From contig JAZDMG010000007.1 of assembly GCA_043801165.1 (NCBI GenBank), positions 70,155-134,154 of the forward strand: a stretch of 64,000 bases of DNA. The letters are read 5' to 3'. The notes under the pieces were generated by a model that saw only the letters and a list, made by a program, of their open reading frames with translations, searched no databases and was not told where the DNA came from. Below, one piece after another: positions 1 to 64,000 of this stretch (position 1 is its first letter; each line of letters starts with the position of its first letter). This DNA comes from an archaeon (GTDB lineage Archaea; Nanobdellota; Nanobdellia; Woesearchaeales; SM23-78). The translations under genes were made by a program, and so were the position numbers.

Positions 1-2
1 CC

Positions 3-1040
3 ATAAAACCAAGCTCTTACACGCTGCTGAAAATCGAATCTGCAAAGAAAGAGTTCAGCAAAGAGAACTATGAAGAAGCAGCCCAGATAATCGAGTCTGC
101 AAGAAAAGAGATAATACTGACCATAAAAGCAAAGTTCATCTATCTCAATGAATCAATCATCTCAATAGGAACAAAGATTGACAGCCTGGGCCTGAGCAGG
201 TCACGGCTGGTTTTCCTTGAGGATTCACTGGCGATGCGCCTTGAAAAAGGAGATATAGCAGGCATCAAGACCATGGCCGTGGAATTAGGGTATCTTAACA
301 GCACCATTATGTTATATCAAGAGGTCAATGATCTAATCCCAGGGCTCCTGGAGAGGAACATCTCTGCCAAGAGGATAAGCGACGGCCTGGCTGATGCAGA
401 ATCAGAGATAAACATGGCCAGCTACGAATCATCCGCCAGAAGGCTCGAAGGGCTAAAGAAGACCGCCTCAAAAGCCCTTCTTATCTCGGATAAGGCAAAG
501 CAGCTGGAAAGCCAGCTGAACGCACTAGTGAGCCATTACAGCAGCCTGGCGACAGATGAAAAATACATCGAGACCAGCGGGATCATAGGAAAGGCAAGCT
601 CTGAACTGATGCGAGGCAACTATGATGAGGCAGAGAGCAGCATCAACTCTGCCCAGGCAGACCTTGAGAGCCTAAAGGCCAAGCTTCTCATAGCAGAAGC
701 GCAGAATGAGAAGAAACAGACCCTGCAGGAGTACCTCAGGGCGAGCTGGAAATACCTGCTGCTGGCAGCCATAGTATCTCTCATCATCATCAAGCTCACG
801 CACAGGAGCATCTCAGCGCATATGCGAAAGCACAGGCTCAAGAGGCTAGAGCTGGAGCTGGCGGCATGCAAGAGCCAGGTCGGAGAGCTGCAGACAAAGT
901 ATTTCATAAGGAAGAAGATCTCTCGGCAGATGTACGATGAGGCCTATGAGAGCCTGCAGCGAAGGATAGTGAGATTGAACGAGAACATATCGCTGATGCA
1001 CAAAAAAACGCAACAGGCAGGCGTCAAGCAAAAGCATTAA
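3..1040 (+). CDS. Coiled-coil membrane protein, 5-prime end cut by the window edge
   Basis: The frame of ORF 234..1040 stays open back to nt 3 (my translation: IKPSSYTLLKIESAKKEFSKENYEEAAQIIESARKE...). It has repeated helical NY(E/D)EA motifs, one TM segment (WKYLLLAAIVSLIIIKL) and a basic coiled-coil tail. No family recognised. Confidence 0.6.
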   Translation: MKPSSYTLLKIESAKKEFSKENYEEAAQIIESARKEIILTIKAKFIYLNESIISIGTKIDSLGLSRSRLVFLEDSLAMRLEKGDIAGIKTMAVELGYLNSTIMLYQEVNDLIPGLLERNISAKRISDGLADAESEINMASYESSARRLEGLKKTASKALLISDKAKQLESQLNALVSHYSSLATDEKYIETSGIIGKASSELMRGNYDEAESSINSAQADLESLKAKLLIAEAQNEKKQTLQEYLRASWKYLLLAAIVSLIIIKLTHRSISAHMRKHRLKRLELELAACKSQVGELQTKYFIRKKISRQMYDEAYESLQRRIVRLNENISLMHKKTQQAGVKQKH

Positions 1041-1116
1041 AAAGGCAGGACATATTAAGAGCTGATTAGGCACGTAGAAGCCGATTGGATTAATCGGTAT
1101 GAACTGATGTGAACAC

Positions 1117-1644
1117 ATGGATCTGACTGAAGAGATAAGAAACAAGCAGATAGTGCTTGTAGTCTTCCCAAAGGCCAAGTATGTGCAGGAGATAAACAAC
1201 GTCATCAAAGCAGTATACGCGACCTCCAACAAGATATGCTATGTCTGCCTGAACAAGCCTTACCAGAACGTAATGAACAATCTCAAGGCAGGAGGATTGC
1301 CCATCGAGAAATACTTCTTCATCGATGTGCTTACAAGCACCGTGAAAACACCGGATGTGGTGGACAACTGTGAGTTCGTGGAGTCACCGAGCGCGATCAC
1401 AGACCTGGGCATGGCATTCACCAAGGCGATACAGGAGAAAGGATGCGACAACGCCCTGTTCGACACCATATCAACGCTCACCATCTACCACGACGTAGGA
1501 GAGATCATAAAATTCACTCAGAACCTGATGACCAAGGCAAGGGTGCGAAATGTCAGATCAGTCTACATCGCGCTGAAAGAGGACAGCGAAGAGCTGGTGA
1601 AAGACCTCACAATGTTCGTCGACGGGGTCATAGAGCTGAGCTAG
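1117..1644 (+). CDS. KaiC/RecA-superfamily-like small protein without a P-loop (paralog 1 of 3)
   Basis: 175 aa. The C-terminal half has a KaiC/RecA-like hydrophobic strand plus Asp (ALFDTISTL) and a terminal DGVIEL. Where GxxGxGK(S/T) is expected the sequence reads VVFPKAKYVQE. Paralogous to 1692..2240 and 2536..3075 (shared CYV.L.KP, FD.ISTL.IY, FT..L motifs). Confidence 0.7.
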   Translation: MDLTEEIRNKQIVLVVFPKAKYVQEINNVIKAVYATSNKICYVCLNKPYQNVMNNLKAGGLPIEKYFFIDVLTSTVKTPDVVDNCEFVESPSAITDLGMAFTKAIQEKGCDNALFDTISTLTIYHDVGEIIKFTQNLMTKARVRNVRSVYIALKEDSEELVKDLTMFVDGVIELS

Positions 1645-1691
1645 GGGTCAGAGAGCATACTTTTAGACTAATAAGAAAAAGAGGTAATAAG

Positions 1692-2240
1692 ATGATGATG
1701 CCGCGTCTAGAGAATTCTCAGAACATGCTTGCGTTGGTGCTGCTGCAAAACATGGGAAGGGACGGGCTTTACAGGATGATAAGGACTGCCAAAGAAAAAT
1801 GTAAAAATGTCTGCTACGTGTCTCTTTCCACCCCCCACACCAATCTCATCAATAATCTGAGAGTTGCTAATATAGAGTACAAAAATTTCGTTTTCGTGGA
1901 TGCGATGAGCAACACCGCCCATGAGGACATCGAACCCGGAGAGAAATGCATATCCATCTCCAGGCCAGATGACCTAGAAGAGATAAAAAGAGCAGTAAAG
2001 CATGCCGTGACCAGAAATGGGTGCACGATGACAATCTTCGATTCTATCTCGACATTGCTCATATACCACACTCCAGACACCATAGTGCGGTTCACCAACG
2101 ACCTCATAACGGATGATAAGAAGAACGCAATCAGAAAAATGTTCATCATGCTCAAATCAGACGGCCTTTATAAAGAAGAAAGCAGAAGGCTCGTGAATGA
2201 CCTCAACCTATTCGCCGACAAGGTAGTGAAGATAGAATAG
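1692..2240 (+). CDS. KaiC/RecA-superfamily-like small protein without a P-loop (paralog 2 of 3)
   Basis: The track ORF 1443..2240 starts inside the previous gene in another frame. The in-frame ATG at 1692 (MMMPRLEN...) follows GAGGT at 1681-1685, and from there the protein aligns with its two paralogs (CYVSLSTPH, TIFDSISTLLIYH, LFADKVVKIE). No Walker A. Confidence 0.7.
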   Translation: MMMPRLENSQNMLALVLLQNMGRDGLYRMIRTAKEKCKNVCYVSLSTPHTNLINNLRVANIEYKNFVFVDAMSNTAHEDIEPGEKCISISRPDDLEEIKRAVKHAVTRNGCTMTIFDSISTLLIYHTPDTIVRFTNDLITDDKKNAIRKMFIMLKSDGLYKEESRRLVNDLNLFADKVVKIE

Positions 2241-2410
2241 GTATCCTGCGCGACCAAACAACCATGTATCTGCGGAATGCAAAAAAGAGTAAAATATATA
2301 AACAAATAAGGAATATAGTCGGCAAGTGAGAAAGCCAGTTCGAAACAGTAAAATCTGCCTTTTTATTACACTTCCTATTACATGATTACTAAATCAGTAA
2401 GAAAGTATTC

Positions 2411-2433
2411 ATTGGCGAGCATATCTCGCCAAT
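2411..2433. promoter_or_regulatory. Perfect 9-bp inverted repeat ATTGGCGAG-CATAT-CTCGCCAAT
   Basis: Read directly, in the 295-nt gap between KaiC-like paralogs 2 and 3. It could be a terminator stem or an operator. Function unknown. Confidence 0.3.
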
Positions 2434-2535
2434 AAAGAAAAAGGATAAACATATAAATACTAATCATAATAGTAACTCTGAAAGAGGCAACAACGAAGAT
2501 TTTGACAATGCGGATAACGATTATGGTGAGGCATA

Positions 2536-3075
2536 ATGGAATTATTCTCTAGAACGAGTGAAAACAAATTCGTCCTTGTTTTTCTCCAAAATAAAAACTA
2601 CATGAAAGAGCTTGGCAAGATAGTGAAGCCTACAAAAAGTGGCGCTAGGATATGCTATGTATGCCTCTCAAAGCCTTACTCTAAAATGATGGACAATCTC
2701 AAGAGCGAGAAGGTTAACTATGAGAACTTTATCTTTATCGACACGATGAGCAGCCCACAATACAAGCTCAAACCTGTGAAAAATTGCATATTTGTATCAG
2801 GACCTGAAAATCTTGATGATATAAGAAAAGCCATCAGAAAAGCAACGCAGAAATACAACTGCGACACAATAATCTTTGACACCATATCCACCCTATTAAT
2901 ATACCAGCAAACGCACAAAATCGTAAGGTTTACTCACGAGCTAATAGCAGATAAGATCCAGAAAACCGTTAATAAAGTATATTTTGTGCTAAAAGAGACC
3001 GGTCTTTACAAGTCCGAAAGCGCAAAATTAATAAAGGACCTTAACTTATTTGCAGATAAGATAGTTAAGCTTTAA
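2536..3075 (+). CDS. KaiC/RecA-superfamily-like small protein without a P-loop (paralog 3 of 3)
   Basis: 179 aa. GGTGAGG lies 4 nt upstream of the ATG. Contains CYVCLSKPY, IIFDTISTLLIYQ and LFADKIVKL, most similar to paralog 2. No GxxGxGK(S/T). Confidence 0.75.
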   Translation: MELFSRTSENKFVLVFLQNKNYMKELGKIVKPTKSGARICYVCLSKPYSKMMDNLKSEKVNYENFIFIDTMSSPQYKLKPVKNCIFVSGPENLDDIRKAIRKATQKYNCDTIIFDTISTLLIYQQTHKIVRFTHELIADKIQKTVNKVYFVLKETGLYKSESAKLIKDLNLFADKIVKL

Positions 3076-3112
3076 TATTTGATAACAAGGATTTTGATAA
3101 CCCAAAAAAAAT

Positions 3113-3499
3113 ATGAGGAAATCTGATATGCCAGCCACCATAATGATAGTCGATGATGAGCCTCACATAGTAGAGCTTGAAAAAGCGATCCTGGAGGCGA
3201 GTGGGTTCAAGACCATGACCGCAGGCGGGGGCGCAGATGCACTAAAGCTCCTGGAGAAGAACAAGCCAGACCTTGTGATCCTTGACATGATGATGCCCGG
3301 AATGTCAGGCAGAGAGGTATGCGAGAAGATACGCAAGAATCCTAAGACCCAGAACCTGAAAGTAATATTTGTGACTGTTGCCAGATTCTCAGAAGTGGGC
3401 AAGCTGTCCCTAAAGGGCATGAACGTGCTTGACTACATCACAAAGCCATTCGACAACGAAGATTTCTTGAACAGGATCAAGAAGATAGTCTCTAAGTAA
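3113..3499 (+). CDS. Stand-alone CheY-like response regulator receiver
   Basis: Contains IMIVDDEP (acidic pocket), LVILDMMMPGMSG (phospho-acceptor Asp) and ITKPF (conserved Lys). No output domain. The ATG at 3128 (MPATIMIVDD), preceded by GAGGAA, may be the true start. Confidence 0.9.
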   Translation: MRKSDMPATIMIVDDEPHIVELEKAILEASGFKTMTAGGGADALKLLEKNKPDLVILDMMMPGMSGREVCEKIRKNPKTQNLKVIFVTVARFSEVGKLSLKGMNVLDYITKPFDNEDFLNRIKKIVSK

Positions 3500-3510
3500 G
3501 AAAGCCAGGA

Positions 3511-3879
3511 TTATTTCTGCAGTATCTGATCTACTTTGTCCAAGAGGTCTTCCTGCGGGAATGATTTTGTCAGGCAGTCGAGGACATTGAGCTTTTCCAT
3601 GAACTCTATGCCTATGTCATATTTCTGCATCACAGTCAAGAAAGCTATCTTCAGGTCTTTTGTCTCTGGATTTGCCCTTATCCTCCTGCAGACTTCCTTT
3701 CCGTCCATGCCAGGCATCATGACATCCAAGAGGATGAGATCTGGTTTCATCCTTTCCAGCCAATCAAGGCATTCCTGCCCGCTACGGGCTACTGTGACCT
3801 CGTATCCTTTCTGTTTCAGGACAGTCTTGATCAGCTCCAGAAGATGCGGATCATCATCAACCAATAATACTCTTTTCAT
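3511..3879 (-). CDS. Stand-alone CheY-like response regulator receiver
   Basis: Contains VLLVDDDP, LILLDVMMPGMDG and LTKSF. 122 aa with no output domain. Convergent with the other receiver. Confidence 0.9.
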   Translation of the reverse strand: MKRVLLVDDDPHLLELIKTVLKQKGYEVTVARSGQECLDWLERMKPDLILLDVMMPGMDGKEVCRRIRANPETKDLKIAFLTVMQKYDIGIEFMEKLNVLDCLTKSFPQEDLLDKVDQILQK

Positions 3880-4037
3880 TTTTCATCCTCAAGCCATATT
3901 CCCATAGCCCCATATATTCCTAGAGCTCTTCAATAAAACAATACGTTTATGTATTTAAAATAGCCGAAACAAAGCAGGTTCTGCTTGGCATAGCCCGCCC
4001 AATATCCCTACTTTTAATATAATCATCTCTTTATTTG

Positions 4038-7000
4038 TTATTTAGTTGCTCTTCTCTTCTTATGATCTTTGCTTACCTTGTCATTGGGATTGTCTTTATT
4101 CGCGGCCTTTTCCTCAACCCTATCATCAGTGACCACCTTATTCCAGCCGCTCTCTCCATTTTTAATCTGAGCCGTATCCAGATTCTTATTCTCTTTGTCC
4201 TTATCATCATCGGGCGCCTTGACGACGGAGAGGCTCTGCTCCTTGTCCAGCGCAACATCGCTTTTTATCGGCAGCGTGAAGAAGAATGTCGAGCCCTTGC
4301 CCTCCTCGCTCTTGAACCATATCTTCCCTCCAAGAGCCTCCACGATGCCCTTGCAGATGGACAGACCCAGACCGGATCCTCCTACCTTCCTTGTGAGCCA
4401 GGATTCGGCTTGGTAGAAGCGCTGGAATATCTTAGGCTGGTTCTTTCTAGGGATGCCTATGCCTGTGTCCTTGACTAAGAACAGGACTGATTTTCCATGC
4501 TTTTCTGCCTTGACGATTATCTTCCCGCCTTTTGTGATGTTGTATTTCACTGAGTTGCTGGTAAGGTTGACAAGCACCTGTGAGAGCCTGCTCTTGTCAG
4601 TTATTATGGCAGGGACATCGCTTGCTACGCTGACCTTGAGCGAGAGGCTATTCTTCGATGCGAGGACATACATCTCCTTCATCACTTCCTTGAAGATATC
4701 CTTGACATCCACCTTCTCAAAGACGAACTTCAATGTTCCGATGTCAAGCCTTGAGAGGTCAAGTATGTCCTCGATTAGCCTTTTCAGCCTGTCAGAGTCC
4801 TGCATTATGATGCTAAGATAGTTATCCCTCTGCTTGATATTGGCGACTATCTTCTTGTTCTGGAGAAGGTTCGCAAACCCGTGGATGGAGGCGAGCGGGG
4901 TCTTGAGCTCATGGGCAGTTATCGATATGAACTGGTTCTTGTAATAATCGGCCTTCTTCAGCTCTTCATTGGCTTTTTTCATCTTCTTGTTGATTCTGAC
5001 AAGCTCCTCCTTGGATTTCTCTATCTCATCCTTTGACAAGCTTACGTCCTCGAGCATGTTGAGGATTGCAATCCTTGCGTCCTGGAGCTCAGCGACCTTG
5101 TCATTCAGCTCTTTTGCCCTGGCATCAACTCTTGACTCAAGCTCTTTGTTGAGCTTCTCAAGCTCAGATGTCCTTTCTTGTATCTTCTCTTCCAAATTCG
5201 CGTTAATAGCTATAATCTCATTCGTCTTCTCATCCACCTTATGCCTAAGGTCGCGCATAATCATGAACCCGAATAATACTCCCCCTAAGAGTATAAACAC
5301 AATTGTAGACAAAGTGATCACCCACAGCTTATTTATACTCTCAGAGAGGATATCATCGATAGCAACTCGTGAATTCACAGTAATGACCCCCCAGTAACCA
5401 TCCAAGACTCGCACCGGCTCATAAAATAATATGAACTTCTGAAGAGGTACAACGCGCCATTTAGACTCGGATGCATTAACAAAGGTATTTTCAAACAATC
5501 CTCCATTTCCGGCGCGAATCTTTTTTTTCATATTGTCAAAAGTTGAATTTGACTGCACCAGATCCTCTAGTCTTGGACCGGATGTCCCGATGATTGCATC
5601 ACCAATAAGCAGGTAAACATTTCTGTTGCTGTTCTGATCATTCGGATTCTCTACGAGCGCCAGCATCTCGACAGCGCCAAATGAGACGACAAGCATTCCC
5701 TTGAATTCTGCGTTTTCATAGACCGGGGTAAAAAGGCTGATCATGTCGCGCGAATCCCTGCCTTTAAAGACATATGATATGGCAACTTGCCTATGCACAT
5801 AAGCCATGTTCATTGAAACTTCATTTAAGAATCCGGAATAGTCATCATAATTAGCAGAATTAGCCAGAGCTGGGAGATCGGCGTTTCCGTTGCCGATGGA
5901 AAAAAGCGTGGAGCTTTGATCAACTATGCGCTTATCATAATCAAAAAGCATCACATAATTATTTCCATATGAATAATATATATATTCGTTCAAATCATTG
6001 ATCACTGAACGCCTGGAGGAAGCATTGCCTGATAAAATCATCTTGTTTTTAGCGAAAAAAGAAACTGAGTTAACCAAATTATTCATAGAATTCTGTAAGA
6101 CTGCCGCGTCCTGCTTGATGATGACTGCTTGCGCCTCATCCGACACCTTCCTTGTGCCTTCATATATCCTTTCTGAGACGATGAACGTATTAAAGACAAA
6201 GAGACCGATAAGCACCAGGATGAAAACAACAATCACAAAAAGCGCCATATCACGCTTGATCCTAAGAAAGCCCTGCTTAAACAAAAGCGCCGCATAAACC
6301 GAAGCGACAGCAAAAGGTAAAATAAGGAGAATCAGCGGATTCCAGAATTCGGACAACCATGAATATATCCCCAAACCCAGAAACGCAGCCATAAAAGCAG
6401 AAAACAAAGCTAAAAGTTTAAAATCCCTCTTTTTTATGCAGATAGAAAATAGCAGCGCCAAGGTGCTGACAAAATATAATATGGCAAGGATAATAAAAAC
6501 GGAAAACAAAGGCCCTTGAACCAGATTTACTATGCCGTATTTCTGCATGATCTCAGAATCATATACTACTCCGCCAATAATAAGATTTGTAAACATCGTC
6601 AAAATCATTATCGTAAAATTAATCAGATGCAATAACAACAGAATAGTGAGATTGATTTTGACCCGAGCAACAGAAACCACCGAGAGAAAATAATAAAACA
6701 AGAAGCATCCGACTGAAAAGACAACAAGCCTCAGCATGAACCCGAGGATAACAGGATCCTGGACGTGAAGCCTTACAACATAAGAAACCGCCAACAAAAT
6801 CGCTGAGAGGATATAACTGATAAAATACATGCGAACATCCTTCTCTGAATCCTTGCTTATAGACACAATCAAAAAGAAGCAGATGATAGTTCCTATCACT
6901 CCAATAATCACATAAGTAAAGTTCAGATTAAACAGAATTGTAGACGAGGATGCGGCCGAAAGATTCGCCGCAACAGGCTTTTCTGCAGATGCATACTCAC

Positions 7001-8030
7001 TTAAATATGTTGTTGCCGCCACATTGAAACGGACGCCGTCAGCAGTGAGCGCATTGACAACTGCGATGTACATGTATTTTTGCGTTATCCTGCCATCAGC
7101 CTCTGCCCAATCATACACTCCCTCTGCTTCAAGGCCGCCCTTGGTCTTTGACATTACCTTCCAGAAGCCGGGAAGCTTGTCTGCGAGCGTGCTCAGGTCA
7201 AGGTTGGCGATTTTCGGGTTCTGATGGAACCTGTTGATGAGAGTGTCTGTGTCAGCAACAGCAGTGTATCCTGTCTTGCCGACCAGCTGGACTGCTATCT
7301 CTGAAAAATAAGAATCATTCTGAAGCTCAGCCACAGTCATCCCTGGCCGCGCCTTTATGTAGATCTCAAGCTGCTTAGCAACATCCACTGCTTTTTGCCT
7401 GATCGATTCCTGGGCAAAAGTTGAGAACTCTCCGACCTTATATGCGCTAAGATAATGAGAAGCGTTCATATCATCAAGGTAGGTAGTGGCGGCGACAAGC
7501 AGCGGTCTGCCATCAGCTGTCTTTTTGTCAACGCAAGCTAGGTACATATACTTCTGGCTTATGGAGCCGTCTGCCTCTTTCCAATCATAAAATCCGGATG
7601 ACTCCCGGCAGACCGGGCCGAGGGCCTTCTCGAAGATGGCCCAGAAAGTTGGCAGGGATGCGCTCAATTGGTGCGAATCTGTGTTGATAAGGCTTTTCTG
7701 TGGATGAAAATAAATTATTCCTGAGCTGGAGTCGACTAGGGCAGTATATCCTGTGGCTCCTACTTTCTGCACAGCCAGACTCCTGAAGAAAGAGTCGTTC
7801 TGGAGGGCAGCGATGGTCTTCTCAGGATGCTCCTGGAGATAGGAGCCGACCTGAGCTGCCAATTCCGAGGCCTTCAGCTTCACAGAGAGCTGCAAAAGGG
7901 ATTCTTTTGCAGCAACAGGTCCTTGTGAATCATCCTGAGCATGAACAAGCACAGGCAAGCACATAATCAAGGCAACAGCTAACACGATGAACGCTTTCCA
8001 AAAAAACGCTGTCATCATCTTATTATACAT
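4038..8030 (-). CDS. Multi-sensor polytopic histidine kinase (two N-terminal Cache/PDC-like repeats, ~8 TM, third extracytoplasmic domain, HisKA + HATPase_c)
   Basis: H-box FISITAHELKTPLASIHGF; N box LTSNSVKYN; G1 VKDTGIGIP; G2 GGSGLGLSICKGIV. Two ~170-aa internal repeats share LQNDS(F/Y)F..(L/I)AVQ.VG.TGYTA and YDW.EADG.I.QKYMY. A signal peptide follows MYNKMM. The track ORF starts at 8120, inside the upstream gene. Starts at 8030 (ATG overlapping the upstream TAA) or 8018 are more plausible. Confidence 0.9.
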   Translation of the reverse strand: MYNKMMTAFFWKAFIVLAVALIMCLPVLVHAQDDSQGPVAAKESLLQLSVKLKASELAAQVGSYLQEHPEKTIAALQNDSFFRSLAVQKVGATGYTALVDSSSGIIYFHPQKSLINTDSHQLSASLPTFWAIFEKALGPVCRESSGFYDWKEADGSISQKYMYLACVDKKTADGRPLLVAATTYLDDMNASHYLSAYKVGEFSTFAQESIRQKAVDVAKQLEIYIKARPGMTVAELQNDSYFSEIAVQLVGKTGYTAVADTDTLINRFHQNPKIANLDLSTLADKLPGFWKVMSKTKGGLEAEGVYDWAEADGRITQKYMYIAVVNALTADGVRFNVAATTYLSEYASAEKPVAANLSAASSSTILFNLNFTYVIIGVIGTIICFFLIVSISKDSEKDVRMYFISYILSAILLAVSYVVRLHVQDPVILGFMLRLVVFSVGCFLFYYFLSVVSVARVKINLTILLLLHLINFTIMILTMFTNLIIGGVVYDSEIMQKYGIVNLVQGPLFSVFIILAILYFVSTLALLFSICIKKRDFKLLALFSAFMAAFLGLGIYSWLSEFWNPLILLILPFAVASVYAALLFKQGFLRIKRDMALFVIVVFILVLIGLFVFNTFIVSERIYEGTRKVSDEAQAVIIKQDAAVLQNSMNNLVNSVSFFAKNKMILSGNASSRRSVINDLNEYIYYSYGNNYVMLFDYDKRIVDQSSTLFSIGNGNADLPALANSANYDDYSGFLNEVSMNMAYVHRQVAISYVFKGRDSRDMISLFTPVYENAEFKGMLVVSFGAVEMLALVENPNDQNSNRNVYLLIGDAIIGTSGPRLEDLVQSNSTFDNMKKKIRAGNGGLFENTFVNASESKWRVVPLQKFILFYEPVRVLDGYWGVITVNSRVAIDDILSESINKLWVITLSTIVFILLGGVLFGFMIMRDLRHKVDEKTNEIIAINANLEEKIQERTSELEKLNKELESRVDARAKELNDKVAELQDARIAILNMLEDVSLSKDEIEKSKEELVRINKKMKKANEELKKADYYKNQFISITAHELKTPLASIHGFANLLQNKKIVANIKQRDNYLSIIMQDSDRLKRLIEDILDLSRLDIGTLKFVFEKVDVKDIFKEVMKEMYVLASKNSLSLKVSVASDVPAIITDKSRLSQVLVNLTSNSVKYNITKGGKIIVKAEKHGKSVLFLVKDTGIGIPRKNQPKIFQRFYQAESWLTRKVGGSGLGLSICKGIVEALGGKIWFKSEEGKGSTFFFTLPIKSDVALDKEQSLSVVKAPDDDKDKENKNLDTAQIKNGESGWNKVVTDDRVEEKAANKDNPNDKVSKDHKKRRATK

Positions 8031-9024
8031 CCTTCTTATCTCCCTCTTTCTTATCTTCAACCTTACTATCTCTGGCCTTTTGTTTATTTCTTTCTTTTTG
8101 CGCATTCTTCCTGGCCGCATCGCGCTCCAGCTCAGCGATCCTCTTCTTCAGCTCGACCATCTTGAGCTCTCTTCTGACCATGAACTTATTGAGCTTCTCA
8201 AGAGTGCCTACTTTTCTGCCCAGTTCCTTTGTCCTATCGGCGACCTGAGATTCCAGCTCCTGCTGGTGCTTCTCAAGCAAGTTCTTTGAGATCAAAATCT
8301 CATTAGCCATTCCATTGAAAGAATCAGCCAACACGCCAAACTCATCCTTTGATTTCAACTTAACTTTATAATTAAGATTTCCATCTGAAATTGATTTCAC
8401 TCCTGCGTTAAGCTCACGGACCGGCACTAAAACAAACCATCTAATCAAAAGGAAAATCAGGATCAGCACAGCGATTGACAAGCAGACTGCTATTTTAACA
8501 TACTCCCTGATTGTTGCTTGAACCGCAGCCTCAATATCCTCCAGTATAAAAACTATCTCGAAAGTCCCACCTATCTTCCCCGACAGATGGATTGGCGAGA
8601 TAACCTTGAGAAGCATGCTGTTGCTGTTCTTGTCATTGAAAAATGTTGATGATGATAAGCCGGAAGTATAAACTTGAAGGTTCATGTCATCAGCAGCCTT
8701 CTTCACTTGCAAATAATTGTTAGACATATAGGTGACTAGTTCCCCATCTTCAGGAAGGTTGACGTTCAAGCTCAAAATATCTTCCTGGAGCCACATCATC
8801 TTCTGCATCTGAGATGATATTGCATTCTTATCTCCTAAAACCTCTTTTGTGCCAATTCCCGAATCAAGGGCATAAGCTATTGCCTGGACCTTGTCTAAAT
8901 AAGCGCTCATCATGTTTTTGCGGATGTTATCAGCCGAATAATATGTGAATAAGGAAAAGACTAGCACCAAGACTAAAAGAACAAATACAGATAACTTAAA
9001 GGCTAATCTTGACTTTGCAATCAT
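8023..9024 (-). CDS. Membrane sensor with HAMP domain and C-terminal coiled coil, no transmitter domain
   Basis: Two TM segments flank a ~150-aa extracytoplasmic region. HAMP: VPVRELNAGVKSISDGNLNYKVKLKSKDEFGVLADSFNGMANEI. Ends in the coiled coil LEKLNKFMVRRELKMVELKKRIAELERD. No H-box or ATPase motifs. Confidence 0.8.
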   Translation of the reverse strand: MIAKSRLAFKLSVFVLLVLVLVFSLFTYYSADNIRKNMMSAYLDKVQAIAYALDSGIGTKEVLGDKNAISSQMQKMMWLQEDILSLNVNLPEDGELVTYMSNNYLQVKKAADDMNLQVYTSGLSSSTFFNDKNSNSMLLKVISPIHLSGKIGGTFEIVFILEDIEAAVQATIREYVKIAVCLSIAVLILIFLLIRWFVLVPVRELNAGVKSISDGNLNYKVKLKSKDEFGVLADSFNGMANEILISKNLLEKHQQELESQVADRTKELGRKVGTLEKLNKFMVRRELKMVELKKRIAELERDAARKNAQKERNKQKARDSKVEDKKEGDKKDV

Positions 9025-9076
9025 AGTTCAATACCAAACATATTCCGTGCATTCAAGCTGATTCAATCATCTCAAC

Positions 9077-9934
9077 TCATTTAGTCCATTTTGACTTAAT
9101 CTCATCCAGCCTGCCATTTCTTTTCATATTCCTCAATACCGCGTCTATCTCGCTCATCAAGGCAGCGTTGCCAAGCTTTGTCGCAATCCCATAATATTCC
9201 TGGGTAAAAGGCTCTCCTACAATCTTAAATCCTGGCTCTATCTTCAGGATGTCAACTGCAGCCACATAGTCTATGACTATGGCATCAATATTCCTGTTCT
9301 TCAGGTCGTAGATCATCCCTGATTCAGGATTGGCCTCATCGGGAAAGCATGTGACATAAAGGCTTATCTGGGTAGAGTTTATGTATTTCTTAAGCTCAAT
9401 CTCCCCTGTCGTGTCTTCCTGAACTCCCATTTTCCTGCCTTGAAAATCTTCGAGAGAAGCAATATCCTGTGTCTCGCCTCTCACAATAATAACCTGCCCG
9501 CCATCAAAATAAGGAATGCTAAATAGCATAGTTTCAGACCTTTCCTGAGTTATTGTTATTGCTGAGATCACAATATCAAATGTTCCATTATCAATTGCAA
9601 CAAACAACTCGTCCCAAGCATAATCCTGGAATTCAAGTGAGACTCCGAGCCCAGACGCGATTTCTCTCGCTATATCCACATCGATACCAACAGGGTTATT
9701 GTTTTCATCAAAAAATTCCATAATCCCATAGGGAATATCTGCGCCGACAACAAGCTTTCCCCTCTCCTTGACTTTCAAAAGAGAATCATCCTTCACGATG
9801 TTTACGCCATTATTAGTCTGGACAGAGCTGCAGCCAGCCAACAAAATACAGCATAACAAGGCCGAAACTAATAATATTTTTGAAAGAATTGTATAATTCA
9901 CATCGTTTATTTTTCTCATTTTATCACGCTCCAT
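9077..9934 (-). CDS. Family-3 (PBPb/amino-acid type) solute-binding protein with lipobox
   Basis: The signal peptide ends LLAGCSS (lipobox-like). Contains ERGKLVVGADIPYG..E, FDIVISAITIT.ER, FSIPY and DAIVIDY, as in SBP_bac_3. No permease or ATPase genes nearby. Confidence 0.85.
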   Translation of the reverse strand: MERDKMRKINDVNYTILSKILLVSALLCCILLAGCSSVQTNNGVNIVKDDSLLKVKERGKLVVGADIPYGIMEFFDENNNPVGIDVDIAREIASGLGVSLEFQDYAWDELFVAIDNGTFDIVISAITITQERSETMLFSIPYFDGGQVIIVRGETQDIASLEDFQGRKMGVQEDTTGEIELKKYINSTQISLYVTCFPDEANPESGMIYDLKNRNIDAIVIDYVAAVDILKIEPGFKIVGEPFTQEYYGIATKLGNAALMSEIDAVLRNMKRNGRLDEIKSKWTK

Positions 9935-10786
9935 TCAATTATTCTTAGCCCATTTATTAACCATGCTATCCAACGTTCCATCTTGCCTCATCTCTCTTAA
10001 GATAGCATTAATCTCGTTCATCAAAGCATCATTTCCTTTCTTAGTGGCAATGCCATAGAACTCTTCTGTCAGTTTAAAGTCCAATATTTTAAGCTCAGGA
10101 TTGCTCTTGACAATGCTTAAAGCCACAATATAATCAACAATCATTGCGTCAGCATCCTTATTTTTGAGGTGATCAGTCGAAATATCCTGGCTTTCATACT
10201 TCAATAAGAGCGCCTGATCCACATATTCCTGCGCAGCCTCATCACCAGTAGTATCCTTGAGAACCGCCACTTTCCTGCCTTTTAAATCATCTAATTCCTT
10301 AATATTATCGTTCTCCCGCCTAATAACAATTGCCTGGCCGCCATCCATGTAAGGATTGCTAAAAAGCATCTCTTCCATTCTCCGCGGATTTATCGTTATG
10401 GTATCAATGATGACATCAAACCTCCCTGATTTCACATCATCAAATAAGCCATCCCAAGGCACATCCTGAATCTCCACACCAACACCTAGTTCAGAGGCTA
10501 TCTTAGTTATAATATCTATATCAAAACCGACTATTTTTCCTGTTTCATCATAGTATTCCATCGGTGCATAAGGCAAGTTGGTCCCGACAAGAAGCTTCCC
10601 ACGCTCTTTAACTTTCATCAGCGAATCATCACTTACGCCATTATTCGTCTGAACTGAGCTGCAGCCAGACAGAATTGATAATAGGGCTGTCGCTGCTAAA
10701 CATACTGCCATGATCGCCATGATCGCCATGCTCCTCATCAACCATGTGTTTTTTGACATTTTGCTTCCTCCCTTATTTTTTTCCAA
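9935..10786 (-). CDS. Family-3 (PBPb/amino-acid type) solute-binding protein with lipobox (tandem paralog)
   Basis: The signal peptide ends ILSGCSS and is followed by the same SVQTNNGV as its neighbour. Contains ERGKLLVGTNLPYAPME, FDVIIDTITINPRR, FSNPY and DAMIVDY. The stop abuts the start of the downstream paralog. Confidence 0.85.
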   Translation of the reverse strand: MEKNKGGSKMSKNTWLMRSMAIMAIMAVCLAATALLSILSGCSSVQTNNGVSDDSLMKVKERGKLLVGTNLPYAPMEYYDETGKIVGFDIDIITKIASELGVGVEIQDVPWDGLFDDVKSGRFDVIIDTITINPRRMEEMLFSNPYMDGGQAIVIRRENDNIKELDDLKGRKVAVLKDTTGDEAAQEYVDQALLLKYESQDISTDHLKNKDADAMIVDYIVALSIVKSNPELKILDFKLTEEFYGIATKKGNDALMNEINAILREMRQDGTLDSMVNKWAKNN

Positions 10787-10816
10787 TCCTAACGCCGAAC
10801 CTTAATCGAATCCGAA

Positions 10817-11488
10817 TCAAACCTTAAAAAATGTGTATCCGACATCCTTGGCTGCGGCGCCGTATTTTGTCGCGCTTATAATATCCAAGACCTTATCCTC
10901 CACATGCTTGTATTGCTCTGGGAGAATCGTCATTGTCTTTTTCGCAGCAAACGCTTTATTGCCCAGGCTCAGCACTGCGTCCTCAGGAATATTGTAAACT
11001 CCCAGCCTGCACAAAGACCAGGCAGCGCTCAACAGAGCGCAGGTGTGCCTGTACATGAACTTGAACTCCTCCTCCAGGCTTATCTCCTCCTTGTCTTTCT
11101 CAAGCATAAGCACCTCCTTTCTCGGGTTGTTAAAATGCTCAAGCTTCAACAAGGGCTTCGGGATGTCCTGTATCAGCTGGTCGCCTACGACTCCCAGCTT
11201 TGACTCAAAGCCAATAAAATCAATGCTAACCCCCAGCTTATTGAGTTCTTCAACTATCCTCTGCTTGTCCAACCTAAAAATCGTCGGATGAAAATCATCA
11301 ACAAGCACTGAAACCACATAAGTCTTGCCCTCCAGCTCCAGCTTCTTGATGAACTCATTCAGGATGCTCACGCTCTTAACCTGCTCCTTGCTTAATTCCT
11401 TATCCGCATAGAAATGCGCGAATTCTATGTTATAATCTGTTTTGATATCAGCTTTACATTCAGTTTTATAATCAGTCTTATAACCCAT
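10817..11488 (-). CDS. Hypothetical cytoplasmic protein
   Basis: 223-aa ORF with balanced composition. Its start overlaps the stop of the upstream PAS gene by 11 nt (coupled). Low-complexity N-terminus (YKTDYKTECKADIKTDYN). No family recognised. Confidence 0.6.
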   Translation of the reverse strand: MGYKTDYKTECKADIKTDYNIEFAHFYADKELSKEQVKSVSILNEFIKKLELEGKTYVVSVLVDDFHPTIFRLDKQRIVEELNKLGVSIDFIGFESKLGVVGDQLIQDIPKPLLKLEHFNNPRKEVLMLEKDKEEISLEEEFKFMYRHTCALLSAAWSLCRLGVYNIPEDAVLSLGNKAFAAKKTMTILPEQYKHVEDKVLDIISATKYGAAAKDVGYTFFKV

Positions 11489-14486
11489 TTTTACCTCGTT
11501 TCACATCAAGCTTGCTCTCAAGCTCAGCAACCTTCTCTTTCAGCTCGACCATCTTGAGTTCCCTGCCAACTGATAGCTTGTTGAACTTCTCAAGCTCATC
11601 AGACCTGGACTTTAGCTCCTCCTGGGAAATAAGGCTGGCGATGGCAATGCCGGTCTCGCGGCTTATGAGCGCGAGAGTCTTCTTCTCATCCTCAGAGAAC
11701 GAATAATGCTTTGTGGTTGCTATATTGATACAACCAATGATTTTTTCCTTTGACAATAAAGGCATGCTAGCCAAGGCATGCATCTTGGATTCTTTTGCTA
11801 AAGAAGGGTGTATCAATGAATATTCATCTGTGATTACAGGCTTTCCTTCCTTCAGGACAATAGAGAAAGGTTTCTTGTCAATATTTACTCTCAGAATATG
11901 CTTTTTAACAAAAGCATCACTAAATCCTTTCCAGCACTTGAGCTCTGCGAAATGGGTGCGCTCATCAATAATGTATATGCCTCCTTTCTCAAAGCCGATG
12001 AAGTCGAGAATGACCAATAAGATTGACTGAAGAAAATCTGGAAGGTTTTCAGCCGCATTAGCTGCGCTCATGATAAGATTGATAGTCTCGCTCTCGCGCG
12101 TCCTTAAACGCATGAACTCCTCTGACTTCTTTTTCTCAGTGACATCATCATAGACCGCTATTACCTCTCCCGAAGGAAGCTTATACACATAATTTTCTCG
12201 CCAATTGGCAATATGGTCATCCTTATACAATGAGATGGGGTGGTTCTCTGGCTTGCCGGTCTTCCAGACCCTCCTGAAAACATCCAGCAGGCCGAACTCT
12301 CGCACGCCAGGAAAAACGACGGTGACTTTCTTGCCAATGACATCCTCTTTCTTTATTTTCTCAGTCTTCTCAGCAGAAGGGTTGCACTCCCTGATAATAA
12401 AATCTTTTCCACCATCAACTGCCTCATATACTGCGACAGCGCTATTTATCTTGTTAACAAGCTCGCGATATCTAGACTCATTCTCCAGCAGGACGCTGTT
12501 TGCCATCTCCTGCTCGCTGACATCACGCATCGCCCCAAGCATACGATAAGGCTTGTCGCTCTTGTCCTTCAGGAACACTCCTTCCTCATGTATGAATACA
12601 TAATGCCCGCTCTTAGAGCGAAACCTGTACTGAACAAAATATTTGTCTCCTTTCACACGAGCCTTATCGAGCAGATCAACTGCCAGCTTCCTGTCATCAG
12701 AATGTATCATCTCTTCCCAACGCCGGATATCAACTTTCTCGAATTCTTTCTCAGAATAGCCTGTGATTGATTCGATAGCCCCTGACCAGATTATCTTTCC
12801 GGAAGCGAGGTCATAGTCATAAATCAGCTGGCCGGTCTGCTTGGAGACAAGTTCGTAGCGCTCCTCAGAGGATTTAAGGCTTTCTTCAGCTTTCTTTCGA
12901 TTAGCTATGTCTCGGCAGAGCGATATGATGCGTATCGACTCACCCGAGCCTACAACGGATGCATTAATCTCAACGGGTGTGATTTCGCCCTTTTCATCAA
13001 CATAATCGAGGACAAGATCCTTAATAAAGCCGTCTTTGATACATTGGGCCACAGCAACCGAGTTTTTTTGCTTCTCATAATCAGCAGTCCACTCAATCAC
13101 ACTCTTCCCAAGGATATCGCTGAGCCTACGGCGGCCTGTCAACCGCACGTATTCTGCGTTCGCATCTATAACTTTGCCTTTCCAATCAAGAATCAGAAAT
13201 CCTGTATCTGTCGCCTCTACAAGAGCTCGATATTTCTCCTCACTCTCGCGCAAAGCAGCATCGGCCTCCTTCATCTTGGTTATGTCCTCCACAAAAAGCA
13301 TTACTTTCTCTACTTTGCCTGCTTCATCAAGCATAGGCATACCTGTGAAGTTGCGAACCGTCTTCTTCTTGCTGAAATGCGAAACATATTCAAGAGAGCC
13401 TACAAAGAAAGACTTACCATTAAAACAGGATCTTATCTTCACAGCCAATCCAAGTCTGACATAAGTCGGAAGCTTGAAGACATTCATCTGCTTGAAGTTC
13501 GCTTTTGAATCACCCGAAATCCTTAGCAGGGCAGGGTTAACATAATCAACAGAGCCATCTCTCATAATAGTCATGATGCCAAAGGGAGCGTTCTCAACCA
13601 GCGCAGAATTAAGACTGTTTATTCTCAAAAAGGATTCCTCTGCTTTCTTGCGCTTAGTGATGTCAAATACCCTCGCTTGAAGCACACCCTTACCATGCAG
13701 CACAATCTTATCAAGCAGCACCTCGGCAGGGAAATCAGTACCGTCCAAACGCCTATGTACATGCTCAAACCGCGCACTGCCTTCCTTTAGGGCGCGTGTA
13801 ATATTATTTCTGGCATAACGCCTCGAATCAGTGCCATCCGGCTGGGTCGGAGGAGAGAAATCTGCAGGATGCCTGCTGCAAAACTCCTCTTTGGTGGCAC
13901 AACCGAAAAGCCGCAGCGTTGCCTTATTGCAATCAAAAAAGCCTTTCTCATCAAGAAGCATTATCGCGTCACTTGATGAGTCGTATAGAAGCTGGAGCTT
14001 AATTTTACTCTCAAGCAGCGCCTCCTCCGACTTCTTCCGTTCGGTGATGTCTCGTATTATGCTCAGAAAGTGGGGACCGCTCTTAAGCTTGATTATGCCT
14101 CCTGAGATGAGTGCGGGAAAGATCTTTCCGGACCTGTCGCGGAATGAAGTCTCAAAATCAACAGCCCTGCCTTTGCGCCTGATGATCGCGATGTAGCGGT
14201 CCCTGTCGCCACGGTCAGCCCATAATCTTAGCTTAGAAGTGGTATTGCCTATCACCTCTCCTCTTGAGTATCCGCTGAGAAGAAGAGCGCTCTCATTCAC
14301 CTCGGCTATACGCCCATCGGGGACTGTCAACAGCATAAATGCGTCAGGGCTATAATGGAAGACAGCTGAGAATTTTTCCTCGCTCTCGCGCAAAGCCTCA
14401 TCCGTCATTTTCATGGCGGAAATATCATTGCTTTGAGCAGCACCATTCCTTTTTCTCGTTCTTGCTTTGCCAGAAATCCTTCTCAC
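11478..14486 (-). CDS. Cytoplasmic six-PAS + GAF sensor protein ending in a coiled coil, no transmitter domain
   Basis: Six S-box-type PAS units, each opened by a linker such as ALRESEEKFSAVF, ALRESEEKYRALVE, SSEERYELVS or LENESRYRELVN and closed by DIT.(R/K)K.(A/S)EE. A GAF-like segment follows (LQSILLVILDFIGFEKGGIYIIDE...). The C-terminus reads LEKFNKLSVGRELKMVELKEKVAELESKL. No H-box or ATPase. Confidence 0.85.
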   Translation of the reverse strand: MRRISGKARTRKRNGAAQSNDISAMKMTDEALRESEEKFSAVFHYSPDAFMLLTVPDGRIAEVNESALLLSGYSRGEVIGNTTSKLRLWADRGDRDRYIAIIRRKGRAVDFETSFRDRSGKIFPALISGGIIKLKSGPHFLSIIRDITERKKSEEALLESKIKLQLLYDSSSDAIMLLDEKGFFDCNKATLRLFGCATKEEFCSRHPADFSPPTQPDGTDSRRYARNNITRALKEGSARFEHVHRRLDGTDFPAEVLLDKIVLHGKGVLQARVFDITKRKKAEESFLRINSLNSALVENAPFGIMTIMRDGSVDYVNPALLRISGDSKANFKQMNVFKLPTYVRLGLAVKIRSCFNGKSFFVGSLEYVSHFSKKKTVRNFTGMPMLDEAGKVEKVMLFVEDITKMKEADAALRESEEKYRALVEATDTGFLILDWKGKVIDANAEYVRLTGRRRLSDILGKSVIEWTADYEKQKNSVAVAQCIKDGFIKDLVLDYVDEKGEITPVEINASVVGSGESIRIISLCRDIANRKKAEESLKSSEERYELVSKQTGQLIYDYDLASGKIIWSGAIESITGYSEKEFEKVDIRRWEEMIHSDDRKLAVDLLDKARVKGDKYFVQYRFRSKSGHYVFIHEEGVFLKDKSDKPYRMLGAMRDVSEQEMANSVLLENESRYRELVNKINSAVAVYEAVDGGKDFIIRECNPSAEKTEKIKKEDVIGKKVTVVFPGVREFGLLDVFRRVWKTGKPENHPISLYKDDHIANWRENYVYKLPSGEVIAVYDDVTEKKKSEEFMRLRTRESETINLIMSAANAAENLPDFLQSILLVILDFIGFEKGGIYIIDERTHFAELKCWKGFSDAFVKKHILRVNIDKKPFSIVLKEGKPVITDEYSLIHPSLAKESKMHALASMPLLSKEKIIGCINIATTKHYSFSEDEKKTLALISRETGIAIASLISQEELKSRSDELEKFNKLSVGRELKMVELKEKVAELESKLDVKRGKNGL

Positions 14487-14540
14487 AAAAATACCCTCTT
14501 TTTACGCAATTCCCTTTAACAACCTACCCTCATTCAATAG

Positions 14541-14555
14541 TATATTAATGTTTCG
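14541..14555 (-). promoter_or_regulatory. BRE/TATA-like promoter for the PAS/GAF gene
   Basis: The plus strand reads TATATTAATGTTTCG, so the minus strand reads CGAAACA-TTAATATA, ~55 nt upstream of the ATG at 14486. Confidence 0.5.
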
Positions 14556-14726
14556 CTAAACAATCGGGTGACCGCTTCAACGGCAGCATCGGCCTGATGG
14601 ACGCCATCGGATCAACATAGCAAAGTTTTTAAACCTGCGCAACCAATGAAAAAGACAGAGGGTGGGTGAGCATTCAATTTGCTCTCCGAATGACGTTAAT
14701 CAGTACAGGTTCCACGCTGAGCAAGA

Positions 14727-17700
14727 ATGGCAAATAAGCTATTTTATTCGTACACTAAATATTATAATATACCCGGCATATCACTAGGCATAGCTATTTC
14801 TGACCAAAAGCGAGCAAAGAGCCCGGTCTCAGACAATCCAAGGAATCACGTTCTTTTAGGGGAGGGTTGCGCCAAGAGCTCAGCGTGGAAGCAAAAGCAT
14901 CCAGGCGCAGCCCTCTTTTTTTACCTATTCACGCTGATAGCCATAATTCTCCAGGCAGTCCTGTGCAGCGCCCAAGGACAGATAGCATTGGACAAATCTC
15001 AGTATGGCGTCGGGGAGACTGTCAAGATAAAACTGATGAACGCAAGCCAGGACTTCGCACTCAATATAATCTCAGATAACGATGTCTTCAGGTATTCTGG
15101 TGAGCTCAAGGCAGAGATGGACTTCTACCCGACAAAGGAGGGGCAATACACGGTGCGCCTGAATGATCCTGGCAATAATATCCTGCTTGATGAGAAAACA
15201 TTCAGCGTCTCATACGATTACACGATAAGCAAGCCGGCTCTACTCTACACAGACAAGAAAGAATATCTCCTGGATGAGGCAGTGCAGATATTCGTGAACA
15301 CAAGCAGCGGAGGAGAATCAGCGGCTGAGCAGGAGCTCAGGATAGTATCAGACAAGGAATCGCTGAAATACCTCGGCGCCATAGACAGCCCGATCTCGTT
15401 CCTGCCACGCTATGCCGGCGCATACCAGCTCAAATTGATAAATCGATTCGTGCCTGTGGCCACCGCAGAATTCCTTGTGCTGAACCAGAGCATCAACGAA
15501 GCTGCCGCAGAGATCCCTGAGCAGCCAGAGACCCAGGCAACGGATAACAGGAGCTTTGAGAAGAACCAGACAGAGACAGGCATGGTCGGCATAGGCGTCC
15601 TGGACCAACAATCGACAGCCCAGAAACAGCAGGATGTTGGACTAGGAGCGATAGTAATCGACGACCAGCTGCTGCTGGCAGAGGACCAAGAGCTGGAGCT
15701 GCAGGCACCGAGAGGATTGAACATCACGCTGCCTTTCAGGTTAGAGCTCAGGGCAAGGCGCGGAGCCACGGCGAATGAAGACATAAGGAACAGCATAAGC
15801 ATCCTGAGAGCAGAAGGGACAAGATACGACGTCGAATACCTGCCTAGAAAAGCAAACATAAAAAGCATAGTTTTCAACAATCTCAAGCTGGACAGCGACA
15901 GGAGCTTTGATTTCGACGAGGTCACCCTCAAGAAAGAAGAATCCAAAAAAGAGCTGAGGGACAAGAAGATAGTCAAATCATTCTTCATAGACACAGCCCA
16001 GCTGAACTACACCAACGGCACAATAACAGCGATAGCGCTGGGCAAAGAGCTCTGGAAATGCAAAGAATGGAACTCCACCAGGGAGATATGCCTCGGCAAC
16101 TGGACTAAGGTACAGGACCTAACCCCTGGGAAGGAATACGAGATCATAATCACACCAGAAGACCCTGCCTACGCAGAGACCGGAGTGGCCAGCATAAACA
16201 CCAAGAAGCCAATATACCATCCGAACGAGACTGCAGAGATGATAATGGTTGTCCTGAACACAAAAGGACGCCTTGTCTCTAACGCGCAGGTGACGTTGTC
16301 AATTACAGCGCCTGACAGCACAACAACGACGCTAACCACAGCCAGCCAGGGCATAAAAGAGAGCAGCAGGGGGATATATGAGGCAGCCTACAGCAAGACA
16401 GGGCTGGAAGGCGAGTATTCGATGTTCGTCACAGCAACAGGATGGAACGTCAACTACAGCATGCAGTCGAGCTTTGAGGTGAGAGAGTTCTATGAGTTCG
16501 ACATCATAAGGGATACGCCTGTGACAATAGACCCCTGGCAGGGACCGTTCCAATCACGCATACAGCTGATGCCATACATCAACGTAACAAGCTATGATTT
16601 CACAGAAATCCTCCCCTCAGAGTTCGTTGTCACAGACAGCGGAGGAGCGCAGCAGAGGACAATAAACAACCAGACTTTCTTGACCTGGACAAACCTGAGC
16701 AGTGTAGAAACAGTTGGATACGAAGCCAACGCCCCACTGATAACACCGAACCTCTATGCGCTGGGCAGGTCATTCATAACCTATTTCGCCCAGGGAACAA
16801 ACATGCTGTTCACAGAAGCAAGGAACTGGTTCCTGGCTATAGATCCGCTGCAAAACCTCTTCTTCGATGATTTCGAGTCTTGGGGATGCAGGACAACAGG
16901 AGCGCCTATAGCAGGAAACAACTGCTTATACAGCGCAAATTGGGGACAGTTCACCAATTGCAACACTCCATCGACAGCAAGGTTCTGCACATCGGACGAT
17001 GGAAAAGAAGGGAATCACACCGCCAACTCCTATGCTATACAGATGACCAACTGGGTGATGGACTCAAGTGCAGGCCTATGGTTCACGCTAGATCCAAGCA
17101 TATACGACGACATAAACGTGAACGGATACATCTACGGAGCAAGCCTAGACAACGTCAGAGAATACTGCGCGATATGGGCAAGAGACTCAAACTCGATAGC
17201 ACCGATATACAACTGCACAAACACAATATGCACCGGAACAGACACAACCCCGCAGACAGATCTATACATCTATTTCAATATAAACCTGAGCAGCCTGAGC
17301 GGGATAAACCTTAGCGAAAGCAACATATCAGTGCACATAGGAGGAGCGCACTCAAACACAGCAGACTACTGCTTCTTCGACAGGATAAACATAACAGGGA
17401 TAGCATACCCGCCGAACATAACAAACCTGACCAACCCGCCAAACAACACCGTAACAAACCTGACAACAATCCAGTTCAACTTCACTGTCAACGCGACAAA
17501 AGACCTGGTGCTACCTAACTGCACGCTGTGGACAGACATGAACGGAAGCTGGATGGAAAACAGCACAATTTACAACGTGAGCAGGAACAGCATAACCAAC
17601 ATAACATTAGCAGACCTGCCAGACGGGACATTCAAATGGAATGTGATATGCTACACAAGGACAGGGCTCTACGACTGGTACGACAGCAACTACACATTGA

Positions 17701-20700
17701 CCATAGACGCCAGGCCTCCGATAAAGACAATCACAAGCATAGACAAGGACACCAGCGAGCCATGGAACACAACAAACAGAAACCCAGTGATAAACATAAC
17801 ACTCAACAAGAACGGGACATGCAGACTAAGCACGACAGATTCAAACTTCACAAGCATACCAAGCTATTACAATTGCACTGGAGCAAAAACAGCCAACATA
17901 AGCTGCACATACACAGGAACACAGCTAAACATAGGAACAAATTACCTATACGTAATATGCAATGACACATCAGGCCACAACGATAACACGACCTCGAACC
18001 TTGACATAACCTTCGAGGTCCTATGCGACGCACACAGCGACTGCGACAGCACATCATACTGCGACTACACCCAATACTGCCACTCTGATGAGCTAGCAGG
18101 CTATCCCTGCAACACACAAGCGCACACAGGGCTCGCATGGAATGATGTCTGCGGCAACGGCATCAATAGGTACTGCGTCAACGACAGCAGCTACAGCTAC
18201 ACAGGATGGTACTGCACAGGATCAGCAACAGACTGCGTATATAATGACCAGGGAAAAAGCTATGCGCTGGGCGAGACACTGTGCATCTCAGGAGTGAACG
18301 ATTACAGGAATTGCAGCAACAGCAACCTCTGGAGCAGCCAGGTCGACTGCGCTGAACAATTTGACGCGCATAACCAGTCTGCGACATACCATCCAGGCCT
18401 ATACTGCGGATACTATGGAACAGACCAAAGCTGCGTAAATGGTACATCCGGAGGATGCTCAGGAGCATCGACAGCATGCAATCCCTATATCTACAACCAG
18501 ACCATCACCGCATGCGGAAGCACACTAGAGGAATGCGACTGGGGATGCGGAGCAGGATGCGATGCCGGCAACAGCACAGCACCCGGGATAGCCAGCGGAA
18601 CATGCTACTACAACAAGAACTGCAATATCAACTGTTTATGGAGTCAGAGCTCAGAGGGAGCGCCTTCTTTCTGCATCAACGACAACGACGGAGGATCATG
18701 CGCATACAGCAACAGGACAGACCCGACGACATCAGACACATGCTACTGGAACGCCAGCTGCCAGAACACAGTTGGAGCGACCCTGAACAATAACAGCATA
18801 TTAATGGCAGACTACTGCGACTATTGCAACCAATACGGAAACCAAACAGGACAATACTCACCTGCACCAAACACGAGCTGCAGCTCAAACTGCGCAAATA
18901 GCGGAACCATCTATTATGATTCGGGTGGAACACCAGCGGACAGGAGCAATGACTGCAGCAACGGAATAACAATCATGCTGGGCGACACATTGACCCTTGG
19001 CGACATATGGAACGGAAGCGCACCGGCGCAATGCGACGCGGCAGAATGCAACCTAGACTGCGGAACAATGATAGGGACCTGCAGCGCAGGGATATGCAAC
19101 TGCACAGATCAGGACAATCCGCAATTGATATTGATCTGGCCAGACAACCTGACCTGGACCAACAACGCAAGCGTACAGTTCAGGTACAATGTCACAGACA
19201 TAAGCTCACAGATAAAGAACTGCTCATTAATCATAAACAATGTGGTGAACAGGACCAACACAAGCATCAACAAGAGCGTGGCAGAGCAGAGATTCATCGC
19301 GAACATGACCAACGGAACCTCCAACTGGAGCATAAGATGCTATGACAACAGCAGCAGCTTCAACCTCAACCAGTCAGAGACAAGAATCCTCGGGATAGAT
19401 ACGACGATCCCGCCCCTATTAAACCCGAGGATAAACGGGACCAATTTCACCATAAACAAGAACATATGCCTGAACATAACAGCGAACGACACATACTCAG
19501 GCATAAAAGACATCATAGCAACAATAATACCGCCCGGCCAGCCGGCAGAGAACATAACCCTGTACGACAACGCGACCACAAGCTGCGACGGGGCCAATGG
19601 AAACGGAGTATACTCTGCAGTATACGCATTGATATTCTCAGGCACATACAACTGGAGCTCAGCCTACGCCATAGACGATGCAAACAACCAGAACCTGACC
19701 TATCCAAACCTGCGCTGGAACGTCACCACCGGAGGGATAGTCAATGTGAGCATGAATTACCCGACGGCCAACATCAAGATAAACGAATCAGAATACAATT
19801 ATTTCTACGTGCAGAATTGCACCGCAGCCTGCAGCAACTCAGGAAGCAGCAACTGCACCGATGTAACCGTATCGATAGAATACTACCTCGCAGGGAGCTA
19901 TGAAACAATCAACACCACAACGACAGATCTAATCAGCAACAAGACATCATACTCCTGCGGCAACGTGACCCGAGGCAGCAACTGCACAACGACATTCAAC
20001 GTCACCGCAGGGCCGGGCAACAAGAGCTGGCCTGTCAGGTGCCGGGCAGATGGCGTCAACAGCGCGACAGCATTCTCAATCTCAAGGAACGTGACGATAA
20101 ACGACCACCCGACAGCCGGGATACTATACCCGATAAGCAGCCAGTGGCTGAAAGGAATCACCTATATCAACGCAAGCATCAGCTTCGACAGCGACGGATT
20201 AATCATCAACTACACCTTCAGCTATGACAACAACACAGCATTCAGCTCCCCGTCAATGATATGCAACGGAACAAGCAACAACTGCACATGGAACACCACT
20301 GCGCAGAACCAATGCCAGAACAACAGCATGAGCTGCTATCTGAGAGTGACTGTGACAGACAACGACAGGCTAACCAATAGCACATACATAATAGTCGGAT
20401 TCGATACCCAAGGACCGACGACAATCATAGGCAACCCTCAGAACTTCACCAACATAACAACCAGCCAGTACACTGTGAACGCGACAGTGACCGACAATGA
20501 GATAGGTACTATCAATCTGGTGATTTTCGAATACAGGGAAAACAGTACCGCATCATGGAAACAGGCATGCAACGACTCAGACCGGACAGCGCCATATGAA
20601 TGCAGCTGGAACACAACATCCCTGCTCGACGGAAAGACCTACGAAGTCAGAGCATATTCCACAGACGGGCTGAACAACACAGGAGCTGCGGACACAAGAA

Positions 20701-23700
20701 CCAACATAACAATAGACCGGAATGGGCCCACAATCAACCTTGAAAGGCCATCAAATAACTCATACAACACAGGAAACCAGACATTCTACTTCAATGTAAC
20801 AGACATCGCATCGAACATCAACAACTGCAGCATAATGCTTGACGGATCAATAAATCAGACCACATACAACCCTCAACAGAACATCTCCCTCAATTTCACG
20901 ATAAACGACAACACAGTAGGAAGCCACACATGGAGGATTGACTGCACCGATGGTGTAGGAAACGTGAACAGCAGCGAGACACGGACATTCACAGTGGACT
21001 TGACAGGGCCCGTAACCATCCTCAACAGGCCGCCGGCAGCAGACCCGAAGATGTACGGAATATACATTGTGAATGCCTCGGCGACAGACAGCGGAGTAGG
21101 AAACATCAGCACGGTGGCATTCGAATACAGGGAAAACAGCACCGCGGAATGGATATCAATATGCAACGCGACGCAGGGGCCAGCATATAACTGCAGCCTG
21201 GACACGACAGCGCTGGCCGACGGGACAACATACGAAGTAAGAGCATACGCGACGGATATATTGAACAACACAGGTTCCCCAAGCGTAAGATACTCTGTAA
21301 CCATAGATAACAACGGGCCAGCAATCGACGGCCTAAGCCCAGACCCAGGCTCCATAGACAACGACGGCAACGTGACATTCAGCTACCTAGTGGATGACAT
21401 AGGAAGTGGAGTAGCCAACTGCAGCCTGATGATAAACGGGTCTATCAACCAGACCAGCTTCGCTGTGCCAGAAGGAAGCGAACAATACTTCTACCTATAC
21501 AACCAGAACGACACCACCCTCAACTGGAGCATAAAATGCTGGGACGACTTCACAGCACAACCACACATGGCACAGACAAACCCGAGAACGCTCTACATAC
21601 TCATACTATACGTGCTTAAAAGCAACGTCACAACAGACAAGAAGACCTACGAGACAGGAAACCAGCAGTCAGACAGCATCAACATAACAACCACCACCAT
21701 CGACTACTCAAACCAGAGCATAGAAGCATCAGCAATCACAGACATAATCAAGACATCGGGCGAAAGCAGGAACATCTGGTGGAACACCACCTGGAGATAC
21801 AGGCTGAGGAACACGCTCACAGAGACAAGCAACAAAACAAGGAAAGACCAATGGGTCCACCTGTCATTCATGCTAGACCCTGACTGCAGCAACCTAGCGC
21901 ACAAGAACAGCCTGAGGCTGATACAGGACCCGGGAACGAACGTAGGCTTCAACCAATGGAACATAACCTACTGCACAGACACAAACTACATCAAGAGCCT
22001 GTGGGTGAGCTTCAGGCTGAACCTGACAGCAAACAGCAACACAAACATATACCTATACTACGACAATGCAAGCACAATCACAAAGACATCAAAAGACCAG
22101 GGTCCGATGAGGATGATCTGGGTGAGCGCAGGAGGGACAGGAAACGCACCCCTGCAGAACACAATAAAAACAGACCTTAACAGCGCGCTCTCGGCGCTGG
22201 GATTAGACCCAGGCACCTTCTATGACAACCTGAACACAACCGCGGCAAGCGCTGATTTCACGCTCACCAACATGCAGAATTACTCCATAGTATACTATGA
22301 CAGCGCAGCAAAATACAGCTCAAGCTGGTATACTACAGAAGCCAACGCAATGTTCCAATTCGTAAACCAATCAGGAAACCTATTCCTGACAGGACAGGAG
22401 CTAGGATACCAGGCAAACGCCGATGGATGGCTATACAATGGAGTATTCACAAACCTGACCCACGCAAGCGCAGGATACGTAGACAACGCGAACCCAACAA
22501 CATTCACAGTGGCAGCAAACCACCCGACGACAAAATACCTGGGTATGGGAACAACGGTGAGCGTGGCAGGGGATTACGAAGACGGATACACAACACTGGC
22601 AGGAAGCACCTCGGTCAGAATACTCAACTGGACAGGAAGCGCCACTCCGACAGCAGGAACAGCCAACGACGGGCTGAATGATCCCAGCTGCACAGGATTC
22701 TGCGGAAAGACGGTGTACTACTCAGGCCTGTTCTATATCTCAGCCACACAGGGAATACAGAACGTGACAGCAAGAAGCAGATTACTACAAGGGACAATAG
22801 AATGGTTCCTGAACAACAGCCTTGCAGAATCAAGGGGGCAGCAGGAGCAATGGATAGCAAGGAACACGACCGACACAACAGGAGCGCAAGGGCTATGGTC
22901 ATGGATACACCCTGCCGCAAGCATGAACGGAAGCTACCAGGCAGTGAGCCAAGCATCAAAAACAAAATACAACGACGCGACCAACTGGACTGGATTCAAC
23001 GTGACCATGGACAGGACGCCGCCAAACATCACGCTGAACGGGCCGCAAAATGAAAGCGAAGCCAACAGCTCAGTAACATTCTCATACTACGTTAATGACA
23101 CCCTCAGCACAGTACTGAACTGCACACTATTCATAGACGGCAATAAAGAAGACTCAGACCCGACAATACAGGAAGGGGTCATACAGTACTTCTACCCGAG
23201 AATCCCGACAGGAGGCTGGCATAATTGGAGCGTCAACTGCACAGACTACTACGGAAACATAGGTGCATCAGAGACATGGACAGTGTTCATCAAACCACCA
23301 GACCTCACAGTCACCAGCAGCGGCATAGCATTCAACAACACAACGCCGAGGGAAGGAGACAACATCACGATAATAGCCACTGTGCACAACACAGGAGGAT
23401 CAGACGCAGAGAACGTCAAGATGCAGTTCTACCTAAGAGACCCAGACACCGACGGAGTGCAGATAAACGGAAACTTCACAGCCAACATAACAGACATAAA
23501 TGGGGCACAGCCAAACGCGACATTCAACGTAAGCTGGGTGACAACAGGACCAGGACCGTTCAGCATATACGTTATAGTTGACCCTCCGACAGCCACCAAC
23601 GGAACGATTTTCGAATCAAACGAGACCAACAACAAGGCATACAACACCCTGAACGTGCCAGCATACAACCAATTCTACGGCCTGGTGAAGAACAATGTAT

Positions 23701-24224
23701 ACCTGAGCGACGAAAACAACAACTCGCTCTTCTATTACCTGAACATAACAAACGTCACTGGGAATATCTTCGCCATAGATGGAAGAAGCACGGTAGACTT
23801 CTCGGCGCTGCAATCGATGGGAAGAGATATCAACAACAACACCGCAGCCAATGACTTCAACGATACAGACACAGCACTCAACATGACCAGCTACAATGAT
23901 TCCATCAGAAGGACTTACACCGCAGGCACAGACACTCCCCTGACAACAAAAACATTCACATTTTACACCAAGACAACGCAAAACACTCCAATAATCAACA
24001 GCACCAACACAACCAGCTTTGTCACAGGAATACTATGGGACACAAGCGACGGAGGAACACAATACAACGGAACCCAGGACATCGCATTCATAACAGAGAT
24101 TAGCCAGAACAAGACAGGATCCTACGGCACATACGACTATGAGATAAAGGTACCGGTGAACCTGAAGAACTACGAAGGCCCAGGAAGCAGCGTCGCACTC
24201 TACTGGGAGATAAAAGAGCCATGA
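14727..24224 (+). CDS. Giant secreted/surface glycoprotein 1 (3165 aa)
   Basis: Single uninterrupted 9.5-kb ORF. Hydrophobic signal/anchor at aa 61-80. Very dense N-x-S/T sequons. Contains a jelly-roll-like module, a 38-Cys module, tandem Ig-like modules, a DUF2341-like opening (WWNTTWRYR), CARDB and a family-A-like C-terminal domain. No C-terminal TM or sorting tag (ends ALYWEIKEP). Start uncertain (60-aa leader before the signal). Confidence 0.9.
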   Translation: MANKLFYSYTKYYNIPGISLGIAISDQKRAKSPVSDNPRNHVLLGEGCAKSSAWKQKHPGAALFFYLFTLIAIILQAVLCSAQGQIALDKSQYGVGETVKIKLMNASQDFALNIISDNDVFRYSGELKAEMDFYPTKEGQYTVRLNDPGNNILLDEKTFSVSYDYTISKPALLYTDKKEYLLDEAVQIFVNTSSGGESAAEQELRIVSDKESLKYLGAIDSPISFLPRYAGAYQLKLINRFVPVATAEFLVLNQSINEAAAEIPEQPETQATDNRSFEKNQTETGMVGIGVLDQQSTAQKQQDVGLGAIVIDDQLLLAEDQELELQAPRGLNITLPFRLELRARRGATANEDIRNSISILRAEGTRYDVEYLPRKANIKSIVFNNLKLDSDRSFDFDEVTLKKEESKKELRDKKIVKSFFIDTAQLNYTNGTITAIALGKELWKCKEWNSTREICLGNWTKVQDLTPGKEYEIIITPEDPAYAETGVASINTKKPIYHPNETAEMIMVVLNTKGRLVSNAQVTLSITAPDSTTTTLTTASQGIKESSRGIYEAAYSKTGLEGEYSMFVTATGWNVNYSMQSSFEVREFYEFDIIRDTPVTIDPWQGPFQSRIQLMPYINVTSYDFTEILPSEFVVTDSGGAQQRTINNQTFLTWTNLSSVETVGYEANAPLITPNLYALGRSFITYFAQGTNMLFTEARNWFLAIDPLQNLFFDDFESWGCRTTGAPIAGNNCLYSANWGQFTNCNTPSTARFCTSDDGKEGNHTANSYAIQMTNWVMDSSAGLWFTLDPSIYDDINVNGYIYGASLDNVREYCAIWARDSNSIAPIYNCTNTICTGTDTTPQTDLYIYFNINLSSLSGINLSESNISVHIGGAHSNTADYCFFDRINITGIAYPPNITNLTNPPNNTVTNLTTIQFNFTVNATKDLVLPNCTLWTDMNGSWMENSTIYNVSRNSITNITLADLPDGTFKWNVICYTRTGLYDWYDSNYTLTIDARPPIKTITSIDKDTSEPWNTTNRNPVINITLNKNGTCRLSTTDSNFTSIPSYYNCTGAKTANISCTYTGTQLNIGTNYLYVICNDTSGHNDNTTSNLDITFEVLCDAHSDCDSTSYCDYTQYCHSDELAGYPCNTQAHTGLAWNDVCGNGINRYCVNDSSYSYTGWYCTGSATDCVYNDQGKSYALGETLCISGVNDYRNCSNSNLWSSQVDCAEQFDAHNQSATYHPGLYCGYYGTDQSCVNGTSGGCSGASTACNPYIYNQTITACGSTLEECDWGCGAGCDAGNSTAPGIASGTCYYNKNCNINCLWSQSSEGAPSFCINDNDGGSCAYSNRTDPTTSDTCYWNASCQNTVGATLNNNSILMADYCDYCNQYGNQTGQYSPAPNTSCSSNCANSGTIYYDSGGTPADRSNDCSNGITIMLGDTLTLGDIWNGSAPAQCDAAECNLDCGTMIGTCSAGICNCTDQDNPQLILIWPDNLTWTNNASVQFRYNVTDISSQIKNCSLIINNVVNRTNTSINKSVAEQRFIANMTNGTSNWSIRCYDNSSSFNLNQSETRILGIDTTIPPLLNPRINGTNFTINKNICLNITANDTYSGIKDIIATIIPPGQPAENITLYDNATTSCDGANGNGVYSAVYALIFSGTYNWSSAYAIDDANNQNLTYPNLRWNVTTGGIVNVSMNYPTANIKINESEYNYFYVQNCTAACSNSGSSNCTDVTVSIEYYLAGSYETINTTTTDLISNKTSYSCGNVTRGSNCTTTFNVTAGPGNKSWPVRCRADGVNSATAFSISRNVTINDHPTAGILYPISSQWLKGITYINASISFDSDGLIINYTFSYDNNTAFSSPSMICNGTSNNCTWNTTAQNQCQNNSMSCYLRVTVTDNDRLTNSTYIIVGFDTQGPTTIIGNPQNFTNITTSQYTVNATVTDNEIGTINLVIFEYRENSTASWKQACNDSDRTAPYECSWNTTSLLDGKTYEVRAYSTDGLNNTGAADTRTNITIDRNGPTINLERPSNNSYNTGNQTFYFNVTDIASNINNCSIMLDGSINQTTYNPQQNISLNFTINDNTVGSHTWRIDCTDGVGNVNSSETRTFTVDLTGPVTILNRPPAADPKMYGIYIVNASATDSGVGNISTVAFEYRENSTAEWISICNATQGPAYNCSLDTTALADGTTYEVRAYATDILNNTGSPSVRYSVTIDNNGPAIDGLSPDPGSIDNDGNVTFSYLVDDIGSGVANCSLMINGSINQTSFAVPEGSEQYFYLYNQNDTTLNWSIKCWDDFTAQPHMAQTNPRTLYILILYVLKSNVTTDKKTYETGNQQSDSINITTTTIDYSNQSIEASAITDIIKTSGESRNIWWNTTWRYRLRNTLTETSNKTRKDQWVHLSFMLDPDCSNLAHKNSLRLIQDPGTNVGFNQWNITYCTDTNYIKSLWVSFRLNLTANSNTNIYLYYDNASTITKTSKDQGPMRMIWVSAGGTGNAPLQNTIKTDLNSALSALGLDPGTFYDNLNTTAASADFTLTNMQNYSIVYYDSAAKYSSSWYTTEANAMFQFVNQSGNLFLTGQELGYQANADGWLYNGVFTNLTHASAGYVDNANPTTFTVAANHPTTKYLGMGTTVSVAGDYEDGYTTLAGSTSVRILNWTGSATPTAGTANDGLNDPSCTGFCGKTVYYSGLFYISATQGIQNVTARSRLLQGTIEWFLNNSLAESRGQQEQWIARNTTDTTGAQGLWSWIHPAASMNGSYQAVSQASKTKYNDATNWTGFNVTMDRTPPNITLNGPQNESEANSSVTFSYYVNDTLSTVLNCTLFIDGNKEDSDPTIQEGVIQYFYPRIPTGGWHNWSVNCTDYYGNIGASETWTVFIKPPDLTVTSSGIAFNNTTPREGDNITIIATVHNTGGSDAENVKMQFYLRDPDTDGVQINGNFTANITDINGAQPNATFNVSWVTTGPGPFSIYVIVDPPTATNGTIFESNETNNKAYNTLNVPAYNQFYGLVKNNVYLSDENNNSLFYYLNITNVTGNIFAIDGRSTVDFSALQSMGRDINNNTAANDFNDTDTALNMTSYNDSIRRTYTAGTDTPLTTKTFTFYTKTTQNTPIINSTNTTSFVTGILWDTSDGGTQYNGTQDIAFITEISQNKTGSYGTYDYEIKVPVNLKNYEGPGSSVALYWEIKEP
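16826..17410 (+). other. Giant 1: conserved jelly-roll-like (ConA/MAM-like) module
   Basis: Opens FLAIDPLQNLFFDDFESWG and closes ADYCFFDRINITGIAYPP. The FDDFE...W ... F(F/Y)(D/E)xI pattern resembles lectin/MAM-type beta-sandwiches (inference from the pattern only). Near-identical at nucleotide level to 44931-45512. Confidence 0.5.
18024..19103 (+). other. Giant 1: Cys-rich module (38 Cys in ~360 aa by my count)
   Basis: Runs from CDAHSDCDSTSYCDYTQYCHSDE to CGTMIGTCSAGICNC. The Cys pattern is conserved in giant 2 at 46126-47211. Confidence 0.8.
19121..21600 (+). repeat. Giant 1: tandem array of two alternating Ig-like module types (approximate bounds)
   Basis: Type 1: ...F.(Y/F)NV.D..S.I.NCS(L/I)...G..NQT ... 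W.I.C.D..GN.N.SE.R. Type 2: ...V.A(T/S).TD...G.I..V.FEYREN(S)T..W..(A/I)CN....P(Y)(E/N)C.W(N/D)T..L.DG.TYEVRAY(S/A)TD..NNTG. Confidence 0.7.
21777..22080 (+). other. Giant 1: DUF2341-like segment
   Basis: Opens WWNTTWRYRLRNTL and ends IYLYYDNAS. The W-x-N/D-x-x-W-x-Y/Q-R opening and the ...YYxN ending are my recollection of DUF2341. Not verified by search. Confidence 0.45.
23295..23657 (+). other. Giant 1: CARDB domain
   Basis: PPDLTVTSSGIAFNNTTPREGDNITIIATVHNTGGSDAENVKMQFY...IYVIVDPP...IFESNETNNKAYNTLNV is the canonical CARDB pattern (PDL...G....I...V.N.G...A..V.V ... D....V.E.NE.NN). Confidence 0.8.
23664..24221 (+). other. Giant 1: C-terminal family-A-like domain (186 aa)
   Basis: YNQFYGLVKNNVYLSDENNNSLFYYLNITNVTGNIFAIDGRSTVDFSAL aligns with A3 WKAYVGNVSGSFVLQNVNNRSIYEWPSVSVASGKLFISRNASVNFSGV. 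The C-terminal YDYEIKVP...ALYWEIKEP aligns with YDFQAIIAE...YYFYVELD. It is more divergent than the free copies, and the two family Cys are absent. Confidence 0.6.
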
Positions 24225-24300
24225 TGAGGGGCATGATAGAACACACGATAAAACATAAAGTTTAAATATCAAATCAGGACTAAAAAGATAAAAAGGAGAG

Positions 24301-25302
24301 GTGGGTGACATTCTAGGCAAAGCGAAAGATAAGTTCAGAGAATTCTTTCATCAGAGCAAGAAACTAGTCCAACCGCCAAAAGAACTGCCAAGCATAATCA
24401 CACAGAACCCGGCAAAACCGCCAGCAAACAAGGTATTGAGCCCTCCAGAACCGCCAAAAGAACAGATGATGATAAGGACAGACCTTCCCCAACAGCAGAG
24501 CCAATCCAAAAACCTCAATCTCCCGAAGATAGTGCTGCCAAGAGCTCTCGAAACCATACATGAGCAGAAGAAACAGCTGACCAGCTTCCACGATGATGAC
24601 CTGCGCCAGTTCGAAGACGCCATAAGCAACATAAAGATAGACGTAATAAACAATGAGACCCCTGCCTCACTCAGAGAGAACAGGAGCGAAGCAGAGGCTT
24701 TATACAGGCCGAAAGAGCTTGGGGAAGGATACTTCGCAGAGATACAACACTACCTCAAGAACAAGGACGTAAAGGAAATCATAGATGACATACTCACCAA
24801 GGACTTCTTGACCAACATGAAGGACTACCATGACACAAAAGCCCAAGGAAAACCATTCTATCTGCACGGACAGGACCTGAAGCAGAAGCTGGAAGAGAAG
24901 ATGACCAGGCTAAGGGAGCTTGAAGAGGACTGGCACGAACTAAAAGCCAAAGCAGAGGAGAAAGAACAAAGAAAACACCTCATAGAAAAGCAGATAGACG
25001 AAGAAAGCCAGGACCTAAAGAACCTATTCAAGCAGATAAAGGTAAACCAATGGATGGAAAAAGAAGCCCAGAAAGAGCACTATTTCAAGCTCAGGAACAA
25101 TCAGGAGCTCAAAAGCCTCAATGACCTAAGAAAAGCCCTGACCTACATGGCTGACGAAGAGTTCAACCACCATGTCAGCCCGGGAAGAAATGACTTTGCG
25201 AACTGGACAAAAGAGGCCCTGCAAAATCAGGAGATAGGCGAAAAGATAGGAACCGCAAAGACAAAGGAAGAGCTCCAGGAAATACTCAAGAAACCTTTCT
25301 AG
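24301..25302 (+). CDS. Hypothetical Pro-rich / coiled-coil protein
   Basis: GTG start preceded by AAAGGAGAG and by TTTAAATA at ~24260. Pro-rich N-terminus (PPKELPSIITQNPAKPPANKVLSPPEPP), a charged coiled coil, and a C-terminal F.L.N..EL.SL.DL..AL..M.DEEF.HHV...RNDFANW motif. I have seen similar motifs in other archaeal proteins but cannot name the family with confidence. Confidence 0.6.
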   Translation: MGDILGKAKDKFREFFHQSKKLVQPPKELPSIITQNPAKPPANKVLSPPEPPKEQMMIRTDLPQQQSQSKNLNLPKIVLPRALETIHEQKKQLTSFHDDDLRQFEDAISNIKIDVINNETPASLRENRSEAEALYRPKELGEGYFAEIQHYLKNKDVKEIIDDILTKDFLTNMKDYHDTKAQGKPFYLHGQDLKQKLEEKMTRLRELEEDWHELKAKAEEKEQRKHLIEKQIDEESQDLKNLFKQIKVNQWMEKEAQKEHYFKLRNNQELKSLNDLRKALTYMADEEFNHHVSPGRNDFANWTKEALQNQEIGEKIGTAKTKEELQEILKKPF

Positions 25303-25344
25303 AAAAAAAACGTAAAAAACAATCAAAAATAGCTTAAACCTTGC

Positions 25345-26109
25345 TTAGCCAGAGATTTCAGCGTAAAAGTAATAGGTATTACCAATACTTGCGCTCCTGT
25401 TCTCACCGACAATGAACTGGAAATCATACTCCTTTGTGATCGAAGCATTGTTATCAAAACCCATTGAGTTCTGATCAATGAAAGTCCCATAGACCAGGTT
25501 TGTGGTGTCTGTAAGCAGTATCTCCTGGAATGCGGCAGTATCCATACTTCCCTGCATAGAGCCGTTCACATAAGTGGCTGTGCTAGGGCAAGTGTTCGCG
25601 TTAACAGGAGAAATGCCGCCTGTAAAAGACATTGCCCTATGCCTAGTGAAATTGAAGGTGTTGTTCAGGTTATCAGCAGAAGAACCGCCCATGCTGAGCA
25701 CAAGCTGCTCATCCCAGATTATCGAGCTATTGGCGCATCTGATAAGGGTCCAATTGACACTACCATTCCTTGAAACGAAGATATAACCTGCAAGAGCAGA
25801 AGAGTTGATGTTCCACTCGTAGATGCTTATGCCGTTGACATTCCTCAAGACCATCTTACCAGTGATGTTTCCGACATAAGCCTTCCAGCTCTGGTCCTGG
25901 GAAACGACGTCAAGGGATAGAGTATTTATGGTCCCGCCAAGGTCAGCTCGACTTCCGGCATCAGTAGTAGGGCCGCTGTCAGAAGCTATAAAGCTAGGGA
26001 TTAAACCTGTCGGCACTGCCTTACTCAACCCGACCAGGGCGAAGTAAAGGGAGCAGCTCAAAACAGCAAGGAAAAAGACCAGCTTAGCCCTTTTACTAAC
26101 ATTAGTCAC
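25345..26109 (-). CDS. Secreted protein, paralog family A (A1)
   Basis: GTG start 7 nt after GAGGTG. Sec-type signal peptide. Family motifs WKAYVGNITG, IYEW, CANSS, NTF, FQEILLTD and YDFQFIVGE, with C-terminal YYFYAEISG. Confidence 0.85.
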   Translation of the reverse strand: MTNVSKRAKLVFFLAVLSCSLYFALVGLSKAVPTGLIPSFIASDSGPTTDAGSRADLGGTINTLSLDVVSQDQSWKAYVGNITGKMVLRNVNGISIYEWNINSSALAGYIFVSRNGSVNWTLIRCANSSIIWDEQLVLSMGGSSADNLNNTFNFTRHRAMSFTGGISPVNANTCPSTATYVNGSMQGSMDTAAFQEILLTDTTNLVYGTFIDQNSMGFDNNASITKEYDFQFIVGENRSASIGNTYYFYAEISG

Positions 26110-26165
26110 TAAAATTCACCTCAAATCATGAGTATCATGGTATTTGATTCTATTCTAACCTTGGT

Positions 26166-26214
26166 AAAAAAATAAAAAAAATAAAAAAATATGAAGCAGG
26201 GTTTGAAAACCCTG
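26166..26214 (-). terminator. Hairpin plus oligo-T terminator after A2
   Basis: CAGGGTTT..AAACCCTG (26197-26214). On the minus strand it is followed by a T-run (the reverse complement of AAAAAAATAAAAAAAATAAAAAAA, 26166-26189). Same design as the terminator after A4. Confidence 0.6.
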
Positions 26215-26226
26215 ACTGTGGCTTCC

Positions 26227-27024
26227 TTACTCTATCTCAGCCCAAAAGTAATATGTTGTGGGGGTGTCTTCGTAGCCGTTGTGGCCGTTCTCTGCCACCA
26301 ACATCTGAAAGTCGTGCTCCCTGTTGTCAAAGCCGAACATGTCAGTGTTGTTGTTGAACGCATTGTTCTCGATCATGGCAGTGTAAACAAGCTTGTCACC
26401 ATCTGTCAAGAGCACGTTCTCGAAGTCATCATCATTCTGCATCATGTCGTATCGGTATGTGTTGGTTGCGTGGCAGTCTGCAACATTGGTTGAAACTTCG
26501 GTTATGTTTCTTGAGCCGACGAAAAAGTTGCGATCAAGGGTGTAGTTGAAGGTCTCCCATATACCATCGGAAGCGTCATCTCCTATTCCGTACCAATCCT
26601 CAACATCCTGCTCGTCAAATGTCTGGCCTGATGCGCCTATTGAATAGTTAAAGCATCTTATGGTGGCCCAACTGATGGTGTCGTTTAATGATGCATAAAT
26701 CTCTCCCTTTGGCTCCTGGGTGGTCCAGTTGTAGAAGACATAACCATAGGAATCTTCCAATGTGATTATACCCGAGATGTTACCATAATAACCCTGCCAA
26801 GCTTGGGTGGTTGCGATTGTAATCAGGCTCAGTTCAGTAACGTTACCCGCCTCAGCCGTTATGTTTGGAACGGGATAGCTAGATACATTTGGCCTTGACG
26901 ACTGGATGTATGTTATTGAACGTACACCGTAAGGCACATCCGAATCAGCCAGGACGAAGGACGCTGCTGCCAAAACACACACTAAACCTATTATAAAACT
27001 AGTTTTATTTATTCTCTTTTCCAT
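26227..27024 (-). CDS. Secreted protein, paralog family A (A2)
   Basis: Signal peptide (FIIGLVCVLAAASFVLA). Motifs WQGYYGNISG, FYNW, ETF, FENVLLTD and HDFQMLVAE, with C-terminal YYFWAEIE. Has its own BRE/TATA at 27117-27131. Confidence 0.85.
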   Translation of the reverse strand: MEKRINKTSFIIGLVCVLAAASFVLADSDVPYGVRSITYIQSSRPNVSSYPVPNITAEAGNVTELSLITIATTQAWQGYYGNISGIITLEDSYGYVFYNWTTQEPKGEIYASLNDTISWATIRCFNYSIGASGQTFDEQDVEDWYGIGDDASDGIWETFNYTLDRNFFVGSRNITEVSTNVADCHATNTYRYDMMQNDDDFENVLLTDGDKLVYTAMIENNAFNNNTDMFGFDNREHDFQMLVAENGHNGYEDTPTTYYFWAEIE

Positions 27025-27091
27025 GATATCACCGTTGCAAGTTTATTCGCGATTAGTAGTTTCCCTGCCAAAGCCAGGTAAATACTACCCG

Positions 27092-27105
27092 ATTAGTATA
27101 CTAAT
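27092..27105. promoter_or_regulatory. Perfect 14-bp palindrome ATTAGTATACTAAT just downstream of the A2 TATA box
   Basis: ATTAGTATACTAAT equals its own reverse complement. It lies 12 nt from the TATA on the gene-proximal side. CGATTAGTA also occurs at 27050-27058 and 27090-27098. Confidence 0.5.
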
Positions 27106-27116
27106 AGATATACTCA

Positions 27117-27131
27117 TATATAAATGTTTCG
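27117..27131 (-). promoter_or_regulatory. BRE/TATA promoter for A2 (26227..27024)
   Basis: The minus strand reads CGAAACA-TTTATATA, matching the archaeal BRE (purine-rich) plus TATA consensus TTTAWATA. ~90 nt upstream of the ATG. Confidence 0.6.
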
Positions 27132-27179
27132 ATTCATCTAGCCTGCCGAATAACTAAAAAAAAGCCTAGAATAGCCTAA

Positions 27180-28136
27180 TTAAGCACCAGTCGCAGAAAA
27201 AACCACAGTACCGTTACAGATACCAAAAGGGTTGTCGGTTATATTAATATGCAGCCTCCAATAGGTGGAATTAACCATCAACACCGCAGGATCTATCTGC
27301 TTAGCAATGCTAACCCCGGGAACCATAGCTGCAGTACCTGTTATGCTGATCATAGAATCATAGCCAACATCGCTTCCCGAGTACCTTTCGTTTGAAATCG
27401 ATAGATTTCTCTGCTCACAGCGCATAGCAATCCCCGTACCGGTGGTCGCGTTATCCCCGCCAAAGCCATAAACAGTCACATTAATAGGAAGATTACCAAA
27501 ATTAGTCACATTAGCCTGGGTAGAATTAGACGTATCATCAACAGATAAGGTGCCGTAATCAATAACCTCAGTTACGTTCAAAGCCAAAAGCGCACCAATG
27601 GAAGCATTATTCGCGTTAAAACCACTTGTGTTATAATCATCCCAGGCAGTAGCATTAACCCTCCAAGACCCGTTGTTGGCATAATACCACACATCGAACA
27701 CACAGGTCCAATTCTGATAATAACCAGAATAGCTCCCGTTCACAGAGCAATTGCCAGTAGTATAATGGGTATTATTATCATCCGGATCAGAAGAATAGTT
27801 AAGGTAATAATAAAACGTAGCGTTTACATAAAAGATTGTGTTGCCACCATTGAAATCTCTTGTCTGAACTAAACAAGAAACAGCCTTTGTGGTACCTCCG
27901 TTGAGCACTACTGTGCTCCCATTATTACAGGTTATGTTAATAACCTCAGGATAGGCATTGGTGACGTTAACCGTGGCATGGACACTGTAGTTCCTGTAAT
28001 TCGGACCAGGACCCCAACTGACCGCAGATGGAATCCTAACGACAAGAAAAAAGATTAGCAGAGATATAAATATTAAGAAGGCTTTCCTTCCGAGAGACTC
28101 TGACATTTTACCAAATAAGAGACCATTCATAGTCAA
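27180..28136 (-). CDS. Secreted protein, paralog family B (B1)
   Basis: Signal peptide followed by the conserved SWGPGPNYRNYSV. Shares DPDDNNTHYT, WYYANNGSWR, ANVTNFGNLPINVTVYGFGG, NERYS, NSTYWR and PFGICNGTVVFSA with 37309..38262 and with the C-terminus of giant 2. Starts 14 nt after the A3 stop (likely co-transcribed). Confidence 0.85.
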   Translation of the reverse strand: MTMNGLLFGKMSESLGRKAFLIFISLLIFFLVVRIPSAVSWGPGPNYRNYSVHATVNVTNAYPEVINITCNNGSTVVLNGGTTKAVSCLVQTRDFNGGNTIFYVNATFYYYLNYSSDPDDNNTHYTTGNCSVNGSYSGYYQNWTCVFDVWYYANNGSWRVNATAWDDYNTSGFNANNASIGALLALNVTEVIDYGTLSVDDTSNSTQANVTNFGNLPINVTVYGFGGDNATTGTGIAMRCEQRNLSISNERYSGSDVGYDSMISITGTAAMVPGVSIAKQIDPAVLMVNSTYWRLHINITDNPFGICNGTVVFSATGA

Positions 28137-28150
28137 TAACTCATCTAAGT

Positions 28151-28918
28151 CTAAGTATTATCAAGTTCAACGTAAAAGTAATATGTGGTTGTGACTGAAG
28201 TGGTTCCGTTCTCTGCAATTATTGCCTGGAAATCGTATTGAGAAGAGTTATCATAGCCCCTTCGATTATCATTCAAAAGGGAAGTATAAACCATTGTACT
28301 CCCATCAAATAAGAGAACTTCCTGGAAATCAGCAGTTGAACTGGCTGCCTGGACAGTGTCATTCACCCAGGTGGCGATTGAGCTGCAGTTATTCTGAGCT
28401 ATAGGAATACCTCCGACATCAAATGACCTATGAGCCTTTGCAATGAAGGTGTTATTGATATTATCTGCATCAATGTTACCAAAACCCAACAAAAGCTGTT
28501 CGCTAACCACCTGAGCATTGTTCGCACAGCCAACTCCAGAGAAATTGACAGAAGCATTCCTGGATATGAACAATTTCCCGCTGGCAACAGACACAGACGG
28601 CCACTCATAGATACTCCTGTTGTTCACATTCTGTAAAACAAATGATCCCGAAACATTTCCAACATAAGCCTTCCAGTTAAGATCCTGTTGCTCAACTGAT
28701 AAAACAGCAGTTATTATGTTCCCACCAGAATCGTTCCTGCTGGCAGGAATCCTGACTGGACCCGTATCAACAGTCGGAGTACCAACTATGGTAGCACCAA
28801 AAGGCGCAGCATTGACCAAATAAAATGAAAAGCTACAGATTAGCACAATCACAGCTAAGAATATAAGCTGTTTTACGCGTCTTCCCATCATATGATCGTG
28901 TTTTGTCATTGTGTTCAC
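28151..28918 (-). CDS. Secreted protein, paralog family A (A3)
   Basis: Signal peptide. Motifs WKAYVGNVSG, IYEW, GCANN, NNTF, FQEVLLFD and YDFQAIIAE, with C-terminal YYFYVELDNT. Confidence 0.85.
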   Translation of the reverse strand: MNTMTKHDHMMGRRVKQLIFLAVIVLICSFSFYLVNAAPFGATIVGTPTVDTGPVRIPASRNDSGGNIITAVLSVEQQDLNWKAYVGNVSGSFVLQNVNNRSIYEWPSVSVASGKLFISRNASVNFSGVGCANNAQVVSEQLLLGFGNIDADNINNTFIAKAHRSFDVGGIPIAQNNCSSIATWVNDTVQAASSTADFQEVLLFDGSTMVYTSLLNDNRRGYDNSSQYDFQAIIAENGTTSVTTTYYFYVELDNT

Positions 28919-28931
28919 CTGTCATTTCATA

Positions 28932-28970
28932 ATAAAAAAAATAAAAAAACCCTGCTAATGCAGGGGTTTT
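28932..28970 (-). terminator. Hairpin plus oligo-T terminator after A4
   Basis: CCCTGC-TAAT-GCAGGG (28950-28965). On the minus strand it is followed by TTTTTTTATTTTTTTTAT. Archaeal termination at oligo-T tracts is established. Confidence 0.6.
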
Positions 28971-28985
28971 TATTAGTCTGCATCC

Positions 28986-29726
28986 TCAATCCAACTCTAT
29001 GTAAAAGTACATTGATGTTGATCCGGCACCATCAGATTCTCCCACAAGCAACTCGAAGTCATAGCTTGTTCCTGTGAAACTTGTGGCTGAATCATTTATC
29101 AAAGTCGTATAGACAGCTGTTCCGGCGGTGTCTACTAACAATATCTGATAATAGAGTGACGCCACTCTCCCAGTATCACTGTACGCATTAGTGCTGTTGC
29201 ACCCGCTCAAGGCCGCACTGCCAACCTGGAAGTTGGGATGAGTGTTCCCTGCGAATGTCTCGAAAACACCATCAGCATCCGCCGCAACTATACCTAGTGA
29301 AGTGTCAATTGCATCTATCAATGTTGAATTAGCGCAGCTTATCCCTGCCCATGCAACGTTGTTGATTGATGAAGCGAATATCTCTCCTGCAGGCACTCCC
29401 ACACCGGTCCAATCGTAGAACACTTTGCCATCGCTATCCTGCAAAGTCACGTTTCCAGAGATGTTTCCATAGAAACCAGCCCAGTGGGTTGTTATAGTAT
29501 CACCATATAAATCAAGCTGCGTTACGTTCCCAGCCATAGCATCAACAGCGACTGTTGATGTGTTGGTGAAACTAGCCCTGCTTGTCGCTCCGAGGGTGTA
29601 ATCTGTAGCGCCCTGAACAGCAAAAACCGATGTCACTCCCGTCAGGAACAATCCTAACGCCACTGCCAATATAAACACTGTCTTAAAAACTGCTTTCCTT
29701 TCCATTTTGTCTTTCCTCCATATCAT
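28986..29726 (-). CDS. Secreted protein, paralog family A (A4)
   Basis: Signal peptide (the ATG at 29705, MERKAVFK, is an alternative start). Motifs WAGFYGNISG, FYDW, SCANS, ETF, YQILLVD and YDFELLVGE, with C-terminal MYFYIELD. Followed by a hairpin plus T-run terminator. Confidence 0.85.
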   Translation of the reverse strand: MIWRKDKMERKAVFKTVFILAVALGLFLTGVTSVFAVQGATDYTLGATSRASFTNTSTVAVDAMAGNVTQLDLYGDTITTHWAGFYGNISGNVTLQDSDGKVFYDWTGVGVPAGEIFASSINNVAWAGISCANSTLIDAIDTSLGIVAADADGVFETFAGNTHPNFQVGSAALSGCNSTNAYSDTGRVASLYYQILLVDTAGTAVYTTLINDSATSFTGTSYDFELLVGESDGAGSTSMYFYIELD

Positions 29727-29768
29727 TTTATCCTTTCTTTTATCCTTTTGATAGCAATCCCTATCCTG

Positions 29769-30422
29769 CTAATCTGTCTTCGCCTCCTCACTAGTCTTGA
29801 TTCTCACTAGGTTTGAAGGATCGTAAAGCGCATAGAATCTTGCAGTTGAGGAAGCACTAATCATTCGCTTGGCCTCGCTCTGAGATTTAACATTGAATAG
29901 AATCGTTTTTGAAGTGCCGTCTCGCGCACGAATAAAGCTCTTCTTCAGTTCCCGCTTGAGATCAGGGTTCTCAGACACTATAAACATAGAGATTTCATCC
30001 GAATCTAGCTGGTTCAGGTTAATGAATATTGAATCTATAACCTTTATATGCTCATCTAATGACCAAAAGGCCTTCTCAAGGAAATAGTGAAGCTGGGGCT
30101 TGTCCAGGAACCATATCTTCAAAATCACCTTATTATACTCGCTCAGTTGAAGAAGCTTTTTCTCTACAAAATCACTGGCGCTGGTAATCAAGAATGACTG
30201 GTTCCCAACAAGAGAGTAGAGCAGCCTTGGCTGCCCTTTGTCTCTGTTGGAGATTCTTTTACATTGAACAAGTCCGGCCATCTCTAGAAGACGCAGTTGT
30301 TGGCTGATGTTTGCAACTGAGGTACTTGATAGCTTTGCCAACTGTAGCGGTGACTTGCTTCCTGAAGAGAGTATCTTCAGGATGTCCCATTTCGAGGCCG
30401 TAAATAGTGTTTCTTGTTCCAT
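29769..30422 (-). CDS. ArsR-like winged-HTH regulator with ~130-aa C-terminal domain of unknown function
   Basis: N-terminus WDILKILSSGSKSPLQLAKLSSTSVANISQQLRLLEMAGLVQCKR...RLLYSL has the ArsR/SmtB-type wHTH pattern. Lies 42 nt upstream of A4 on the same strand. Confidence 0.7.
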   Translation of the reverse strand: MEQETLFTASKWDILKILSSGSKSPLQLAKLSSTSVANISQQLRLLEMAGLVQCKRISNRDKGQPRLLYSLVGNQSFLITSASDFVEKKLLQLSEYNKVILKIWFLDKPQLHYFLEKAFWSLDEHIKVIDSIFINLNQLDSDEISMFIVSENPDLKRELKKSFIRARDGTSKTILFNVKSQSEAKRMISASSTARFYALYDPSNLVRIKTSEEAKTD

Positions 30423-30511
30423 TTTGCTTGCAACGGTATTTAATATGAAAACAGACCTACTGCCATTGCTTATGCGCTGTCAGTATCGTCCATTCAATCT
30501 TCATTATCGCG

Positions 30512-30530
30512 GTATACGTTTTAGTATAAC
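30512..30530. promoter_or_regulatory. 19-nt element GTATACGTTTTAGTATAAC
   Basis: Matches 34458-34476 (GTATACCTTTTAGTATACT) at 16 of 19 positions. Lies between the TATA box and the ArsR-like gene. Confidence 0.45.
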
Positions 30531-30550
30531 AAAATCCTAATAGCATCACT

Positions 30551-30568
30551 TATATTTAAATATTTCGG
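30551..30568 (-). promoter_or_regulatory. BRE/TATA promoter for the ArsR-like gene
   Basis: The minus strand reads CCGAAATA-TTTAAATATA, ~130 nt upstream of the ATG at 30422. Confidence 0.45.
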
Positions 30569-30678
30569 TTCATGATTAATTACTGCAATTAACTAACCAA
30601 TGAAATAATAAGTTAAATTAGTTAATTAAACAGTTAAACAGATGTTTCTCCGACGGAAAAATAAAATTAAGAAGGGAC

Positions 30679-31431
30679 TCAACCCAGCTCAGCGTAGAAG
30701 AAGTAGGTTGTTGATATCTCACGCGGATCATCCGGAACAATAAACTGGAAATCATACACCCTTGTGTCAAAACCAACCTTCTTATTCTCTAATAACGTAA
30801 CAAACACAAGGTTCCTGGTGTCAGACAGCAACACTTCCTGGAATTGGGAAGTCTCGTTAAATGTTTGAGGCGCATCGTTAATATAAGTGGATATTGCATA
30901 ACAAGAGCTATTCTGAATGCTACCGACGCCACCGATAACAAATGACTTGTGAATCTTTTGCCTAAAGGTACTGTTAATGCTGTCATCGCTCAAAGAGGAT
31001 ATGTTGAGATAATTCTCCTCAGAGATTATCTGGCTGCCATTGGCACAACCCAATGAAGAGAAATTAATCGAATTATTCCTTGAGACATACACCTCTCCCT
31101 GAATCGAAGTCAGAGACCAATCGTATATGGACCTGTTACTGGAATCATCCAATGTAATCCTGCCCGTAACATTTCCTACATATGCCTTCCATTTACTCGT
31201 CTGAGATGTAACATTCAAACGGAGTGTCGTGAATGACCCTCCTTCCGCTGCATGTGAATCAGCAGGCCTAACGCTGGCATTTTCTGTGGTGCCGTATATT
31301 ATTGACACTCCCTGAGGGATGGCAATGGTTTCCACGGACATGAGCAGGAGAATAACAAGTATCAGGATTACTATTATCTTAGGCGTGATCCAGCCTATTC
31401 TACATCTTTTAACACAATCTATTTTTGCCAT
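30679..31431 (-). CDS. Secreted protein, paralog family A (A5)
   Basis: Long hydrophobic signal/anchor. Motifs WKAYVGNVTG, IYDW, GCANG, NSTF, FQEVLLSD and YDFQFIVPD, with C-terminal YFFYAELG. The start overlaps the stop of the upstream 2xHTH gene by 13 nt. Confidence 0.85.
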   Translation of the reverse strand: MAKIDCVKRCRIGWITPKIIVILILVILLLMSVETIAIPQGVSIIYGTTENASVRPADSHAAEGGSFTTLRLNVTSQTSKWKAYVGNVTGRITLDDSSNRSIYDWSLTSIQGEVYVSRNNSINFSSLGCANGSQIISEENYLNISSLSDDSINSTFRQKIHKSFVIGGVGSIQNSSCYAISTYINDAPQTFNETSQFQEVLLSDTRNLVFVTLLENKKVGFDTRVYDFQFIVPDDPREISTTYFFYAELG

Positions 31432-31934
31432 TTTTCAACTTTATTCTTGAACCTAGCGTGCACAGTCCAAACAGTCCGCTGGTCCCTCCCAATCATTCTC
31501 GCAATATCAGCATAGGTCAGGTTTGATTCTCTCAGAAACGACACAAGCGATTCAAGAATACTCAATTGCGAATTTTTAAATGCACTCAGAGGTATTGTAA
31601 GGCTGGTGTTTGCCAAAACGAGTGGCTTCTTGTTCTTCACCGCCGCATATGTACTCCAGATTGTCCTGACATCTCGATCAAGTAGATGGGCTATTTGCCT
31701 GTTTTGAAGTCCTTTGACCTCCTTCAAGTATTTAACTACCACTTGGAGTGGAGCTAGATTACTTTGAAATATTGAGATTGGAAGATAGAGCTCGTTCTCA
31801 TATTTTATAGTTAAATAAGAAACAGAAGGCAATTCCGACATGGTGCCTTCTTGCTCGAAGTTGGATTCGCCCAAATCTGCTTGCAGACCGTAGTCTAACA
31901 TATCGCGACTTACAAAAAAGTACTGTTTGGACAT
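31419..31934 (-). CDS. Small protein with two sigma-70-region-4/LuxR-like HTH repeats
   Basis: Internal duplication: LQVVVKYLKEVKGLQNRQIAHLLDRDVRTIWSTYAAVKNK and LESLVSFLRESNLTYADIARMIGRDQRTVWTVHARFKNK. TTTATAAA on the minus strand lies ~25 nt upstream of the ATG (leaderless-type spacing). Confidence 0.7.
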   Translation of the reverse strand: MSKQYFFVSRDMLDYGLQADLGESNFEQEGTMSELPSVSYLTIKYENELYLPISIFQSNLAPLQVVVKYLKEVKGLQNRQIAHLLDRDVRTIWSTYAAVKNKKPLVLANTSLTIPLSAFKNSQLSILESLVSFLRESNLTYADIARMIGRDQRTVWTVHARFKNKVEKWQK

Positions 31935-32125
31935 TTACAATCATATAATGTAAGTGTGTATTTATAAACATTTTGATTAAGACTGTTATCAAGTATGACC
32001 TGGTAAGTAATTTAATCATGTTATGTAAGTAATATCCCTATTGAATATTCTCGCAGGAAGAAGCACAAAACAAAAGGTTTAAATATGATAATCCAAGAAA
32101 AATAGGCTTGGGAGGGAAAAAATTC

Positions 32126-33901
32126 ATGAGGTACAAACTCAGAAGCATAGTGGCTGTGGCTTTATTCATATTCTGGCTCGCCAGCATCAGCAGTTTTGCT
32201 CTTGCAAAAACGGATGAAGTTGTATCGAACTCTGCAGACTGGCGAGATGTCTATTCATCAATAATCTACGCCAATCTCATCGGCGCCAGTAACCACTTTC
32301 TCACAAGCACGCCTCATGGCCCAATCCTGCTGTTCGAAATCCCAAAAAACAGAGAGGGCATACAGATAATTACCTCTGCAGACAAGCCATTCTACGTAGG
32401 TTATGAATCATTGATGACAAGCAAAGGTTACAGCAACGTCGAAGAACTGATCTTCTCGCAATCAAACCTTGAATTAGCCAAACGACTTCCCACTGAGATA
32501 GACCGTTTCATTGTCCTGGATGATGCATACGGATACAATGCGTTAGCCGTCGCTCCATTTGCCGCAAAGGCAAAATATTACGTGCTATTCGCTAACAGCA
32601 GAAATATTGGCGAAATAAGTGATTTCCTGTCAACAAAGACATTAAAAAGCATCATTCTATATGGCCAACTTGACCGAGAGGTGAAAGCAGCCCTGGCTAG
32701 GTATAACCCTGAGACAATAAACAGTGAAAGCGGGAGCCGTTTCGAGAACAATATGAAAATAGTTGACAAATACTCTGAGATTGGCAACATCAAGCAAGTC
32801 ATTCTCACTAATGGAGAGTTCATTGAGTCTAGCATGATGAGCGGTGATGAAGCCGTTATTTTCATAGGAAAAAACAATGTTCCTCAGGAGATAAAAGATT
32901 ACATCAACAGCAGGGGCGTAGATATTGGAGTTCTAATAGGAAACGAACTCATCGGCAGCGCGACAGATATCAGGCGGCAACTGGGAATAAGCGTCTTTGT
33001 GAAATTTGCCAGGGGGTCTAGAGTGCCTGGCGGCTCAATAAACCCTGTTGAGGATCTTGATCGGTTTCCAATGCCAAGCTATCAGCTAAGCTTGAGCATA
33101 GTATCTATATCGTATAACAAAGCGACCGGACTTCTGGAGGTCACATATAAAAATAATGTTGACCTAGCAGCCTACTTCAAATCAACAATAACAGTGAGAA
33201 ATGCGAATGGTGAGACCATTGTCACAGATGGAGATGCCGGCATCATATTTATAGATGGAGGAGAAACTAAAACAATCACCTACAATAGGACCAGAGGAAT
33301 AGACCCTGCGCAATTAAACGGCGAACTCACTGGCGAGATATACACCATCTACGGAGAGTCAAAAACATCTCTAGAAAATGTTCTGAGAGGGACATTCAAG
33401 ATTGAAATGATTGAAGTCATGGATAATACGGATATAGAAATAATAGACCTGGTCTATGACAAGAACAGAGGAATATTCTATGTCACTATTGAGAACACTG
33501 GAAAAGTAGATGCCTATGTCAGCGCTGAATTAATTGATCTATGGATTAATGGTGAATATGTCACTGTCGCTTCTGACGAAATATTCAAGATAGCTGTCGG
33601 ACAGAAAAAAGATATTCCAATCAAGATAGCGCTTGCAGAAGAGGATCTCCTGGACAAAAAGAACTCCGAGATAGATGTCCTGGCAAGGTTTGGTGAGAGG
33701 ATGCACGCTCTGATTAATAGCAAAACTAAATCATTCAGTCTCAAATTCAGAGAAGGCACGATGTGGTACTACGGGGTGCTGTTTGTCGTCATAATCTTGC
33801 TGTTGTTACTGCTCATAAGAAGACGGAAGAGATGTCCTAGGTGCAGAACAATGAACAAGAAAGATGCCACCATATGCAGAAAATGCGGGCATCAATTGTG
33901 A
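32126..33901 (+). CDS. Surface protein with three CWB2-like repeats, Ig/CARDB-like region, TM anchor and cytoplasmic zinc ribbon
   Basis: The ATG at 32126 follows GGGAGGG (the track start at 32108 is a TTG). After the signal peptide come three ~90-aa repeats resembling cell-wall-binding repeat 2 (e.g. YNALAVAPFAAKAKYYVLFA...SIILYGQLDREV). TM VLFVVIILLLLLLI, then RRRKRCPRCRTMNKKDATICRKCGHQL. Confidence 0.7.
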   Translation: MRYKLRSIVAVALFIFWLASISSFALAKTDEVVSNSADWRDVYSSIIYANLIGASNHFLTSTPHGPILLFEIPKNREGIQIITSADKPFYVGYESLMTSKGYSNVEELIFSQSNLELAKRLPTEIDRFIVLDDAYGYNALAVAPFAAKAKYYVLFANSRNIGEISDFLSTKTLKSIILYGQLDREVKAALARYNPETINSESGSRFENNMKIVDKYSEIGNIKQVILTNGEFIESSMMSGDEAVIFIGKNNVPQEIKDYINSRGVDIGVLIGNELIGSATDIRRQLGISVFVKFARGSRVPGGSINPVEDLDRFPMPSYQLSLSIVSISYNKATGLLEVTYKNNVDLAAYFKSTITVRNANGETIVTDGDAGIIFIDGGETKTITYNRTRGIDPAQLNGELTGEIYTIYGESKTSLENVLRGTFKIEMIEVMDNTDIEIIDLVYDKNRGIFYVTIENTGKVDAYVSAELIDLWINGEYVTVASDEIFKIAVGQKKDIPIKIALAEEDLLDKKNSEIDVLARFGERMHALINSKTKSFSLKFREGTMWYYGVLFVVIILLLLLLIRRRKRCPRCRTMNKKDATICRKCGHQL

Positions 33902-33996
33902 TTCTTAAAAAAAAAAGCTCCCGATGGTTTGAGGAAAAGGGGAGGGTGGTTGGTCTTAAGAATTGACCAAAGGGAGCCCTTCTTTTTTAACATGAG

Positions 33997-34416
33997 TTAC
34001 TTTTGTTTGAACATTAGCGGCCTGGGTGGTTTCCTGTATTCCTGCAACCACATTAGACCGATTCGCATCATGTTCTTGTTGAACTTTTCGCTGAGTTTGT
34101 AGGTCTTCTTGTACATGTCGTAATCAATCAAGCCCATAGTCTTCATTGGAGTGAGTATCCTGTCGTAAAATTGTCTCTTATTGTATGAAATCTTGACCTT
34201 CTTCTTTATTCCTAATCTTTCATCTGAAACAACCTCAACATCGATTCCGTCATGTAGTTGTGTCGCAAACATCGACATTTCTGTCTTCCCGATCTCACCT
34301 TGCTTAAGTTTCATCTCTTCGATGAGCATTTTTCCAACAATAACTTGTTGTTTTGTTGCGAAGATGATCTCGTATATGTTCTCCGGCAGGTTGTACTGAT
34401 CGAATAATATAACCAT
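33997..34416 (-). CDS. Hypothetical small protein, possible wHTH
   Basis: 139 aa. The minus-strand TATA (34439-34446) lies ~25 nt upstream of the ATG. The C-terminal FYDRILTPMKTMGLIDYDMYKKTYKLSEKF resembles a winged-helix recognition helix plus wing. Weak call. Confidence 0.5.
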   Translation of the reverse strand: MVILFDQYNLPENIYEIIFATKQQVIVGKMLIEEMKLKQGEIGKTEMSMFATQLHDGIDVEVVSDERLGIKKKVKISYNKRQFYDRILTPMKTMGLIDYDMYKKTYKLSEKFNKNMMRIGLMWLQEYRKPPRPLMFKQK

Positions 34417-34438
34417 ACAACATATAAAGCATAACTAG

Positions 34439-34453
34439 TATATAAATATTTCG
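34439..34453 (-). promoter_or_regulatory. BRE/TATA promoter for 33997..34416
   Basis: The minus strand reads CGAAATA-TTTATATA. The ATG at 34416 is ~25 nt downstream (leaderless-type). Confidence 0.55.
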
Positions 34454-34457
34454 TTTC

Positions 34458-34476
34458 GTATACCTTTTAGTATACT
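34458..34476. promoter_or_regulatory. 19-nt element GTATACCTTTTAGTATACT in the divergent promoter region
   Basis: Second copy of the element at 30512-30530. Contains two GTATAC cores (34458-34463 and 34470-34475). Confidence 0.45.
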
Positions 34477-34509
34477 GTCTGTGAGTAAATAAGTAAAAAA
34501 ATAAGTAGA

Positions 34510-34517
34510 TTTATAAA
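34510..34517 (+). promoter_or_regulatory. TATA box for the AbrB-like gene operon
   Basis: AGATTTATAAATTTT. The same 15-mer occurs at 41638-41652 upstream of 41703. Confidence 0.5.
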
Positions 34518-34539
34518 TTTTGAAGTATTTAAAAACAAC

Positions 34540-34722
34540 ATGGAGTTCAGACGAAAACTTTACACTCGTGGAAGCAGTTTTGAAACAACAATTCCGCGCC
34601 CACTCCTATTCTCAATCGACAAGCAAAAGAAATACGAAGTTGTGTTTGCTTTCGATTCTACTCTTAATAAATGGTTCATCGAAATAAAAGATAGAGAAAC
34701 AGAACATGAACAAGCAGAATAA
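34540..34722 (+). CDS. AbrB/SpoVT-like small DNA-binding protein
   Basis: 60 aa. RKLYTRGSSFETTIPRPLL matches the AbrB/MazE swapped-hairpin pattern (R/K-x-G-x-S-x-x-h-T-I-P-K/R). TTTATAAA at 34510-34517 lies 22 nt upstream of the ATG. Confidence 0.55.
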   Translation: MEFRRKLYTRGSSFETTIPRPLLFSIDKQKKYEVVFAFDSTLNKWFIEIKDRETEHEQAE

Positions 34723-35383
34723 ACAAATTGAGGAAATCGTGACAGTGATATGCGTCTCGCTATTACTGCTCACCACTATGATTGTATTCGAAAAAATGAT
34801 GAATGTTCCATTCGAAAACGTGACTGGAGAAGTGTTAACAACAGTCCGTATCATTGAAACCCGCGTAGCCTACTGCAATTTCACCCTTGAGGAAGGACTT
34901 AATTTAGTCTCTTTTTTCTGCATAAGAAACGGTGCGCACAGAACTGAAGTAATTGAAAACATCACAAACCTAGAGTCTATCTTTGAGTACCAAGAGAATG
35001 CCCCTGACAGATGGAAGAGCTACAATCCTGCACTGCCTTGGTTTGTTGTCCAAGACCTAGAAGTGATGTACCGAACAGAGGGATATTGGATCAGAATGCG
35101 AGCTCAAGAAGATTTTCTCACAGGAGGAGGATTAAGATTGATTAATTACATCAACTTCGTTCCAGGCTGGAATCTGGCAGGTTATCCGACGAACAAGACA
35201 AAGCCTGTCAATGAATCATTTGCATCGATTGAGGGCAATTTCACCGAGGTAAGGGCGTATAACGTATCAACGCAGGTCTTCACGAACTACATTCCCGGTA
35301 TTGGTGGCGGTCTGACTGAAACTAATCCTAATCGCGGTTATTGGATCAACGTGAGCGTGAATGAGGTGTGGGTTGTTGATTAA
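34706..35383 (+). CDS. Membrane-anchored extracytoplasmic protein
   Basis: 225 aa. N-terminal anchor IVTVICVSLLLLTTMIVF. C-terminal GWNLAGYP ... NRGYWINV pattern, common in uncharacterised surface proteins. Overlaps the previous gene by 17 nt, and the next gene starts 2 nt after its stop. Confidence 0.65.
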   Translation: MNKQNKQIEEIVTVICVSLLLLTTMIVFEKMMNVPFENVTGEVLTTVRIIETRVAYCNFTLEEGLNLVSFFCIRNGAHRTEVIENITNLESIFEYQENAPDRWKSYNPALPWFVVQDLEVMYRTEGYWIRMRAQEDFLTGGGLRLINYINFVPGWNLAGYPTNKTKPVNESFASIEGNFTEVRAYNVSTQVFTNYIPGIGGGLTETNPNRGYWINVSVNEVWVVD

Positions 35384-35384
35384 G

Positions 35385-37289
35385 ATGGGTCAAGTTCGGA
35401 AAAGAGAGAACTCTGTTCTGGAAATATTCTTACCAATAGTTCTATGCCTGGTTATAGCGTTAATATCACTTGAAATAGTCATAGCACTCCCTCCTTTGCC
35501 TACTGAGTTCTACGGCAGAATCCGTGATTATAACAGCAACGCTACGCCAGGCGAGACAATTTATGCTTATGATAGCAGCGGCACTCTGTGCGGCTCTTTT
35601 ACCATTGTAAATACAGGATTCTATGGATCCCTAACCTGCCTAGGTGATGACCCCGAATCCAATTCTGATGAAGGCGCTGTCCCGAACGAAAACATAACCT
35701 TCAGATATAGAGGAGGGTATACCACTACATCAGGAGATGTCATCTGGGCGTTAGGTGTTTTCAAATATGTAAACCTGACCTATCCTGTGGTTTTCTGCGG
35801 TGACGCATTCTGTGATGCTGAATTTGAAAACAATTTTGTCTGTCCTTTTGATTGCCCACTTTACAATGCTTCCCAGAATATCACAATAAATGGGACTATG
35901 AATATCACCTCAAATGAGACTAACGCTTCTGCTGGAGGAGGAACAGGAACAGGTACAGGCGCAGGAGGCGGAGGGGGATCACAACCAAAGCAGATTAACA
36001 GAGAAACACCGGCTGGACTCCAAGGGCCTACTATCAATGCATCAGGAATGGAGGGTTATGGCCTGGAATGTAAAGAGTCCTGGAGCTGTTCTAATTGGTC
36101 AGTTTGCAGAATCAATGGGTACCATGACAGAATCTGCACTGATAGTAATAGATGCGGAAGCTTTGAAGAGAAGCCTGCTGAAGTCCAAAAATGCATCTAT
36201 ACTCCTACGTGTTCTGACGGGGTCAGGAATGGGCTTGAGGATGGCATTGACTGCGGGGGTCTTTGCCCCCCTTGTGTTGGCTGCTTTGATGCAATCCAGA
36301 ATTGTCACGACGGAAAATGCGAAGATGATATTGATTGTGGGGGACCTTGTCCTCCTTGCCCAACTTGCTTTGATGGCATGAGGAACTGCCATGAAGGATT
36401 GTGCGAAGAGGGTGTCGACTGTGGGGGACCATGTGATGCCAAATGCCCTGAAGTTGAGCTGCCAAGGCCTATCTTTGTCTGCAAGAAGGATGTCAATCCG
36501 TTCTCAAATGGCAGCATTCTGTTCTTCATAGTAATACTTTTGGTCATTCTTGGGAATATAACCTATTCTCAGCATAAGATCAAAGAATTGAGGAAAAACA
36601 AGGATCTTAAAGACATTCAACGCATCAAGGGTATCTTCTCAACCAGGAGGAAGATGTATCTTTTCATATTGATAACGGTGTTAATCGCTGTAATCCTTTA
36701 TTTGTATTACTATTTCTTTGTCATGTGCGAGACAGATTACAAGTTCATTTGGTGGCTGCTGCTCCTATTGTTAGCAACTCCTATAATAATCCATGAAGTA
36801 ATGAGATATCTTGAGTACAGCGAAAGCAAAAAGCTCAAGAAATTCGAAGACCTATTGAGCATGCATTACAAACAGATAGATTCACTCATAAAGATTGAGA
36901 ACGAGAATCTTGAGGAAATGGAGCAGGAATTATCAGCTCAGCTTAACATAGTATTGGATAGCCTGCGAGGCAATTCCAGTGATGAGTGCGTCTCGCTTTT
37001 GCGAGAGATATATGGGCTGTTGGATTCACTTTATCTCAAATACAAGAATCGTGAAAGTCCTTTTGAACAGGAGAAACTCCTTTGCGAAGACATATACCGC
37101 TTAATTGAAAATAAGAAGTACAGCGCATCAATAGAAGCAAATCCTACTATTAAAGGCATAGTTGACAAGCTCAGGATTCTGTACCTGCAATATGAGGAAA
37201 AGCAGGGGCTTTATGACGAGCTTGACAAAGTAGACGCATCAAGGAAGGAGCTTGGGTTAGAGTTAAACCACAGCGGCGAAAAGAAATAA
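35385..37289 (+). CDS. Cys-repeat surface protein with 3 TM segments and cytoplasmic coiled-coil tail
   Basis: The ATG at 35385 comes right after the upstream TAA (the track start at 35361 overlaps that gene). Signal anchor, Gly-rich linker (AGGGTGTGTGAGGGGGS), CKESWSCSNWSVC motif, three tandem C.DG.(R)N..E.G(I/V)DCGG.C..C repeats, TM segments, then ~190 aa of charged helical sequence. Confidence 0.8.
   Translation: MGQVRKRENSVLEIFLPIVLCLVIALISLEIVIALPPLPTEFYGRIRDYNSNATPGETIYAYDSSGTLCGSFTIVNTGFYGSLTCLGDDPESNSDEGAVPNENITFRYRGGYTTTSGDVIWALGVFKYVNLTYPVVFCGDAFCDAEFENNFVCPFDCPLYNASQNITINGTMNITSNETNASAGGGTGTGTGAGGGGGSQPKQINRETPAGLQGPTINASGMEGYGLECKESWSCSNWSVCRINGYHDRICTDSNRCGSFEEKPAEVQKCIYTPTCSDGVRNGLEDGIDCGGLCPPCVGCFDAIQNCHDGKCEDDIDCGGPCPPCPTCFDGMRNCHEGLCEEGVDCGGPCDAKCPEVELPRPIFVCKKDVNPFSNGSILFFIVILLVILGNITYSQHKIKELRKNKDLKDIQRIKGIFSTRRKMYLFILITVLIAVILYLYYYFFVMCETDYKFIWWLLLLLLATPIIIHEVMRYLEYSESKKLKKFEDLLSMHYKQIDSLIKIENENLEEMEQELSAQLNIVLDSLRGNSSDECVSLLREIYGLLDSLYLKYKNRESPFEQEKLLCEDIYRLIENKKYSASIEANPTIKGIVDKLRILYLQYEEKQGLYDELDKVDASRKELGLELNHSGEKK
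36210..36452 (+). repeat. Three tandem Cys-rich repeats C.DG.(R)N..E.G(I/V)DCGG.C..C
   Basis: CSDGVRNGLEDGIDCGGLCPPC / CFDAIQNCHDGKCEDDIDCGGPCPPC / CFDGMRNCHEGLCEEGVDCGGPCDAKC, read directly from the translation. Confidence 0.85.
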
Positions 37290-37308
37290 TAAATAGTTTA
37301 TCCTATTT

Positions 37309-38262
37309 CTACGGAGCTTCAGCTGAGAACACTACGGTTCCATTGCATACACCGAATGGGTTCATGGTCTCATTCACATAAATTCTCCAGTATGTTGTGT
37401 TTATCACTTGGTTGAGATCATCAATCTGCTGGGAGACAAGCAATCCGGCTATGTGTACTCTTGAACTTGTGATTGGAGTCATCGCGCCATAGGCTGTCGC
37501 AGAGCTTATCGAGTATCTCTCGTTTGGCAGTGTCAGGTTCCTTACTTCACAAATCATAGCATAGTTTGCGCCGGTTGTCGCGTTTTCTCCGCCGTATCCG
37601 TAGACACTGACGTTTATATTCATGTTCCCGAAGTTAGTCACGTTGGCTTGGGTAGGATCGACTAAGTCTCCTTCTCCGACAGCCAGGTCCCCGAAGTTTA
37701 TGACTGGGGTGACGTTAAGAGCATAAAGCGCTGATATCGTTGCGTTTCCTGTTCCATTGACAACAAAATGCCTGCTTGTGTTGTATGTTGAATTATCTCG
37801 CACTATCGCTGTCATTCTCCAAGTTCCGTTGTTTGCATAGTAAAGGACATCATAAACGCAGGTCCAGTTAGTATACCATCCGCTGGTTGTGTTCTCTGTG
37901 CAACTTTCATTGGTGTAGTGCGTGTTGTTGTCATCTGGATTTGAGGAATAGTTTTGGAAGTAGTAGAATGTGCCGTTCACTGTCCATATGGTGTTGCCTC
38001 CATTATAGTCCAGAATCTGGACAAGGCAAGAGACCGTCTGTGTCAAACCAGCAGTTAATGTTATTGATGATGTGACATTGATGCATGTTACATTGTAGAC
38101 TATTGGCATTGCGTCTGTGATGTTTACCGTGGTTCTGACGCTCACGTTCTTGTAGTTAGGGCCAGGACCCCAACTTATTACAGCAGGAAGAAGATTATAT
38201 ACATAAATGAGGAGAACTGTTGTCAATAGCAGTGTTAAAAGCAATCTGTTCTTAGTTTTCAT
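37309..38262 (-). CDS. Secreted protein, paralog family B (B2)
   Basis: Signal peptide then SWGPGPNYKNVSV. Shares NPDDNNTHYT, LYYANNGTWR, ANVTNFGNMNINVSVYGYGGEN, NERYS, NTTYWR and PFGVCNGTVVFSAEAP with B1. Has its own BRE/TATA at 38333-38347. Confidence 0.85.
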   Translation of the reverse strand: MKTKNRLLLTLLLTTVLLIYVYNLLPAVISWGPGPNYKNVSVRTTVNITDAMPIVYNVTCINVTSSITLTAGLTQTVSCLVQILDYNGGNTIWTVNGTFYYFQNYSSNPDDNNTHYTNESCTENTTSGWYTNWTCVYDVLYYANNGTWRMTAIVRDNSTYNTSRHFVVNGTGNATISALYALNVTPVINFGDLAVGEGDLVDPTQANVTNFGNMNINVSVYGYGGENATTGANYAMICEVRNLTLPNERYSISSATAYGAMTPITSSRVHIAGLLVSQQIDDLNQVINTTYWRIYVNETMNPFGVCNGTVVFSAEAP

Positions 38263-38295
38263 CTTACCATCTCAAAATTTACACCGTGTAACGCA

Positions 38296-38305
38296 ATTAG
38301 TATAC
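38296..38305. promoter_or_regulatory. ATTAGTATAC element downstream of the B2 TATA box
   Basis: Matches the left 10 nt of the 27092 palindrome and sits in the same orientation and on the same side of the TATA. Confidence 0.4.
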
Positions 38306-38332
38306 GATAATGTATATCAGTATCTATACAAG

Positions 38333-38347
38333 TATATAAATGTTTCG
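38333..38347 (-). promoter_or_regulatory. BRE/TATA promoter for B2 (37309..38262)
   Basis: The minus strand reads CGAAACA-TTTATATA, the same 15-mer as at 27117-27131, ~70 nt upstream of the ATG. Confidence 0.6.
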
Positions 38348-38421
38348 TTTTCTCATGGTTAATGATAACTATCTTTCTAAAATGCACCAACCCATTTTGC
38401 GCTTTAAATAACCATGAAAGT

Positions 38422-41217
38422 CTAGTTAAACTCTTCATTTCTGCTTACCTCAACAAACCGTTCATAAAATGAGTTCATCTGGAAGTTCAATTTTAGTTTC
38501 TCACGCGAAGTTAACCTTGTTCGGGAATAGGCCTCCAGGGCAAGGCAGTATTTTGAGCGCGCACCCTCAAAATCCTTGTTCTGTAGGCAGGCGTAAGCCT
38601 CCTGGATAAGCGAGGATATGCTGATGGAGGCACCGGCTGCGTTTTTAATGGAATTTTCATACTGCAAAGCTTGTAGCTCTGGTTCGTGATTAGCCATGCC
38701 CCCTCCCGGCTTATCTTTTCTGAACCATTCTTGTCCATACGCGCTCTCAGGTTTCAGGAAAATTAGGTAATAGACTAACAGAATCACTATAACCAACCCG
38801 ATCACGATTATGACAAGATTAATTAGCGACAGCAACGGCGCTCCCTGAGCAGTTACTTTGCCTGTCAATCCACTATCTGTCATATTCTCTTTAGCAATGG
38901 AGCTTAAAAGTGTTTCTAAATCAAAGAGCAAAACAGTCCTTATTAAAACCGGGCTCTTCAAGTCAAAAGGCATCTCAGTTTCATAAGTTATCTCTGAATC
39001 TGATAGCCTATCTAAGGACCAGATGGCTCCAAGGCTGTTCAATTCCAGAGGCTGTACCTTAAAGTTCAGGTCAGCTATCTTGATTGCAGGTTTCGGCAGC
39101 AATTCCTGCACCAGCACCCCTGCTTGTGCTGAAGGAAACAATATCTTCTCTTTCAGGCGGGTTATTGTCTTAGTCTGGCTGCTCTTGAAGGTTAACTTAT
39201 AGGTTGTGATCTCCTGTGTTACCCTAATCTTTTCCTGGAGCTGCTCTGTTGATTGGTAATAAATCTCTCTTTGAGCATCTGTTAGCGCTCTGTTTCTGAG
39301 ATATTCATTGATTGCGTCCTTCAGCACAGCAGCATCATGGGCTTGTTCATTGACCTTCTTGTCTTCTAGGCTCACCTCTGTGATGATGGTTGATTCAATC
39401 TCTTTGATCTTTGAATCAGCTAAGCGTATCCTTTCGTTTAGGTCTGAGAGAGTCATTCTTATCTCTCTATAGGTCTTGAACTCTCCTACGAGCTGTTTGA
39501 GATCATCTCTTGATTTCTCCATGCCGACCACAATATCGCGGTCTCTGATGAACTCTTCAAGATCAGGATCGTTTGCCTGTCCAAGCGCAGAGATCTCATC
39601 TTCGACAGAGCGTATCTTGCTTTCGAGTTCAGTTATCTTGCTGTTTATCCTGATTAGCAGGTCTGGATCCTGCTTGAATGGAGCTGAGGAATTTTCCTGT
39701 TCAGTCATCAGGAATATCTCATCAGATAGTGGACCTTCATTTCCTGCCTTGTCTACTGCGGTTACAACATAGAAGTATCCTATCTTATGAATCACATCCG
39801 CATCAGAATACTCCTCTGCGGCTGCGCTTGTCTTAAAGTTGGCCTTGTCTGTCTTTCCAGTGGTGGACCTGTATATATTGAAGTGGTCTGCCTCTTCTCC
39901 TTCATATGACCAAGACAGCTTAATCCTGCTGTTCTCATTCACGGCCTTGAGATAGATTATCTTTGGCGGCAGCTGAGTGTCGACGATTGCCAGTTTTCCT
40001 GATGTGATCTCAGTCCCTACCGTCCCTTTTGGATCAGTCCCTTGGAAGAAGAACTCTCCAACGCATTCTCCTGCTCCGTCAGGTATTATCAGGTATCCTT
40101 TCCAGGTTTGGCCACTTCCTTCTACTGGGATGTAGGTGCTTCTGCCGCAATAGATTATGGACAGCACAGGAGCCTGGTTCATGGCCTCTGATGTGGAAAG
40201 TGAGACCTCATAGGTTCCGTACGACATTGCTCTATAGCTCCCATTATGCTGCAGTCCTATTGCTGCCGTAGGAGGTGTGTTCAGTTCTATGTTGAGCGTC
40301 ACTGGCGCGTTGCTGTTCCCTGTCTGGTCCTGGCAGCTCAGGAAGTATGTGTTTATCCCTTCTGAAAGTGAGATTGGCTGTTCATGAATGACAGCTCCTG
40401 TTGTCTGGAAAACATTTGGTAGCTGGGCATATGGCTGGCTTGTCCTGCTCCATCTGCAGCTTGCTATTTCGTTCGTGTCTATCCTTATCGATGTCTGGGA
40501 TTTTGTTATTGTGCCTGTCGGCGATATGCTTATCATCTGCGGCGGATAGGTGTCGACCTTGAAGGTCATCTTTAAGCTGTCTCCGATGTTGTTGCTGTCA
40601 TCTTTGCATCTTGCGTACAGGGCGTATTCCCCATCGCTGAAGCTCCTCAGAAGGTTGTGGTTCGTTCCATTTCCAGCGAGGGAATAGTACATGGAGTCAT
40701 AGCTTACGTTCATCGTGTCGTATCTGCAGCTGCTGTTCTCATCGGTCACCATCTTTAGTTCTATCAGGTTATAGTTCAGCGCCCCTTGCGGGCTCGCTTC
40801 TAGTATCCTTGGTGGCGTGGTATCTTGTACTGTGAAGCTGTTGCTGTGTTCCTGGGAAAGGTTATCATCCTGCATCGTCAAGACAGTGTAGCTGTTGCTT
40901 CCTTTCTGTGTCGGCAACCAGGTGTAGGTATAATAGCTGTAATACTGTGAATCCCTCGTCATTGTGTGGTTCTGCTGGTCAAATATTATCAGGGCTTGTG
41001 TTATCGTCGCATTGGAGGTTATGTCCATTACTATGGCCTGTATCGCACCGTATTCCAGCGGGTTGGTTTGGCTCACCAACTGTATCTGCGCATAGGTATT
41101 AGCCGCGACTAGGCTCATGATTAGCAGGATTATGATAAGCCTGAGGCTGTGGCGCATCCTCTGCCTGCGTCTATTCTCTTCGTTCCATCCTGTTGTTTTC
41201 TTGTCGCTTGTTCTCAT
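38422..41217 (-). CDS. Large surface protein (Ig-like C-R-x modules, FN3, coiled coil, TM, cytoplasmic TPR-like tail)
   Basis: Signal peptide after MRHSL (alternative start 41157). Modules SSCRYDT...YALYARCKDDSNN and ASCRWSR...YFLSCQDQTGN resemble a module in both giants. FN3-like RIKLSWSYEGEEADHFNIYRS...YFYVVTAVDKAGNEG. TM LINLVIIVIGLVIVILLVYYLIFL. Tail with AYACLQNKDFEGARSKYCLALEAY. Confidence 0.8.
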   Translation of the reverse strand: MRTSDKKTTGWNEENRRRQRMRHSLRLIIILLIMSLVAANTYAQIQLVSQTNPLEYGAIQAIVMDITSNATITQALIIFDQQNHTMTRDSQYYSYYTYTWLPTQKGSNSYTVLTMQDDNLSQEHSNSFTVQDTTPPRILEASPQGALNYNLIELKMVTDENSSCRYDTMNVSYDSMYYSLAGNGTNHNLLRSFSDGEYALYARCKDDSNNIGDSLKMTFKVDTYPPQMISISPTGTITKSQTSIRIDTNEIASCRWSRTSQPYAQLPNVFQTTGAVIHEQPISLSEGINTYFLSCQDQTGNSNAPVTLNIELNTPPTAAIGLQHNGSYRAMSYGTYEVSLSTSEAMNQAPVLSIIYCGRSTYIPVEGSGQTWKGYLIIPDGAGECVGEFFFQGTDPKGTVGTEITSGKLAIVDTQLPPKIIYLKAVNENSRIKLSWSYEGEEADHFNIYRSTTGKTDKANFKTSAAAEEYSDADVIHKIGYFYVVTAVDKAGNEGPLSDEIFLMTEQENSSAPFKQDPDLLIRINSKITELESKIRSVEDEISALGQANDPDLEEFIRDRDIVVGMEKSRDDLKQLVGEFKTYREIRMTLSDLNERIRLADSKIKEIESTIITEVSLEDKKVNEQAHDAAVLKDAINEYLRNRALTDAQREIYYQSTEQLQEKIRVTQEITTYKLTFKSSQTKTITRLKEKILFPSAQAGVLVQELLPKPAIKIADLNFKVQPLELNSLGAIWSLDRLSDSEITYETEMPFDLKSPVLIRTVLLFDLETLLSSIAKENMTDSGLTGKVTAQGAPLLSLINLVIIVIGLVIVILLVYYLIFLKPESAYGQEWFRKDKPGGGMANHEPELQALQYENSIKNAAGASISISSLIQEAYACLQNKDFEGARSKYCLALEAYSRTRLTSREKLKLNFQMNSFYERFVEVSRNEEFN

Positions 41218-41280
41218 CTTGGTCTTTCATCTACCTGTGCCGCGTCCTGAAGTCCTTCACCTATCTCGTTATCTGTGATA

Positions 41281-41436
41281 CTATTCCTTCAGCTTGGTGA
41301 GCACTTCCTTGTCTTTCTCGACTGCCTTCTCTATTGCCTTGGCAAGGTAGTCGTTGAGGTTTATGCCCTTCAGAACGCTTATTATCTTGGCCTTCGTGTG
41401 CATTTCTTCACTTATCGCCACGTTGACTTTCTTCAT
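41281..41436 (-). CDS. Ribbon-helix-helix (CopG/Arc/MetJ-type) protein, 51 aa, absent from the ORF track
   Basis: My translation of the minus strand: MKKVNVAISEEMHTKAKIISVLKGINLNDYLAKAIEKAVEKDKEVLTKLKE*. This is a beta-strand/helix/helix pattern typical of RHH. GAGGAA lies 5 nt upstream of the ATG, and ATATTTAAA lies ~45 nt upstream. The 62-aa plus-strand ORF 41275..41463 is its antisense shadow. Confidence 0.7.
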   Translation of the reverse strand: MKKVNVAISEEMHTKAKIISVLKGINLNDYLAKAIEKAVEKDKEVLTKLKE

Positions 41437-41550
41437 AATATTCCTCTAGATAGATTAGCCTAACCATTGGAAGCAGGCTTTAAATATTTTTCTACTTTAA
41501 ACACAAAAATATTTGACTTAGTTATATAAGTTCACTAAGTTTAATAAGCT

Positions 41551-41590
41551 TGGATAAACCAGGATAATCTAGATAATCCAAGAATAATCC
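41551..41590. repeat. Four tandem 10-bp repeats (GGATAAACCA / GGATAATCTA / GATAATCCAA / GAATAATCCC)
   Basis: Read directly: tGGATAAACC aGGATAATCT aGATAATCCA aGAATAATCC. Period 10 bp. Located between the RHH gene and the promoter of 41703/giant 2. Confidence 0.6.
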
Positions 41591-41640
41591 CGAGCTCTGT
41601 AGGAGCCGAAGAATCGCGCGCCGACTCGTTTTCAGAAAGA

Positions 41641-41648
41641 TTTATAAA
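41641..41648 (+). promoter_or_regulatory. TATA box for the 41703 / giant 2 transcription unit
   Basis: AGATTTATAAATTTT lies ~55 nt upstream of the ATG at 41703, with AAGGGTGGG (SD-like) in between. Confidence 0.5.
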
Positions 41649-41702
41649 TTTTCAGACAAAGTAAGGCAGTAGTACAAGTTTTATTCAGTATAAGGGTGGG
41701 TT

Positions 41703-42935
41703 ATGGTTGATTTGATTGGCAGAGCATTCAGGCTCAGCGTTGTTTCGCTAGTATTCTTAGTGCTACTATTACTGGCTACGCTACCTGCTGAGGCCACAGT
41801 CATAGGCGCCAACAAGGCAGTGGCTGAGTTCAAGAATGTCCTTAAGAACGGCTATGCCCAGGAGCTGGTGACCCTGACAACAGACACTGACTTCAATCTC
41901 AGCGTAAACTATGAGTCTGAGGGCGATGTGGCTGGTTGGATCCGTTTTGAGCCAGTTCTCTCGCCTTTCTTCATAAGCAGGGATAATCCTTACACCATCG
42001 CCATGATAATAGAGCCTCCTGGAAATGTCAGGAATGATCGCTATACTGGTTCGGTTCGCTTCATAACTGGCTCTCTTGCCGGTCCTGAAGGTCAGTTCGG
42101 AACTGCTGTTCGCGCAGCCATCAATATAAGGATCGGCGTAGACATCACAGGCCAGGAAATTGTCAGCTGTCAGGCATCTGCATTCAGGATAGATGATGTC
42201 GAAGAGGGCTATCCCCTAGAGTTCTATGGCTCGTTCAGCAATAGCGGGAACGTGCGCATCAGGCCAGAGTTCATCCTGGAGTTCTGGAACCAGGACCAGA
42301 CCAAGCTCGTGGATACCTTGAGGTTCACAGCCAACAAGAGCATACTGCCCACGGTCCAGGAGCGCATCTTCGGCGTGATTAACCATAATCTCAGCCTAGG
42401 CCAGTACTGGGTCAAGATCAAGACTCCGCTCTGCGGCGATAGCGGCTATGGTTTTTTAACCATGAGCGTCATCGAAAGAGGCGGTGTGAGCGACCAGGGA
42501 GAGCTGGTCAACATAGAGAATAATCCCTGGGCCAAGGTCGGCGAGATAGTGCCCATAGATGCTGTCTTCAAGAACACAGGAACAAGAGTTGAGAGCGCCA
42601 AGTTCAAGGGCACCATCAGCTCGGGCAAGGATATATTCAAGATAATCGATACTGATCCTTTGGATGTTCTGCCTGGCCAAGCAGTCAAGATAAGGACCTA
42701 TTTCAATCCGGTCCAGGAGGGCCAGTACATGATAACAGGCCGTGTGCTCTACAACAAGAAGCTGACTTTTGAGAAAAGCTCTGTCCTGAATGTCAACCCT
42801 TCAGGCAAGCCAACTTCTGCAGGCTGGGGGATTGGCCCGACAGTCCTGATAATCATGCTGCTTGTGCTTATGGTGATAGTGCTGCTGATACTCATCAAGA
42901 GAAAGAAACATTCGTCTAATATTCGTAGATTGTAG
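41703..42935 (+). CDS. Secreted protein with C-terminal TM anchor
   Basis: Signal peptide (LVFLVLLLLATLPAEA), beta-rich body, C-terminal TM VLIIMLLVLMVIVLLILI plus KRKKHSSNIRRL. TTTATAAA at 41641-41648 and AAGGGTGGG before the ATG. Immediately upstream of giant 2 on the same strand. Confidence 0.8.
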   Translation: MVDLIGRAFRLSVVSLVFLVLLLLATLPAEATVIGANKAVAEFKNVLKNGYAQELVTLTTDTDFNLSVNYESEGDVAGWIRFEPVLSPFFISRDNPYTIAMIIEPPGNVRNDRYTGSVRFITGSLAGPEGQFGTAVRAAINIRIGVDITGQEIVSCQASAFRIDDVEEGYPLEFYGSFSNSGNVRIRPEFILEFWNQDQTKLVDTLRFTANKSILPTVQERIFGVINHNLSLGQYWVKIKTPLCGDSGYGFLTMSVIERGGVSDQGELVNIENNPWAKVGEIVPIDAVFKNTGTRVESAKFKGTISSGKDIFKIIDTDPLDVLPGQAVKIRTYFNPVQEGQYMITGRVLYNKKLTFEKSSVLNVNPSGKPTSAGWGIGPTVLIIMLLVLMVIVLLILIKRKKHSSNIRRL

Positions 42936-43005
42936 GGTAGTATGAAAACTTTTTAGTCAAGCGTAAGCAAGAAATTAATCATTGTTAAGGTAGGGTGAGC
43001 GGTAG

Positions 43006-46000
43006 ATGCGTAATTGCCTTTTGATAAATAGATTTATGATTATTCTAGCCTTAATCATGCTGCAGTTGGTGTCCGTGGCTATCGGCGCAGTATCAAGTCA
43101 TGATCCGATAACACTTGATAAGCAAAGCTATCTCATCGAGGATACTGCTGTCCTGAGCATCAACATCAATCCTTCTCAATATGACATTTATGAGCTAAGC
43201 ATCACTGATTCAAGTGGCAAGTACACCTTTAGAGGCACTTTTAATCCGGAAATGTTCTTCTACCCTACAGAGGAAGGCATCTATACCGCAGCCCTGGTTG
43301 AACGATCAACCGGGGCTATTTATTATTCTAAGTCATTCAATGTCAGCATTGATGAGAGCAAAGCCAGACGGCGGGTGATCGAGAACGGGATTGCCAGGGG
43401 GGCTGACAGCGTAATCAATGCGACGAATCTCTCTTCACCCGAAAGCAAGAATCAAAGCCATGGCCAGAATCAGGCATTGCCTATTCTTCCGGCAATCAGC
43501 CAGGACCAGGCGTATATCTCTCTGGAGAAGGATAGGTTTTTCCTCGAGGAAAAGATCAGAGTCATCTTAAAGAGCGATGTGGTCAGTAGACAGGATTCAT
43601 ACCATTTGTTCTACTCGTCCAATGGAGAGACCAAGCGTTACATGGGTGATTTGTCATTCATCGAGTTCACACCTTCAGGCATAGGGACGCATGAGCTCCT
43701 GCTGACAGATTCTGATGATAAGCTATTATATTCCAAGAGTTTCAGCGTCACAGCTACAGAAGATGATGAGGACTTCACCAATCCGGATACGAACCGAATA
43801 CTGATACGAGCTCATGGCGGAGCACGTCAAGAGAGCAAGATCATCATCCATGATGAATTTGGCAGGGAAATCAATCTCAGCAGCATCCCTAACAAAAAGT
43901 TATCTGCTTCTTCAGGTTTGACCAACAGATTCAGAGCTGAGGTAATGCCTAATCACGGTCTGAAGAGCATAATATTCAATGGCCTTGCTTTGGGCAATTC
44001 GAGTGATTTTGATCTTGGCTTTGAGGAAATTCCCCCTGAGAACATCCGTGTCAAAGACAGGAGAGCCATCAAATCTTTTGCTATCGATGCCTCTAAACTT
44101 AATTTCATCTCAGGGGCAGCCGTCGGCAGGGCTGTCGGGACCGAGCTTTGGAAGTGCAAGAACTGGTCTTTTGAATCTCAGCAATGCGACGGCACCTGGG
44201 TCAAGGTAATGGATCTCGTGCCTGGCAGGGAATATCAGATAGCGATAACGCCAGATGACCCTGGCTACACAGAGACAGGAGTCGCTGCGGTCAACTCTCT
44301 GAAGCCGATCTATCACCCTGGAGAGGTCGCTGTCCTGTGGATGGTCGTCCTGGATACGAAAGGCCACCTAGTCACAGGCGCAGACATCTCTCTCAATGTT
44401 ACTACGCCATTGAATAATACTATGATGCTGACAACCGCCAGCGGAGAAATAAATGAGATCATGAAAGGAGTCTATGGAGCGAACTTCTCAGATACGTATT
44501 CTGAGGGGAACTACACGCTCTTGATGAGTGCGAAATCATCTATGGTCGACAGCTCATTGTATTCAAATTTCGAGGTCAAGGAGGAATATGATTTCGACAT
44601 AATCAGGAATGCTCCGATAACAACAGACCCATTCACAGGCCCATTTGAATCTTCTCTCACGATAAGACCAGAAGATGTCAACAGCGAGATAGAAAATTAT
44701 AATTTCACAGAGATACTTCCGTTAGACTTCGATATAGTGTCGGCGCCCAATGCCCTGATCTCGCATGATGAAACAAAAAGATTCCTCTTCTGGAGCAATC
44801 TGAGTGGAGAATCAGTCGTCAGTTACATTGCCCAGCCTCCAAAGATTACGCCAAATCTTTTCATGCTGGGAAGATCGTTCATCGACTATGTCAGCGACGG
44901 AATCATCAGGCGGTTCATCGAGGCCAGGTTCTGGTTCCTGGCTATAGATCCGCTGCAAAACCTCTTCTTCGATGATTTCGAGTCTTGGGGATGCAGGACA
45001 ACAGGGGTACCTGCAGCAGGAAACAACTGCTCATACAGCGCAAATTGGGGAGAATTCACCAACTGCTACACCTTACCAGCAGCCAGATTCTGCACAACGG
45101 ACGATGGGCAGGAAGGAAACCACGCAACATACGCCATCCAGATGACCAACTGGAGGATGGACGCAAGCGCAGGGCTATGGTTCTCGCTAGATCCAAGCAT
45201 ATACGACGACATAAACGTGAACGGATACATCTACGCAGGAAGCCTAGACAACAACGCAGAATACTGCATGATATGGGCAAGAGACTCAAACTCAATAGCA
45301 GCAATTTACAACTGCACGAACGGAGCAGCATGCGACGGAACAACACAGACACCGAATATATCAAACTATGTGAAATACGACGTAAATCTGAGCGGCCTGA
45401 GCGGGATAGACCTAAGCGAAAGCAACATATCAGTGCACATAGGAGGAGCGCACTCAAACACAGCAGACTACTGCTTCTTCGACAGGATAAACATAACAGC
45501 AATAGCATATCCGCCGGATGTCACCAATCTCACCTATCCTGCCAATGGTACCACTGTCAATCTGACAACCTTCGACCTTAATTTCACTGTCAACGCCTCA
45601 AGAGACCTGGTCCTGCCCAACTGCACGCTATGGACCGACCTGAATGGGAGCTGGGCGGCAAACATCACAATATACAATGTCAGCAGGAACAACATAACCA
45701 ACATATCAGTGAACCCGATAATAGACGGGGCATACAACTGGAGCATAATATGCTACACGAGAACTGGCTTATATGATTGGTACGACAACAATTTCACATT
45801 CCTTGTCAATGCAAGGCCGCCAATCAAAAATGTCAGTAGCGTAGACGGCGACGTGAGCGCCCCCTGGAACACCACCAACAGGAACCCTGTGATAAACCTG
45901 AGCCTCAACAAGAACGGAAACTGCAGGTTCAGCTTCAGCAGCGAGTCATATGAAGATATGAGTGATGATTATGATTGTTCAGGGGATGGCACGGCATCAA

Positions 46001-49000
46001 TCAGCTGCACATATACAGGGGCTCAGCTAGACATAGCAACATATTCTTTATATTTTGCATGCAATGACACCTATGGCCACGCAGACAACGTCTCGACAAA
46101 CCTAAGGGTGGACATCGATGTGCTTTGTGACTCCCATTCAGACTGCCTGAGCAACGAATACTGCGATTACACCCAAAACTGCCACTCAGACGAACTGCCA
46201 GGATATCCATGCAACACACAAGCTCACACAGGACTTGCATGGAATGACGTATGTGGTAATGGAGCCGACAGGTACTGCGTCAACGACTCAACATACAGCT
46301 ACACAGGATGGTACTGCACAGGATCAGCAACAGACTGCGTATACAACGACCAAGGAAAAAGCTATGCGCTGACCTATAATCTTTGCATAGGCGGCACCAA
46401 CGACTATAAGACCTGTGATGCAGGAAACCAATGGGATGCGACGGTGGATTGCGCAGACCAATATGACCCATTCAACCAAAGCGCAACAACGCACAGCGGA
46501 GAATATTGCGCGTATTACCCTGACCAGCAGTCCTGCAGCAACGGGACTGCCGGAGGATGCTCAGGGATCTGGACTGGATGCGATTATCACATCTACAATC
46601 AGGCTATACAGACCTGTGGCAGCTCGATGGAGGACTGCGACCTTGGCTGTGGGGCAGGATGCGACAGCACGAACAGCACCGAGCCGACAATCATCTCAGG
46701 CACCTGCTATTATGATAGGAGCTGCAATGGCATATGCGCATGGAGCCAGAGCCAGGAAGAAGCTCCGCTATCCTGCATAAATGATGATGATGGAGGAGCA
46801 TGTGTATACAGCAATAGGACAGACCCAAGCATCCAAGGCATATGCTATTGGAACACGACATGCGAAAATACATTAGGAGCAACGCAAAACAACAACAGCA
46901 TACTCCGAGCAGACTACTGCGACTTCTGCATCTTATCTGGAAACAACAGCGGAGAATACTCGCCAGCTCCGAATACGAGCTGCAGCTCCGGTTGCGAAAA
47001 CAGCGGAACAATATACTATGATACAGGATCAACACCACTTAACCGATCAGATGACTGCAGCAATGGAATGACTATCATACTGAGCGACACACTTGCAACA
47101 GGAGACATATGGAACGGAAGCGCACCAGCAGTATGCGACGACACAGAATGCACAGATGACTGCGGAACATTATTCGGCGCATGCAACATCACCACGGGAA
47201 ACTGCGAATGCACAGACATGGACAACCCGATCCTGATTATTATATGGCCGGAGGATGGGATGTGGACCAACAATGCGAGCGTGAGATTCAGGTATAACAT
47301 CACAGATATAAGCTCAGGGATAAAGAACTGCTCGCTGATAGTGGATGGTGATATCGACCAGACCAATTCGACAATCGACGAGAGCCTCAATGAGCAGGAG
47401 TTCATGCAATCATTCGCCAACGGGACTATACTGTGGAGCATCAGCTGTTTCGACGATAGCACACAATATAATAATAACCGGTCAGACAACGGCATCCTGG
47501 GCATCGATACTGTGGCGCCGCCAGTATTATTCCCTAGCATCAACGGAAGCGATTTCAACATCAACCAGAAGATATGCCTTAACATAACAGCGAACGATAC
47601 CTACGCAGGGATAAAAGATATCATCGCGGAGATAAAACCTCCGGGCCAGCCAGCAGAAAATATAAGCTTGTATGACGATGCGATGACAAGCTGTGATGGA
47701 GTGAACGGTGACGGAGTGTTCTCTGCGTCTTACACATTGATATTCGCAGGTGTATATGATTGGATCACAGCCTATGCCATAGACTATGCTGACAACCAGA
47801 ACATCACAGACCCGGGATTTGACTGGAATGTCAGCGCTGGCGGCATACTGAACCTCACGATGCCGCTGCCATCGGGTGACATCAAGATAAATGAATCAGA
47901 ATCCAATAATTATTTCCTGCAGGAATGCAACGTCACCTGCTCAGACCAGGGAAATGCCTGTGACGATGTCATCCTTAGTGCAGAGTTCAATGATGGCTCA
48001 TCCTTCCTAGCCATCAACACTTCATCGACAGGATTGGTAAACGACCAGGATGATTATGCCTGCGGCAATCTTGCCATCGGCCAGAGCTGCGCCGCAACAT
48101 TCAACATAACCTCGGGAGCTGATTCTGGGAACAACACCTGGCCTGTGAGATGCAGGGCAGATGGCAGCACCAGCGCAACTACGTTCTCAGGAGCTAGAAA
48201 CATCACCATAAACAATCATCCTGACGTCAACATCAGCCATCCCCAGAACAGTGACTGGCTCAGTGGGGCGATGAATATCAACTCAAGCCTCAGCTTCGAC
48301 AGCGACGGCACAATCTCAAATTACCTGTTTGAATACGATGACAAAGCAGACTTCGACAGCCCCAGCACCATATGCGACGACGCAAGCAGCAGCTGCACAT
48401 GGAACACGACCACACAGGACCAGTGCCAGAACAACAGCATGGACTGCTATCTCAGGGTGACTGTGACAGACAATGATGGACTGAGCAACAGCACATACAT
48501 AACCATCGGGTTTGATACTGAGGGTCCTGTGACTAGCATAACCAATCCTGGGAACTTCGCTGCGACCGCATCTGATTTGATGACGCTTGAGGCGACTGCA
48601 ACAGATGACCAGATCGGAATAGTCAACCAGCTATCCTTTGAATACCGCCGGAACAACACAGACTCATGGAAGCCTGCCTGCAATGATACCACTGAGCCAT
48701 TCTCATGCAATTGGAACCTGGTCGCATTGGTTGACGACAGCACATATGAAGTGAGGGCCTTCGCGGAAGACTATTTCAACAACACAGGAAACATAGATGC
48801 CATCACCAACATTACCATAGACCGCTCGTCCCCGTTGACAAGCCTGGAGAGCCCCCAGCAGGGATTTGCGACCACAGAGCACAACATCACTTTCTATTAC
48901 AATGTATCTGACGCATTATCAGGCATACTGAACTGCGAGCTCATAATCGATGGGAATGTGGACCAGACCAACTCAAGCGTGCAAGAGGGCATCAGCCAGA

Positions 49001-52000
49001 GCTTCGCAGCCACATTGGTAGAAGGCAGCCATCTCTGGAGTGTAAACTGCACAGACCTGCTAGACAACAGGAACGCCTCTGAAGCAAGGAACATCACCAT
49101 CGATAACTCAGGGCCGACTGTGGTGCTCGATAGGCCTCCTGAGAATGAGAACATCTCTGACTCAGCAAGCTATGTCGTGAACGCCACGGTCACAGACGAG
49201 GGAGCCGGAAACATAAGCATGGTGACCTTTGAATACAGGAAAGGCTCTTCAGGGAACTGGACCTTTGCCTGCAATGATGATAGGCCTCCCCTATTCGACT
49301 GCTCCTGGAACCTTGTGGGGCTAGAGGATGGGGACGACTACGAAGTTATGGTTTGGGCGAACGATACGCTTGGGAACAACGGCACCAATGATACGCACAC
49401 AGGGATAAAGATCGACAATAATCCCCCTAACATCACCGTAATAAGCCCGGGCAACAACACCGTTGACGGAGACGGCGACCTCACTTTCAGCTATATCGTC
49501 AATGACTCAGGATCCGTGGTCTGGAACTGCAGTCTGATATGGAACAACACCATCAACCAGACCAATTCATCCATAATCGAGAACCAGGAGATGTCGTTCA
49601 GCCTGCTCAATATCTCCGACGGCAGGTACAACTGGAGCATCAACTGCACAGACCAGTTCAACCACAAAAGCACAATCGGGAGGATGAACCTCAGCGTCAA
49701 CAGGCAGAACAGGATCTTCATCAATGTCAGCACCGACAAGACGCTCTACCATAAAGGGAACCAGGCTGTCGAGAATGCGACAATCAACACCACCTCGAGA
49801 GATATATTCAACGGTTCTGTCAATGATGTGAACATAACGAATGACCTCATCAAGGTATACAACAGATCAGAGCCAGCAGGACCCTGGTGGAACACCAGCT
49901 GGGCGCAGAGGAAGCCGATCTTCATAAGCAGCAACTCTGCAGTAAACCAGACCAACATCACAGTAACAATCAATGTCACAGGCCTGAATGGCAACATAAC
50001 AAACTGCACCAAGGAGATCAGAGTCGCCAATGCCTACGGGGCGCTCAGCGAAGTCAATGTGATATCTGGAGATAATTCAGATTCCTGCTATATCGGGTTC
50101 AAGGCCAATGTGAGCGCCAATGCAGTAAACCAAAGCAATTATTATGTCTACTACAACAATTCAAACGCCGTCAATCCAGGGTATAATAATTTCGTGAATT
50201 TCAGCTATACGCTCTTCTTTGAGAATTTTGATGGAGCAGGATGGACCCAGATAGCCACGGTCTCCCCATCGACGACCTGTGCCGGAGGCTACGGATCCTT
50301 CACCAGCTGCCTCGCATACGCAACCGATAATGATTTCGCAGCCACCAGCAGTGGAACAGAGATAAGCGGGCTCTACAAGTTCGTGATGGACCAAAGCTAC
50401 CCTTGGGTTGCCAATAGGGGAGTATGGTTCAACACCAGCCCCACGACAGCCTGCGGAGGGAACAGCTGCGATGACATAAGGGTCACAGGATATGCAGCCA
50501 CCGGCTCCGTCGATACCGCCTCTGAATTCTGCAGGGTATGGGCAAGGAACACGACGACAACAGCATATGCGACCATATACGAATGTGTCGGGCCAACCCC
50601 CATATGTGAGTTCGCCAGGACAGATATCGCCCCCGCTGTAGCAGCTAACTATACCTTCTTCAATAAGACGCTTAAATCAGATCTCGGCCTCGGAATAGGG
50701 AATTATATAGCTGTGCACATAGGAGGCAATGGTACAGCTGCTGACGACAACTGTTTCTATGAAGACATCAGGGTGACAGGGATCAGGTACCAGGCTCTCA
50801 ACATCACTGCCGCGAGGATAGGTGACCCGCAGGAATGGATTGTGAGAAACACCAACAGGACAGATTCCAACGGCCTCTGGAGCTTCATCCTCGACATTGC
50901 AGGCATAGGCATTGGAAACTACTCTGCCGCATCATTGGGCCAGAAGACAGGATACGGCGATGCATATAACTTCACATATTTCGAAGTGACCCTTGACAAC
51001 ATAGGCCCGAACATAACTCTCACGAGCCCTGACAATGACACGAAGACAAAGGAGCAGATGGTGCCATTCAACTACATGGTCAACGACAGCCTGAGCGGGA
51101 TAAGCAACTGCTCATTGATCATCGACGGCAAGATAAACGACACAGACTCGTCGGTACAGGAGAGCATACCTAAGTACTTCGGACCGAAAAACATCTCAGA
51201 AGGATGGCATAACTGGAGCGTCAACTGCACCGATGACTACAACAACACAGGAGCTTCAGAGAGGAGGACTATCCTGGTTGACATCACTCCTCCGAACATC
51301 ACCATGGGCAGGCCTACCAACGGAACATGGGTAATAGCCCCTTACCAAGGATTCACCTATCTGGTCAATGCCAGCGCGCAGGATAATTATGGGATGGGCT
51401 TTGTGCAATTCATGTATCGCGTGAACAGCAGCGATTCGTGGAAGGATATCTGCAACGACACAGGAGCGCCTTACCAGTGCATCTGGAATCTCAGCGGGCT
51501 CAACAATGGAGCATACTACGAGGTGCTCGCCTACGCCAATGATAGCGTCGGGAACATAGGCATCAACAGCACCCACTTCAACATAACAGTCCGCACAAAA
51601 GTGATAAACGTGACATATCTGATTGCTGATGACAGCACCGCGATTCCCATCGATCAGATCGACCTGATAGCAGGATCTGTCAGATCAGCCTTCTGCAATC
51701 TCACCATAATATCAGGGGATGACTACACCAGCATAGAAAGCGTCAATGCAACTCTTTATTCTGCGACAACAACACTGGGCGCTGTAGATTCCAATAGGAC
51801 CCATTACACCAATTCAAGCTGCTCATTGGTCAGTGGAGGAGGAGATAGTGCAGATTATTTCTGCTCTTTTGACCTGTTTTACTACGCAATAAATGGTTCT
51901 TGGAGCTGCACAGCGTTCGCGAGAGATAACTATACCGCAAGCAACAGGAGCGACCAGACAACGGTCAACCAGCTATTCGCAATAAACATGACTAGCGATA

Positions 52001-52383
52001 TCATCAACTACAGCAGCCTGCAGCCAAACCAGGTATCGTCAGAAGTCACCATCGACATGGTCAATATAGGGAACATGCCGATGAACATAAGCGTCTTCGG
52101 ATTCGGCGGAGAGAATTACAGCATAGGAAAGAATCTCTCTATGATCTGCAGCATCAACAACATCAGCATAAGCTCTGAGAGATATTCTACATCAAGCATT
52201 AGCTATGACTCAAAGAGCAACCTGAGCTCGACGCCAAGGGATATCGGATTGACAATCCTTCCGACAAACGATACTCTCGGCCCTAATGTCAATACCACCT
52301 ACTGGCAGTTCATGGTGCCTGTGAGTTCGCATAGCCTTGGCCTATGCAACGGCAGCGTCGTCTTCATGGCTCAGTCTCCATGA
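43006..52383 (+). CDS. Giant secreted/surface glycoprotein 2 (3125 aa), paralog of 14727..24224
   Basis: Single 9.4-kb ORF with an N-terminal signal peptide (FMIILALIMLQLVSVAIGA). Same module order as giant 1 through the Ig-like array, with long tracts of nucleotide identity. It differs in the post-DUF2341 module and ends in a family-B domain (...LCNGSVVFMAQSP). No C-terminal TM or sorting tag. Confidence 0.9.
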   Translation: MRNCLLINRFMIILALIMLQLVSVAIGAVSSHDPITLDKQSYLIEDTAVLSININPSQYDIYELSITDSSGKYTFRGTFNPEMFFYPTEEGIYTAALVERSTGAIYYSKSFNVSIDESKARRRVIENGIARGADSVINATNLSSPESKNQSHGQNQALPILPAISQDQAYISLEKDRFFLEEKIRVILKSDVVSRQDSYHLFYSSNGETKRYMGDLSFIEFTPSGIGTHELLLTDSDDKLLYSKSFSVTATEDDEDFTNPDTNRILIRAHGGARQESKIIIHDEFGREINLSSIPNKKLSASSGLTNRFRAEVMPNHGLKSIIFNGLALGNSSDFDLGFEEIPPENIRVKDRRAIKSFAIDASKLNFISGAAVGRAVGTELWKCKNWSFESQQCDGTWVKVMDLVPGREYQIAITPDDPGYTETGVAAVNSLKPIYHPGEVAVLWMVVLDTKGHLVTGADISLNVTTPLNNTMMLTTASGEINEIMKGVYGANFSDTYSEGNYTLLMSAKSSMVDSSLYSNFEVKEEYDFDIIRNAPITTDPFTGPFESSLTIRPEDVNSEIENYNFTEILPLDFDIVSAPNALISHDETKRFLFWSNLSGESVVSYIAQPPKITPNLFMLGRSFIDYVSDGIIRRFIEARFWFLAIDPLQNLFFDDFESWGCRTTGVPAAGNNCSYSANWGEFTNCYTLPAARFCTTDDGQEGNHATYAIQMTNWRMDASAGLWFSLDPSIYDDINVNGYIYAGSLDNNAEYCMIWARDSNSIAAIYNCTNGAACDGTTQTPNISNYVKYDVNLSGLSGIDLSESNISVHIGGAHSNTADYCFFDRINITAIAYPPDVTNLTYPANGTTVNLTTFDLNFTVNASRDLVLPNCTLWTDLNGSWAANITIYNVSRNNITNISVNPIIDGAYNWSIICYTRTGLYDWYDNNFTFLVNARPPIKNVSSVDGDVSAPWNTTNRNPVINLSLNKNGNCRFSFSSESYEDMSDDYDCSGDGTASISCTYTGAQLDIATYSLYFACNDTYGHADNVSTNLRVDIDVLCDSHSDCLSNEYCDYTQNCHSDELPGYPCNTQAHTGLAWNDVCGNGADRYCVNDSTYSYTGWYCTGSATDCVYNDQGKSYALTYNLCIGGTNDYKTCDAGNQWDATVDCADQYDPFNQSATTHSGEYCAYYPDQQSCSNGTAGGCSGIWTGCDYHIYNQAIQTCGSSMEDCDLGCGAGCDSTNSTEPTIISGTCYYDRSCNGICAWSQSQEEAPLSCINDDDGGACVYSNRTDPSIQGICYWNTTCENTLGATQNNNSILRADYCDFCILSGNNSGEYSPAPNTSCSSGCENSGTIYYDTGSTPLNRSDDCSNGMTIILSDTLATGDIWNGSAPAVCDDTECTDDCGTLFGACNITTGNCECTDMDNPILIIIWPEDGMWTNNASVRFRYNITDISSGIKNCSLIVDGDIDQTNSTIDESLNEQEFMQSFANGTILWSISCFDDSTQYNNNRSDNGILGIDTVAPPVLFPSINGSDFNINQKICLNITANDTYAGIKDIIAEIKPPGQPAENISLYDDAMTSCDGVNGDGVFSASYTLIFAGVYDWITAYAIDYADNQNITDPGFDWNVSAGGILNLTMPLPSGDIKINESESNNYFLQECNVTCSDQGNACDDVILSAEFNDGSSFLAINTSSTGLVNDQDDYACGNLAIGQSCAATFNITSGADSGNNTWPVRCRADGSTSATTFSGARNITINNHPDVNISHPQNSDWLSGAMNINSSLSFDSDGTISNYLFEYDDKADFDSPSTICDDASSSCTWNTTTQDQCQNNSMDCYLRVTVTDNDGLSNSTYITIGFDTEGPVTSITNPGNFAATASDLMTLEATATDDQIGIVNQLSFEYRRNNTDSWKPACNDTTEPFSCNWNLVALVDDSTYEVRAFAEDYFNNTGNIDAITNITIDRSSPLTSLESPQQGFATTEHNITFYYNVSDALSGILNCELIIDGNVDQTNSSVQEGISQSFAATLVEGSHLWSVNCTDLLDNRNASEARNITIDNSGPTVVLDRPPENENISDSASYVVNATVTDEGAGNISMVTFEYRKGSSGNWTFACNDDRPPLFDCSWNLVGLEDGDDYEVMVWANDTLGNNGTNDTHTGIKIDNNPPNITVISPGNNTVDGDGDLTFSYIVNDSGSVVWNCSLIWNNTINQTNSSIIENQEMSFSLLNISDGRYNWSINCTDQFNHKSTIGRMNLSVNRQNRIFINVSTDKTLYHKGNQAVENATINTTSRDIFNGSVNDVNITNDLIKVYNRSEPAGPWWNTSWAQRKPIFISSNSAVNQTNITVTINVTGLNGNITNCTKEIRVANAYGALSEVNVISGDNSDSCYIGFKANVSANAVNQSNYYVYYNNSNAVNPGYNNFVNFSYTLFFENFDGAGWTQIATVSPSTTCAGGYGSFTSCLAYATDNDFAATSSGTEISGLYKFVMDQSYPWVANRGVWFNTSPTTACGGNSCDDIRVTGYAATGSVDTASEFCRVWARNTTTTAYATIYECVGPTPICEFARTDIAPAVAANYTFFNKTLKSDLGLGIGNYIAVHIGGNGTAADDNCFYEDIRVTGIRYQALNITAARIGDPQEWIVRNTNRTDSNGLWSFILDIAGIGIGNYSAASLGQKTGYGDAYNFTYFEVTLDNIGPNITLTSPDNDTKTKEQMVPFNYMVNDSLSGISNCSLIIDGKINDTDSSVQESIPKYFGPKNISEGWHNWSVNCTDDYNNTGASERRTILVDITPPNITMGRPTNGTWVIAPYQGFTYLVNASAQDNYGMGFVQFMYRVNSSDSWKDICNDTGAPYQCIWNLSGLNNGAYYEVLAYANDSVGNIGINSTHFNITVRTKVINVTYLIADDSTAIPIDQIDLIAGSVRSAFCNLTIISGDDYTSIESVNATLYSATTTLGAVDSNRTHYTNSSCSLVSGGGDSADYFCSFDLFYYAINGSWSCTAFARDNYTASNRSDQTTVNQLFAINMTSDIINYSSLQPNQVSSEVTIDMVNIGNMPMNISVFGFGGENYSIGKNLSMICSINNISISSERYSTSSISYDSKSNLSSTPRDIGLTILPTNDTLGPNVNTTYWQFMVPVSSHSLGLCNGSVVFMAQSP
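44931..45512 (+). other. Giant 2: conserved jelly-roll-like module (counterpart of 16826-17410)
   Basis: Runs from FLAIDPLQNLFFDDFESWG to ADYCFFDRINITAIAYPP. Includes 75-nt (44931-45005) and 85-nt (45415-45499) tracts identical to giant 1 by my reading. Confidence 0.5.
46126..47211 (+). other. Giant 2: Cys-rich module
   Basis: Runs from CDSHSDCLSNEYCDYTQNCHSDE to CGTLFGACNITTGNCEC. Collinear with giant 1 18024-19103 and highly similar at nucleotide level in places (e.g. 46296-46370 vs 18196-18270). Confidence 0.8.
47231..49700 (+). repeat. Giant 2: tandem array of alternating Ig-like modules (approximate bounds)
   Basis: Same two module types as giant 1, e.g. FEYRRNNTDSWKPACND..EPFSCNWNLVALVDDSTYEVRAFAEDYFNNTG and FEYRKGSSGNWTFACNDDRPPLFDCSWNLVGLEDGDDYEVMVWANDTLGNNG. 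Confidence 0.7.
49885..50165 (+). other. Giant 2: DUF2341-like segment
   Basis: Opens WWNTSWAQRKPIFISSNS and ends NYYVYYNNSNA. Same caveat as for giant 1. Confidence 0.45.
50212..50793 (+). other. Giant 2: second jelly-roll-like module, absent from giant 1
   Basis: LFFENFDGAGW ... CRVWARNTT ... AVHIGGNGTAADDNCFYEDIRVTGIRYQ parallels the first module (FFDDFESWG ... CAIWARDSN ... SVHIGGAHSNTADYCFFDRINITG). Confidence 0.55.
51580..52380 (+). other. Giant 2: C-terminal family-B domain (267 aa)
   Basis: Collinear with B1/B2 over the whole domain: NRTHYTNSSCS / DNNTHYTTGNCS; FYYAINGSWSC / WYYANNGSWRV; VNIGNMPMNISVFGFGGEN / VTNFGNLPINVTVYGFGGDN; SSERYS / SNERYS; NTTYWQF / NSTYWRL; LGLCNGSVVFMAQSP / FGICNGTVVFSATGA. 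Confidence 0.85.
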
Positions 52384-52418
52384 GATTCATCATATAATTG
52401 CTAAATAAGCTTTTGCCT

Positions 52419-54299
52419 CTAGCTTTTCTTGAAGAAATCCTCTATGAGCCTCTCGAACAGGAGTGTTATCTTTATGTCCCAGCTCGGCGGGAAGCACCTG
52501 AAATAGTTCTTCCAGGCGTATCTCTCGTCGATGAATATTATAACTCCTTTATCTGTCTCGCTCCTTATGCATCTTCCTGCGCTCTGGAGCGCCTTGTTGA
52601 ATGCAGGCAGGAGGTAGCCGTAGTCCCAGCCCTTCTTGAACTTGTCGTCGTAATATTTTATGAGTGCTTCGGTCTCTAGGTCAGGTCTCTGGAGCGGCAA
52701 CCCCACGATAAGGACTCCTTTCAGGTAATCTCCTGGTAGGTCTATCCCCTCTCCGAAGTTTCCCCCTATCACTCCCATCAGCACAGCGCCGACATTCTTA
52801 TAGCCTTTGAAGGACTCAAGGAAGTCTGTCTTCTCTTTCTTGGTCATCTTCTGCGTCTCCACGAATATGGTCTTGTTTGATAGCTTTGAGAAATGATTGT
52901 TCACCTCGTCCCGCAGGTAATAGCTTGGAAAGAATACTGCGCTGTTTCCCGGGATCTTGTTGGTCGCCTTGGCGACGATTTCAGCTATCTCCTTGTATTG
53001 CGCCTCGTTCCTAGTCTCATACTTGGTGCTTGTCTTGGGCACTATCAGGTTGAGCTTGTTCTTCTCAGGGAATGGGCTCTTATAGCTGACTTCCTCTGCA
53101 GAATCGAATCCCAGCACCTCCTTGTACATGCTTGTCGGGCTCAGAGTGCCTGACATCAAGACGGTGGAGTATGCCAGCCTTATTACTTCCCTTGTCATGA
53201 GAGAGGGATCAAGGCAGCGATAGTGGACGCTTATGATTTTTTCCCCTTTAAGGCTGATTCCCTTCGACAGTATCCTTGTGAATCCATTATCATCAAGAGT
53301 CCATGCTGCCAGGAATGACGCTATCGTCCCGAGGTATGACTGCTTCTGCTCCTCTCTCACCAGGTCTGCTAGCAAGCTCATCTCTGAGATCGCCTCATCA
53401 AAGTCATAGCTTTCCCTCATCTCCTTGATGAGATCATCCTTCTCTATGTAGCGCTCCTCATCAGGCATCTCTGCCAGCCTGTTTATGCTCTGTTCCAGCA
53501 CCTGGAGCATCCCGACTATCTCTGGCTTCTTGTATTTCCTTGCTTCATCCATAGCCCTCTTGAGTATGAATGTGTTCATCCTGTGGCTGGCGAGGTCTTT
53601 TATGCGCTCAGGCAGATTGTGGCCTTCGTCGATGATCACTATGATCTTGCTCAGCTCCTTGCCAGTCCTCTTGAGGAAGTTCTCCCTTATGCTGGGATGG
53701 AATATGTAATAATAATCGCCGATGATAACTCTCGCGTCCTTGGCTATCAGCAACGCTACTTCGTACGGGCATAGCTTACTCTCTTCGCTGGCCTTGATTA
53801 TGCTCTCGGTGTCTGTCTTGCCTTCGCTCTTCAGGTGCTTTGCCAGCTCAAGTGCTTTCTTTGATGGCTCTCCCTTCTCTCTCATGTGGGTATAGAACTC
53901 ACAGAGGTCATCCTCTTTCATGTTCTGGCAGTAGTCAGCAAAATCCCTCGGGAAAAGCTTTATGATTCCTGGCTGTAGGCAAAGCCATTTCTTGCCGATT
54001 ATATCGACGGCAGAGAAGTTCAGCTTGTACTTCTGCTTTATCATCCGCACAGTCTCCATGGCCAGCTTGTGCTGGGTGTGGCGCGATGTCAGGAAGAATA
54101 CAGTCAGGTCTTTCTTCAGGGCTTCCCTGATGCTTGGAGCCATGGCTGCGGCTGTCTTGCCAAGGCCTGTCGGAGCATGGGCTAACAGGTTCTGCTGGTT
54201 GGTTACAGCATGGTTTATCCTTCTTATGAGCTCCTCCTGCGTAGGCCTGACATCGTCATGCGGGAAAAGCATCTCCTTGAACTCGTCTGGAAGCGTCAT
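52419..54299 (-). CDS. xpd: XPD/Rad3-family 5-prime-to-3-prime DNA helicase with Fe-S cluster domain
   Basis: Motif I AHAPTGLGKT; motif II IIDEGHNLP. Four Cys after motif Ia (WLCLQ, DYCQN, DLCEF, KLCPYE), as in the XPD 4Fe-4S domain. C-terminal helicase motifs (SGTLSP, GEGIDLPG, QSAGRCIRS). Confidence 0.9.
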   Translation of the reverse strand: MTLPDEFKEMLFPHDDVRPTQEELIRRINHAVTNQQNLLAHAPTGLGKTAAAMAPSIREALKKDLTVFFLTSRHTQHKLAMETVRMIKQKYKLNFSAVDIIGKKWLCLQPGIIKLFPRDFADYCQNMKEDDLCEFYTHMREKGEPSKKALELAKHLKSEGKTDTESIIKASEESKLCPYEVALLIAKDARVIIGDYYYIFHPSIRENFLKRTGKELSKIIVIIDEGHNLPERIKDLASHRMNTFILKRAMDEARKYKKPEIVGMLQVLEQSINRLAEMPDEERYIEKDDLIKEMRESYDFDEAISEMSLLADLVREEQKQSYLGTIASFLAAWTLDDNGFTRILSKGISLKGEKIISVHYRCLDPSLMTREVIRLAYSTVLMSGTLSPTSMYKEVLGFDSAEEVSYKSPFPEKNKLNLIVPKTSTKYETRNEAQYKEIAEIVAKATNKIPGNSAVFFPSYYLRDEVNNHFSKLSNKTIFVETQKMTKKEKTDFLESFKGYKNVGAVLMGVIGGNFGEGIDLPGDYLKGVLIVGLPLQRPDLETEALIKYYDDKFKKGWDYGYLLPAFNKALQSAGRCIRSETDKGVIIFIDERYAWKNYFRCFPPSWDIKITLLFERLIEDFFKKS

Positions 54300-54377
54300 C
54301 TCAAGAGGAGCGAATGCGCATCGTTATATAAACGTTTAGAAACTGCCCTCAGCTCTCGACGGCAGCCCAGGCAGCTC

Positions 54378-55238
54378 TCATTTTATGTTTTCGATGGTCT
54401 CTATGTCGGCTATCCTTTTCTCTGCCTTTATGCTGGTCCTGAATATGTTCCAGAATACTTTCTGCACCCATTCCACCCAGTCAGAATCCCTTATCTCATA
54501 GAATATGTATGGCTGCTTGTTGTCATGGCTCTTCTTTTTCTTCTTCTCAGGCTGCTCCGTCACCCTTATCTCCTTGAACCTCGCTAGCTTGGTGTCTATG
54601 ACGAATGTCCTGAAGGGCTGCTCTGCGTGCCTTATCTCTATCATCTCCTTCTTTATCTTGTGGTTGATCTCAAGCATCATCCTGATCTTCTTGATGGACT
54701 CTATGTCAACCCTGCAGAGGATTTTTATGGGTATGCTTCTCTCTGCCAGCTCCTCAAAGACATCCATTATCTTGGTCTTGCCCTGGGATGCGTTGACCCA
54801 TGATAGGTTTCCTGAGAATATGAGCACCTGCTGCTCTGTGCTCCTCAGAGAGCCTATTAGGTTCTGCTTCGGAGAGATGACAGACTCTGATTGCTCCTCA
54901 AGAAAAGCATATCTCTTGTCATCATCAACATATTGGTAGATGTCGAATGGGCTGAAATCATCCTTGCCCTTGGAGGATTCTATCCTCTTGAAAAGCCTCT
55001 CCTGGAAGTCAGATGAATGAATCTTCTCGATGTTGCTCCAGAAGACTATCTTCAGCGCTCCCCTCGTCCCTTCCCTGAAGGTTCTTATCGACAGGATGCC
55101 CTGCTCCTTGATTATCCTTTCCACATATGCGTCTGCCGTACGCCAGTTCTTCTGCAGGTAGTGCGCAATCTCCTGCATGCTCCTGGGCTTCTGGTAGACA
55201 AAGTCGCTTATCTTCTTCACGGTCTGGGAATCAAGCAT
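54378..55238 (-). CDS. TrmB-like transcriptional regulator (wHTH + C-terminal domain), tentative
   Basis: Taken from the ATG at 55238 (MLDSQTVKKISDFVYQKPRSMQEIAHYLQKNWRTADAYVERIIKEQGIL), which gives an N-terminal wHTH. The C-terminal ~180 aa are of unclear family. The track start at 55295 adds 19 hydrophobic, atypical residues. Confidence 0.5.
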   Translation of the reverse strand: MLDSQTVKKISDFVYQKPRSMQEIAHYLQKNWRTADAYVERIIKEQGILSIRTFREGTRGALKIVFWSNIEKIHSSDFQERLFKRIESSKGKDDFSPFDIYQYVDDDKRYAFLEEQSESVISPKQNLIGSLRSTEQQVLIFSGNLSWVNASQGKTKIMDVFEELAERSIPIKILCRVDIESIKKIRMMLEINHKIKKEMIEIRHAEQPFRTFVIDTKLARFKEIRVTEQPEKKKKKSHDNKQPYIFYEIRDSDWVEWVQKVFWNIFRTSIKAEKRIADIETIENIK

Positions 55239-55380
55239 GGCATTGTGAAAAATGGCTCGATTTATAAATATTGCCAAAATACAACTATGATACATTTTTC
55301 TTTACAGAAACAATTAACTAAAATACAACTCTAAGTATAACCTAGCGTCCGCGAAGAATGTGGACATTGAGGTGATAGCT

Positions 55381-55446
55381 ATGATAAAGGACTTCTGGAC
55401 TGAAGAAGAGATGGAAGAAGAGCTGCTAAGGATAGAGAGAAAATAA
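55381..55446 (+). CDS. Possible 21-aa micro-ORF
   Basis: ATG preceded at 4 nt by GAGGTGAT. Encodes MIKDFWTEEEMEEELLRIERK*. Support comes only from the strong SD and its position ahead of the next SD-led ORF. Confidence 0.3.
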   Translation: MIKDFWTEEEMEEELLRIERK

Positions 55447-55463
55447 ACCGCAGGGGTGATCGC

Positions 55464-55694
55464 ATGAATATGTGCTTGAATAAGAAATCTGATTTGCTGC
55501 TCCTGCTTGAGAAGAGCAGCTACGGGGAGGGTTTGAGTTCAGATGAGGAGTCTGCTGCTTTCAAGCTGATAAGGAAGCCTGAGCAGATCGAAGGACTTTG
55601 CTGGATGTGCGGCTCAGCCAAGCATTCACCGGCAATATACGATACCGGCCTGTGCCGCGGCCATGCATTGTTCGCATTGGTCTCAACCAGATGA
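55464..55694 (+). CDS. Small Cys-containing hypothetical protein
   Basis: 76 aa. ATG preceded at 3 nt by GGGGTGAT. Contains CWMCGS...CRGH, a possible metal site. No family recognised. Confidence 0.45.
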   Translation: MNMCLNKKSDLLLLLEKSSYGEGLSSDEESAAFKLIRKPEQIEGLCWMCGSAKHSPAIYDTGLCRGHALFALVSTR

Positions 55695-55734
55695 GAAATA
55701 CGGTTGAGCAGAGGCTATAGAAAATATATTATCC

Positions 55735-56466
55735 CTATTTCTTTGGCTTGAGCTTATCGCCCAGCTTCTCCTTATACTCCTTGAGCAATGAGCCGCCCTC
55801 TTTGCTGATCTTCTCTGAAGTCTCCTTGGTCAATTCTTTTGTCTTCTCCTTAAAGCGGCCGAAGATGTTATAGGCCTGCGATATGCGCTTCTCCCATTCG
55901 ACTGAGAAGTCCCTGACCGCGAGGTGCATATGTTTTATCTTTCCTCCATACCTATTGAAATATGTTATGACATCAAGGTCCTTGACTATCCTGGTGTCTG
56001 GCTTCTCTGAAGGATAGCCAAAAGCAAGTATCGCCTGCGGCCTCACATTGGTTGGGATATCCAGCAATACCTTGATCTTATCTTCATCAAAAGCACCTAT
56101 CCATACTCCCCCAATATCCATTGCATGGGCTGCGAGGAGCATGTTCTCAATAGCTGCTGCGCAGTTCTGCACCAGATAGAGCCTTGATCCTCTGAGGCCG
56201 TAGTGTCGCTCTGTCTGCTCAGGGTCTCCGCATACGACGATGAGAAAGGCTGCGTTATGCACCGAGTCCTGGCCTAGGCTATGCTCGCTGAGCTTTTTCA
56301 TCAGGGGCTTGTCATCAACTACTATGAACCTCCAGTCCTGGACATTGCCGCTGCTGGGAGCAAGATGGCCTGCATCAATGATATCCATTATAGTCTCCTT
56401 GTCTATGGGCATATCAAGAAACCGTCTTATGCTCCTTCTCGAGGCAATGCATTCCAAAGCGTCCAT
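55735..56466 (-). CDS. Nitroreductase-family flavoprotein with charged C-terminal extension
   Basis: N-terminus ECIASRRSIRRFLDMPIDKETIMDIIDAGHLAPSSGNVQDWRFIVV matches the nitroreductase signature (RRS.R.F ... AP.S.N.Q.W.F). About 45 extra Lys/Glu-rich residues at the C-terminus. Confidence 0.85.
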   Translation of the reverse strand: MDALECIASRRSIRRFLDMPIDKETIMDIIDAGHLAPSSGNVQDWRFIVVDDKPLMKKLSEHSLGQDSVHNAAFLIVVCGDPEQTERHYGLRGSRLYLVQNCAAAIENMLLAAHAMDIGGVWIGAFDEDKIKVLLDIPTNVRPQAILAFGYPSEKPDTRIVKDLDVITYFNRYGGKIKHMHLAVRDFSVEWEKRISQAYNIFGRFKEKTKELTKETSEKISKEGGSLLKEYKEKLGDKLKPKK

Positions 56467-56553
56467 AATAGCTTAACCCTCTTTTTTGGTGTTTAAATAG
56501 TTTTCTGACAAAAACAGGAAAACATGCTGTGAAACTACCTTAGGCATCCTGGC

Positions 56554-57006
56554 TCATCGCTTCATCTTTGTCCCGCACTTCATGCAGAAGTCAGCATAGG
56601 AGTAATGCCTGGTGCTGCAATTAGGGCATGAGACTATTGAGGAGTCCTGGCGGCCCTGCCTCGGGTCAGGCTCTGATACATGATGCTGGCCCTGCATGTG
56701 CTGGAGCTCATGGGGATTGCCATCATTGTGGTGCTGCCTGAACTGTGATTGGCCCTGCGTGCCTTGGGTGCGTAGGTTGGTGCGCATCTGATTGCGGTGA
56801 TGAGCGACTTTCTTGTCTTTCTCCTCGCCACCCATCCCAAAGACATATCTCATTACGAGCTTGAACACTCCTATTATCACGAAGGCTATGCCCAGCCAGA
56901 AGAAGAGCTTGAACTGGCCTGGCTTGGTCTTGGCCTCCACCATCTTCGAAACCGCCGATATAGCCACTCCGACGATGATGTAGACCCAACCAGGTATCTT
57001 TGCCAT
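56554..57006 (-). CDS. Small membrane protein with His/Gln-rich linker and C-terminal zinc ribbon
   Basis: Two TM segments (WVYIIVGVAISAV; FFWLGIAFVIIGVF), an H/Q-rich stretch, then CPNCSTRHYSYADFCMKCG. Confidence 0.65.
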   Translation of the reverse strand: MAKIPGWVYIIVGVAISAVSKMVEAKTKPGQFKLFFWLGIAFVIIGVFKLVMRYVFGMGGEEKDKKVAHHRNQMRTNLRTQGTQGQSQFRQHHNDGNPHELQHMQGQHHVSEPDPRQGRQDSSIVSCPNCSTRHYSYADFCMKCGTKMKR

Positions 57007-57092
57007 GCAAATAGCCCTTGTTGGCTGTGTTTTAATATTTTTTGCTTGAGAAGATGAAAAGAAATTTATATATCCACGTATTACTCAGTGGC

Positions 57093-57260
57093 ATGGAGCT
57101 TGGAATCCCTAGAAAAAAGAGGAAGGATGAGCCGGGGCAGAGGCCTGATGGCGATGAAAGCCACGGGATGTTCGGAGAGCTTGACGTCGACCCTGACTCA
57201 GAGCTTCCTGTGCACGAGCAGTTCACGGACAACAAAAAGCTTAGAAAGATAAGGAAATAA
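57093..57260 (+). CDS. Possible small basic/acidic protein (55 aa)
   Basis: TTTATATA at 57065-57072 lies 20 nt before the ATG at 57093 (leaderless-type spacing). Encodes MELGIPRKKRKDEPGQRPDGDESHG.... The track ORF begins earlier, at 57042, upstream of the TATA. Confidence 0.35.
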   Translation: MELGIPRKKRKDEPGQRPDGDESHGMFGELDVDPDSELPVHEQFTDNKKLRKIRK

Positions 57261-57301
57261 CTGCGGCGGATTTTGTAATCAGAACTGATAAACAGACCTA
57301 T

Positions 57302-58129
57302 TCATTTATTTTTAAGAAACTCATGTATCTCTTTCTTCAGGCCATCAATCATTTGAGGATAGGTGTAGACTGGCAGATGTAACTCCTTTAATTTAGATTG
57401 ATCATCTGCAAAAACTGGAGTTTTATCTTGTTTATCCTCTGATGAGACTGTAATGCCAAATTCTGGCAAGACATCCTCTGCTATATCGTACCTTGTTTTT
57501 AGCTCTGGAACAGCAACAGGTATTATCTCATTCAGGATATCCCTTCTTATTACTTCTTCGATTACCTCTCGTATATGCCTTATCCATGTCGGCTGAAACT
57601 TCCAAGAGCTATCATATACCGCCGGCGTATGCTTCGTAATATTATTCAGCAACCTATTGAATGGCCTATCATTGATAGTATTCGGGCTGAAGCCTAACAC
57701 AAACGATGGCCGCAGTATAACATAACCCGCAGTCGCCTTTTTGGCATATTCCTCGCCCTGCAACTTGGTTTTTCCATAGAACTGCCCGACATTATCAACC
57801 ATGACTGATGATATCAATATTATCCTTGCTCCGACCTTGTTTGCCCCTTCCACAACATATTTTGTCCCAAGCTCATTAATAGCGACTGCCTGTTCCTGGT
57901 TTTTTTCACACCAGCCACCATTTGCATTGGCAGCGACATGGATGATGAATTGTGGCTTTGCAAGAGATATCAAACCTATGACTTCATCTCTCTTGGTTAT
58001 ATCAAGATGGGCGAGCTCCGGGAACAATTTATTAGAATTATATGTCCCGATAACATCATGCTTCATGCGCAAATCAGAATACAGCCTCGCACCGACATAA
58101 CTGCTCGCTCCAGTAATAAGGATTTTCAT
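57302..58129 (-). CDS. NAD(P)-dependent epimerase/reductase (extended SDR, RmlD-like)
   Basis: N-terminal Rossmann motif MKILITGASSYVGARL. 275 aa. The YGKTK motif is the catalytic YxxxK of SDRs. Confidence 0.8.
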   Translation of the reverse strand: MKILITGASSYVGARLYSDLRMKHDVIGTYNSNKLFPELAHLDITKRDEVIGLISLAKPQFIIHVAANANGGWCEKNQEQAVAINELGTKYVVEGANKVGARIILISSVMVDNVGQFYGKTKLQGEEYAKKATAGYVILRPSFVLGFSPNTINDRPFNRLLNNITKHTPAVYDSSWKFQPTWIRHIREVIEEVIRRDILNEIIPVAVPELKTRYDIAEDVLPEFGITVSSEDKQDKTPVFADDQSKLKELHLPVYTYPQMIDGLKKEIHEFLKNK

Positions 58130-58211
58130 ACGATTAGAACAAGATAACCCAATAAAAAGTTTGCTATTTTAGGATAGAAAGATGGCCTTGTCCAAGACCA
58201 GCGCGCCCGTC

Positions 58212-59492
58212 TCACTTCTTCTTGGCAATCTTCTTTATGCCCTGCATGTAAGGCACCAATGCTCGGGGGACTATGATGCTTCCGTCCTCGTTCTGGTAGT
58301 TCTCGAGTATCGCGACCATTATCCTTGATGTGGCCATGGCTGTGTTGTTCAGTGTATGGACCGCTTCTCTGCTTCCGTCCTTGCGCACAAGCCTTATGTT
58401 GAGGTCTCTTGCCTGGTAGTCTGTGCAGTTGCTCAATGACATGACCTCTCCGTACTCCTCAAGTGTCGGTCTCCATACCTCTATGTCTGCGCTCCTTGAT
58501 TTCCAGGCAGACAGGTCTCCTGTGCAGCACTCGACGATCCTGTAGGGCATCTCCAATGCGAGCATTATCTCTTCTGAGTTCTTTAGGAGCTCCTCGTAAT
58601 AGTCATATGATTCCTCTGGCCTGCAGAAGATGAACTGCTCCACCTTGTTGAACTGGTGCGTCCTCCAGAGGCCTTTCTCATTTATTCCGTGGCTGCCTAT
58701 CTCCTTCCTGAAGCACATGCTGTAGGAGAAGAGCTTCTTGGGAAGGTCCTGCTCCTGGAATGTGGCGTCGATGTAGCGTCCGAGCATCGAGTACTCGCTT
58801 GTACCTATGAGGCAGAGATTGTCATCTCCCTTGACAGAGTATATTGAGTCTGCGAATGCCTTTGTGTCAGTGGCTGCCGCCAGCACATCATGCTTTATCA
58901 TGAGAGGCGTCTCGATGTAGCGATAGCCTTTCCTGTGCATGAAGTCGATGGCGAACCTTATCAATGCCTGGTCCAGCAATGCCAGCTCTCCTTCGAGGAA
59001 GTAGAACCCGTTGCCGGAGGTCTTTGCGCTTGCCTCGAAGTCGGCTATGCCGAGCCCCTCTGCCAATTCGACGTGGTTTTTGACAGGGAATGGGAATTTC
59101 TTAGGATTGCCTATTGTCCTGATGACAGGGTTCTCGCTGGCATCCTTTCCATGCTTTACAGAATCATGCATCATGTTTGGTATCTTGGCGAGCAGTTCCT
59201 TTGATTGGGATTGGAGCTTCTCCTGCTGCTCCTCCAATGATTTTATCTCCTGGGGAATGTCCTTTGCCTTGGCTATCAGCGAAGCAACATCTTTTCCGCT
59301 CTTCTTTGCGCTGTTGATTTGCTCGCTAACCTTGTTGCGCTCATGCTTAAGGTCTTCTGCCTGCTTTGTGAGCTTGCGCCATCCTGCGTCTGCTGTGAGA
59401 AAATCATCTACTGTGCACGGGTCAAGGTCCTTCTTCTTCATGTTATCCTTGACCAGCTCTGCATTGTCCCGTATGAATTGCGCCGATAGCAT
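58212..59492 (-). CDS. serS: Seryl-tRNA synthetase (bacterial/common type)
   Basis: N-terminal coiled-coil tRNA-binding arm. Class II motifs (FRKEIGSHG; GTSEYS; NNTAMATSRIMVAILENYQ). The start is set at the ATG at 59492 (MLSAQFIRDN), typical of SerRS. The track ORF adds 14 aa. Confidence 0.9.
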   Translation of the reverse strand: MLSAQFIRDNAELVKDNMKKKDLDPCTVDDFLTADAGWRKLTKQAEDLKHERNKVSEQINSAKKSGKDVASLIAKAKDIPQEIKSLEEQQEKLQSQSKELLAKIPNMMHDSVKHGKDASENPVIRTIGNPKKFPFPVKNHVELAEGLGIADFEASAKTSGNGFYFLEGELALLDQALIRFAIDFMHRKGYRYIETPLMIKHDVLAAATDTKAFADSIYSVKGDDNLCLIGTSEYSMLGRYIDATFQEQDLPKKLFSYSMCFRKEIGSHGINEKGLWRTHQFNKVEQFIFCRPEESYDYYEELLKNSEEIMLALEMPYRIVECCTGDLSAWKSRSADIEVWRPTLEEYGEVMSLSNCTDYQARDLNIRLVRKDGSREAVHTLNNTAMATSRIMVAILENYQNEDGSIIVPRALVPYMQGIKKIAKKK

Positions 59493-59588
59493 TTTAAGAG
59501 AGAATTGGCTTGATGGTTTAAATATTTTGCTCAAAAAGATGAGAAATGAATTATTAAATATGAAAAAAAGAAAAAAATTTTGAACCTC

Positions 59589-61163
59589 TCACTTGACCCG
59601 GGTTGGCATCGGCTGCCTCTTTGTAGGCCTGGTTATCCTGTCGCAATAGGCGCACCTGAGCTCAGGTATCACCGGGTTGATGACATAGAACCTCTGCGGC
59701 ACATGCTCATTCTGCTCAGGATTGGTTATGCACCTCGGGTTGGCGCAGTAGGCTACATTTCCTATGCGTGATGGCAGCTCATAATCAAATTTCTTGTCGA
59801 TAGCCCCATCCTTGATATAGTTTATGGTGGCATGAGGCACGAATAGCTTTATCCTCGCCAAGGAGTCAGGGTCAAGGTTTGCGAGACCGTCGAATTTCAA
59901 GAGGTCTTTTTTCTTCATGGCCTGGCTTGGCATATCGCTACCGATATAGACTGGGAAACCCCTTATGTTCAGGAGTTGCACCAGCTTTATAGCCTGGCCT
60001 TCAGGGATGTGATCTATCACAACTCCATTGCCTTCAATCAAACCTACTTTCCTACGCCTCTCATCCGGGCTAGCTTCATCTCTTATCCTCTCCACCAGGT
60101 TTCCTAGGATGCTGAAGTCAAGCTTCTCATTGAACCCTTCCCTGAACTGGGTCTTGCCGTACTCTGAGCATATGAGCGCGAATGTCGCGGCCCTTGTGAA
60201 CGGGCCGAGGCTTTCCTGCTGGAAGTAGAAGCTCTGGGGCATTCTGTCGACTCCCATCGCAAGCTCAAGGTTGTTCTTGTTCCTTGGCAAAGGATGAAGT
60301 ATCATCGCATCATCCCTGACAAAGGCGTTCACGACATCAGGGGTGATAGACCATTCTGTCGTGAACATCTTCTGCTCCAGGTCGTTCATCCTCTCGAGTT
60401 GAGGCCGGAGCTGTATGAGTACGTCAACATTCTTCAATCCGTCCAATGAGTCATAAGTCTCGACATGTATTCCCCTGACTTTCAGCCTGTCCAAAGTGTC
60501 ATGGTCAGGGCCGAACCCTTCCGGGAATCCTAGGTGAAGAGTCGAGTCCTTGAGAAGCCTCATCGCAGAGAACCATGAGTTGGCGACCCTGCTGTTCTTT
60601 ATATCACCAAAAAATCCTATGTTGAGACCGTCAATTGTGCCTCTCCTCATCCTGATGACATAGGAATCTAGTATCACCTGCGTCGGATGCTGCTCTGCTC
60701 CGCTACCGCCGTTGACAATCACCACAGGGCTCCTGTCGACGTCCAACTTCTCAAGATCATCTTTGAGCGCAATATCAACAACGTCCGCAGCCCATCGCGC
60801 TGATCCTTCCCTCTCATGGCGCATGACTATTATGTTGTTACCGTAGCCAATCAGCATCCTGATTGTATCGTGCAATGACTCTCCTTTCTGCAGCGAAGTC
60901 CCTTCTGGGCCGTAGAACCCGTCTGAATTATCCACGCCAAGGTAATTGGCTGCCAACCTGTGGCTCAGCCTCGTCCTTGAGCTGTTCTCAAAGAAAGCAG
61001 ACGCGACGTTATGCTTGGAAAGCAGGCCATCCCACCTGCCGAAATGTCCTCTCAGGAGATCAGAACGAATTTCCTCTGAGACCATATGGATTAGATCAAG
61101 ATCTGCTCTTGTAAAATCTTCCATGGAAATAATATGTGTGCCGAACCAAGGCGTCTTACTCAT
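59589..61163 (-). CDS. pyrB: Fused aspartate carbamoyltransferase catalytic (PyrB) and regulatory (PyrI) chains
   Basis: N-terminal ~340 aa contain FFENSSRTR, HPTQ, LRPQLER and LHPLPR (ATCase motifs). C-terminal ~150 aa contain GVVIDHIPEG, KKDLLK and the zinc domain CANPRCITN...LRCAYCD (PyrI). One ORF with no stop between them. The ATG at 61163 lies 9 nt after GGAGGG. Confidence 0.85.
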   Translation of the reverse strand: MSKTPWFGTHIISMEDFTRADLDLIHMVSEEIRSDLLRGHFGRWDGLLSKHNVASAFFENSSRTRLSHRLAANYLGVDNSDGFYGPEGTSLQKGESLHDTIRMLIGYGNNIIVMRHEREGSARWAADVVDIALKDDLEKLDVDRSPVVIVNGGSGAEQHPTQVILDSYVIRMRRGTIDGLNIGFFGDIKNSRVANSWFSAMRLLKDSTLHLGFPEGFGPDHDTLDRLKVRGIHVETYDSLDGLKNVDVLIQLRPQLERMNDLEQKMFTTEWSITPDVVNAFVRDDAMILHPLPRNKNNLELAMGVDRMPQSFYFQQESLGPFTRAATFALICSEYGKTQFREGFNEKLDFSILGNLVERIRDEASPDERRRKVGLIEGNGVVIDHIPEGQAIKLVQLLNIRGFPVYIGSDMPSQAMKKKDLLKFDGLANLDPDSLARIKLFVPHATINYIKDGAIDKKFDYELPSRIGNVAYCANPRCITNPEQNEHVPQRFYVINPVIPELRCAYCDRITRPTKRQPMPTRVK

Positions 61164-61346
61164 CTGCACCACCCTCCAATCGCATTCCTATCTCTGCCCG
61201 CCTCTTCTTCTGCGAATGGGAACAAATATCTAGAACCCATAAATGTTTTCCTTCGTCCGACCATTGATCGCATTAAAAAAAAGAGAGTATGGAGATTCCT
61301 TTTTATAGATTTCTGTGATGCAAGACACACATCACGATATCTTACG

Positions 61347-61829
61347 TCAGAATCTTGGCAACAGGTGCTCAAGCCCAAGCTCTACTGCCCTGTTTCGGAC
61401 ATCATCAGGCACAGGCCTGCTAGCATCCTTGAGGTCATGCAACCTCATCACGAGCCTGGCCTTTTCCTTTTCAGTCTCAGAGTCTGCCTTTTCCTGCTTT
61501 CGATTCTTTGCCTCGGCAATCATGACCTTTCTCTGGGTCATGAATCTCTTATAATTCGGAGAGATATCATCCGCGTTTCTCCTGCTCATGAAACTGATTC
61601 CAGCATTAAATTGATCCTCTCGAGCATTGAGATAACCAGCCGCCTGCTTCTGGCTCATGCTCCTAGGTCCTGTTGCGAATGCATATTCAGGTCCGAGATT
61701 CTGCGGCCTTAATGACTCTAGAAAATCAACCATCCGATGGTATGTCTGCCTGACTGAACTTTCAAGCTGACCAACTGCTGTCGACATAGCTTCTCTTGCC
61801 CTGTAAATCCTTCCTTCATTCATCGTCAT
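61347..61829 (-). CDS. Hypothetical protein
   Basis: 160 aa with balanced composition and a minus-strand TATA-like box ~55 nt upstream. Preferred over the overlapping plus-strand ORF 61134..61712, which is S/L/R-rich and runs into the pyrB start. Confidence 0.5.
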   Translation of the reverse strand: MTMNEGRIYRAREAMSTAVGQLESSVRQTYHRMVDFLESLRPQNLGPEYAFATGPRSMSQKQAAGYLNAREDQFNAGISFMSRRNADDISPNYKRFMTQRKVMIAEAKNRKQEKADSETEKEKARLVMRLHDLKDASRPVPDDVRNRAVELGLEHLLPRF

Positions 61830-61946
61830 CCCCCGTTCTCATTATAGAGTGGTTTATTTTCTCAAGAGGATAAACATGAGGTTTATATAGCTTTCTCTTC
61901 TAGAAAAATGCTTTAAATGTAAGAAAAGGCTACAGAAGAATGCTGC

Positions 61947-63821
61947 TCATTCTCCCCTGATCTCAAGCTTCTCACCTGCATGTATCGTCTTCAGAATCGT
62001 TCGGCCTATGCCGTGCTGCTTGTTGATCTTGATCATGCTCTTCCTGGAAGCGGTCGCTGACAAGAGGAAAGAGTCTCCGAGGTAGATGTCTACTTCCTTG
62101 TTGGCGTCCTCTGGCCTCAGCGCCAGCAGTATGTTCTTCCCGTCAATCTTTATCTGGTAGGGAATCGTCCCCTGGCGCTCTTCGCGCCTGCCTGCGCGCT
62201 TCTCCTCTTCCTCGACAACATCGATGCTGAGGCCTAGCTTCTCCTCCAGCGACTGTATATTCTGGCCTTGGTGGCCTATGAGGCGCCCTTTCTCTCCAAC
62301 AGGAACTATGACTTTGCACCTGTTGTCAGATATCATCTCTATCTGCGCCTTGCTGACATGCTTCATCATCTCACGCCTTATGCTGTCCTCTGCGAGCCTG
62401 TGCACAGACGTCCTCTGCTCTGCCCTCACAGGAACGACAACGGTCTCCTCTCCGTAGCTGTAGATCTCGAACTCAAGGCGCCCTGAATTGAAATCGCTGA
62501 CCGTGACAACAGGCCTCGCAAGGTCTGCCTCCATCATGCCGCTGGGCACCTTTACTTGGAGGCTCACTGAGAATATCCTATTGATAGCTCCGTTCCTGAT
62601 GAAGATCACTGTGTCGATGACATGAGGGATGACTCCAAGCTCAATCCTGCCGATGAATCTCTGGATGGCATCGATTGGATTGGTGGCGTGGATGACTCCT
62701 ATCATTCCCACTCCGCTGAGGCGAAGGTCTGAGAAAAGCCTGAAGTCCTCTGTATTCCTCATCTCATCAAAGATCGTGTAATCTGGCCTGCTCAGGAGCA
62801 GTATGTCGTGTATCTCCTGGCTTGTGCCATAGTTCATCGAGTACTGGGTTATCTCATCGCCGAGCGAGAGGTCTCTCGGCGACTCAATGGTCTTGATGAC
62901 CTTCTTCTTGGCAAGGTAATGCTCTGCCAATGCCTGGGCAAATGTTGTCTTTCCGTGGCCAGGAGCCCCTGCTATGAGCACTCCCTCTGCGCTCTCATCG
63001 ATCCTGGCAAGGATCTTCTCGTTGAGCTGGTATTCTTTCAGGCTCAGCTTTTTTATGGGCCTCACCGCTGTTATCTCGTAGCCATCTGCGAATGGAGGCC
63101 TTGTTATGACAATCCTATAATTAGAAAGCTGGATTATGGTAGACCCTTTCCTGTCTGCCTCGATGAACCCATCGGTCCTTGAGCTTGCCTCCTCTGTTAT
63201 TGATTTTGCCAGTTCCTTGACAGCTTCCCTGTCAAGTATTCCAGGAGCGACCTCAACATATTCCCAATCGCCGGGCATTCCCTTCTTGGCCTTCACAGAG
63301 CATTTCTCACGTATGTGGACGCTCATGGTCCTGCTGTCAAAGAATTTTTCAAGCACAAGGGGAGACTCGTCCTCGTCCTCGAACTCGAAAAGTATGACGC
63401 TGATGCCTTTGCTCTCAGCCACAAGGGCCTGCACCTTGTCTGCTGTCACAAGGGTGGCTTTCTCATCTGATGCCAGCTTTCTTATGACGGAGTCTATCTC
63501 TCCTGTCTTGGCATGTTTTATCTCAAAATCAGTGGGCCTGCTGCCCTTGAATATCACCTCAAAGCCGTGCTTCAGACCCAGCTCCCTGAGCCTCTTGACC
63601 TCTTCCAATCCAAGGAAACCTGTCTCCTTGTTCTTGTTGGCCTGGCTCTCCAATTCTGCCATGACTGACTCATGGACTATGATCTGCTTTGGAGAGAGCT
63701 CTTTCTTCTCAATCTTCTTAGAGAGAATGCCTTCAATGGTTATGCTGGTGTCAGGCACCAGCCTTGTGGCTTTCGCCTGCGACAGTGTCTTGCTATCGTT
63801 TTCCTTTGTTTTCTTAGGCAT
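61947..63821 (-). CDS. PIN domain - PilT-like ATPase - KH domain protein (archaeal COG1855-type)
   Basis: N-terminal PIN-like segment (LVPDTSITIEG). Walker A GAPGHGKTTFAQAL; Walker B-like YTIFDEMR. C-terminal KH (GRLIGHQGQNIQSLEEKLGLSIDV). Confidence 0.85.
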   Translation of the reverse strand: MPKKTKENDSKTLSQAKATRLVPDTSITIEGILSKKIEKKELSPKQIIVHESVMAELESQANKNKETGFLGLEEVKRLRELGLKHGFEVIFKGSRPTDFEIKHAKTGEIDSVIRKLASDEKATLVTADKVQALVAESKGISVILFEFEDEDESPLVLEKFFDSRTMSVHIREKCSVKAKKGMPGDWEYVEVAPGILDREAVKELAKSITEEASSRTDGFIEADRKGSTIIQLSNYRIVITRPPFADGYEITAVRPIKKLSLKEYQLNEKILARIDESAEGVLIAGAPGHGKTTFAQALAEHYLAKKKVIKTIESPRDLSLGDEITQYSMNYGTSQEIHDILLLSRPDYTIFDEMRNTEDFRLFSDLRLSGVGMIGVIHATNPIDAIQRFIGRIELGVIPHVIDTVIFIRNGAINRIFSVSLQVKVPSGMMEADLARPVVTVSDFNSGRLEFEIYSYGEETVVVPVRAEQRTSVHRLAEDSIRREMMKHVSKAQIEMISDNRCKVIVPVGEKGRLIGHQGQNIQSLEEKLGLSIDVVEEEEKRAGRREERQGTIPYQIKIDGKNILLALRPEDANKEVDIYLGDSFLLSATASRKSMIKINKQHGIGRTILKTIHAGEKLEIRGE

Positions 63822-63846
63822 GATAAGAAGTATTCTTGAGGGTTAT

Positions 63847-64000
63847 TTAAATCTTGTTGAAGAGCTTCGAGAGCCAGATGCTCATCTTGCGATCCAGGAT
63901 GTTCATCCTTATGGTCAGGCGCTGGAAGAAAGTAGGATTGTTGAGAATTATGGAGAACTTGTTGTCAACCTGATAATTGTTCCCCTTGATATCCTGATAG
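63847..64000 (-). CDS. 3-prime end of an unidentified gene (runs off the window)
   Basis: The minus-strand frame is open from 64000 down to TAA at 63847-63849 (my translation ends ...RKMSIWLSKLFNKI*). Too short to identify. Confidence 0.35.
   Translation of the reverse strand, partial: YQDIKGNNYQVDNKFSIILNNPTFFQRLTIRMNILDRKMSIWLSKLFNKI

Follow-up and report, generated by a model that had tools for sequence, protein, structure and literature searches.

Two protein modules shared by small secreted proteins and the C-termini of giant surface proteins in a Woesearchaeales archaeon

Five paralogous proteins with signal peptides, encoded within a 64,000-nucleotide stretch of a Woesearchaeales genome (the whole of which we call the window), belong to an undescribed family, here family A, and profile comparisons indicate that the C-terminus of a neighbouring giant protein, G1, is homologous to this family and represents a sixth, divergent copy of the domain. 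A second family, B, repeats this pattern, with two stand-alone copies and one at the C-terminus of another giant, G2. The link to G1 and the existence of family B shift the picture from a family of fibre subunits to a module common to small subunits and giant adhesins. We favour, at somewhat short of an even chance, the reading that family A is the co-assembly or anchoring module of a Sec-dependent surface structure bearing giant adhesins, and that family B acts likewise. The features of the window on which this reading draws are as follows.

14727-24224, plus strand: G1, 3,165 aa, with a signal peptide, Ig-like, MG2 and CARDB domains and a divergent family-A domain at its extreme C-terminus
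23655-24224, plus strand: A-like C-terminal domain of G1 (hmmsearch 18.7 bits; HHalign 98.3%, E 1.7e-14, 161 columns)
24301-25302, plus strand: 333-aa protein (p333) between G1 and A1, no predicted transmembrane segment, homologues in 28 of 34 large related loci
25345-26109, minus strand: A1, 254 aa, stand-alone family A, type I (WKAYVGN), identical to NCBI V1866_00745
26227-27024, minus strand: A2, 265 aa, stand-alone family A, type II (WQGYYGN)
27180-28136, minus strand: B1, 318 aa, stand-alone, with a signal peptide, two tandem Ig-like domains and 23 N-glycosylation sequons
28151-28918, minus strand: A3, 255 aa, stand-alone family A, type I, the member modelled with AlphaFold2
28986-29726, minus strand: A4, 246 aa, stand-alone family A, type II (WAGFYGN)
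29769-30422, minus strand: ArsR/HTH_5-type winged-helix regulator inside the A array, homologues in 21 of the 34 loci
30679-31431, minus strand: A5, 250 aa, stand-alone family A, type I
31419-31934, minus strand: double HTH_23-type regulator overlapping the A5 start by 13 nt, homologues in 29 of the 34 loci
32108-33901, plus strand: 597-aa membrane protein (p597), divergent from HTH_23-A5, homologues in 27 of the 34 loci
34540-37289, plus strand: conserved trio of a 60-aa ORF, a 225-aa transmembrane protein and a 642-aa Cys-rich multi-transmembrane protein, the latter two with homologues in 23 and 22 of the 34 loci
37309-38262, minus strand: B2, 317 aa, stand-alone, sharing 55% identity with B1; consensus BRE/TATA at 38333-38345
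43006-52383, plus strand: G2, 3,125 aa, with a signal peptide, Ig-like domains and a family-B domain at its extreme C-terminus
51523-52383, plus strand: family-B domain of G2 (BLASTP 36%, E 1e-44 to B1; B HMM E 6.6e-80, residues 2840-3124 of 3125)

In the ORF list of the window, A1-A5 are minus-strand reading frames within 25345-31431 that encode paralogues of 246-265 aa, and the family-A HMM recovers each of them far beyond the level of chance (E 1e-69 to 1e-95). The initial annotation had described them as five secreted paralogues with a set of shared motifs, diverged to about 30-50% identity by eye; the full-length alignment recovers every motif that had been listed, with two Cys among 28 invariant columns and an aromatic C-terminal strand in all members, and the computed pairwise identities are 28-47%. 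The tandem-ish array of that description holds for the five minus-strand genes, but B1, a secreted protein outside family A, and the ArsR-type gene break it up, and the sixth copy ends G1. A2 possesses a consensus BRE/TATA of its own (27117-27129) and, on its 3' side, a T-rich hairpin terminator (26110-26226), a hairpin with a T-run follows A4 (in 28919-28985), and B1 begins 14 nt downstream of A3. The set is composed of three type I (A1, A3, A5) and two type II (A2, A4) members. The module itself is about 190 aa long and beta-rich, and a strand-like PQGAxI segment followed by a flexible Ser/Thr-rich linker stands N-terminal to it. Trp, Tyr, Asp and His positions are conserved in the domain, residues that would suit a glycan- or metal-binding site just as well, a point against the reading favoured here.

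Read from the sequence, the signal peptides of A1-A5 consist of a K/R n-region, a hydrophobic core of 15-20 aa and then small residues at -3/-1 (V/A-x-A). They are accordingly predicted to be of the Sec/SPase-I type, as in characterised donor-strand filaments, and the small residues after the core bear out the earlier statement that the signals are Sec-type and not prepilin-type. An assignment of A1-A5 to type IV pilins or archaellins was considered and rejected, because V/A-x-A follows the core and no [KR]G cleavage motif precedes it; no pilin or archaellin family of Pfam or NCBIfam matched them either. The mature N-terminus of family A is the conserved PQGAxI (P in 41 of 53 sequences, G in 47 and I/V in 45), and the linker has entropies of 2.5-3.2 bits. 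Two of the motifs listed earlier, GN[IV][ST]G and N.TF, are N-glycosylation sequons present in 86% and 70% of 492 family-A sequences, and sequons are two- to threefold more frequent in the family than in shuffles; both observations speak for the small glycoproteins proposed at the outset, and the A1-A5 proteins, which are acidic, are probably N-glycosylated.

Neither sequence nor structure searches placed family A among known families. Pfam (E<=1), NCBIfam, PADLOC and PHROGs gave nothing significant (best PHROG E 0.012), profiles built from 5 and from 53 sequences found no relevant match at E<=10 among all PDB chain sequences, and a literature search on family A or Woesearchaeota surface structures found nothing relevant. 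In the AlphaFold2 model of A3, the domain at 80-255 is mostly above pLDDT 90, residues 35-68 fall below 50 and the PQGAxI segment is left disordered; Foldseek searches with this model reached at best E 0.34 against PDB and 0.038 against BFVD, with TM<=0.26, values so weak that we count no structural relative among these matches. The TasA/AbpA family (PF12389, Peptidase_M73-like) gave no Pfam match for A at E<=1 and none among solved chains with the 53-sequence profile, and the profile and Foldseek searches together showed no sequence or fold similarity of A to CanA, the thread subunit or TasA/AbpA. Likewise, no Pfam or NCBIfam profile for SLH, CWB2, PGF-CTERM or S-layer families matched A or B. 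Family A is thus an undescribed family, in agreement with the initial annotation, which could assign it to no known one, and it is a candidate for a new Pfam entry (over 1,400 clusters at 50% identity).

The family (1,413 such clusters) is seen only in Woesearchaeota/Nanoarchaeota-type metagenome genomes. In close relatives each A gene has its 1:1 orthologue and the order A5-A4-A3-A2-A1 is kept, and clusters of five A genes recur at 14 loci and of six at 5 loci, which upholds the view of an old and maintained family. A5 is the best-conserved paralogue (62-66% to its orthologues) and the HTH_23 gene always precedes it. Hierarchical clustering across all loci yields no five clean orthologous groups, and at long range only A5 and the split between type I and type II hold. 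Among the conserved neighbours, p597 comprises a signal peptide, an extracellular portion, a C-terminal transmembrane segment and a Zn-ribbon, shows weak, sub-threshold ArlF/ArlG-like and CWB2-like matches (CWB2 E 0.023) and is a candidate membrane anchor; neither it nor p333 matched PDB sequences. No chaperone, usher, integrase, terminase or portal gene was found among the neighbouring ORFs scanned against Pfam.

The A-like domain of G1 comprises the core, with the W/Y..YGN hairpin at one end and the final aromatic strand at the other, and adjoins a CARDB domain directly; it is devoid of the PQGAxI N-strand and of both Cys, and a reciprocal HMM built from it picks up only A1-A5. An ORF ending in an A-like domain lies no more than 10 kb from stand-alone A genes in 22 of the 34 large loci, always with the domain at its last residues. 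Moreover, 24 of the 150 best representatives (about 16%) carry the A module at the extreme C-terminus of adhesin-like proteins of 350-2,359 aa, in which PQGAxI is mostly kept, at an internal position, and whose passengers are beta-helix, LamG/ConA-like, DUF2341 and Ig domains. We rejected the idea that the mid-size fusions are A2-type paralogues: at 32-41% in BLAST they are roughly equidistant from A2, A4 and A5, and hence form a separate subfamily. In related genomes a Nup98-like self-cleaving domain stands just before the A module of the mid-size fusions; the HFS self-cleavage motif is absent from those giants and neighbouring membrane proteins of the window that were checked. Some genomes also encode membrane-anchored proteins (L046/L054-type) in which an A-like domain is N-terminal.

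Families A and B accompany each other, also as fused modules, and HHalign scores a possible relationship between them at 69.6% probability over 75 columns with 9% identity. The B model retrieved only generic tandem-Ig matches with Foldseek (integrin, RbmA, FimH and CsuE; E about 1e-5, TM<=0.35), Pfam, NCBIfam, PADLOC and PHROGs yielded nothing significant for family B, and its profile matched none of the PDB chain sequences.

On the reading that we favour, all five stand-alone A proteins would pass through Sec and be processed by signal peptidase I, so that no membrane anchor would be retained, and the three type I and two type II members, a set that is fixed and non-redundant, may assemble into a hetero-oligomeric stalk or scaffold. 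On this scaffold, large adhesin-like proteins, here G1 and elsewhere the proteins of 350-2,359 aa, would dock via their own C-terminal A module, and B1, B2 and the giant G2 would operate in the same way. The joining step would most likely be a chaperone-free beta-strand complementation, as in threads, bundling pili and cannulae: the mature N-terminal strand of one A subunit would complete the sheet beside the C-terminal aromatic strand of another, and G1, lacking the N-strand, would serve as an acceptor-only end subunit. In direct-coupling analysis, 34A-240V ranks 17th and 31P-236Y 39th among some 28,000 pairs, which couples the N-terminal motif with the C-terminal strand; this signal may stem from the paralogue-subfamily structure rather than from contact. 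There are two acceptor-only kinds of protein, the G1-type giants and the membrane-anchored L046/L054-type proteins, and a single linear donor-strand chain therefore fits poorly. We infer co-assembly, strand complementation and an adhesive or host-contact role for these proteins.

Comparison with known systems neither establishes nor overturns the fibre analogy of the initial annotation. Similarity of sequence or fold to CanA, the thread subunit and TasA/AbpA is missing. Several traits common to characterised donor-strand fibres are present: the signal is of Sec/SPI type, the mature N-terminus is conserved, the N-segment is unstructured when modelled as a monomer, and the module recurs at the C-terminus of a large protein. 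A Sec/SPase-I signal peptide is indeed common to the characterised donor-strand filaments; the first 7 residues after SPI cleavage are conserved in thread subunits, and monomer models of cannula-like donor-strand subunits are reported to have unstructured N-terminal segments. The threads of Sulfolobus acidocaldarius (Saci_0406), built by donor-strand complementation, resemble family A in Sec/SPase-I export, in a small, N-glycosylated, beta-rich subunit with a conserved mature N-terminus, in a locus without chaperone, usher or ATPase and in a paralogue of the same cluster proposed as an end subunit. In contrast, A matches threads in neither sequence nor fold, comprises five to six specialised paralogues of ancient origin, has a flexible linker of 15-20 aa after the N-strand and is a module that also terminates giant multidomain proteins. 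The jelly-roll donor-strand filaments, TasA/AbpA bundling pili and CanA/CanX cannulae, share with A the Sec/SPI signal, the N-segment left unstructured in models, glycosylation and chaperone-free loci, and the accessory multidomain TapA/AbpB, proposed nucleator or adhesin, is a further likeness to the A locus; unlike them, A has no PF12389, PDB-sequence or Foldseek match. Among the chaperone-usher pili, P and type 1 pili combine an adhesin with a C-terminal pilin domain (PapG/FimH) and several specialised stand-alone pilins. Clustered single-module homologues and a large adhesin, here G1, ending in a donor-less copy of the module recall this layout by analogy only; the organism is archaeal, the envelope is another one, the neighbouring ORFs scanned against Pfam include no chaperone or usher genes, and no Ig-type pilin fold was detected for A.

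A different function is possible, if on the unlikely side: A (and B) may be an envelope lattice or anchoring unit that forms or binds an S-layer-like coat or surface glycan, on which giants and fusions are docked non-covalently. SLH modules of Bacillus and CWB2 modules of Clostridioides difficile, which bind wall polymers and dock S-layer-associated proteins in this manner, are conserved terminal modules on many surface passengers, and A resembles them as one module in a fixed terminal position on many different passengers within a genome or lineage. The wide, possibly near-universal occurrence of family A in one archaeal order, invariant Trp, Tyr, Asp and His compatible with a sugar or Ca2+ site, the weak CWB2-like and ArlF/ArlG-like matches of the conserved neighbour p597, and the membrane-anchored proteins with an A-like domain in some genomes point the same way. 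However, five to six module-only proteins without cargo are hard to square with pure anchors, and SLH and CWB2 are not known to occur as multiple module-only proteins; A and B match no known S-layer or wall-binding family and have no sequence relation to SLH or CWB2, and the conserved N-strand with its flexible linker has no obvious use in a lectin-type anchor. It is improbable that the stand-alone A proteins are secreted in soluble form and act, for instance, as lectins, as host-binding effectors or by partnering or competing with the C-terminal domains of the giants and so regulating them, rather than as structural subunits: SPase I is predicted to release all five without an anchor, they are acidic and predicted to be glycosylated like many secreted proteins, and each is transcribed as a unit of its own, with regulators in between, but 1:1 orthology with fixed order and number over large distances points to an obligate multi-subunit assembly, and A is homologous to the terminal domain of co-located giants. 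That the A genes stem from an integrated virus or mobile element and encode its structural proteins, for example of capsid or fibre, is scarcely credible, since the beta-sandwich-rich domain, its weak, non-significant likeness to adenovirus fibre knobs and LamG jelly-rolls and the interleaved HTH regulators are set against a locus syntenic in many genomes beside cellular giant surface proteins, with no family-A relative among IMG/VR viral contigs, no significant PHROG and no integrase, terminase or portal gene nearby in the Pfam scan.

DPANN archaea such as Woesearchaeota are abundant, to our knowledge mostly uncultured, and presumed to spend their lives attached to other cells; giant surface proteins are a known hallmark of their genomes. 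The cells carrying family A are tiny and probably symbiotic. The locus provides a testable parts list for how such giants may be fixed to the cell, with two modules not described before, which occur both on their own as small secreted subunits and at the very end of a giant. If the modules co-assemble, they would represent a new Sec-dependent route to an archaeal surface appendage and would also reveal the organ by which a major uncultured lineage attaches itself. A bolder version of the favoured reading, which we regard as doubtful, is that A and B together constitute a new surface-mounting apparatus of Woesearchaeota-type DPANN, with a base fixed at five A and two B proteins, a fold without known relative and each giant plugged in by its terminal module; where a Nup98-like domain precedes the module, the link between adhesin and base would become a non-covalent, force-sensitive joint. 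Were this true, these ultrasmall cells would use the apparatus as the physical mount for their host-contact proteins.

The five minus-strand paralogues that the initial annotation had placed at 25345-31431 can be aligned end to end with 28 invariant columns, two cysteines included, and every motif listed at that time is present in this alignment. The identity of about 30-50% estimated by eye came to 28-47% when measured pairwise, and the family HMM scores all five at E values of 1e-69 to 1e-95. The array had also been described as more or less tandem, which holds for five genes on the same strand but not for a purely tandem arrangement, as a gene of a second secreted family (family B) and an ArsR-type gene intervene.

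Genes of the array and its surroundings (window positions)
14727-24224, plus strand: G1, giant surface protein of 3,165 aa adjoining the array
25345-26109, minus strand: A1, family-A ORF, type I
26227-27024, minus strand: A2, family-A ORF, type II
27180-28136, minus strand: B1, 318-aa secreted family-B protein between A3 and A2, not a family-A member; the two families may be distantly related (HHalign probability between the family-A and family-B profiles, 69.6%)
28151-28918, minus strand: A3, family-A ORF, type I
28986-29726, minus strand: A4, family-A ORF, type II
29769-30422, minus strand: ArsR-type regulator gene between A5 and A4
30679-31431, minus strand: A5, family-A ORF, type I
31419-31934, minus strand: double-HTH (HTH_23) gene overlapping the start of A5
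37309-38262, minus strand: B2, second stand-alone family-B protein, 55% identical to B1
43006-52383, plus strand: G2, giant whose last 285 residues are a family-B domain

The N-termini of A1-A5 consist of a basic n-region, a hydrophobic core of 15-20 residues and, beyond this core, a V/A-x-A type site, which, judged by eye, agrees with the Sec-type rather than prepilin-type signal peptides first proposed and assigns them by prediction to the Sec/signal-peptidase-I class. The mature proteins are acidic (pI 4.0-4.8). Each A protein contains 7-11 N-glycosylation sequons, 2-3 times above composition-matched shuffles, and two sequons are kept across 492 family members (GN[IV][ST]G in 86%, N.TF in 70%), both within motifs of the initial annotation, whose description of small glycoproteins is borne out at the level of prediction. 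Immediately 3' of the A4 and A2 stop codons (28919-28985 and 26110-26226, respectively) there are G+C-rich hairpins with long T-runs behind them; they look like terminators that would divide the array into separate transcription units and, since several array genes also have their own BRE/TATA, the array probably comprises five such units. About 90 nt 5' of their start codons, A2 and B2 both match the archaeal BRE/TATA consensus perfectly (AAACATTTATATA; 27092-27129 and 38296-38345, respectively), and 3' of this match both have a GTATACTAAT element, palindromic at A2 (ATTAGTATACTAAT), which could be a candidate common operator of the interleaved HTH regulators.

No Pfam, NCBIfam, PADLOC or PHROG model matched A1-A5, and family-A profiles built from 5 and 53 sequences found no match among all PDB chain sequences, in keeping with the earlier statement that no known family could be assigned; nor was the family found in the literature searched. 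More than 220 relatives came from a word-indexed search; all are labelled unnamed or "hypothetical", and wherever the source names an organism, it is a metagenome genome of Woesearchaeota, Nanoarchaeota or Nanoarchaeia. The exhaustive profile search yielded 1,413 clusters at 50% identity, and scanning a single genome for each GTDB species gave 352 coding stretches, for which taxonomy as read off the record titles comprises Woesearchaeota- or Nanoarchaeota-type MAGs, unclassified "archaeon" MAGs, one "Euryarchaeota archaeon" and many "uncultured Methanosarcinales archaeon" TPA records. The latter titles look like a placeholder or wrong taxonomy, since these loci (L004, L007, L025, L026, L032, L033 and others) are syntenic with Woesearchaeota loci. 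We regard family A as undescribed, widespread and lineage-specific; its fold is predicted with confidence, and no relative of that fold could be detected.

The proposal that the family is old and maintained has gained in precision. Among loci with 20 kb of context, A genes are clustered in fives (14 loci) or sixes (5 loci), and four related genomes (L001, L005, L008 and L013) contain unambiguous 1:1 orthologues in the identical order A5-A4-A3-A2-A1, with 45-66% identity to the window counterpart and scores far above those of the next-best paralogue. At longer range, the A5 orthologue persists, always adjoined by the HTH_23 gene, and so do the two types, type I with WKAYVGN (A1/A3/A5; about three per locus) and type II with W[AQ]G[FY]YGN (A2/A4; about two per locus). 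Fixed order, persistence of A5 and the type I/II split are more in keeping with non-redundant subunits of one assembly than with a family that diversifies.

The same module is found at the end of much larger proteins. G1 combines Ig-like, MG2 and CARDB domains, and the family-A HMM matches its last ~190 residues in register, at 18.7 bits. A profile of 31 G1-type C-termini from related loci aligns with the family-A profile over 161 columns (HHalign 98.3%, E 1.7e-14), from the W/Y..YGN hairpin through the last aromatic strand, and the reciprocal HMM detects A1-A5 and nothing else in the window. The G1-type domain always reaches the last residues of its ORF, and in 22 of 34 large family-A loci from related genomes such an ORF is no more than 10 kb away from stand-alone A genes. 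As a separate line of evidence, canonical A modules occupy the extreme C-terminus of 350-2,359 aa proteins in 24 of the 150 best database representatives; as passengers these proteins carry right-handed beta-helix, LamG/ConA-like, DUF2341 and Ig-like domains, a predicted adhesin or glycan-binding repertoire. Profile comparison thus identifies family A as homologous to the C-termini of giant surface proteins characteristic of these archaea.

The G1 ORF as listed begins ~60 residues ahead of its hydrophobic signal segment (14727-14900), so that translation probably starts at a codon further 3'. In other metagenomes, a PF04096 (Nup98-96 autopeptidase S59-like) domain was matched at 26-34 bits, around the cut-off of 28.4, in mid-size and long A-module proteins (e.g., P0177, P0165, P0390, P0401 and P0359) and in one protein ending in B. 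Its end is marked by a conserved F.V.HFS.YS motif, 215-320 residues from the C-terminus (seen in 20 of 43 long proteins), and this points to self-cleavage that would separate a passenger from an anchored stub; a gingipain-type C25 peptidase domain is additionally present in one PF04096-bearing protein.

Family B follows the same pattern. B1 and B2 are predicted to be secreted, with 23 sequons each, and the family model shows two tandem Ig-like domains with confidence (pLDDT 88.3) and only generic structural neighbours. The C-terminus of G2 is 36% identical to B1 (E 1e-44), and the family-B HMM matches residues 2840-3124 of its 3,125 (E 6.6e-80). Families A and B are probably extracellular modules, glycosylated by prediction. 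They travel together, stand-alone and fused, since B is present in 30 of the 34 large loci and a more distant locus, ordered ArsR - A - B - ... - B-fusion - A-fusion - giant, places both fusions side by side.

Right after the predicted cleavage site, family A has the consensus xPQGAx[IV] (P in 41, G in 47 and I/V in 45 of 53 sequences), then a variable Ser/Thr-rich stretch of 15-20 residues with recurrent Arg, then the family-A domain. In most C-terminal fusions the profile match starts ahead of this motif, so that it is kept inside the protein and belongs to the module rather than being mere cleavage context. G1-type C-termini lack it, their A-like core lying directly behind a CARDB domain. 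Mean-field direct-coupling analysis (492 sequences, Meff 434) pairs the motif with the C-terminal strand (34A-240V at rank 17, 31P-236Y at rank 39 of ~28,000 pairs), a suggestive signal only, as paralogue-subfamily structure could also yield these pairs. For donor-strand filaments, two traits are documented: the first stretch after signal-peptidase-I cleavage is conserved in thread subunits, and the N-terminal segment of cannula-like subunits is unstructured in monomer models.

Homologues of the window's adjoining genes among the 34 large loci
Giant surface protein: 32
Family B: 30
HTH_23 regulator: 29
333-aa protein, no predicted TM segment: 28
597-aa membrane protein: 27
225-aa TM protein: 23
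642-aa Cys-rich multi-TM protein: 22
ArsR regulator: 21

The scan of neighbouring ORFs revealed no gene for an ATPase, a prepilin peptidase, a chaperone, an usher or a sortase-like protein. In the 597-aa protein, a signal peptide, a C-terminal TM segment and a Zn-ribbon are accompanied by sub-threshold ArlF/G-like and CWB2-like matches. The 642-aa protein (35361-37289, plus strand) combines three Cys-rich C.DG..N..E..(I/V)DCGG.C..C repeats with three additional TM segments and an extended tail at the C-terminus, and is conserved beside the 225-aa TM protein and a 60-aa ORF in 22-23 of the 34 loci. Two related loci (L046, 1507-5787, and L054, 7462-11274, both minus strand) encode proteins of 1,271-1,427 aa with a divergent A-like domain directly behind the signal peptide, devoid of the PQGAxI segment, and a tail that is TPR-like and putatively cytoplasmic in the former and Ala/Pro-rich and of low complexity in the latter; they may be membrane-anchored base subunits, for which the window has no equivalent.

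Elsewhere in the window, a 51-aa ribbon-helix-helix ParD/ParG-like ORF (41281-41436, minus strand; weak, E 0.003-0.008) lies between 931-aa and 410-aa surface or membrane proteins, and a single 527-aa ORF (59589-61172, minus strand) joins the catalytic domains of aspartate carbamoyltransferase (OTCace_N, OTCace) to its regulatory chain (PyrI, PyrI_C), in effect a pyrB-pyrI fusion. Sensory genes crowd the left part (1443-14486), where a 1,360-aa HisKA/HATPase kinase and a HAMP protein occur together with a 1,002-aa PAS/GAF protein, a response regulator and two SBP_bac_3 solute-binding proteins; two KaiC-like matches are weak and below the cut-off. Such signalling density is high for a DPANN-type genome.

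Families A and B each occur in two forms, in small module-only proteins and as the domain with which giant or mid-size adhesin-like proteins terminate, and both sit in a conserved cluster. It is tempting to hypothesize that the modules are the parts by which these proteins associate, the small paralogues building a hetero-oligomeric stalk or scaffold into which the giants would plug via their terminal module. We favour this co-assembly tentatively, at slightly less than an even chance; were it to hold, strand complementation would be the joint with about equal odds for and against. Chaperone-usher pili combine several specialised pilins with an adhesin that has a C-terminal pilin domain devoid of a donor strand, and the small specialised paralogues beside G1, with its donor-less C-terminal module, parallel this architecture; the two donor-less kinds of A domain (G1-type and membrane-anchored type) are at odds with one linear chain of donor strands. 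The export route and a locus in which no assembly machinery was found parallel archaeal threads, bundling pili and cannulae, with which the analogy was drawn at the outset. In the main rival of co-assembly, the module would anchor proteins to the cell coat in a lattice or lectin-type manner. Such an anchor, which we consider unlikely, would account for the shared terminal module and for the conserved aromatic and acidic residues, and leaves five module-only proteins unaccounted for. That the stand-alone A proteins are soluble effectors seems quite improbable: they have no anchor, as such effectors would, but the orthologous set is fixed. A viral origin is practically excluded, since the IMG/VR viral contigs yielded no family-A copy and no PHROG model matched the family.

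Taken together, the finding is real and more interesting than first described, and we would place family A with Sec-dependent modular surface assemblies.

Follow-up and report, generated by a model that had tools for sequence, protein, structure and literature searches.

In the tip adhesins of chaperone-usher pili such as FimH, PapG and CsuE, the C-terminal pilin domain is an incomplete Ig fold which lacks its last strand. Woesearchaeota and their relatives are abundant, uncultivated archaea with small genomes that are thought to live attached to other cells, and to our knowledge almost nothing is known of their cell surfaces. Fibres formed by strand donation without a chaperone occur in archaea and Gram-positive bacteria and include tafi (TafC/E/A/F), bundling pili, threads, cannulae and TasA, in which the exported subunits are proposed to link by N-terminal strands. 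Tafi, an archaeal heteromeric fibre of this kind, has four components: the tip adhesin, the adapter, the major subunit and a terminator anchored in the membrane (PMC11821415). In other archaea, novel C-terminal anchoring domains are reported to be common to S-layer and non-S-layer surface proteins (10.1101/2024.05.28.596244). As a rule, DPANN archaea live as episymbionts and need proteins that bind a host (PMC11329633). Here we describe a locus from a Woesearchaeota-type DPANN genome in which a giant protein carries its cargo N-terminal to a subunit-like C-terminal domain, as the chaperone-usher tip adhesins do.

The terminal B domain of giant 2

The window (the whole stretch of 64,000 nucleotides that was analyzed) encodes two giant proteins and two free-standing proteins of the B family, with the following features.

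14727..24224, + strand: giant 1, 3,165 aa, of which about 2,300 aa align collinearly with giant 2
43006..52383, + strand: giant 2, 3,125 aa, secreted surface protein rich in sequons (162 N-x-S/T sites)
51292..51516, + strand: Big_7 Ig-like domain of giant 2, aa 2763-2837 (Pfam PF17957, E=7.7e-10)
51532..52377, + strand: envelope of the B profile on giant 2, aa 2843-3124
51580..52380, + strand: B domain of giant 2, aa 2859-3125, the final 267 codons of the ORF
27180..28136, - strand: B1, free-standing B protein of 318 aa with hydrophobic leader, arm and two beta-sandwiches
27996..28019, - strand: SWGPGPNY of B1, aa 40-47, after the hydrophobic leader
37309..38262, - strand: B2, second free-standing B protein, 317 aa, in the neighbourhood of giant 2
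38152..38175, - strand: SWGPGPNY of B2, aa 30-37, after the hydrophobic leader

Giant 2 is recorded at NCBI as MFH0869585.1, 'Ig-like domain-containing protein'. The sequence-only reading held that it ends in a full-length B domain, and pairwise as well as profile alignment bore this out. BLASTP with composition-based statistics aligned giant 2 with aa 39-317 of B2 at 35% identity (280 columns, E=4e-43) and with B1 at 35% identity (241 columns, E=3e-40), while B1 and B2 were 57% identical to each other (E=1e-109). A profile built from 49 free-standing members matched giant 2 at aa 2843-3124 (E=3e-67, profile positions 22-307 of 308), ending one residue before the C-terminus of the 3,125-aa protein, and gave no other match anywhere in giant 1 or giant 2. 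The motifs of the family (DDNNTHYTN, YYANNG(T/S)W, NxGN...GxGG, NERY, NxTYW and CNGTVxF) and five conserved cysteines were aligned in giant 2 across this full-length match. Smith-Waterman scores of the giant 2 domain were 410 and 426, compared with 46 +/- 8 for 300 shuffled sequences (z=43) and with at most 77 for 16 further 267-aa windows of both giants that are just as N/S/T-rich. Because the score lies 43 standard deviations above the shuffles, the match is positional and not compositional; an artefact of N/S/T-rich composition is ruled out, and the tail of giant 2 is a true B homologue.

The strings listed earlier as shared were present, with small corrections: B2 reads NGTW and NFGNMNINVSVYGYGGEN, and LCNG occurs in giant 2 only, the string truly common to the B copies being CNGxVVF. 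It had also been proposed that SWGPGPNY opens B1 and B2 after the leader and is missing from giant 2, and the sequences confirmed this on both counts. In giant 2, the B domain is preceded by about 2,860 aa that contain Ig-like, MG2 and further domains, and Big_7, including its last strand, passes directly into the B core, in place of the leader and SWGPGPNY of the free proteins.

The different ends of the two giants

The end of giant 1 and the free-standing A proteins are listed here.

23298..24221, + strand: C-type module of giant 1, CARDB (aa 2858-2971) and A-like core (aa 2980-3146)
25345..26109, - strand: A1, free-standing secreted protein of the A family
26227..27024, - strand: A2, free-standing secreted protein of the A family
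28151..28918, - strand: A3, free-standing secreted protein of the A family (model pLDDT 82)
28986..29726, - strand: A4, free-standing secreted protein of the A family
30679..31431, - strand: A5, free-standing secreted protein of the A family

The two giants had been described as sharing an N-terminal part of about 2,300 aa and carrying alternative tails, A-like or B, each mirrored by free genes in the island. They were indeed collinear at 51% identity (giant 1 aa 63-2359, giant 2 aa 14-2302) and differ at their ends, but this is not a simple tail swap: past aa ~2,300 there follow about 300 aa with no collinear counterpart, a common stretch of about 170 aa and then the differing ends, and aa 2403-2725 of giant 2 repeat a segment aligned to aa 711-1048 of giant 1. 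The B tail stands as described. The end of giant 1, however, consists of CARDB (Pfam, E=1e-10) and a core that is A-like at the profile level only. BLASTP and a 5-sequence HMM showed no match between the A proteins and this end; a 53-sequence A profile gave it 21 bits, and hhalign related the C-type module to the A family with 98.3% probability (E=1.1e-14, 178 columns). Residues ~2980-3146 are thus homologous to the A proteins, remotely and in the core only. The C-type module belongs to a separate family, whose profile matched giant 1 at aa 2861-3165 (E=2.6e-101) and whose own free-standing form has 322 aa. Mirroring by free genes held for B; for giant 1, the C-family profile found no free-standing copy of the full C-type module in the window.

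Extent and inheritance of the B family

The B profile retrieved 2,201 cluster representatives at E<=1e-3, of which 436 reached E<=1e-30. All named members came from Woesearchaeota or unassigned archaeal MAGs, and nearly all of the best 80 genome loci were assigned to Woesearchaeota, Nanoarchaeota, Nanoarchaeia, Pacearchaeota or an unassigned archaeon, so outside the Woesearchaeota/Pacearchaeota-type DPANN archaea the family seems to be absent. B had no match in Pfam, NCBIfam or PHROGs, nor to any sequence in the PDB, and a full-text literature search found no description of it; the family was undescribed until now and is defined in this analysis.

B ends 0-10 aa short of the C-terminus in 271 of 271 members examined, and no membrane anchor followed the domain in any B protein examined. 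The commonest form is the free-standing, cargo-less one (190/271). Host proteins measure from 300 to 5,014 aa; the 81 fused copies occur in proteins of 325-5,014 aa, and their cargo types, which include a beta-helix, seven Big_13 repeats, MG2 with Big_7 and a class of about 590 aa, are mutually unrelated. The sequence-only reading implied a fusion specific to this island that could be dated against B1 and B2. This did not hold: B is lineage-wide and always C-terminal, and has been fused to cargo many times. In the phylogeny, the B of giant 2 clustered with other giant-borne copies, in another clade than B1 and B2, so that its fusion is neither recent nor local.

Fold of B and the N-terminal arm

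The AlphaFold2 model of B1 (pLDDT 89) contained two apparently complete beta-sandwiches of 7 and 8 strands, with the conserved N-terminal arm poorly placed ahead of both. Foldseek searches of this model against PDB and BFVD gave no specific fold relative, only generic tandem-Ig and beta-sandwich matches with TM-scores below ~0.35. The best matches include two-domain adhesins and carbohydrate-binding modules; FimH (E=5e-5) and CsuE (E=4.6e-4) were ranked beside RbmA and transglutaminase barrels, with TM-scores of at most 0.35. Structures of TasA, bundling pilin and DUF1102 were absent among the 50 matches listed for B. An identity of A or B with TasA/camelysin-like or other known pilins was rejected, as no Pfam, NCBIfam, PHROGs or PDB-sequence match was found, and the A3 model gave no fold relative in PDB (best E-value 1.8).

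The arm of the free B proteins reads SWGPxxNYxNVSVRTTVNVT and is conserved as well as the core (2.51 and 2.50 bits, respectively, across 166 free B proteins). Its V/T/V/V residues alternate and, were the segment to form a strand, its two conserved sequons would be on the face opposite them; AlphaFold2 leaves the arm as coil, with pLDDT ~50 at aa 41-50 of B1. Most fused copies begin at profile position 43-51, past most of the arm, and three (P0095, P0121 and P0128) retain a (W/Y)GPxxNY arm segment. Judging by this pattern, the arm seems to behave like a contact segment. Leader type and cleavage were assessed by eye from the alignment. A type IV pilin-like (class III) leader was rejected for lack of a conserved G/A at -1 after basic residues, and the xVxS that precedes WGP after a hydrophobic stretch fits a signal peptidase I leader; we infer that the leaders of these proteins are cleaved.

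Gene neighbourhood

The remaining genes of interest in the two sub-loci are as follows.

29769..30422, - strand: ArsR-type HTH regulator within the A/B operon, conserved in 35 related loci
34706..37289, + strand: gene pair for proteins of 225 and 642 aa, beside B2-type genes in 26-27 loci; the 642-aa protein is Cys-rich with a membrane helix
38422..41217, - strand: 931-aa membrane protein, immediately upstream of B2 and beside B in 19 loci
41703..42935, + strand: 410-aa protein with leader, beta-rich body, C-terminal membrane helix and basic tail

Gene adjacency indicates co-regulation, not contact. B1 is located within the A operon, 14 bp after A3. B directly follows A genes in 45 loci (A-A-B operons) and is kept as one-to-one orthologues within an operon of five other small subunits; a giant ending in a C-type module lies nearby in eight loci. 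Free B adjoins a co-oriented cargo-B gene in nine loci, with a gap of 4-300 bp in seven of them (e.g. L071). Both sub-loci keep their full gene order in another genome.

The 410-aa gene is on the same strand as giant 2 and lies 70 bp upstream of it. Homologues occur in 25 loci, in 19 of which they are found directly downstream of a B-ending gene at a distance of 57-362 bp, making this protein a candidate membrane dock for B. Two points count against that role: the protein resembles none of A, B and C, and its gene is not adjacent to B1 in the window. A terminator related to A or B was likewise rejected for it (hhalign probabilities of 15%, 28% and 9%), and it had no PDB sequence match.

A proposed role for B and its alternatives

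The explanation that we favor, at a probability of roughly 0.45, is that B serves secreted surface proteins as their constant module for assembly or docking, always placed at the C-terminus. Giant 2 would be a cargo-bearing member, and B1 and B2 cargo-less subunits with an additional arm. B domains may associate with each other, with the co-encoded membrane-anchored partner of the 41703..42935 family, or with both, and the arm of a free subunit may be added as an edge strand to a neighbouring B domain. Because the fused copy has no free arm and could only receive one, it would end the chain on the outside. In this way a giant without its own membrane anchor might be tethered, with its cargo directed away from the cell. 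For giant 1, CARDB and its A-like core could play the same role, with the five A subunits as counterparts. The homology, the order of domains, the strict terminal position, the missing arm of most fusions and the conserved neighbourhoods are observed; B-B or B-partner contact and the cell-facing end are inferred. Against the proposed use of the arm, neither the 7-stranded nor the 8-stranded sandwich obviously misses a strand that the arm could supply, and the three fused copies which retain the arm do not follow the scheme.

A constant C-terminal module with variable cargo and no following membrane anchor is also what would be expected if B were purely an envelope anchor, similar to SLH or CWB2, that binds some non-B component of the cell's surface such as the S-layer, a glycan or a lipid and involves no co-assembly among B domains. 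We consider this rather unlikely, even though B is well conserved throughout the lineage, its invariant acidic/Asn loop (DPDDNNTHYTN) could serve as a binding site for a ligand or metal, and archaeal C-terminal anchoring domains have a precedent (10.1101/2024.05.28.596244). Free-standing B proteins would then be fillers or regulators of occupancy, yet it would be odd for a mere anchor that the cargo-less form is the commonest and is kept one-to-one in an operon with five small subunits. Such an anchor also gives no role to the conserved arm, and B resembles no known anchoring module.

The adhesins and carbohydrate-binding modules among the top Foldseek matches would instead suit a distal working end, a lectin-like head binding host or substrate, of which B1 and B2 would be soluble or membrane-tethered versions. 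The giants would be held by an uncleaved N-terminal signal anchor; their N-terminal hydrophobic stretches of ~20 residues could span a membrane, and host-binding proteins are required by DPANN episymbionts (PMC11329633). A recognition head should vary, however, whereas it is B that is conserved and the N-terminal regions that are variable. An identical head would also have to serve beta-helix, MG2, propeller-like and Ig cargo alike, and neither the tight linkage to the gene of a membrane-anchored partner nor that to the A operon would be explained, which makes this arrangement improbable. Least probable to us is common ancestry only: B would be a stable cassette of two Ig domains that spread by duplication and shuffling, and the copy in giant 2 would be functionally unconnected with B1/B2. 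Ig-like cassettes do shuffle readily, and the 35% identity and separate clade of the giant 2 copy agree with such a history; but free shuffling would not place every one of the 271 copies at the terminus, nor does it account for B being kept beside free copies and the same partner genes in many genomes.

The docking reading can be extended to a chaperone-free, heteromeric scaffold of Woesearchaeota-type DPANN archaea of a kind not seen before, composed of six conserved small subunits, A1-A5 and B, into which giants would be plugged by arm-less copies and which would be tied to the membrane by the co-encoded single-pass protein. We offer this larger picture as a doubtful possibility. In it, giant 1 would plug in by its A-like module and giant 2 by B, as adhesins of ~3,000-5,000 aa. 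If true, the scaffold would be the main apparatus for cell-surface display and host contact in a large uncultivated archaeal lineage. With ~2,200 clusters, B is itself a large domain family without annotation; it marks the secreted surface proteins of this lineage and is surrounded by a conserved gene set. It provides a concrete idea of the way in which proteins of 3,000 aa that lack a membrane anchor may be retained on the cell, and its profile can be used now for listing the surface-protein repertoire of these genomes.

Comparison with known systems

CWB2 of the C. difficile CWPs, SLH and the T9SS C-terminal domains resemble B in that one module occurs on many paralogues with unrelated domains and the minimal member has little beyond the module itself; the T9SS domains share its strict terminal position as well. 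None of these Pfam families matches B, including T9SS Por_Secre_tail (PF18962), which gave no match on B1, B2 or the C-terminus of giant 2. B measures ~260 aa, comprises two domains and has no known ligand, and its host is an archaeon without outer membrane or peptidoglycan.

The likeness to FimH, PapG and CsuE extends from the order of cargo and subunit-like domain to a fused domain without the N-terminal extension of the free subunits and to several distinct small subunits encoded together, and FimH and CsuE are themselves among the Foldseek matches. In contrast to these adhesins, B occurs in a single-membrane archaeon and, in the model, consists of two apparently complete sandwiches instead of one incomplete Ig fold, with low TM-scores and no sequence similarity. 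The cargo reaches ~4,700 aa, and the scanned ORFs of the island had no PapD-like or usher Pfam match.

Among the chaperone-free strand-donation fibres, the heteromeric set of tafi includes a tip protein of two domains and a terminator whose C-terminus is anchored in the membrane (PMC11821415). B differs from TasA/Peptidase_M73 and DUF1102 in having no sequence or profile match to these or other families, and no filament has been observed here. The terminator TafF is TafA-like, whereas the 410-aa protein is neither A-like nor B-like. The tip protein of tafi donates an N-terminal strand; here the cargo protein lacks a free arm, which would reverse the polarity. What the locus has in common with tafi-type fibres are armed free subunits, arm-less cargo proteins and a co-encoded protein with a C-terminal membrane anchor.

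A family-B domain at the end of giant 2

The genes considered here are listed below; those of the two giants, which encode very long surface proteins, and the small free-standing genes B1 and B2 were taken from the ORF map.

14727..24224, forward strand: giant 1, 3,165 aa
43006..52383, forward strand: giant 2, 3,125 aa (GenBank MFH0869585.1)
27180..28136, reverse strand: B1, small gene of family B
37309..38262, reverse strand: B2, small gene of family B
25345..31431, reverse strand: A family, five genes (A1-A5) for paralogous secreted proteins of ~250 aa each
41703..42935, forward strand: 410-aa protein with a leader, beta-rich body, C-terminal membrane helix and basic tail

The interval 51580..52380 covers exactly the final 267 codons of giant 2. 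In BLASTP with composition-based statistics, giant 2 aa 2859-3125 aligned with B2 aa 39-317 (35% identity, E=4e-43) and aa 2885-3122 with B1 (35% identity, E=3e-40); B1 and B2 shared 57% identity. A profile of 49 free-standing B relatives matched giant 2 aa 2843-3124 at E=3e-67 and nothing else anywhere in either giant. Smith-Waterman scores between the giant 2 end and the B proteins were 410 and 426, against 46 +/- 8 for 300 shuffles (z=43), and 16 further windows from the giants, just as rich in N/S/T, scored 77 or less. The similarity is therefore positional, and not the compositional resemblance that the sequence-only reading had named beforehand as its refutation. Its claim that a full-length B domain ends giant 2 is confirmed. 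The motif strings it listed as shared were present, though slightly misquoted, and SWGPGPNY indeed came after the hydrophobic leader of both B1 and B2. It was absent from giant 2, where an Ig-like domain of the Big_7 type (aa 2763-2837 and its final strand) leads directly into the B core.

Architecture of the two giants

The giants were collinear to about aa 2,300, followed by ~300 aa without a collinear counterpart, a shared stretch of ~170 aa and then differing ends. The proposed common ~2,300-aa N-terminal architecture with differing ends was recovered, with the amendment that a shared ~170-aa stretch comes just before the ends. Giant 2 aa 2403-2725 (50212..51180, forward strand) is a second copy of the segment aligned to giant 1 aa 711-1048. 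The duplicated region stands near aa 650-1000 in both giants (FFDDFESWG.../FFENFDGAGW...), and at the site of the second copy giant 1 carries an unrelated insert of ~340 aa.

Searched by BLASTP and with a profile built from A1-A5, giant 1 showed no A-like region. A 53-sequence A profile gave a 21-bit match at aa 2980-3146. Homologues of the last 191 aa of giant 1 included free-standing proteins of ~322 aa consisting of a leader, CARDB and the terminal domain. By hhalign, this giant 1-end family matched the A family with 98.3% probability (E=1.1e-14, 178 columns), covering the A core and leaving the A N-terminal region outside, and matched B with 9%. The end of giant 1 is therefore a C-type module, in which CARDB is joined to a remote A-like core; the window has no free-standing gene for this module. 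The reading made from the sequence is thus supported in part: its architecture claims stand, the term 'A-like' applying only remotely, to the core.

The A core was modelled at pLDDT 82 and had no PDB match in Foldseek (best E=1.8). The first ~40 mature A residues are conserved (PxG motif) and were poorly placed in the model.

Distribution and structure of family B

No family match for B was found in Pfam, NCBIfam or PHROGs, no sequence match in the PDB (profile search included) and no description in the searched literature. B1 had an identical counterpart in an archaeal metagenome-assembled genome, on whose 236,897-bp contig giant 2 is recorded too, and its named relatives were Candidatus Woesearchaeota or Nanoarchaeota. 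Scanning a single genome for each species yielded 232 relatives; the best 80 of these came mostly from Woesearchaeota-, Nanoarchaeota-, Pacearchaeota-type or unassigned archaeal MAGs, and included ~19 records labelled 'uncultured Methanosarcinales' and two labelled 'Euryarchaeota SM23-78', both of which we suspect to be mislabelled. When 1.84 billion cluster representatives were searched exhaustively with the profile, 2,201 proteins passed E<=1e-3 and 436 passed E<=1e-30; lengths among the top-scoring 150 ran from 214 to 5,014 aa.

The AlphaFold2 model of B from a 49-sequence alignment was confident (mean pLDDT 89.4, pTM 0.73). It comprised a leader helix (aa 13-39), an arm without assigned structure (aa 40-63; pLDDT about 50 at aa 41-50, rising to about 81 at aa 51-60) and beta-sandwiches of 7 and 8 strands (aa ~64-180 and ~186-317). 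Foldseek against the PDB returned only generic tandem beta-sandwiches (RbmA, FimH, transglutaminase barrels, CsuE; TM-scores <=0.35), and a viral structure library gave the same kind of match. Across 166 free-standing members, the arm was as conserved per column as the core (2.51 vs 2.50 bits); its alternate positions read V/T/V/V, and a pair of conserved N-x-S/T sequons falls in between.

Position, cargo and phylogeny of the fusions

When 271 B members were re-scanned with the profile, the match always ended 0-10 residues short of the C-terminus (<=4 residues in 255); 190 were free-standing and 81 fused. Most fused copies began at profile positions 43-51, past most of the arm, and only P0095, P0121 and P0128 kept a recognisable (W/Y)G(P/S)xxNY...TVNVT segment. 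The cargo was mutually unrelated: some proteins carry a right-handed beta-helix or a propeller-like region, others seven Big_13 repeats or MG2 with Big_7, and one ~590-aa class is common.

In a rough neighbour-joining tree of B cores, the giant 2 copy did not group with B1 or B2. It grouped with copies from other giants having the same Big_7 junction (P0198, 3,094 aa; P0200, 2,877 aa; P0178, P0203, P0193, P0211 and P0165), while B1 and B2 fell into two separate free-standing subclades and the three arm-retaining fusions lay inside the free-standing clade. The giant 2 fusion is therefore older than the divergence of these lineages, and fusions arose more than once; B fusion is general and old.

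Weak matches to the Nup98-type autopeptidase S59, below the Pfam cut-off, were seen in the cargo of two arm-retaining fusions (P0128 aa 721-770, P0121 aa 1815-1862), ~140-165 aa upstream of B. They could hint at self-cleavage freeing the arm, or may be due to chance.

Gene neighbourhoods

Another Woesearchaeota genome has the order of the window, HTH - A5 - ArsR - A4 - A3 - B1 - A2 - A1, after which come a coiled-coil protein and convergent giants. Every A protein has a one-to-one orthologue there, and the A paralogues have such orthologues in other genomes. The B2 side is conserved too (413 aa - 950 aa - B2 - 617 aa - 225 aa - 139 aa), beside a 2,877-aa giant of the same length as P0200, whose B occupies aa 2627-2877.

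Among 77 loci scanned with A, B and C profiles, a free B directly followed A genes in 45, and a giant with a C-type end was nearby in eight. A free B stood beside a co-oriented cargo-B gene in nine loci (gap 4-300 bp in seven), and two loci had the order B, cargo-B, B. At L071, a free B with leader and arm is followed 4 bp on by a gene with its own leader, propeller-like cargo and an arm-less B.

A homologue of the 410-aa protein is present at 25 loci; at 19 of these a B-ending gene precedes it on the same strand, at a distance of 57-362 bp. The window's own copy lies 70 bp upstream of giant 2. The protein showed no relationship to A, B or C. Nothing else neighbours B-ending genes as consistently; it matched no known family and, in contrast to A, B and the giants, has few sequons.

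Two HTH genes belong to the A/B operon, an ArsR-type gene within it (29769..30422, reverse; conserved in 35 related loci) and a second at its head (31419..31934, reverse; 30 related loci), suggesting that the subunit genes have regulation of their own. A 139-aa protein without leader (33997..34416, reverse) is 85-90% identical across genomes, neighbouring genes being ~50% identical, an unusually strong conservation for a surface-protein island. Adjoining giant 1 is a large sensory cluster (4038..14486, reverse) encoding a 1,002-aa multi-PAS and GAF protein, a HAMP protein, a 1,360-aa HisKA/HATPase kinase and two family-3 solute-binding proteins, unexpectedly rich for a small-genome DPANN archaeon. 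The overlapping ORFs 1117..1644 and 1443..2240 (forward) both match the KaiC-type ATPase family and precede a third KaiC-like ORF (2536..3075); they may be a frameshifted gene or a paralogue set.

A possible role of B in surface assembly

Secreted proteins of variable make-up share B as their constant terminal module, with no membrane anchor beyond it. Its cargo-less copies carry an extra conserved arm, and its linkage to cargo-B genes, to the operon of A subunits and to a membrane-anchored protein is persistent. A plausible role of B, inferred from these features, would be that of an assembly or docking module. The arm of a free B subunit would bind a neighbouring B domain; fused copies, being arm-less and able only to receive an arm, would be placed at the outer end; and the 410-aa membrane protein would supply the tether. 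Against this reading, both B sandwiches look complete in the AlphaFold2 model, and three fusions retain the arm.

Alternatively, B may anchor the proteins to a non-B envelope component, or form the distal binding head of an N-terminally anchored giant; the B copies may also share ancestry only, without a functional link.

The finding extends past the giant 2 terminus: B is an undescribed, lineage-wide C-terminal module, and it goes together with a conserved surface system of several genes in a little-known group of archaea. By sequence, fold and accessory genes, B does not qualify as a member of the chaperone-usher or strand-donation families. As an assembly module, B would find its closest known logic in the tip adhesins of chaperone-usher pili and in archaeal heteromeric strand-donation fibres such as tafi.
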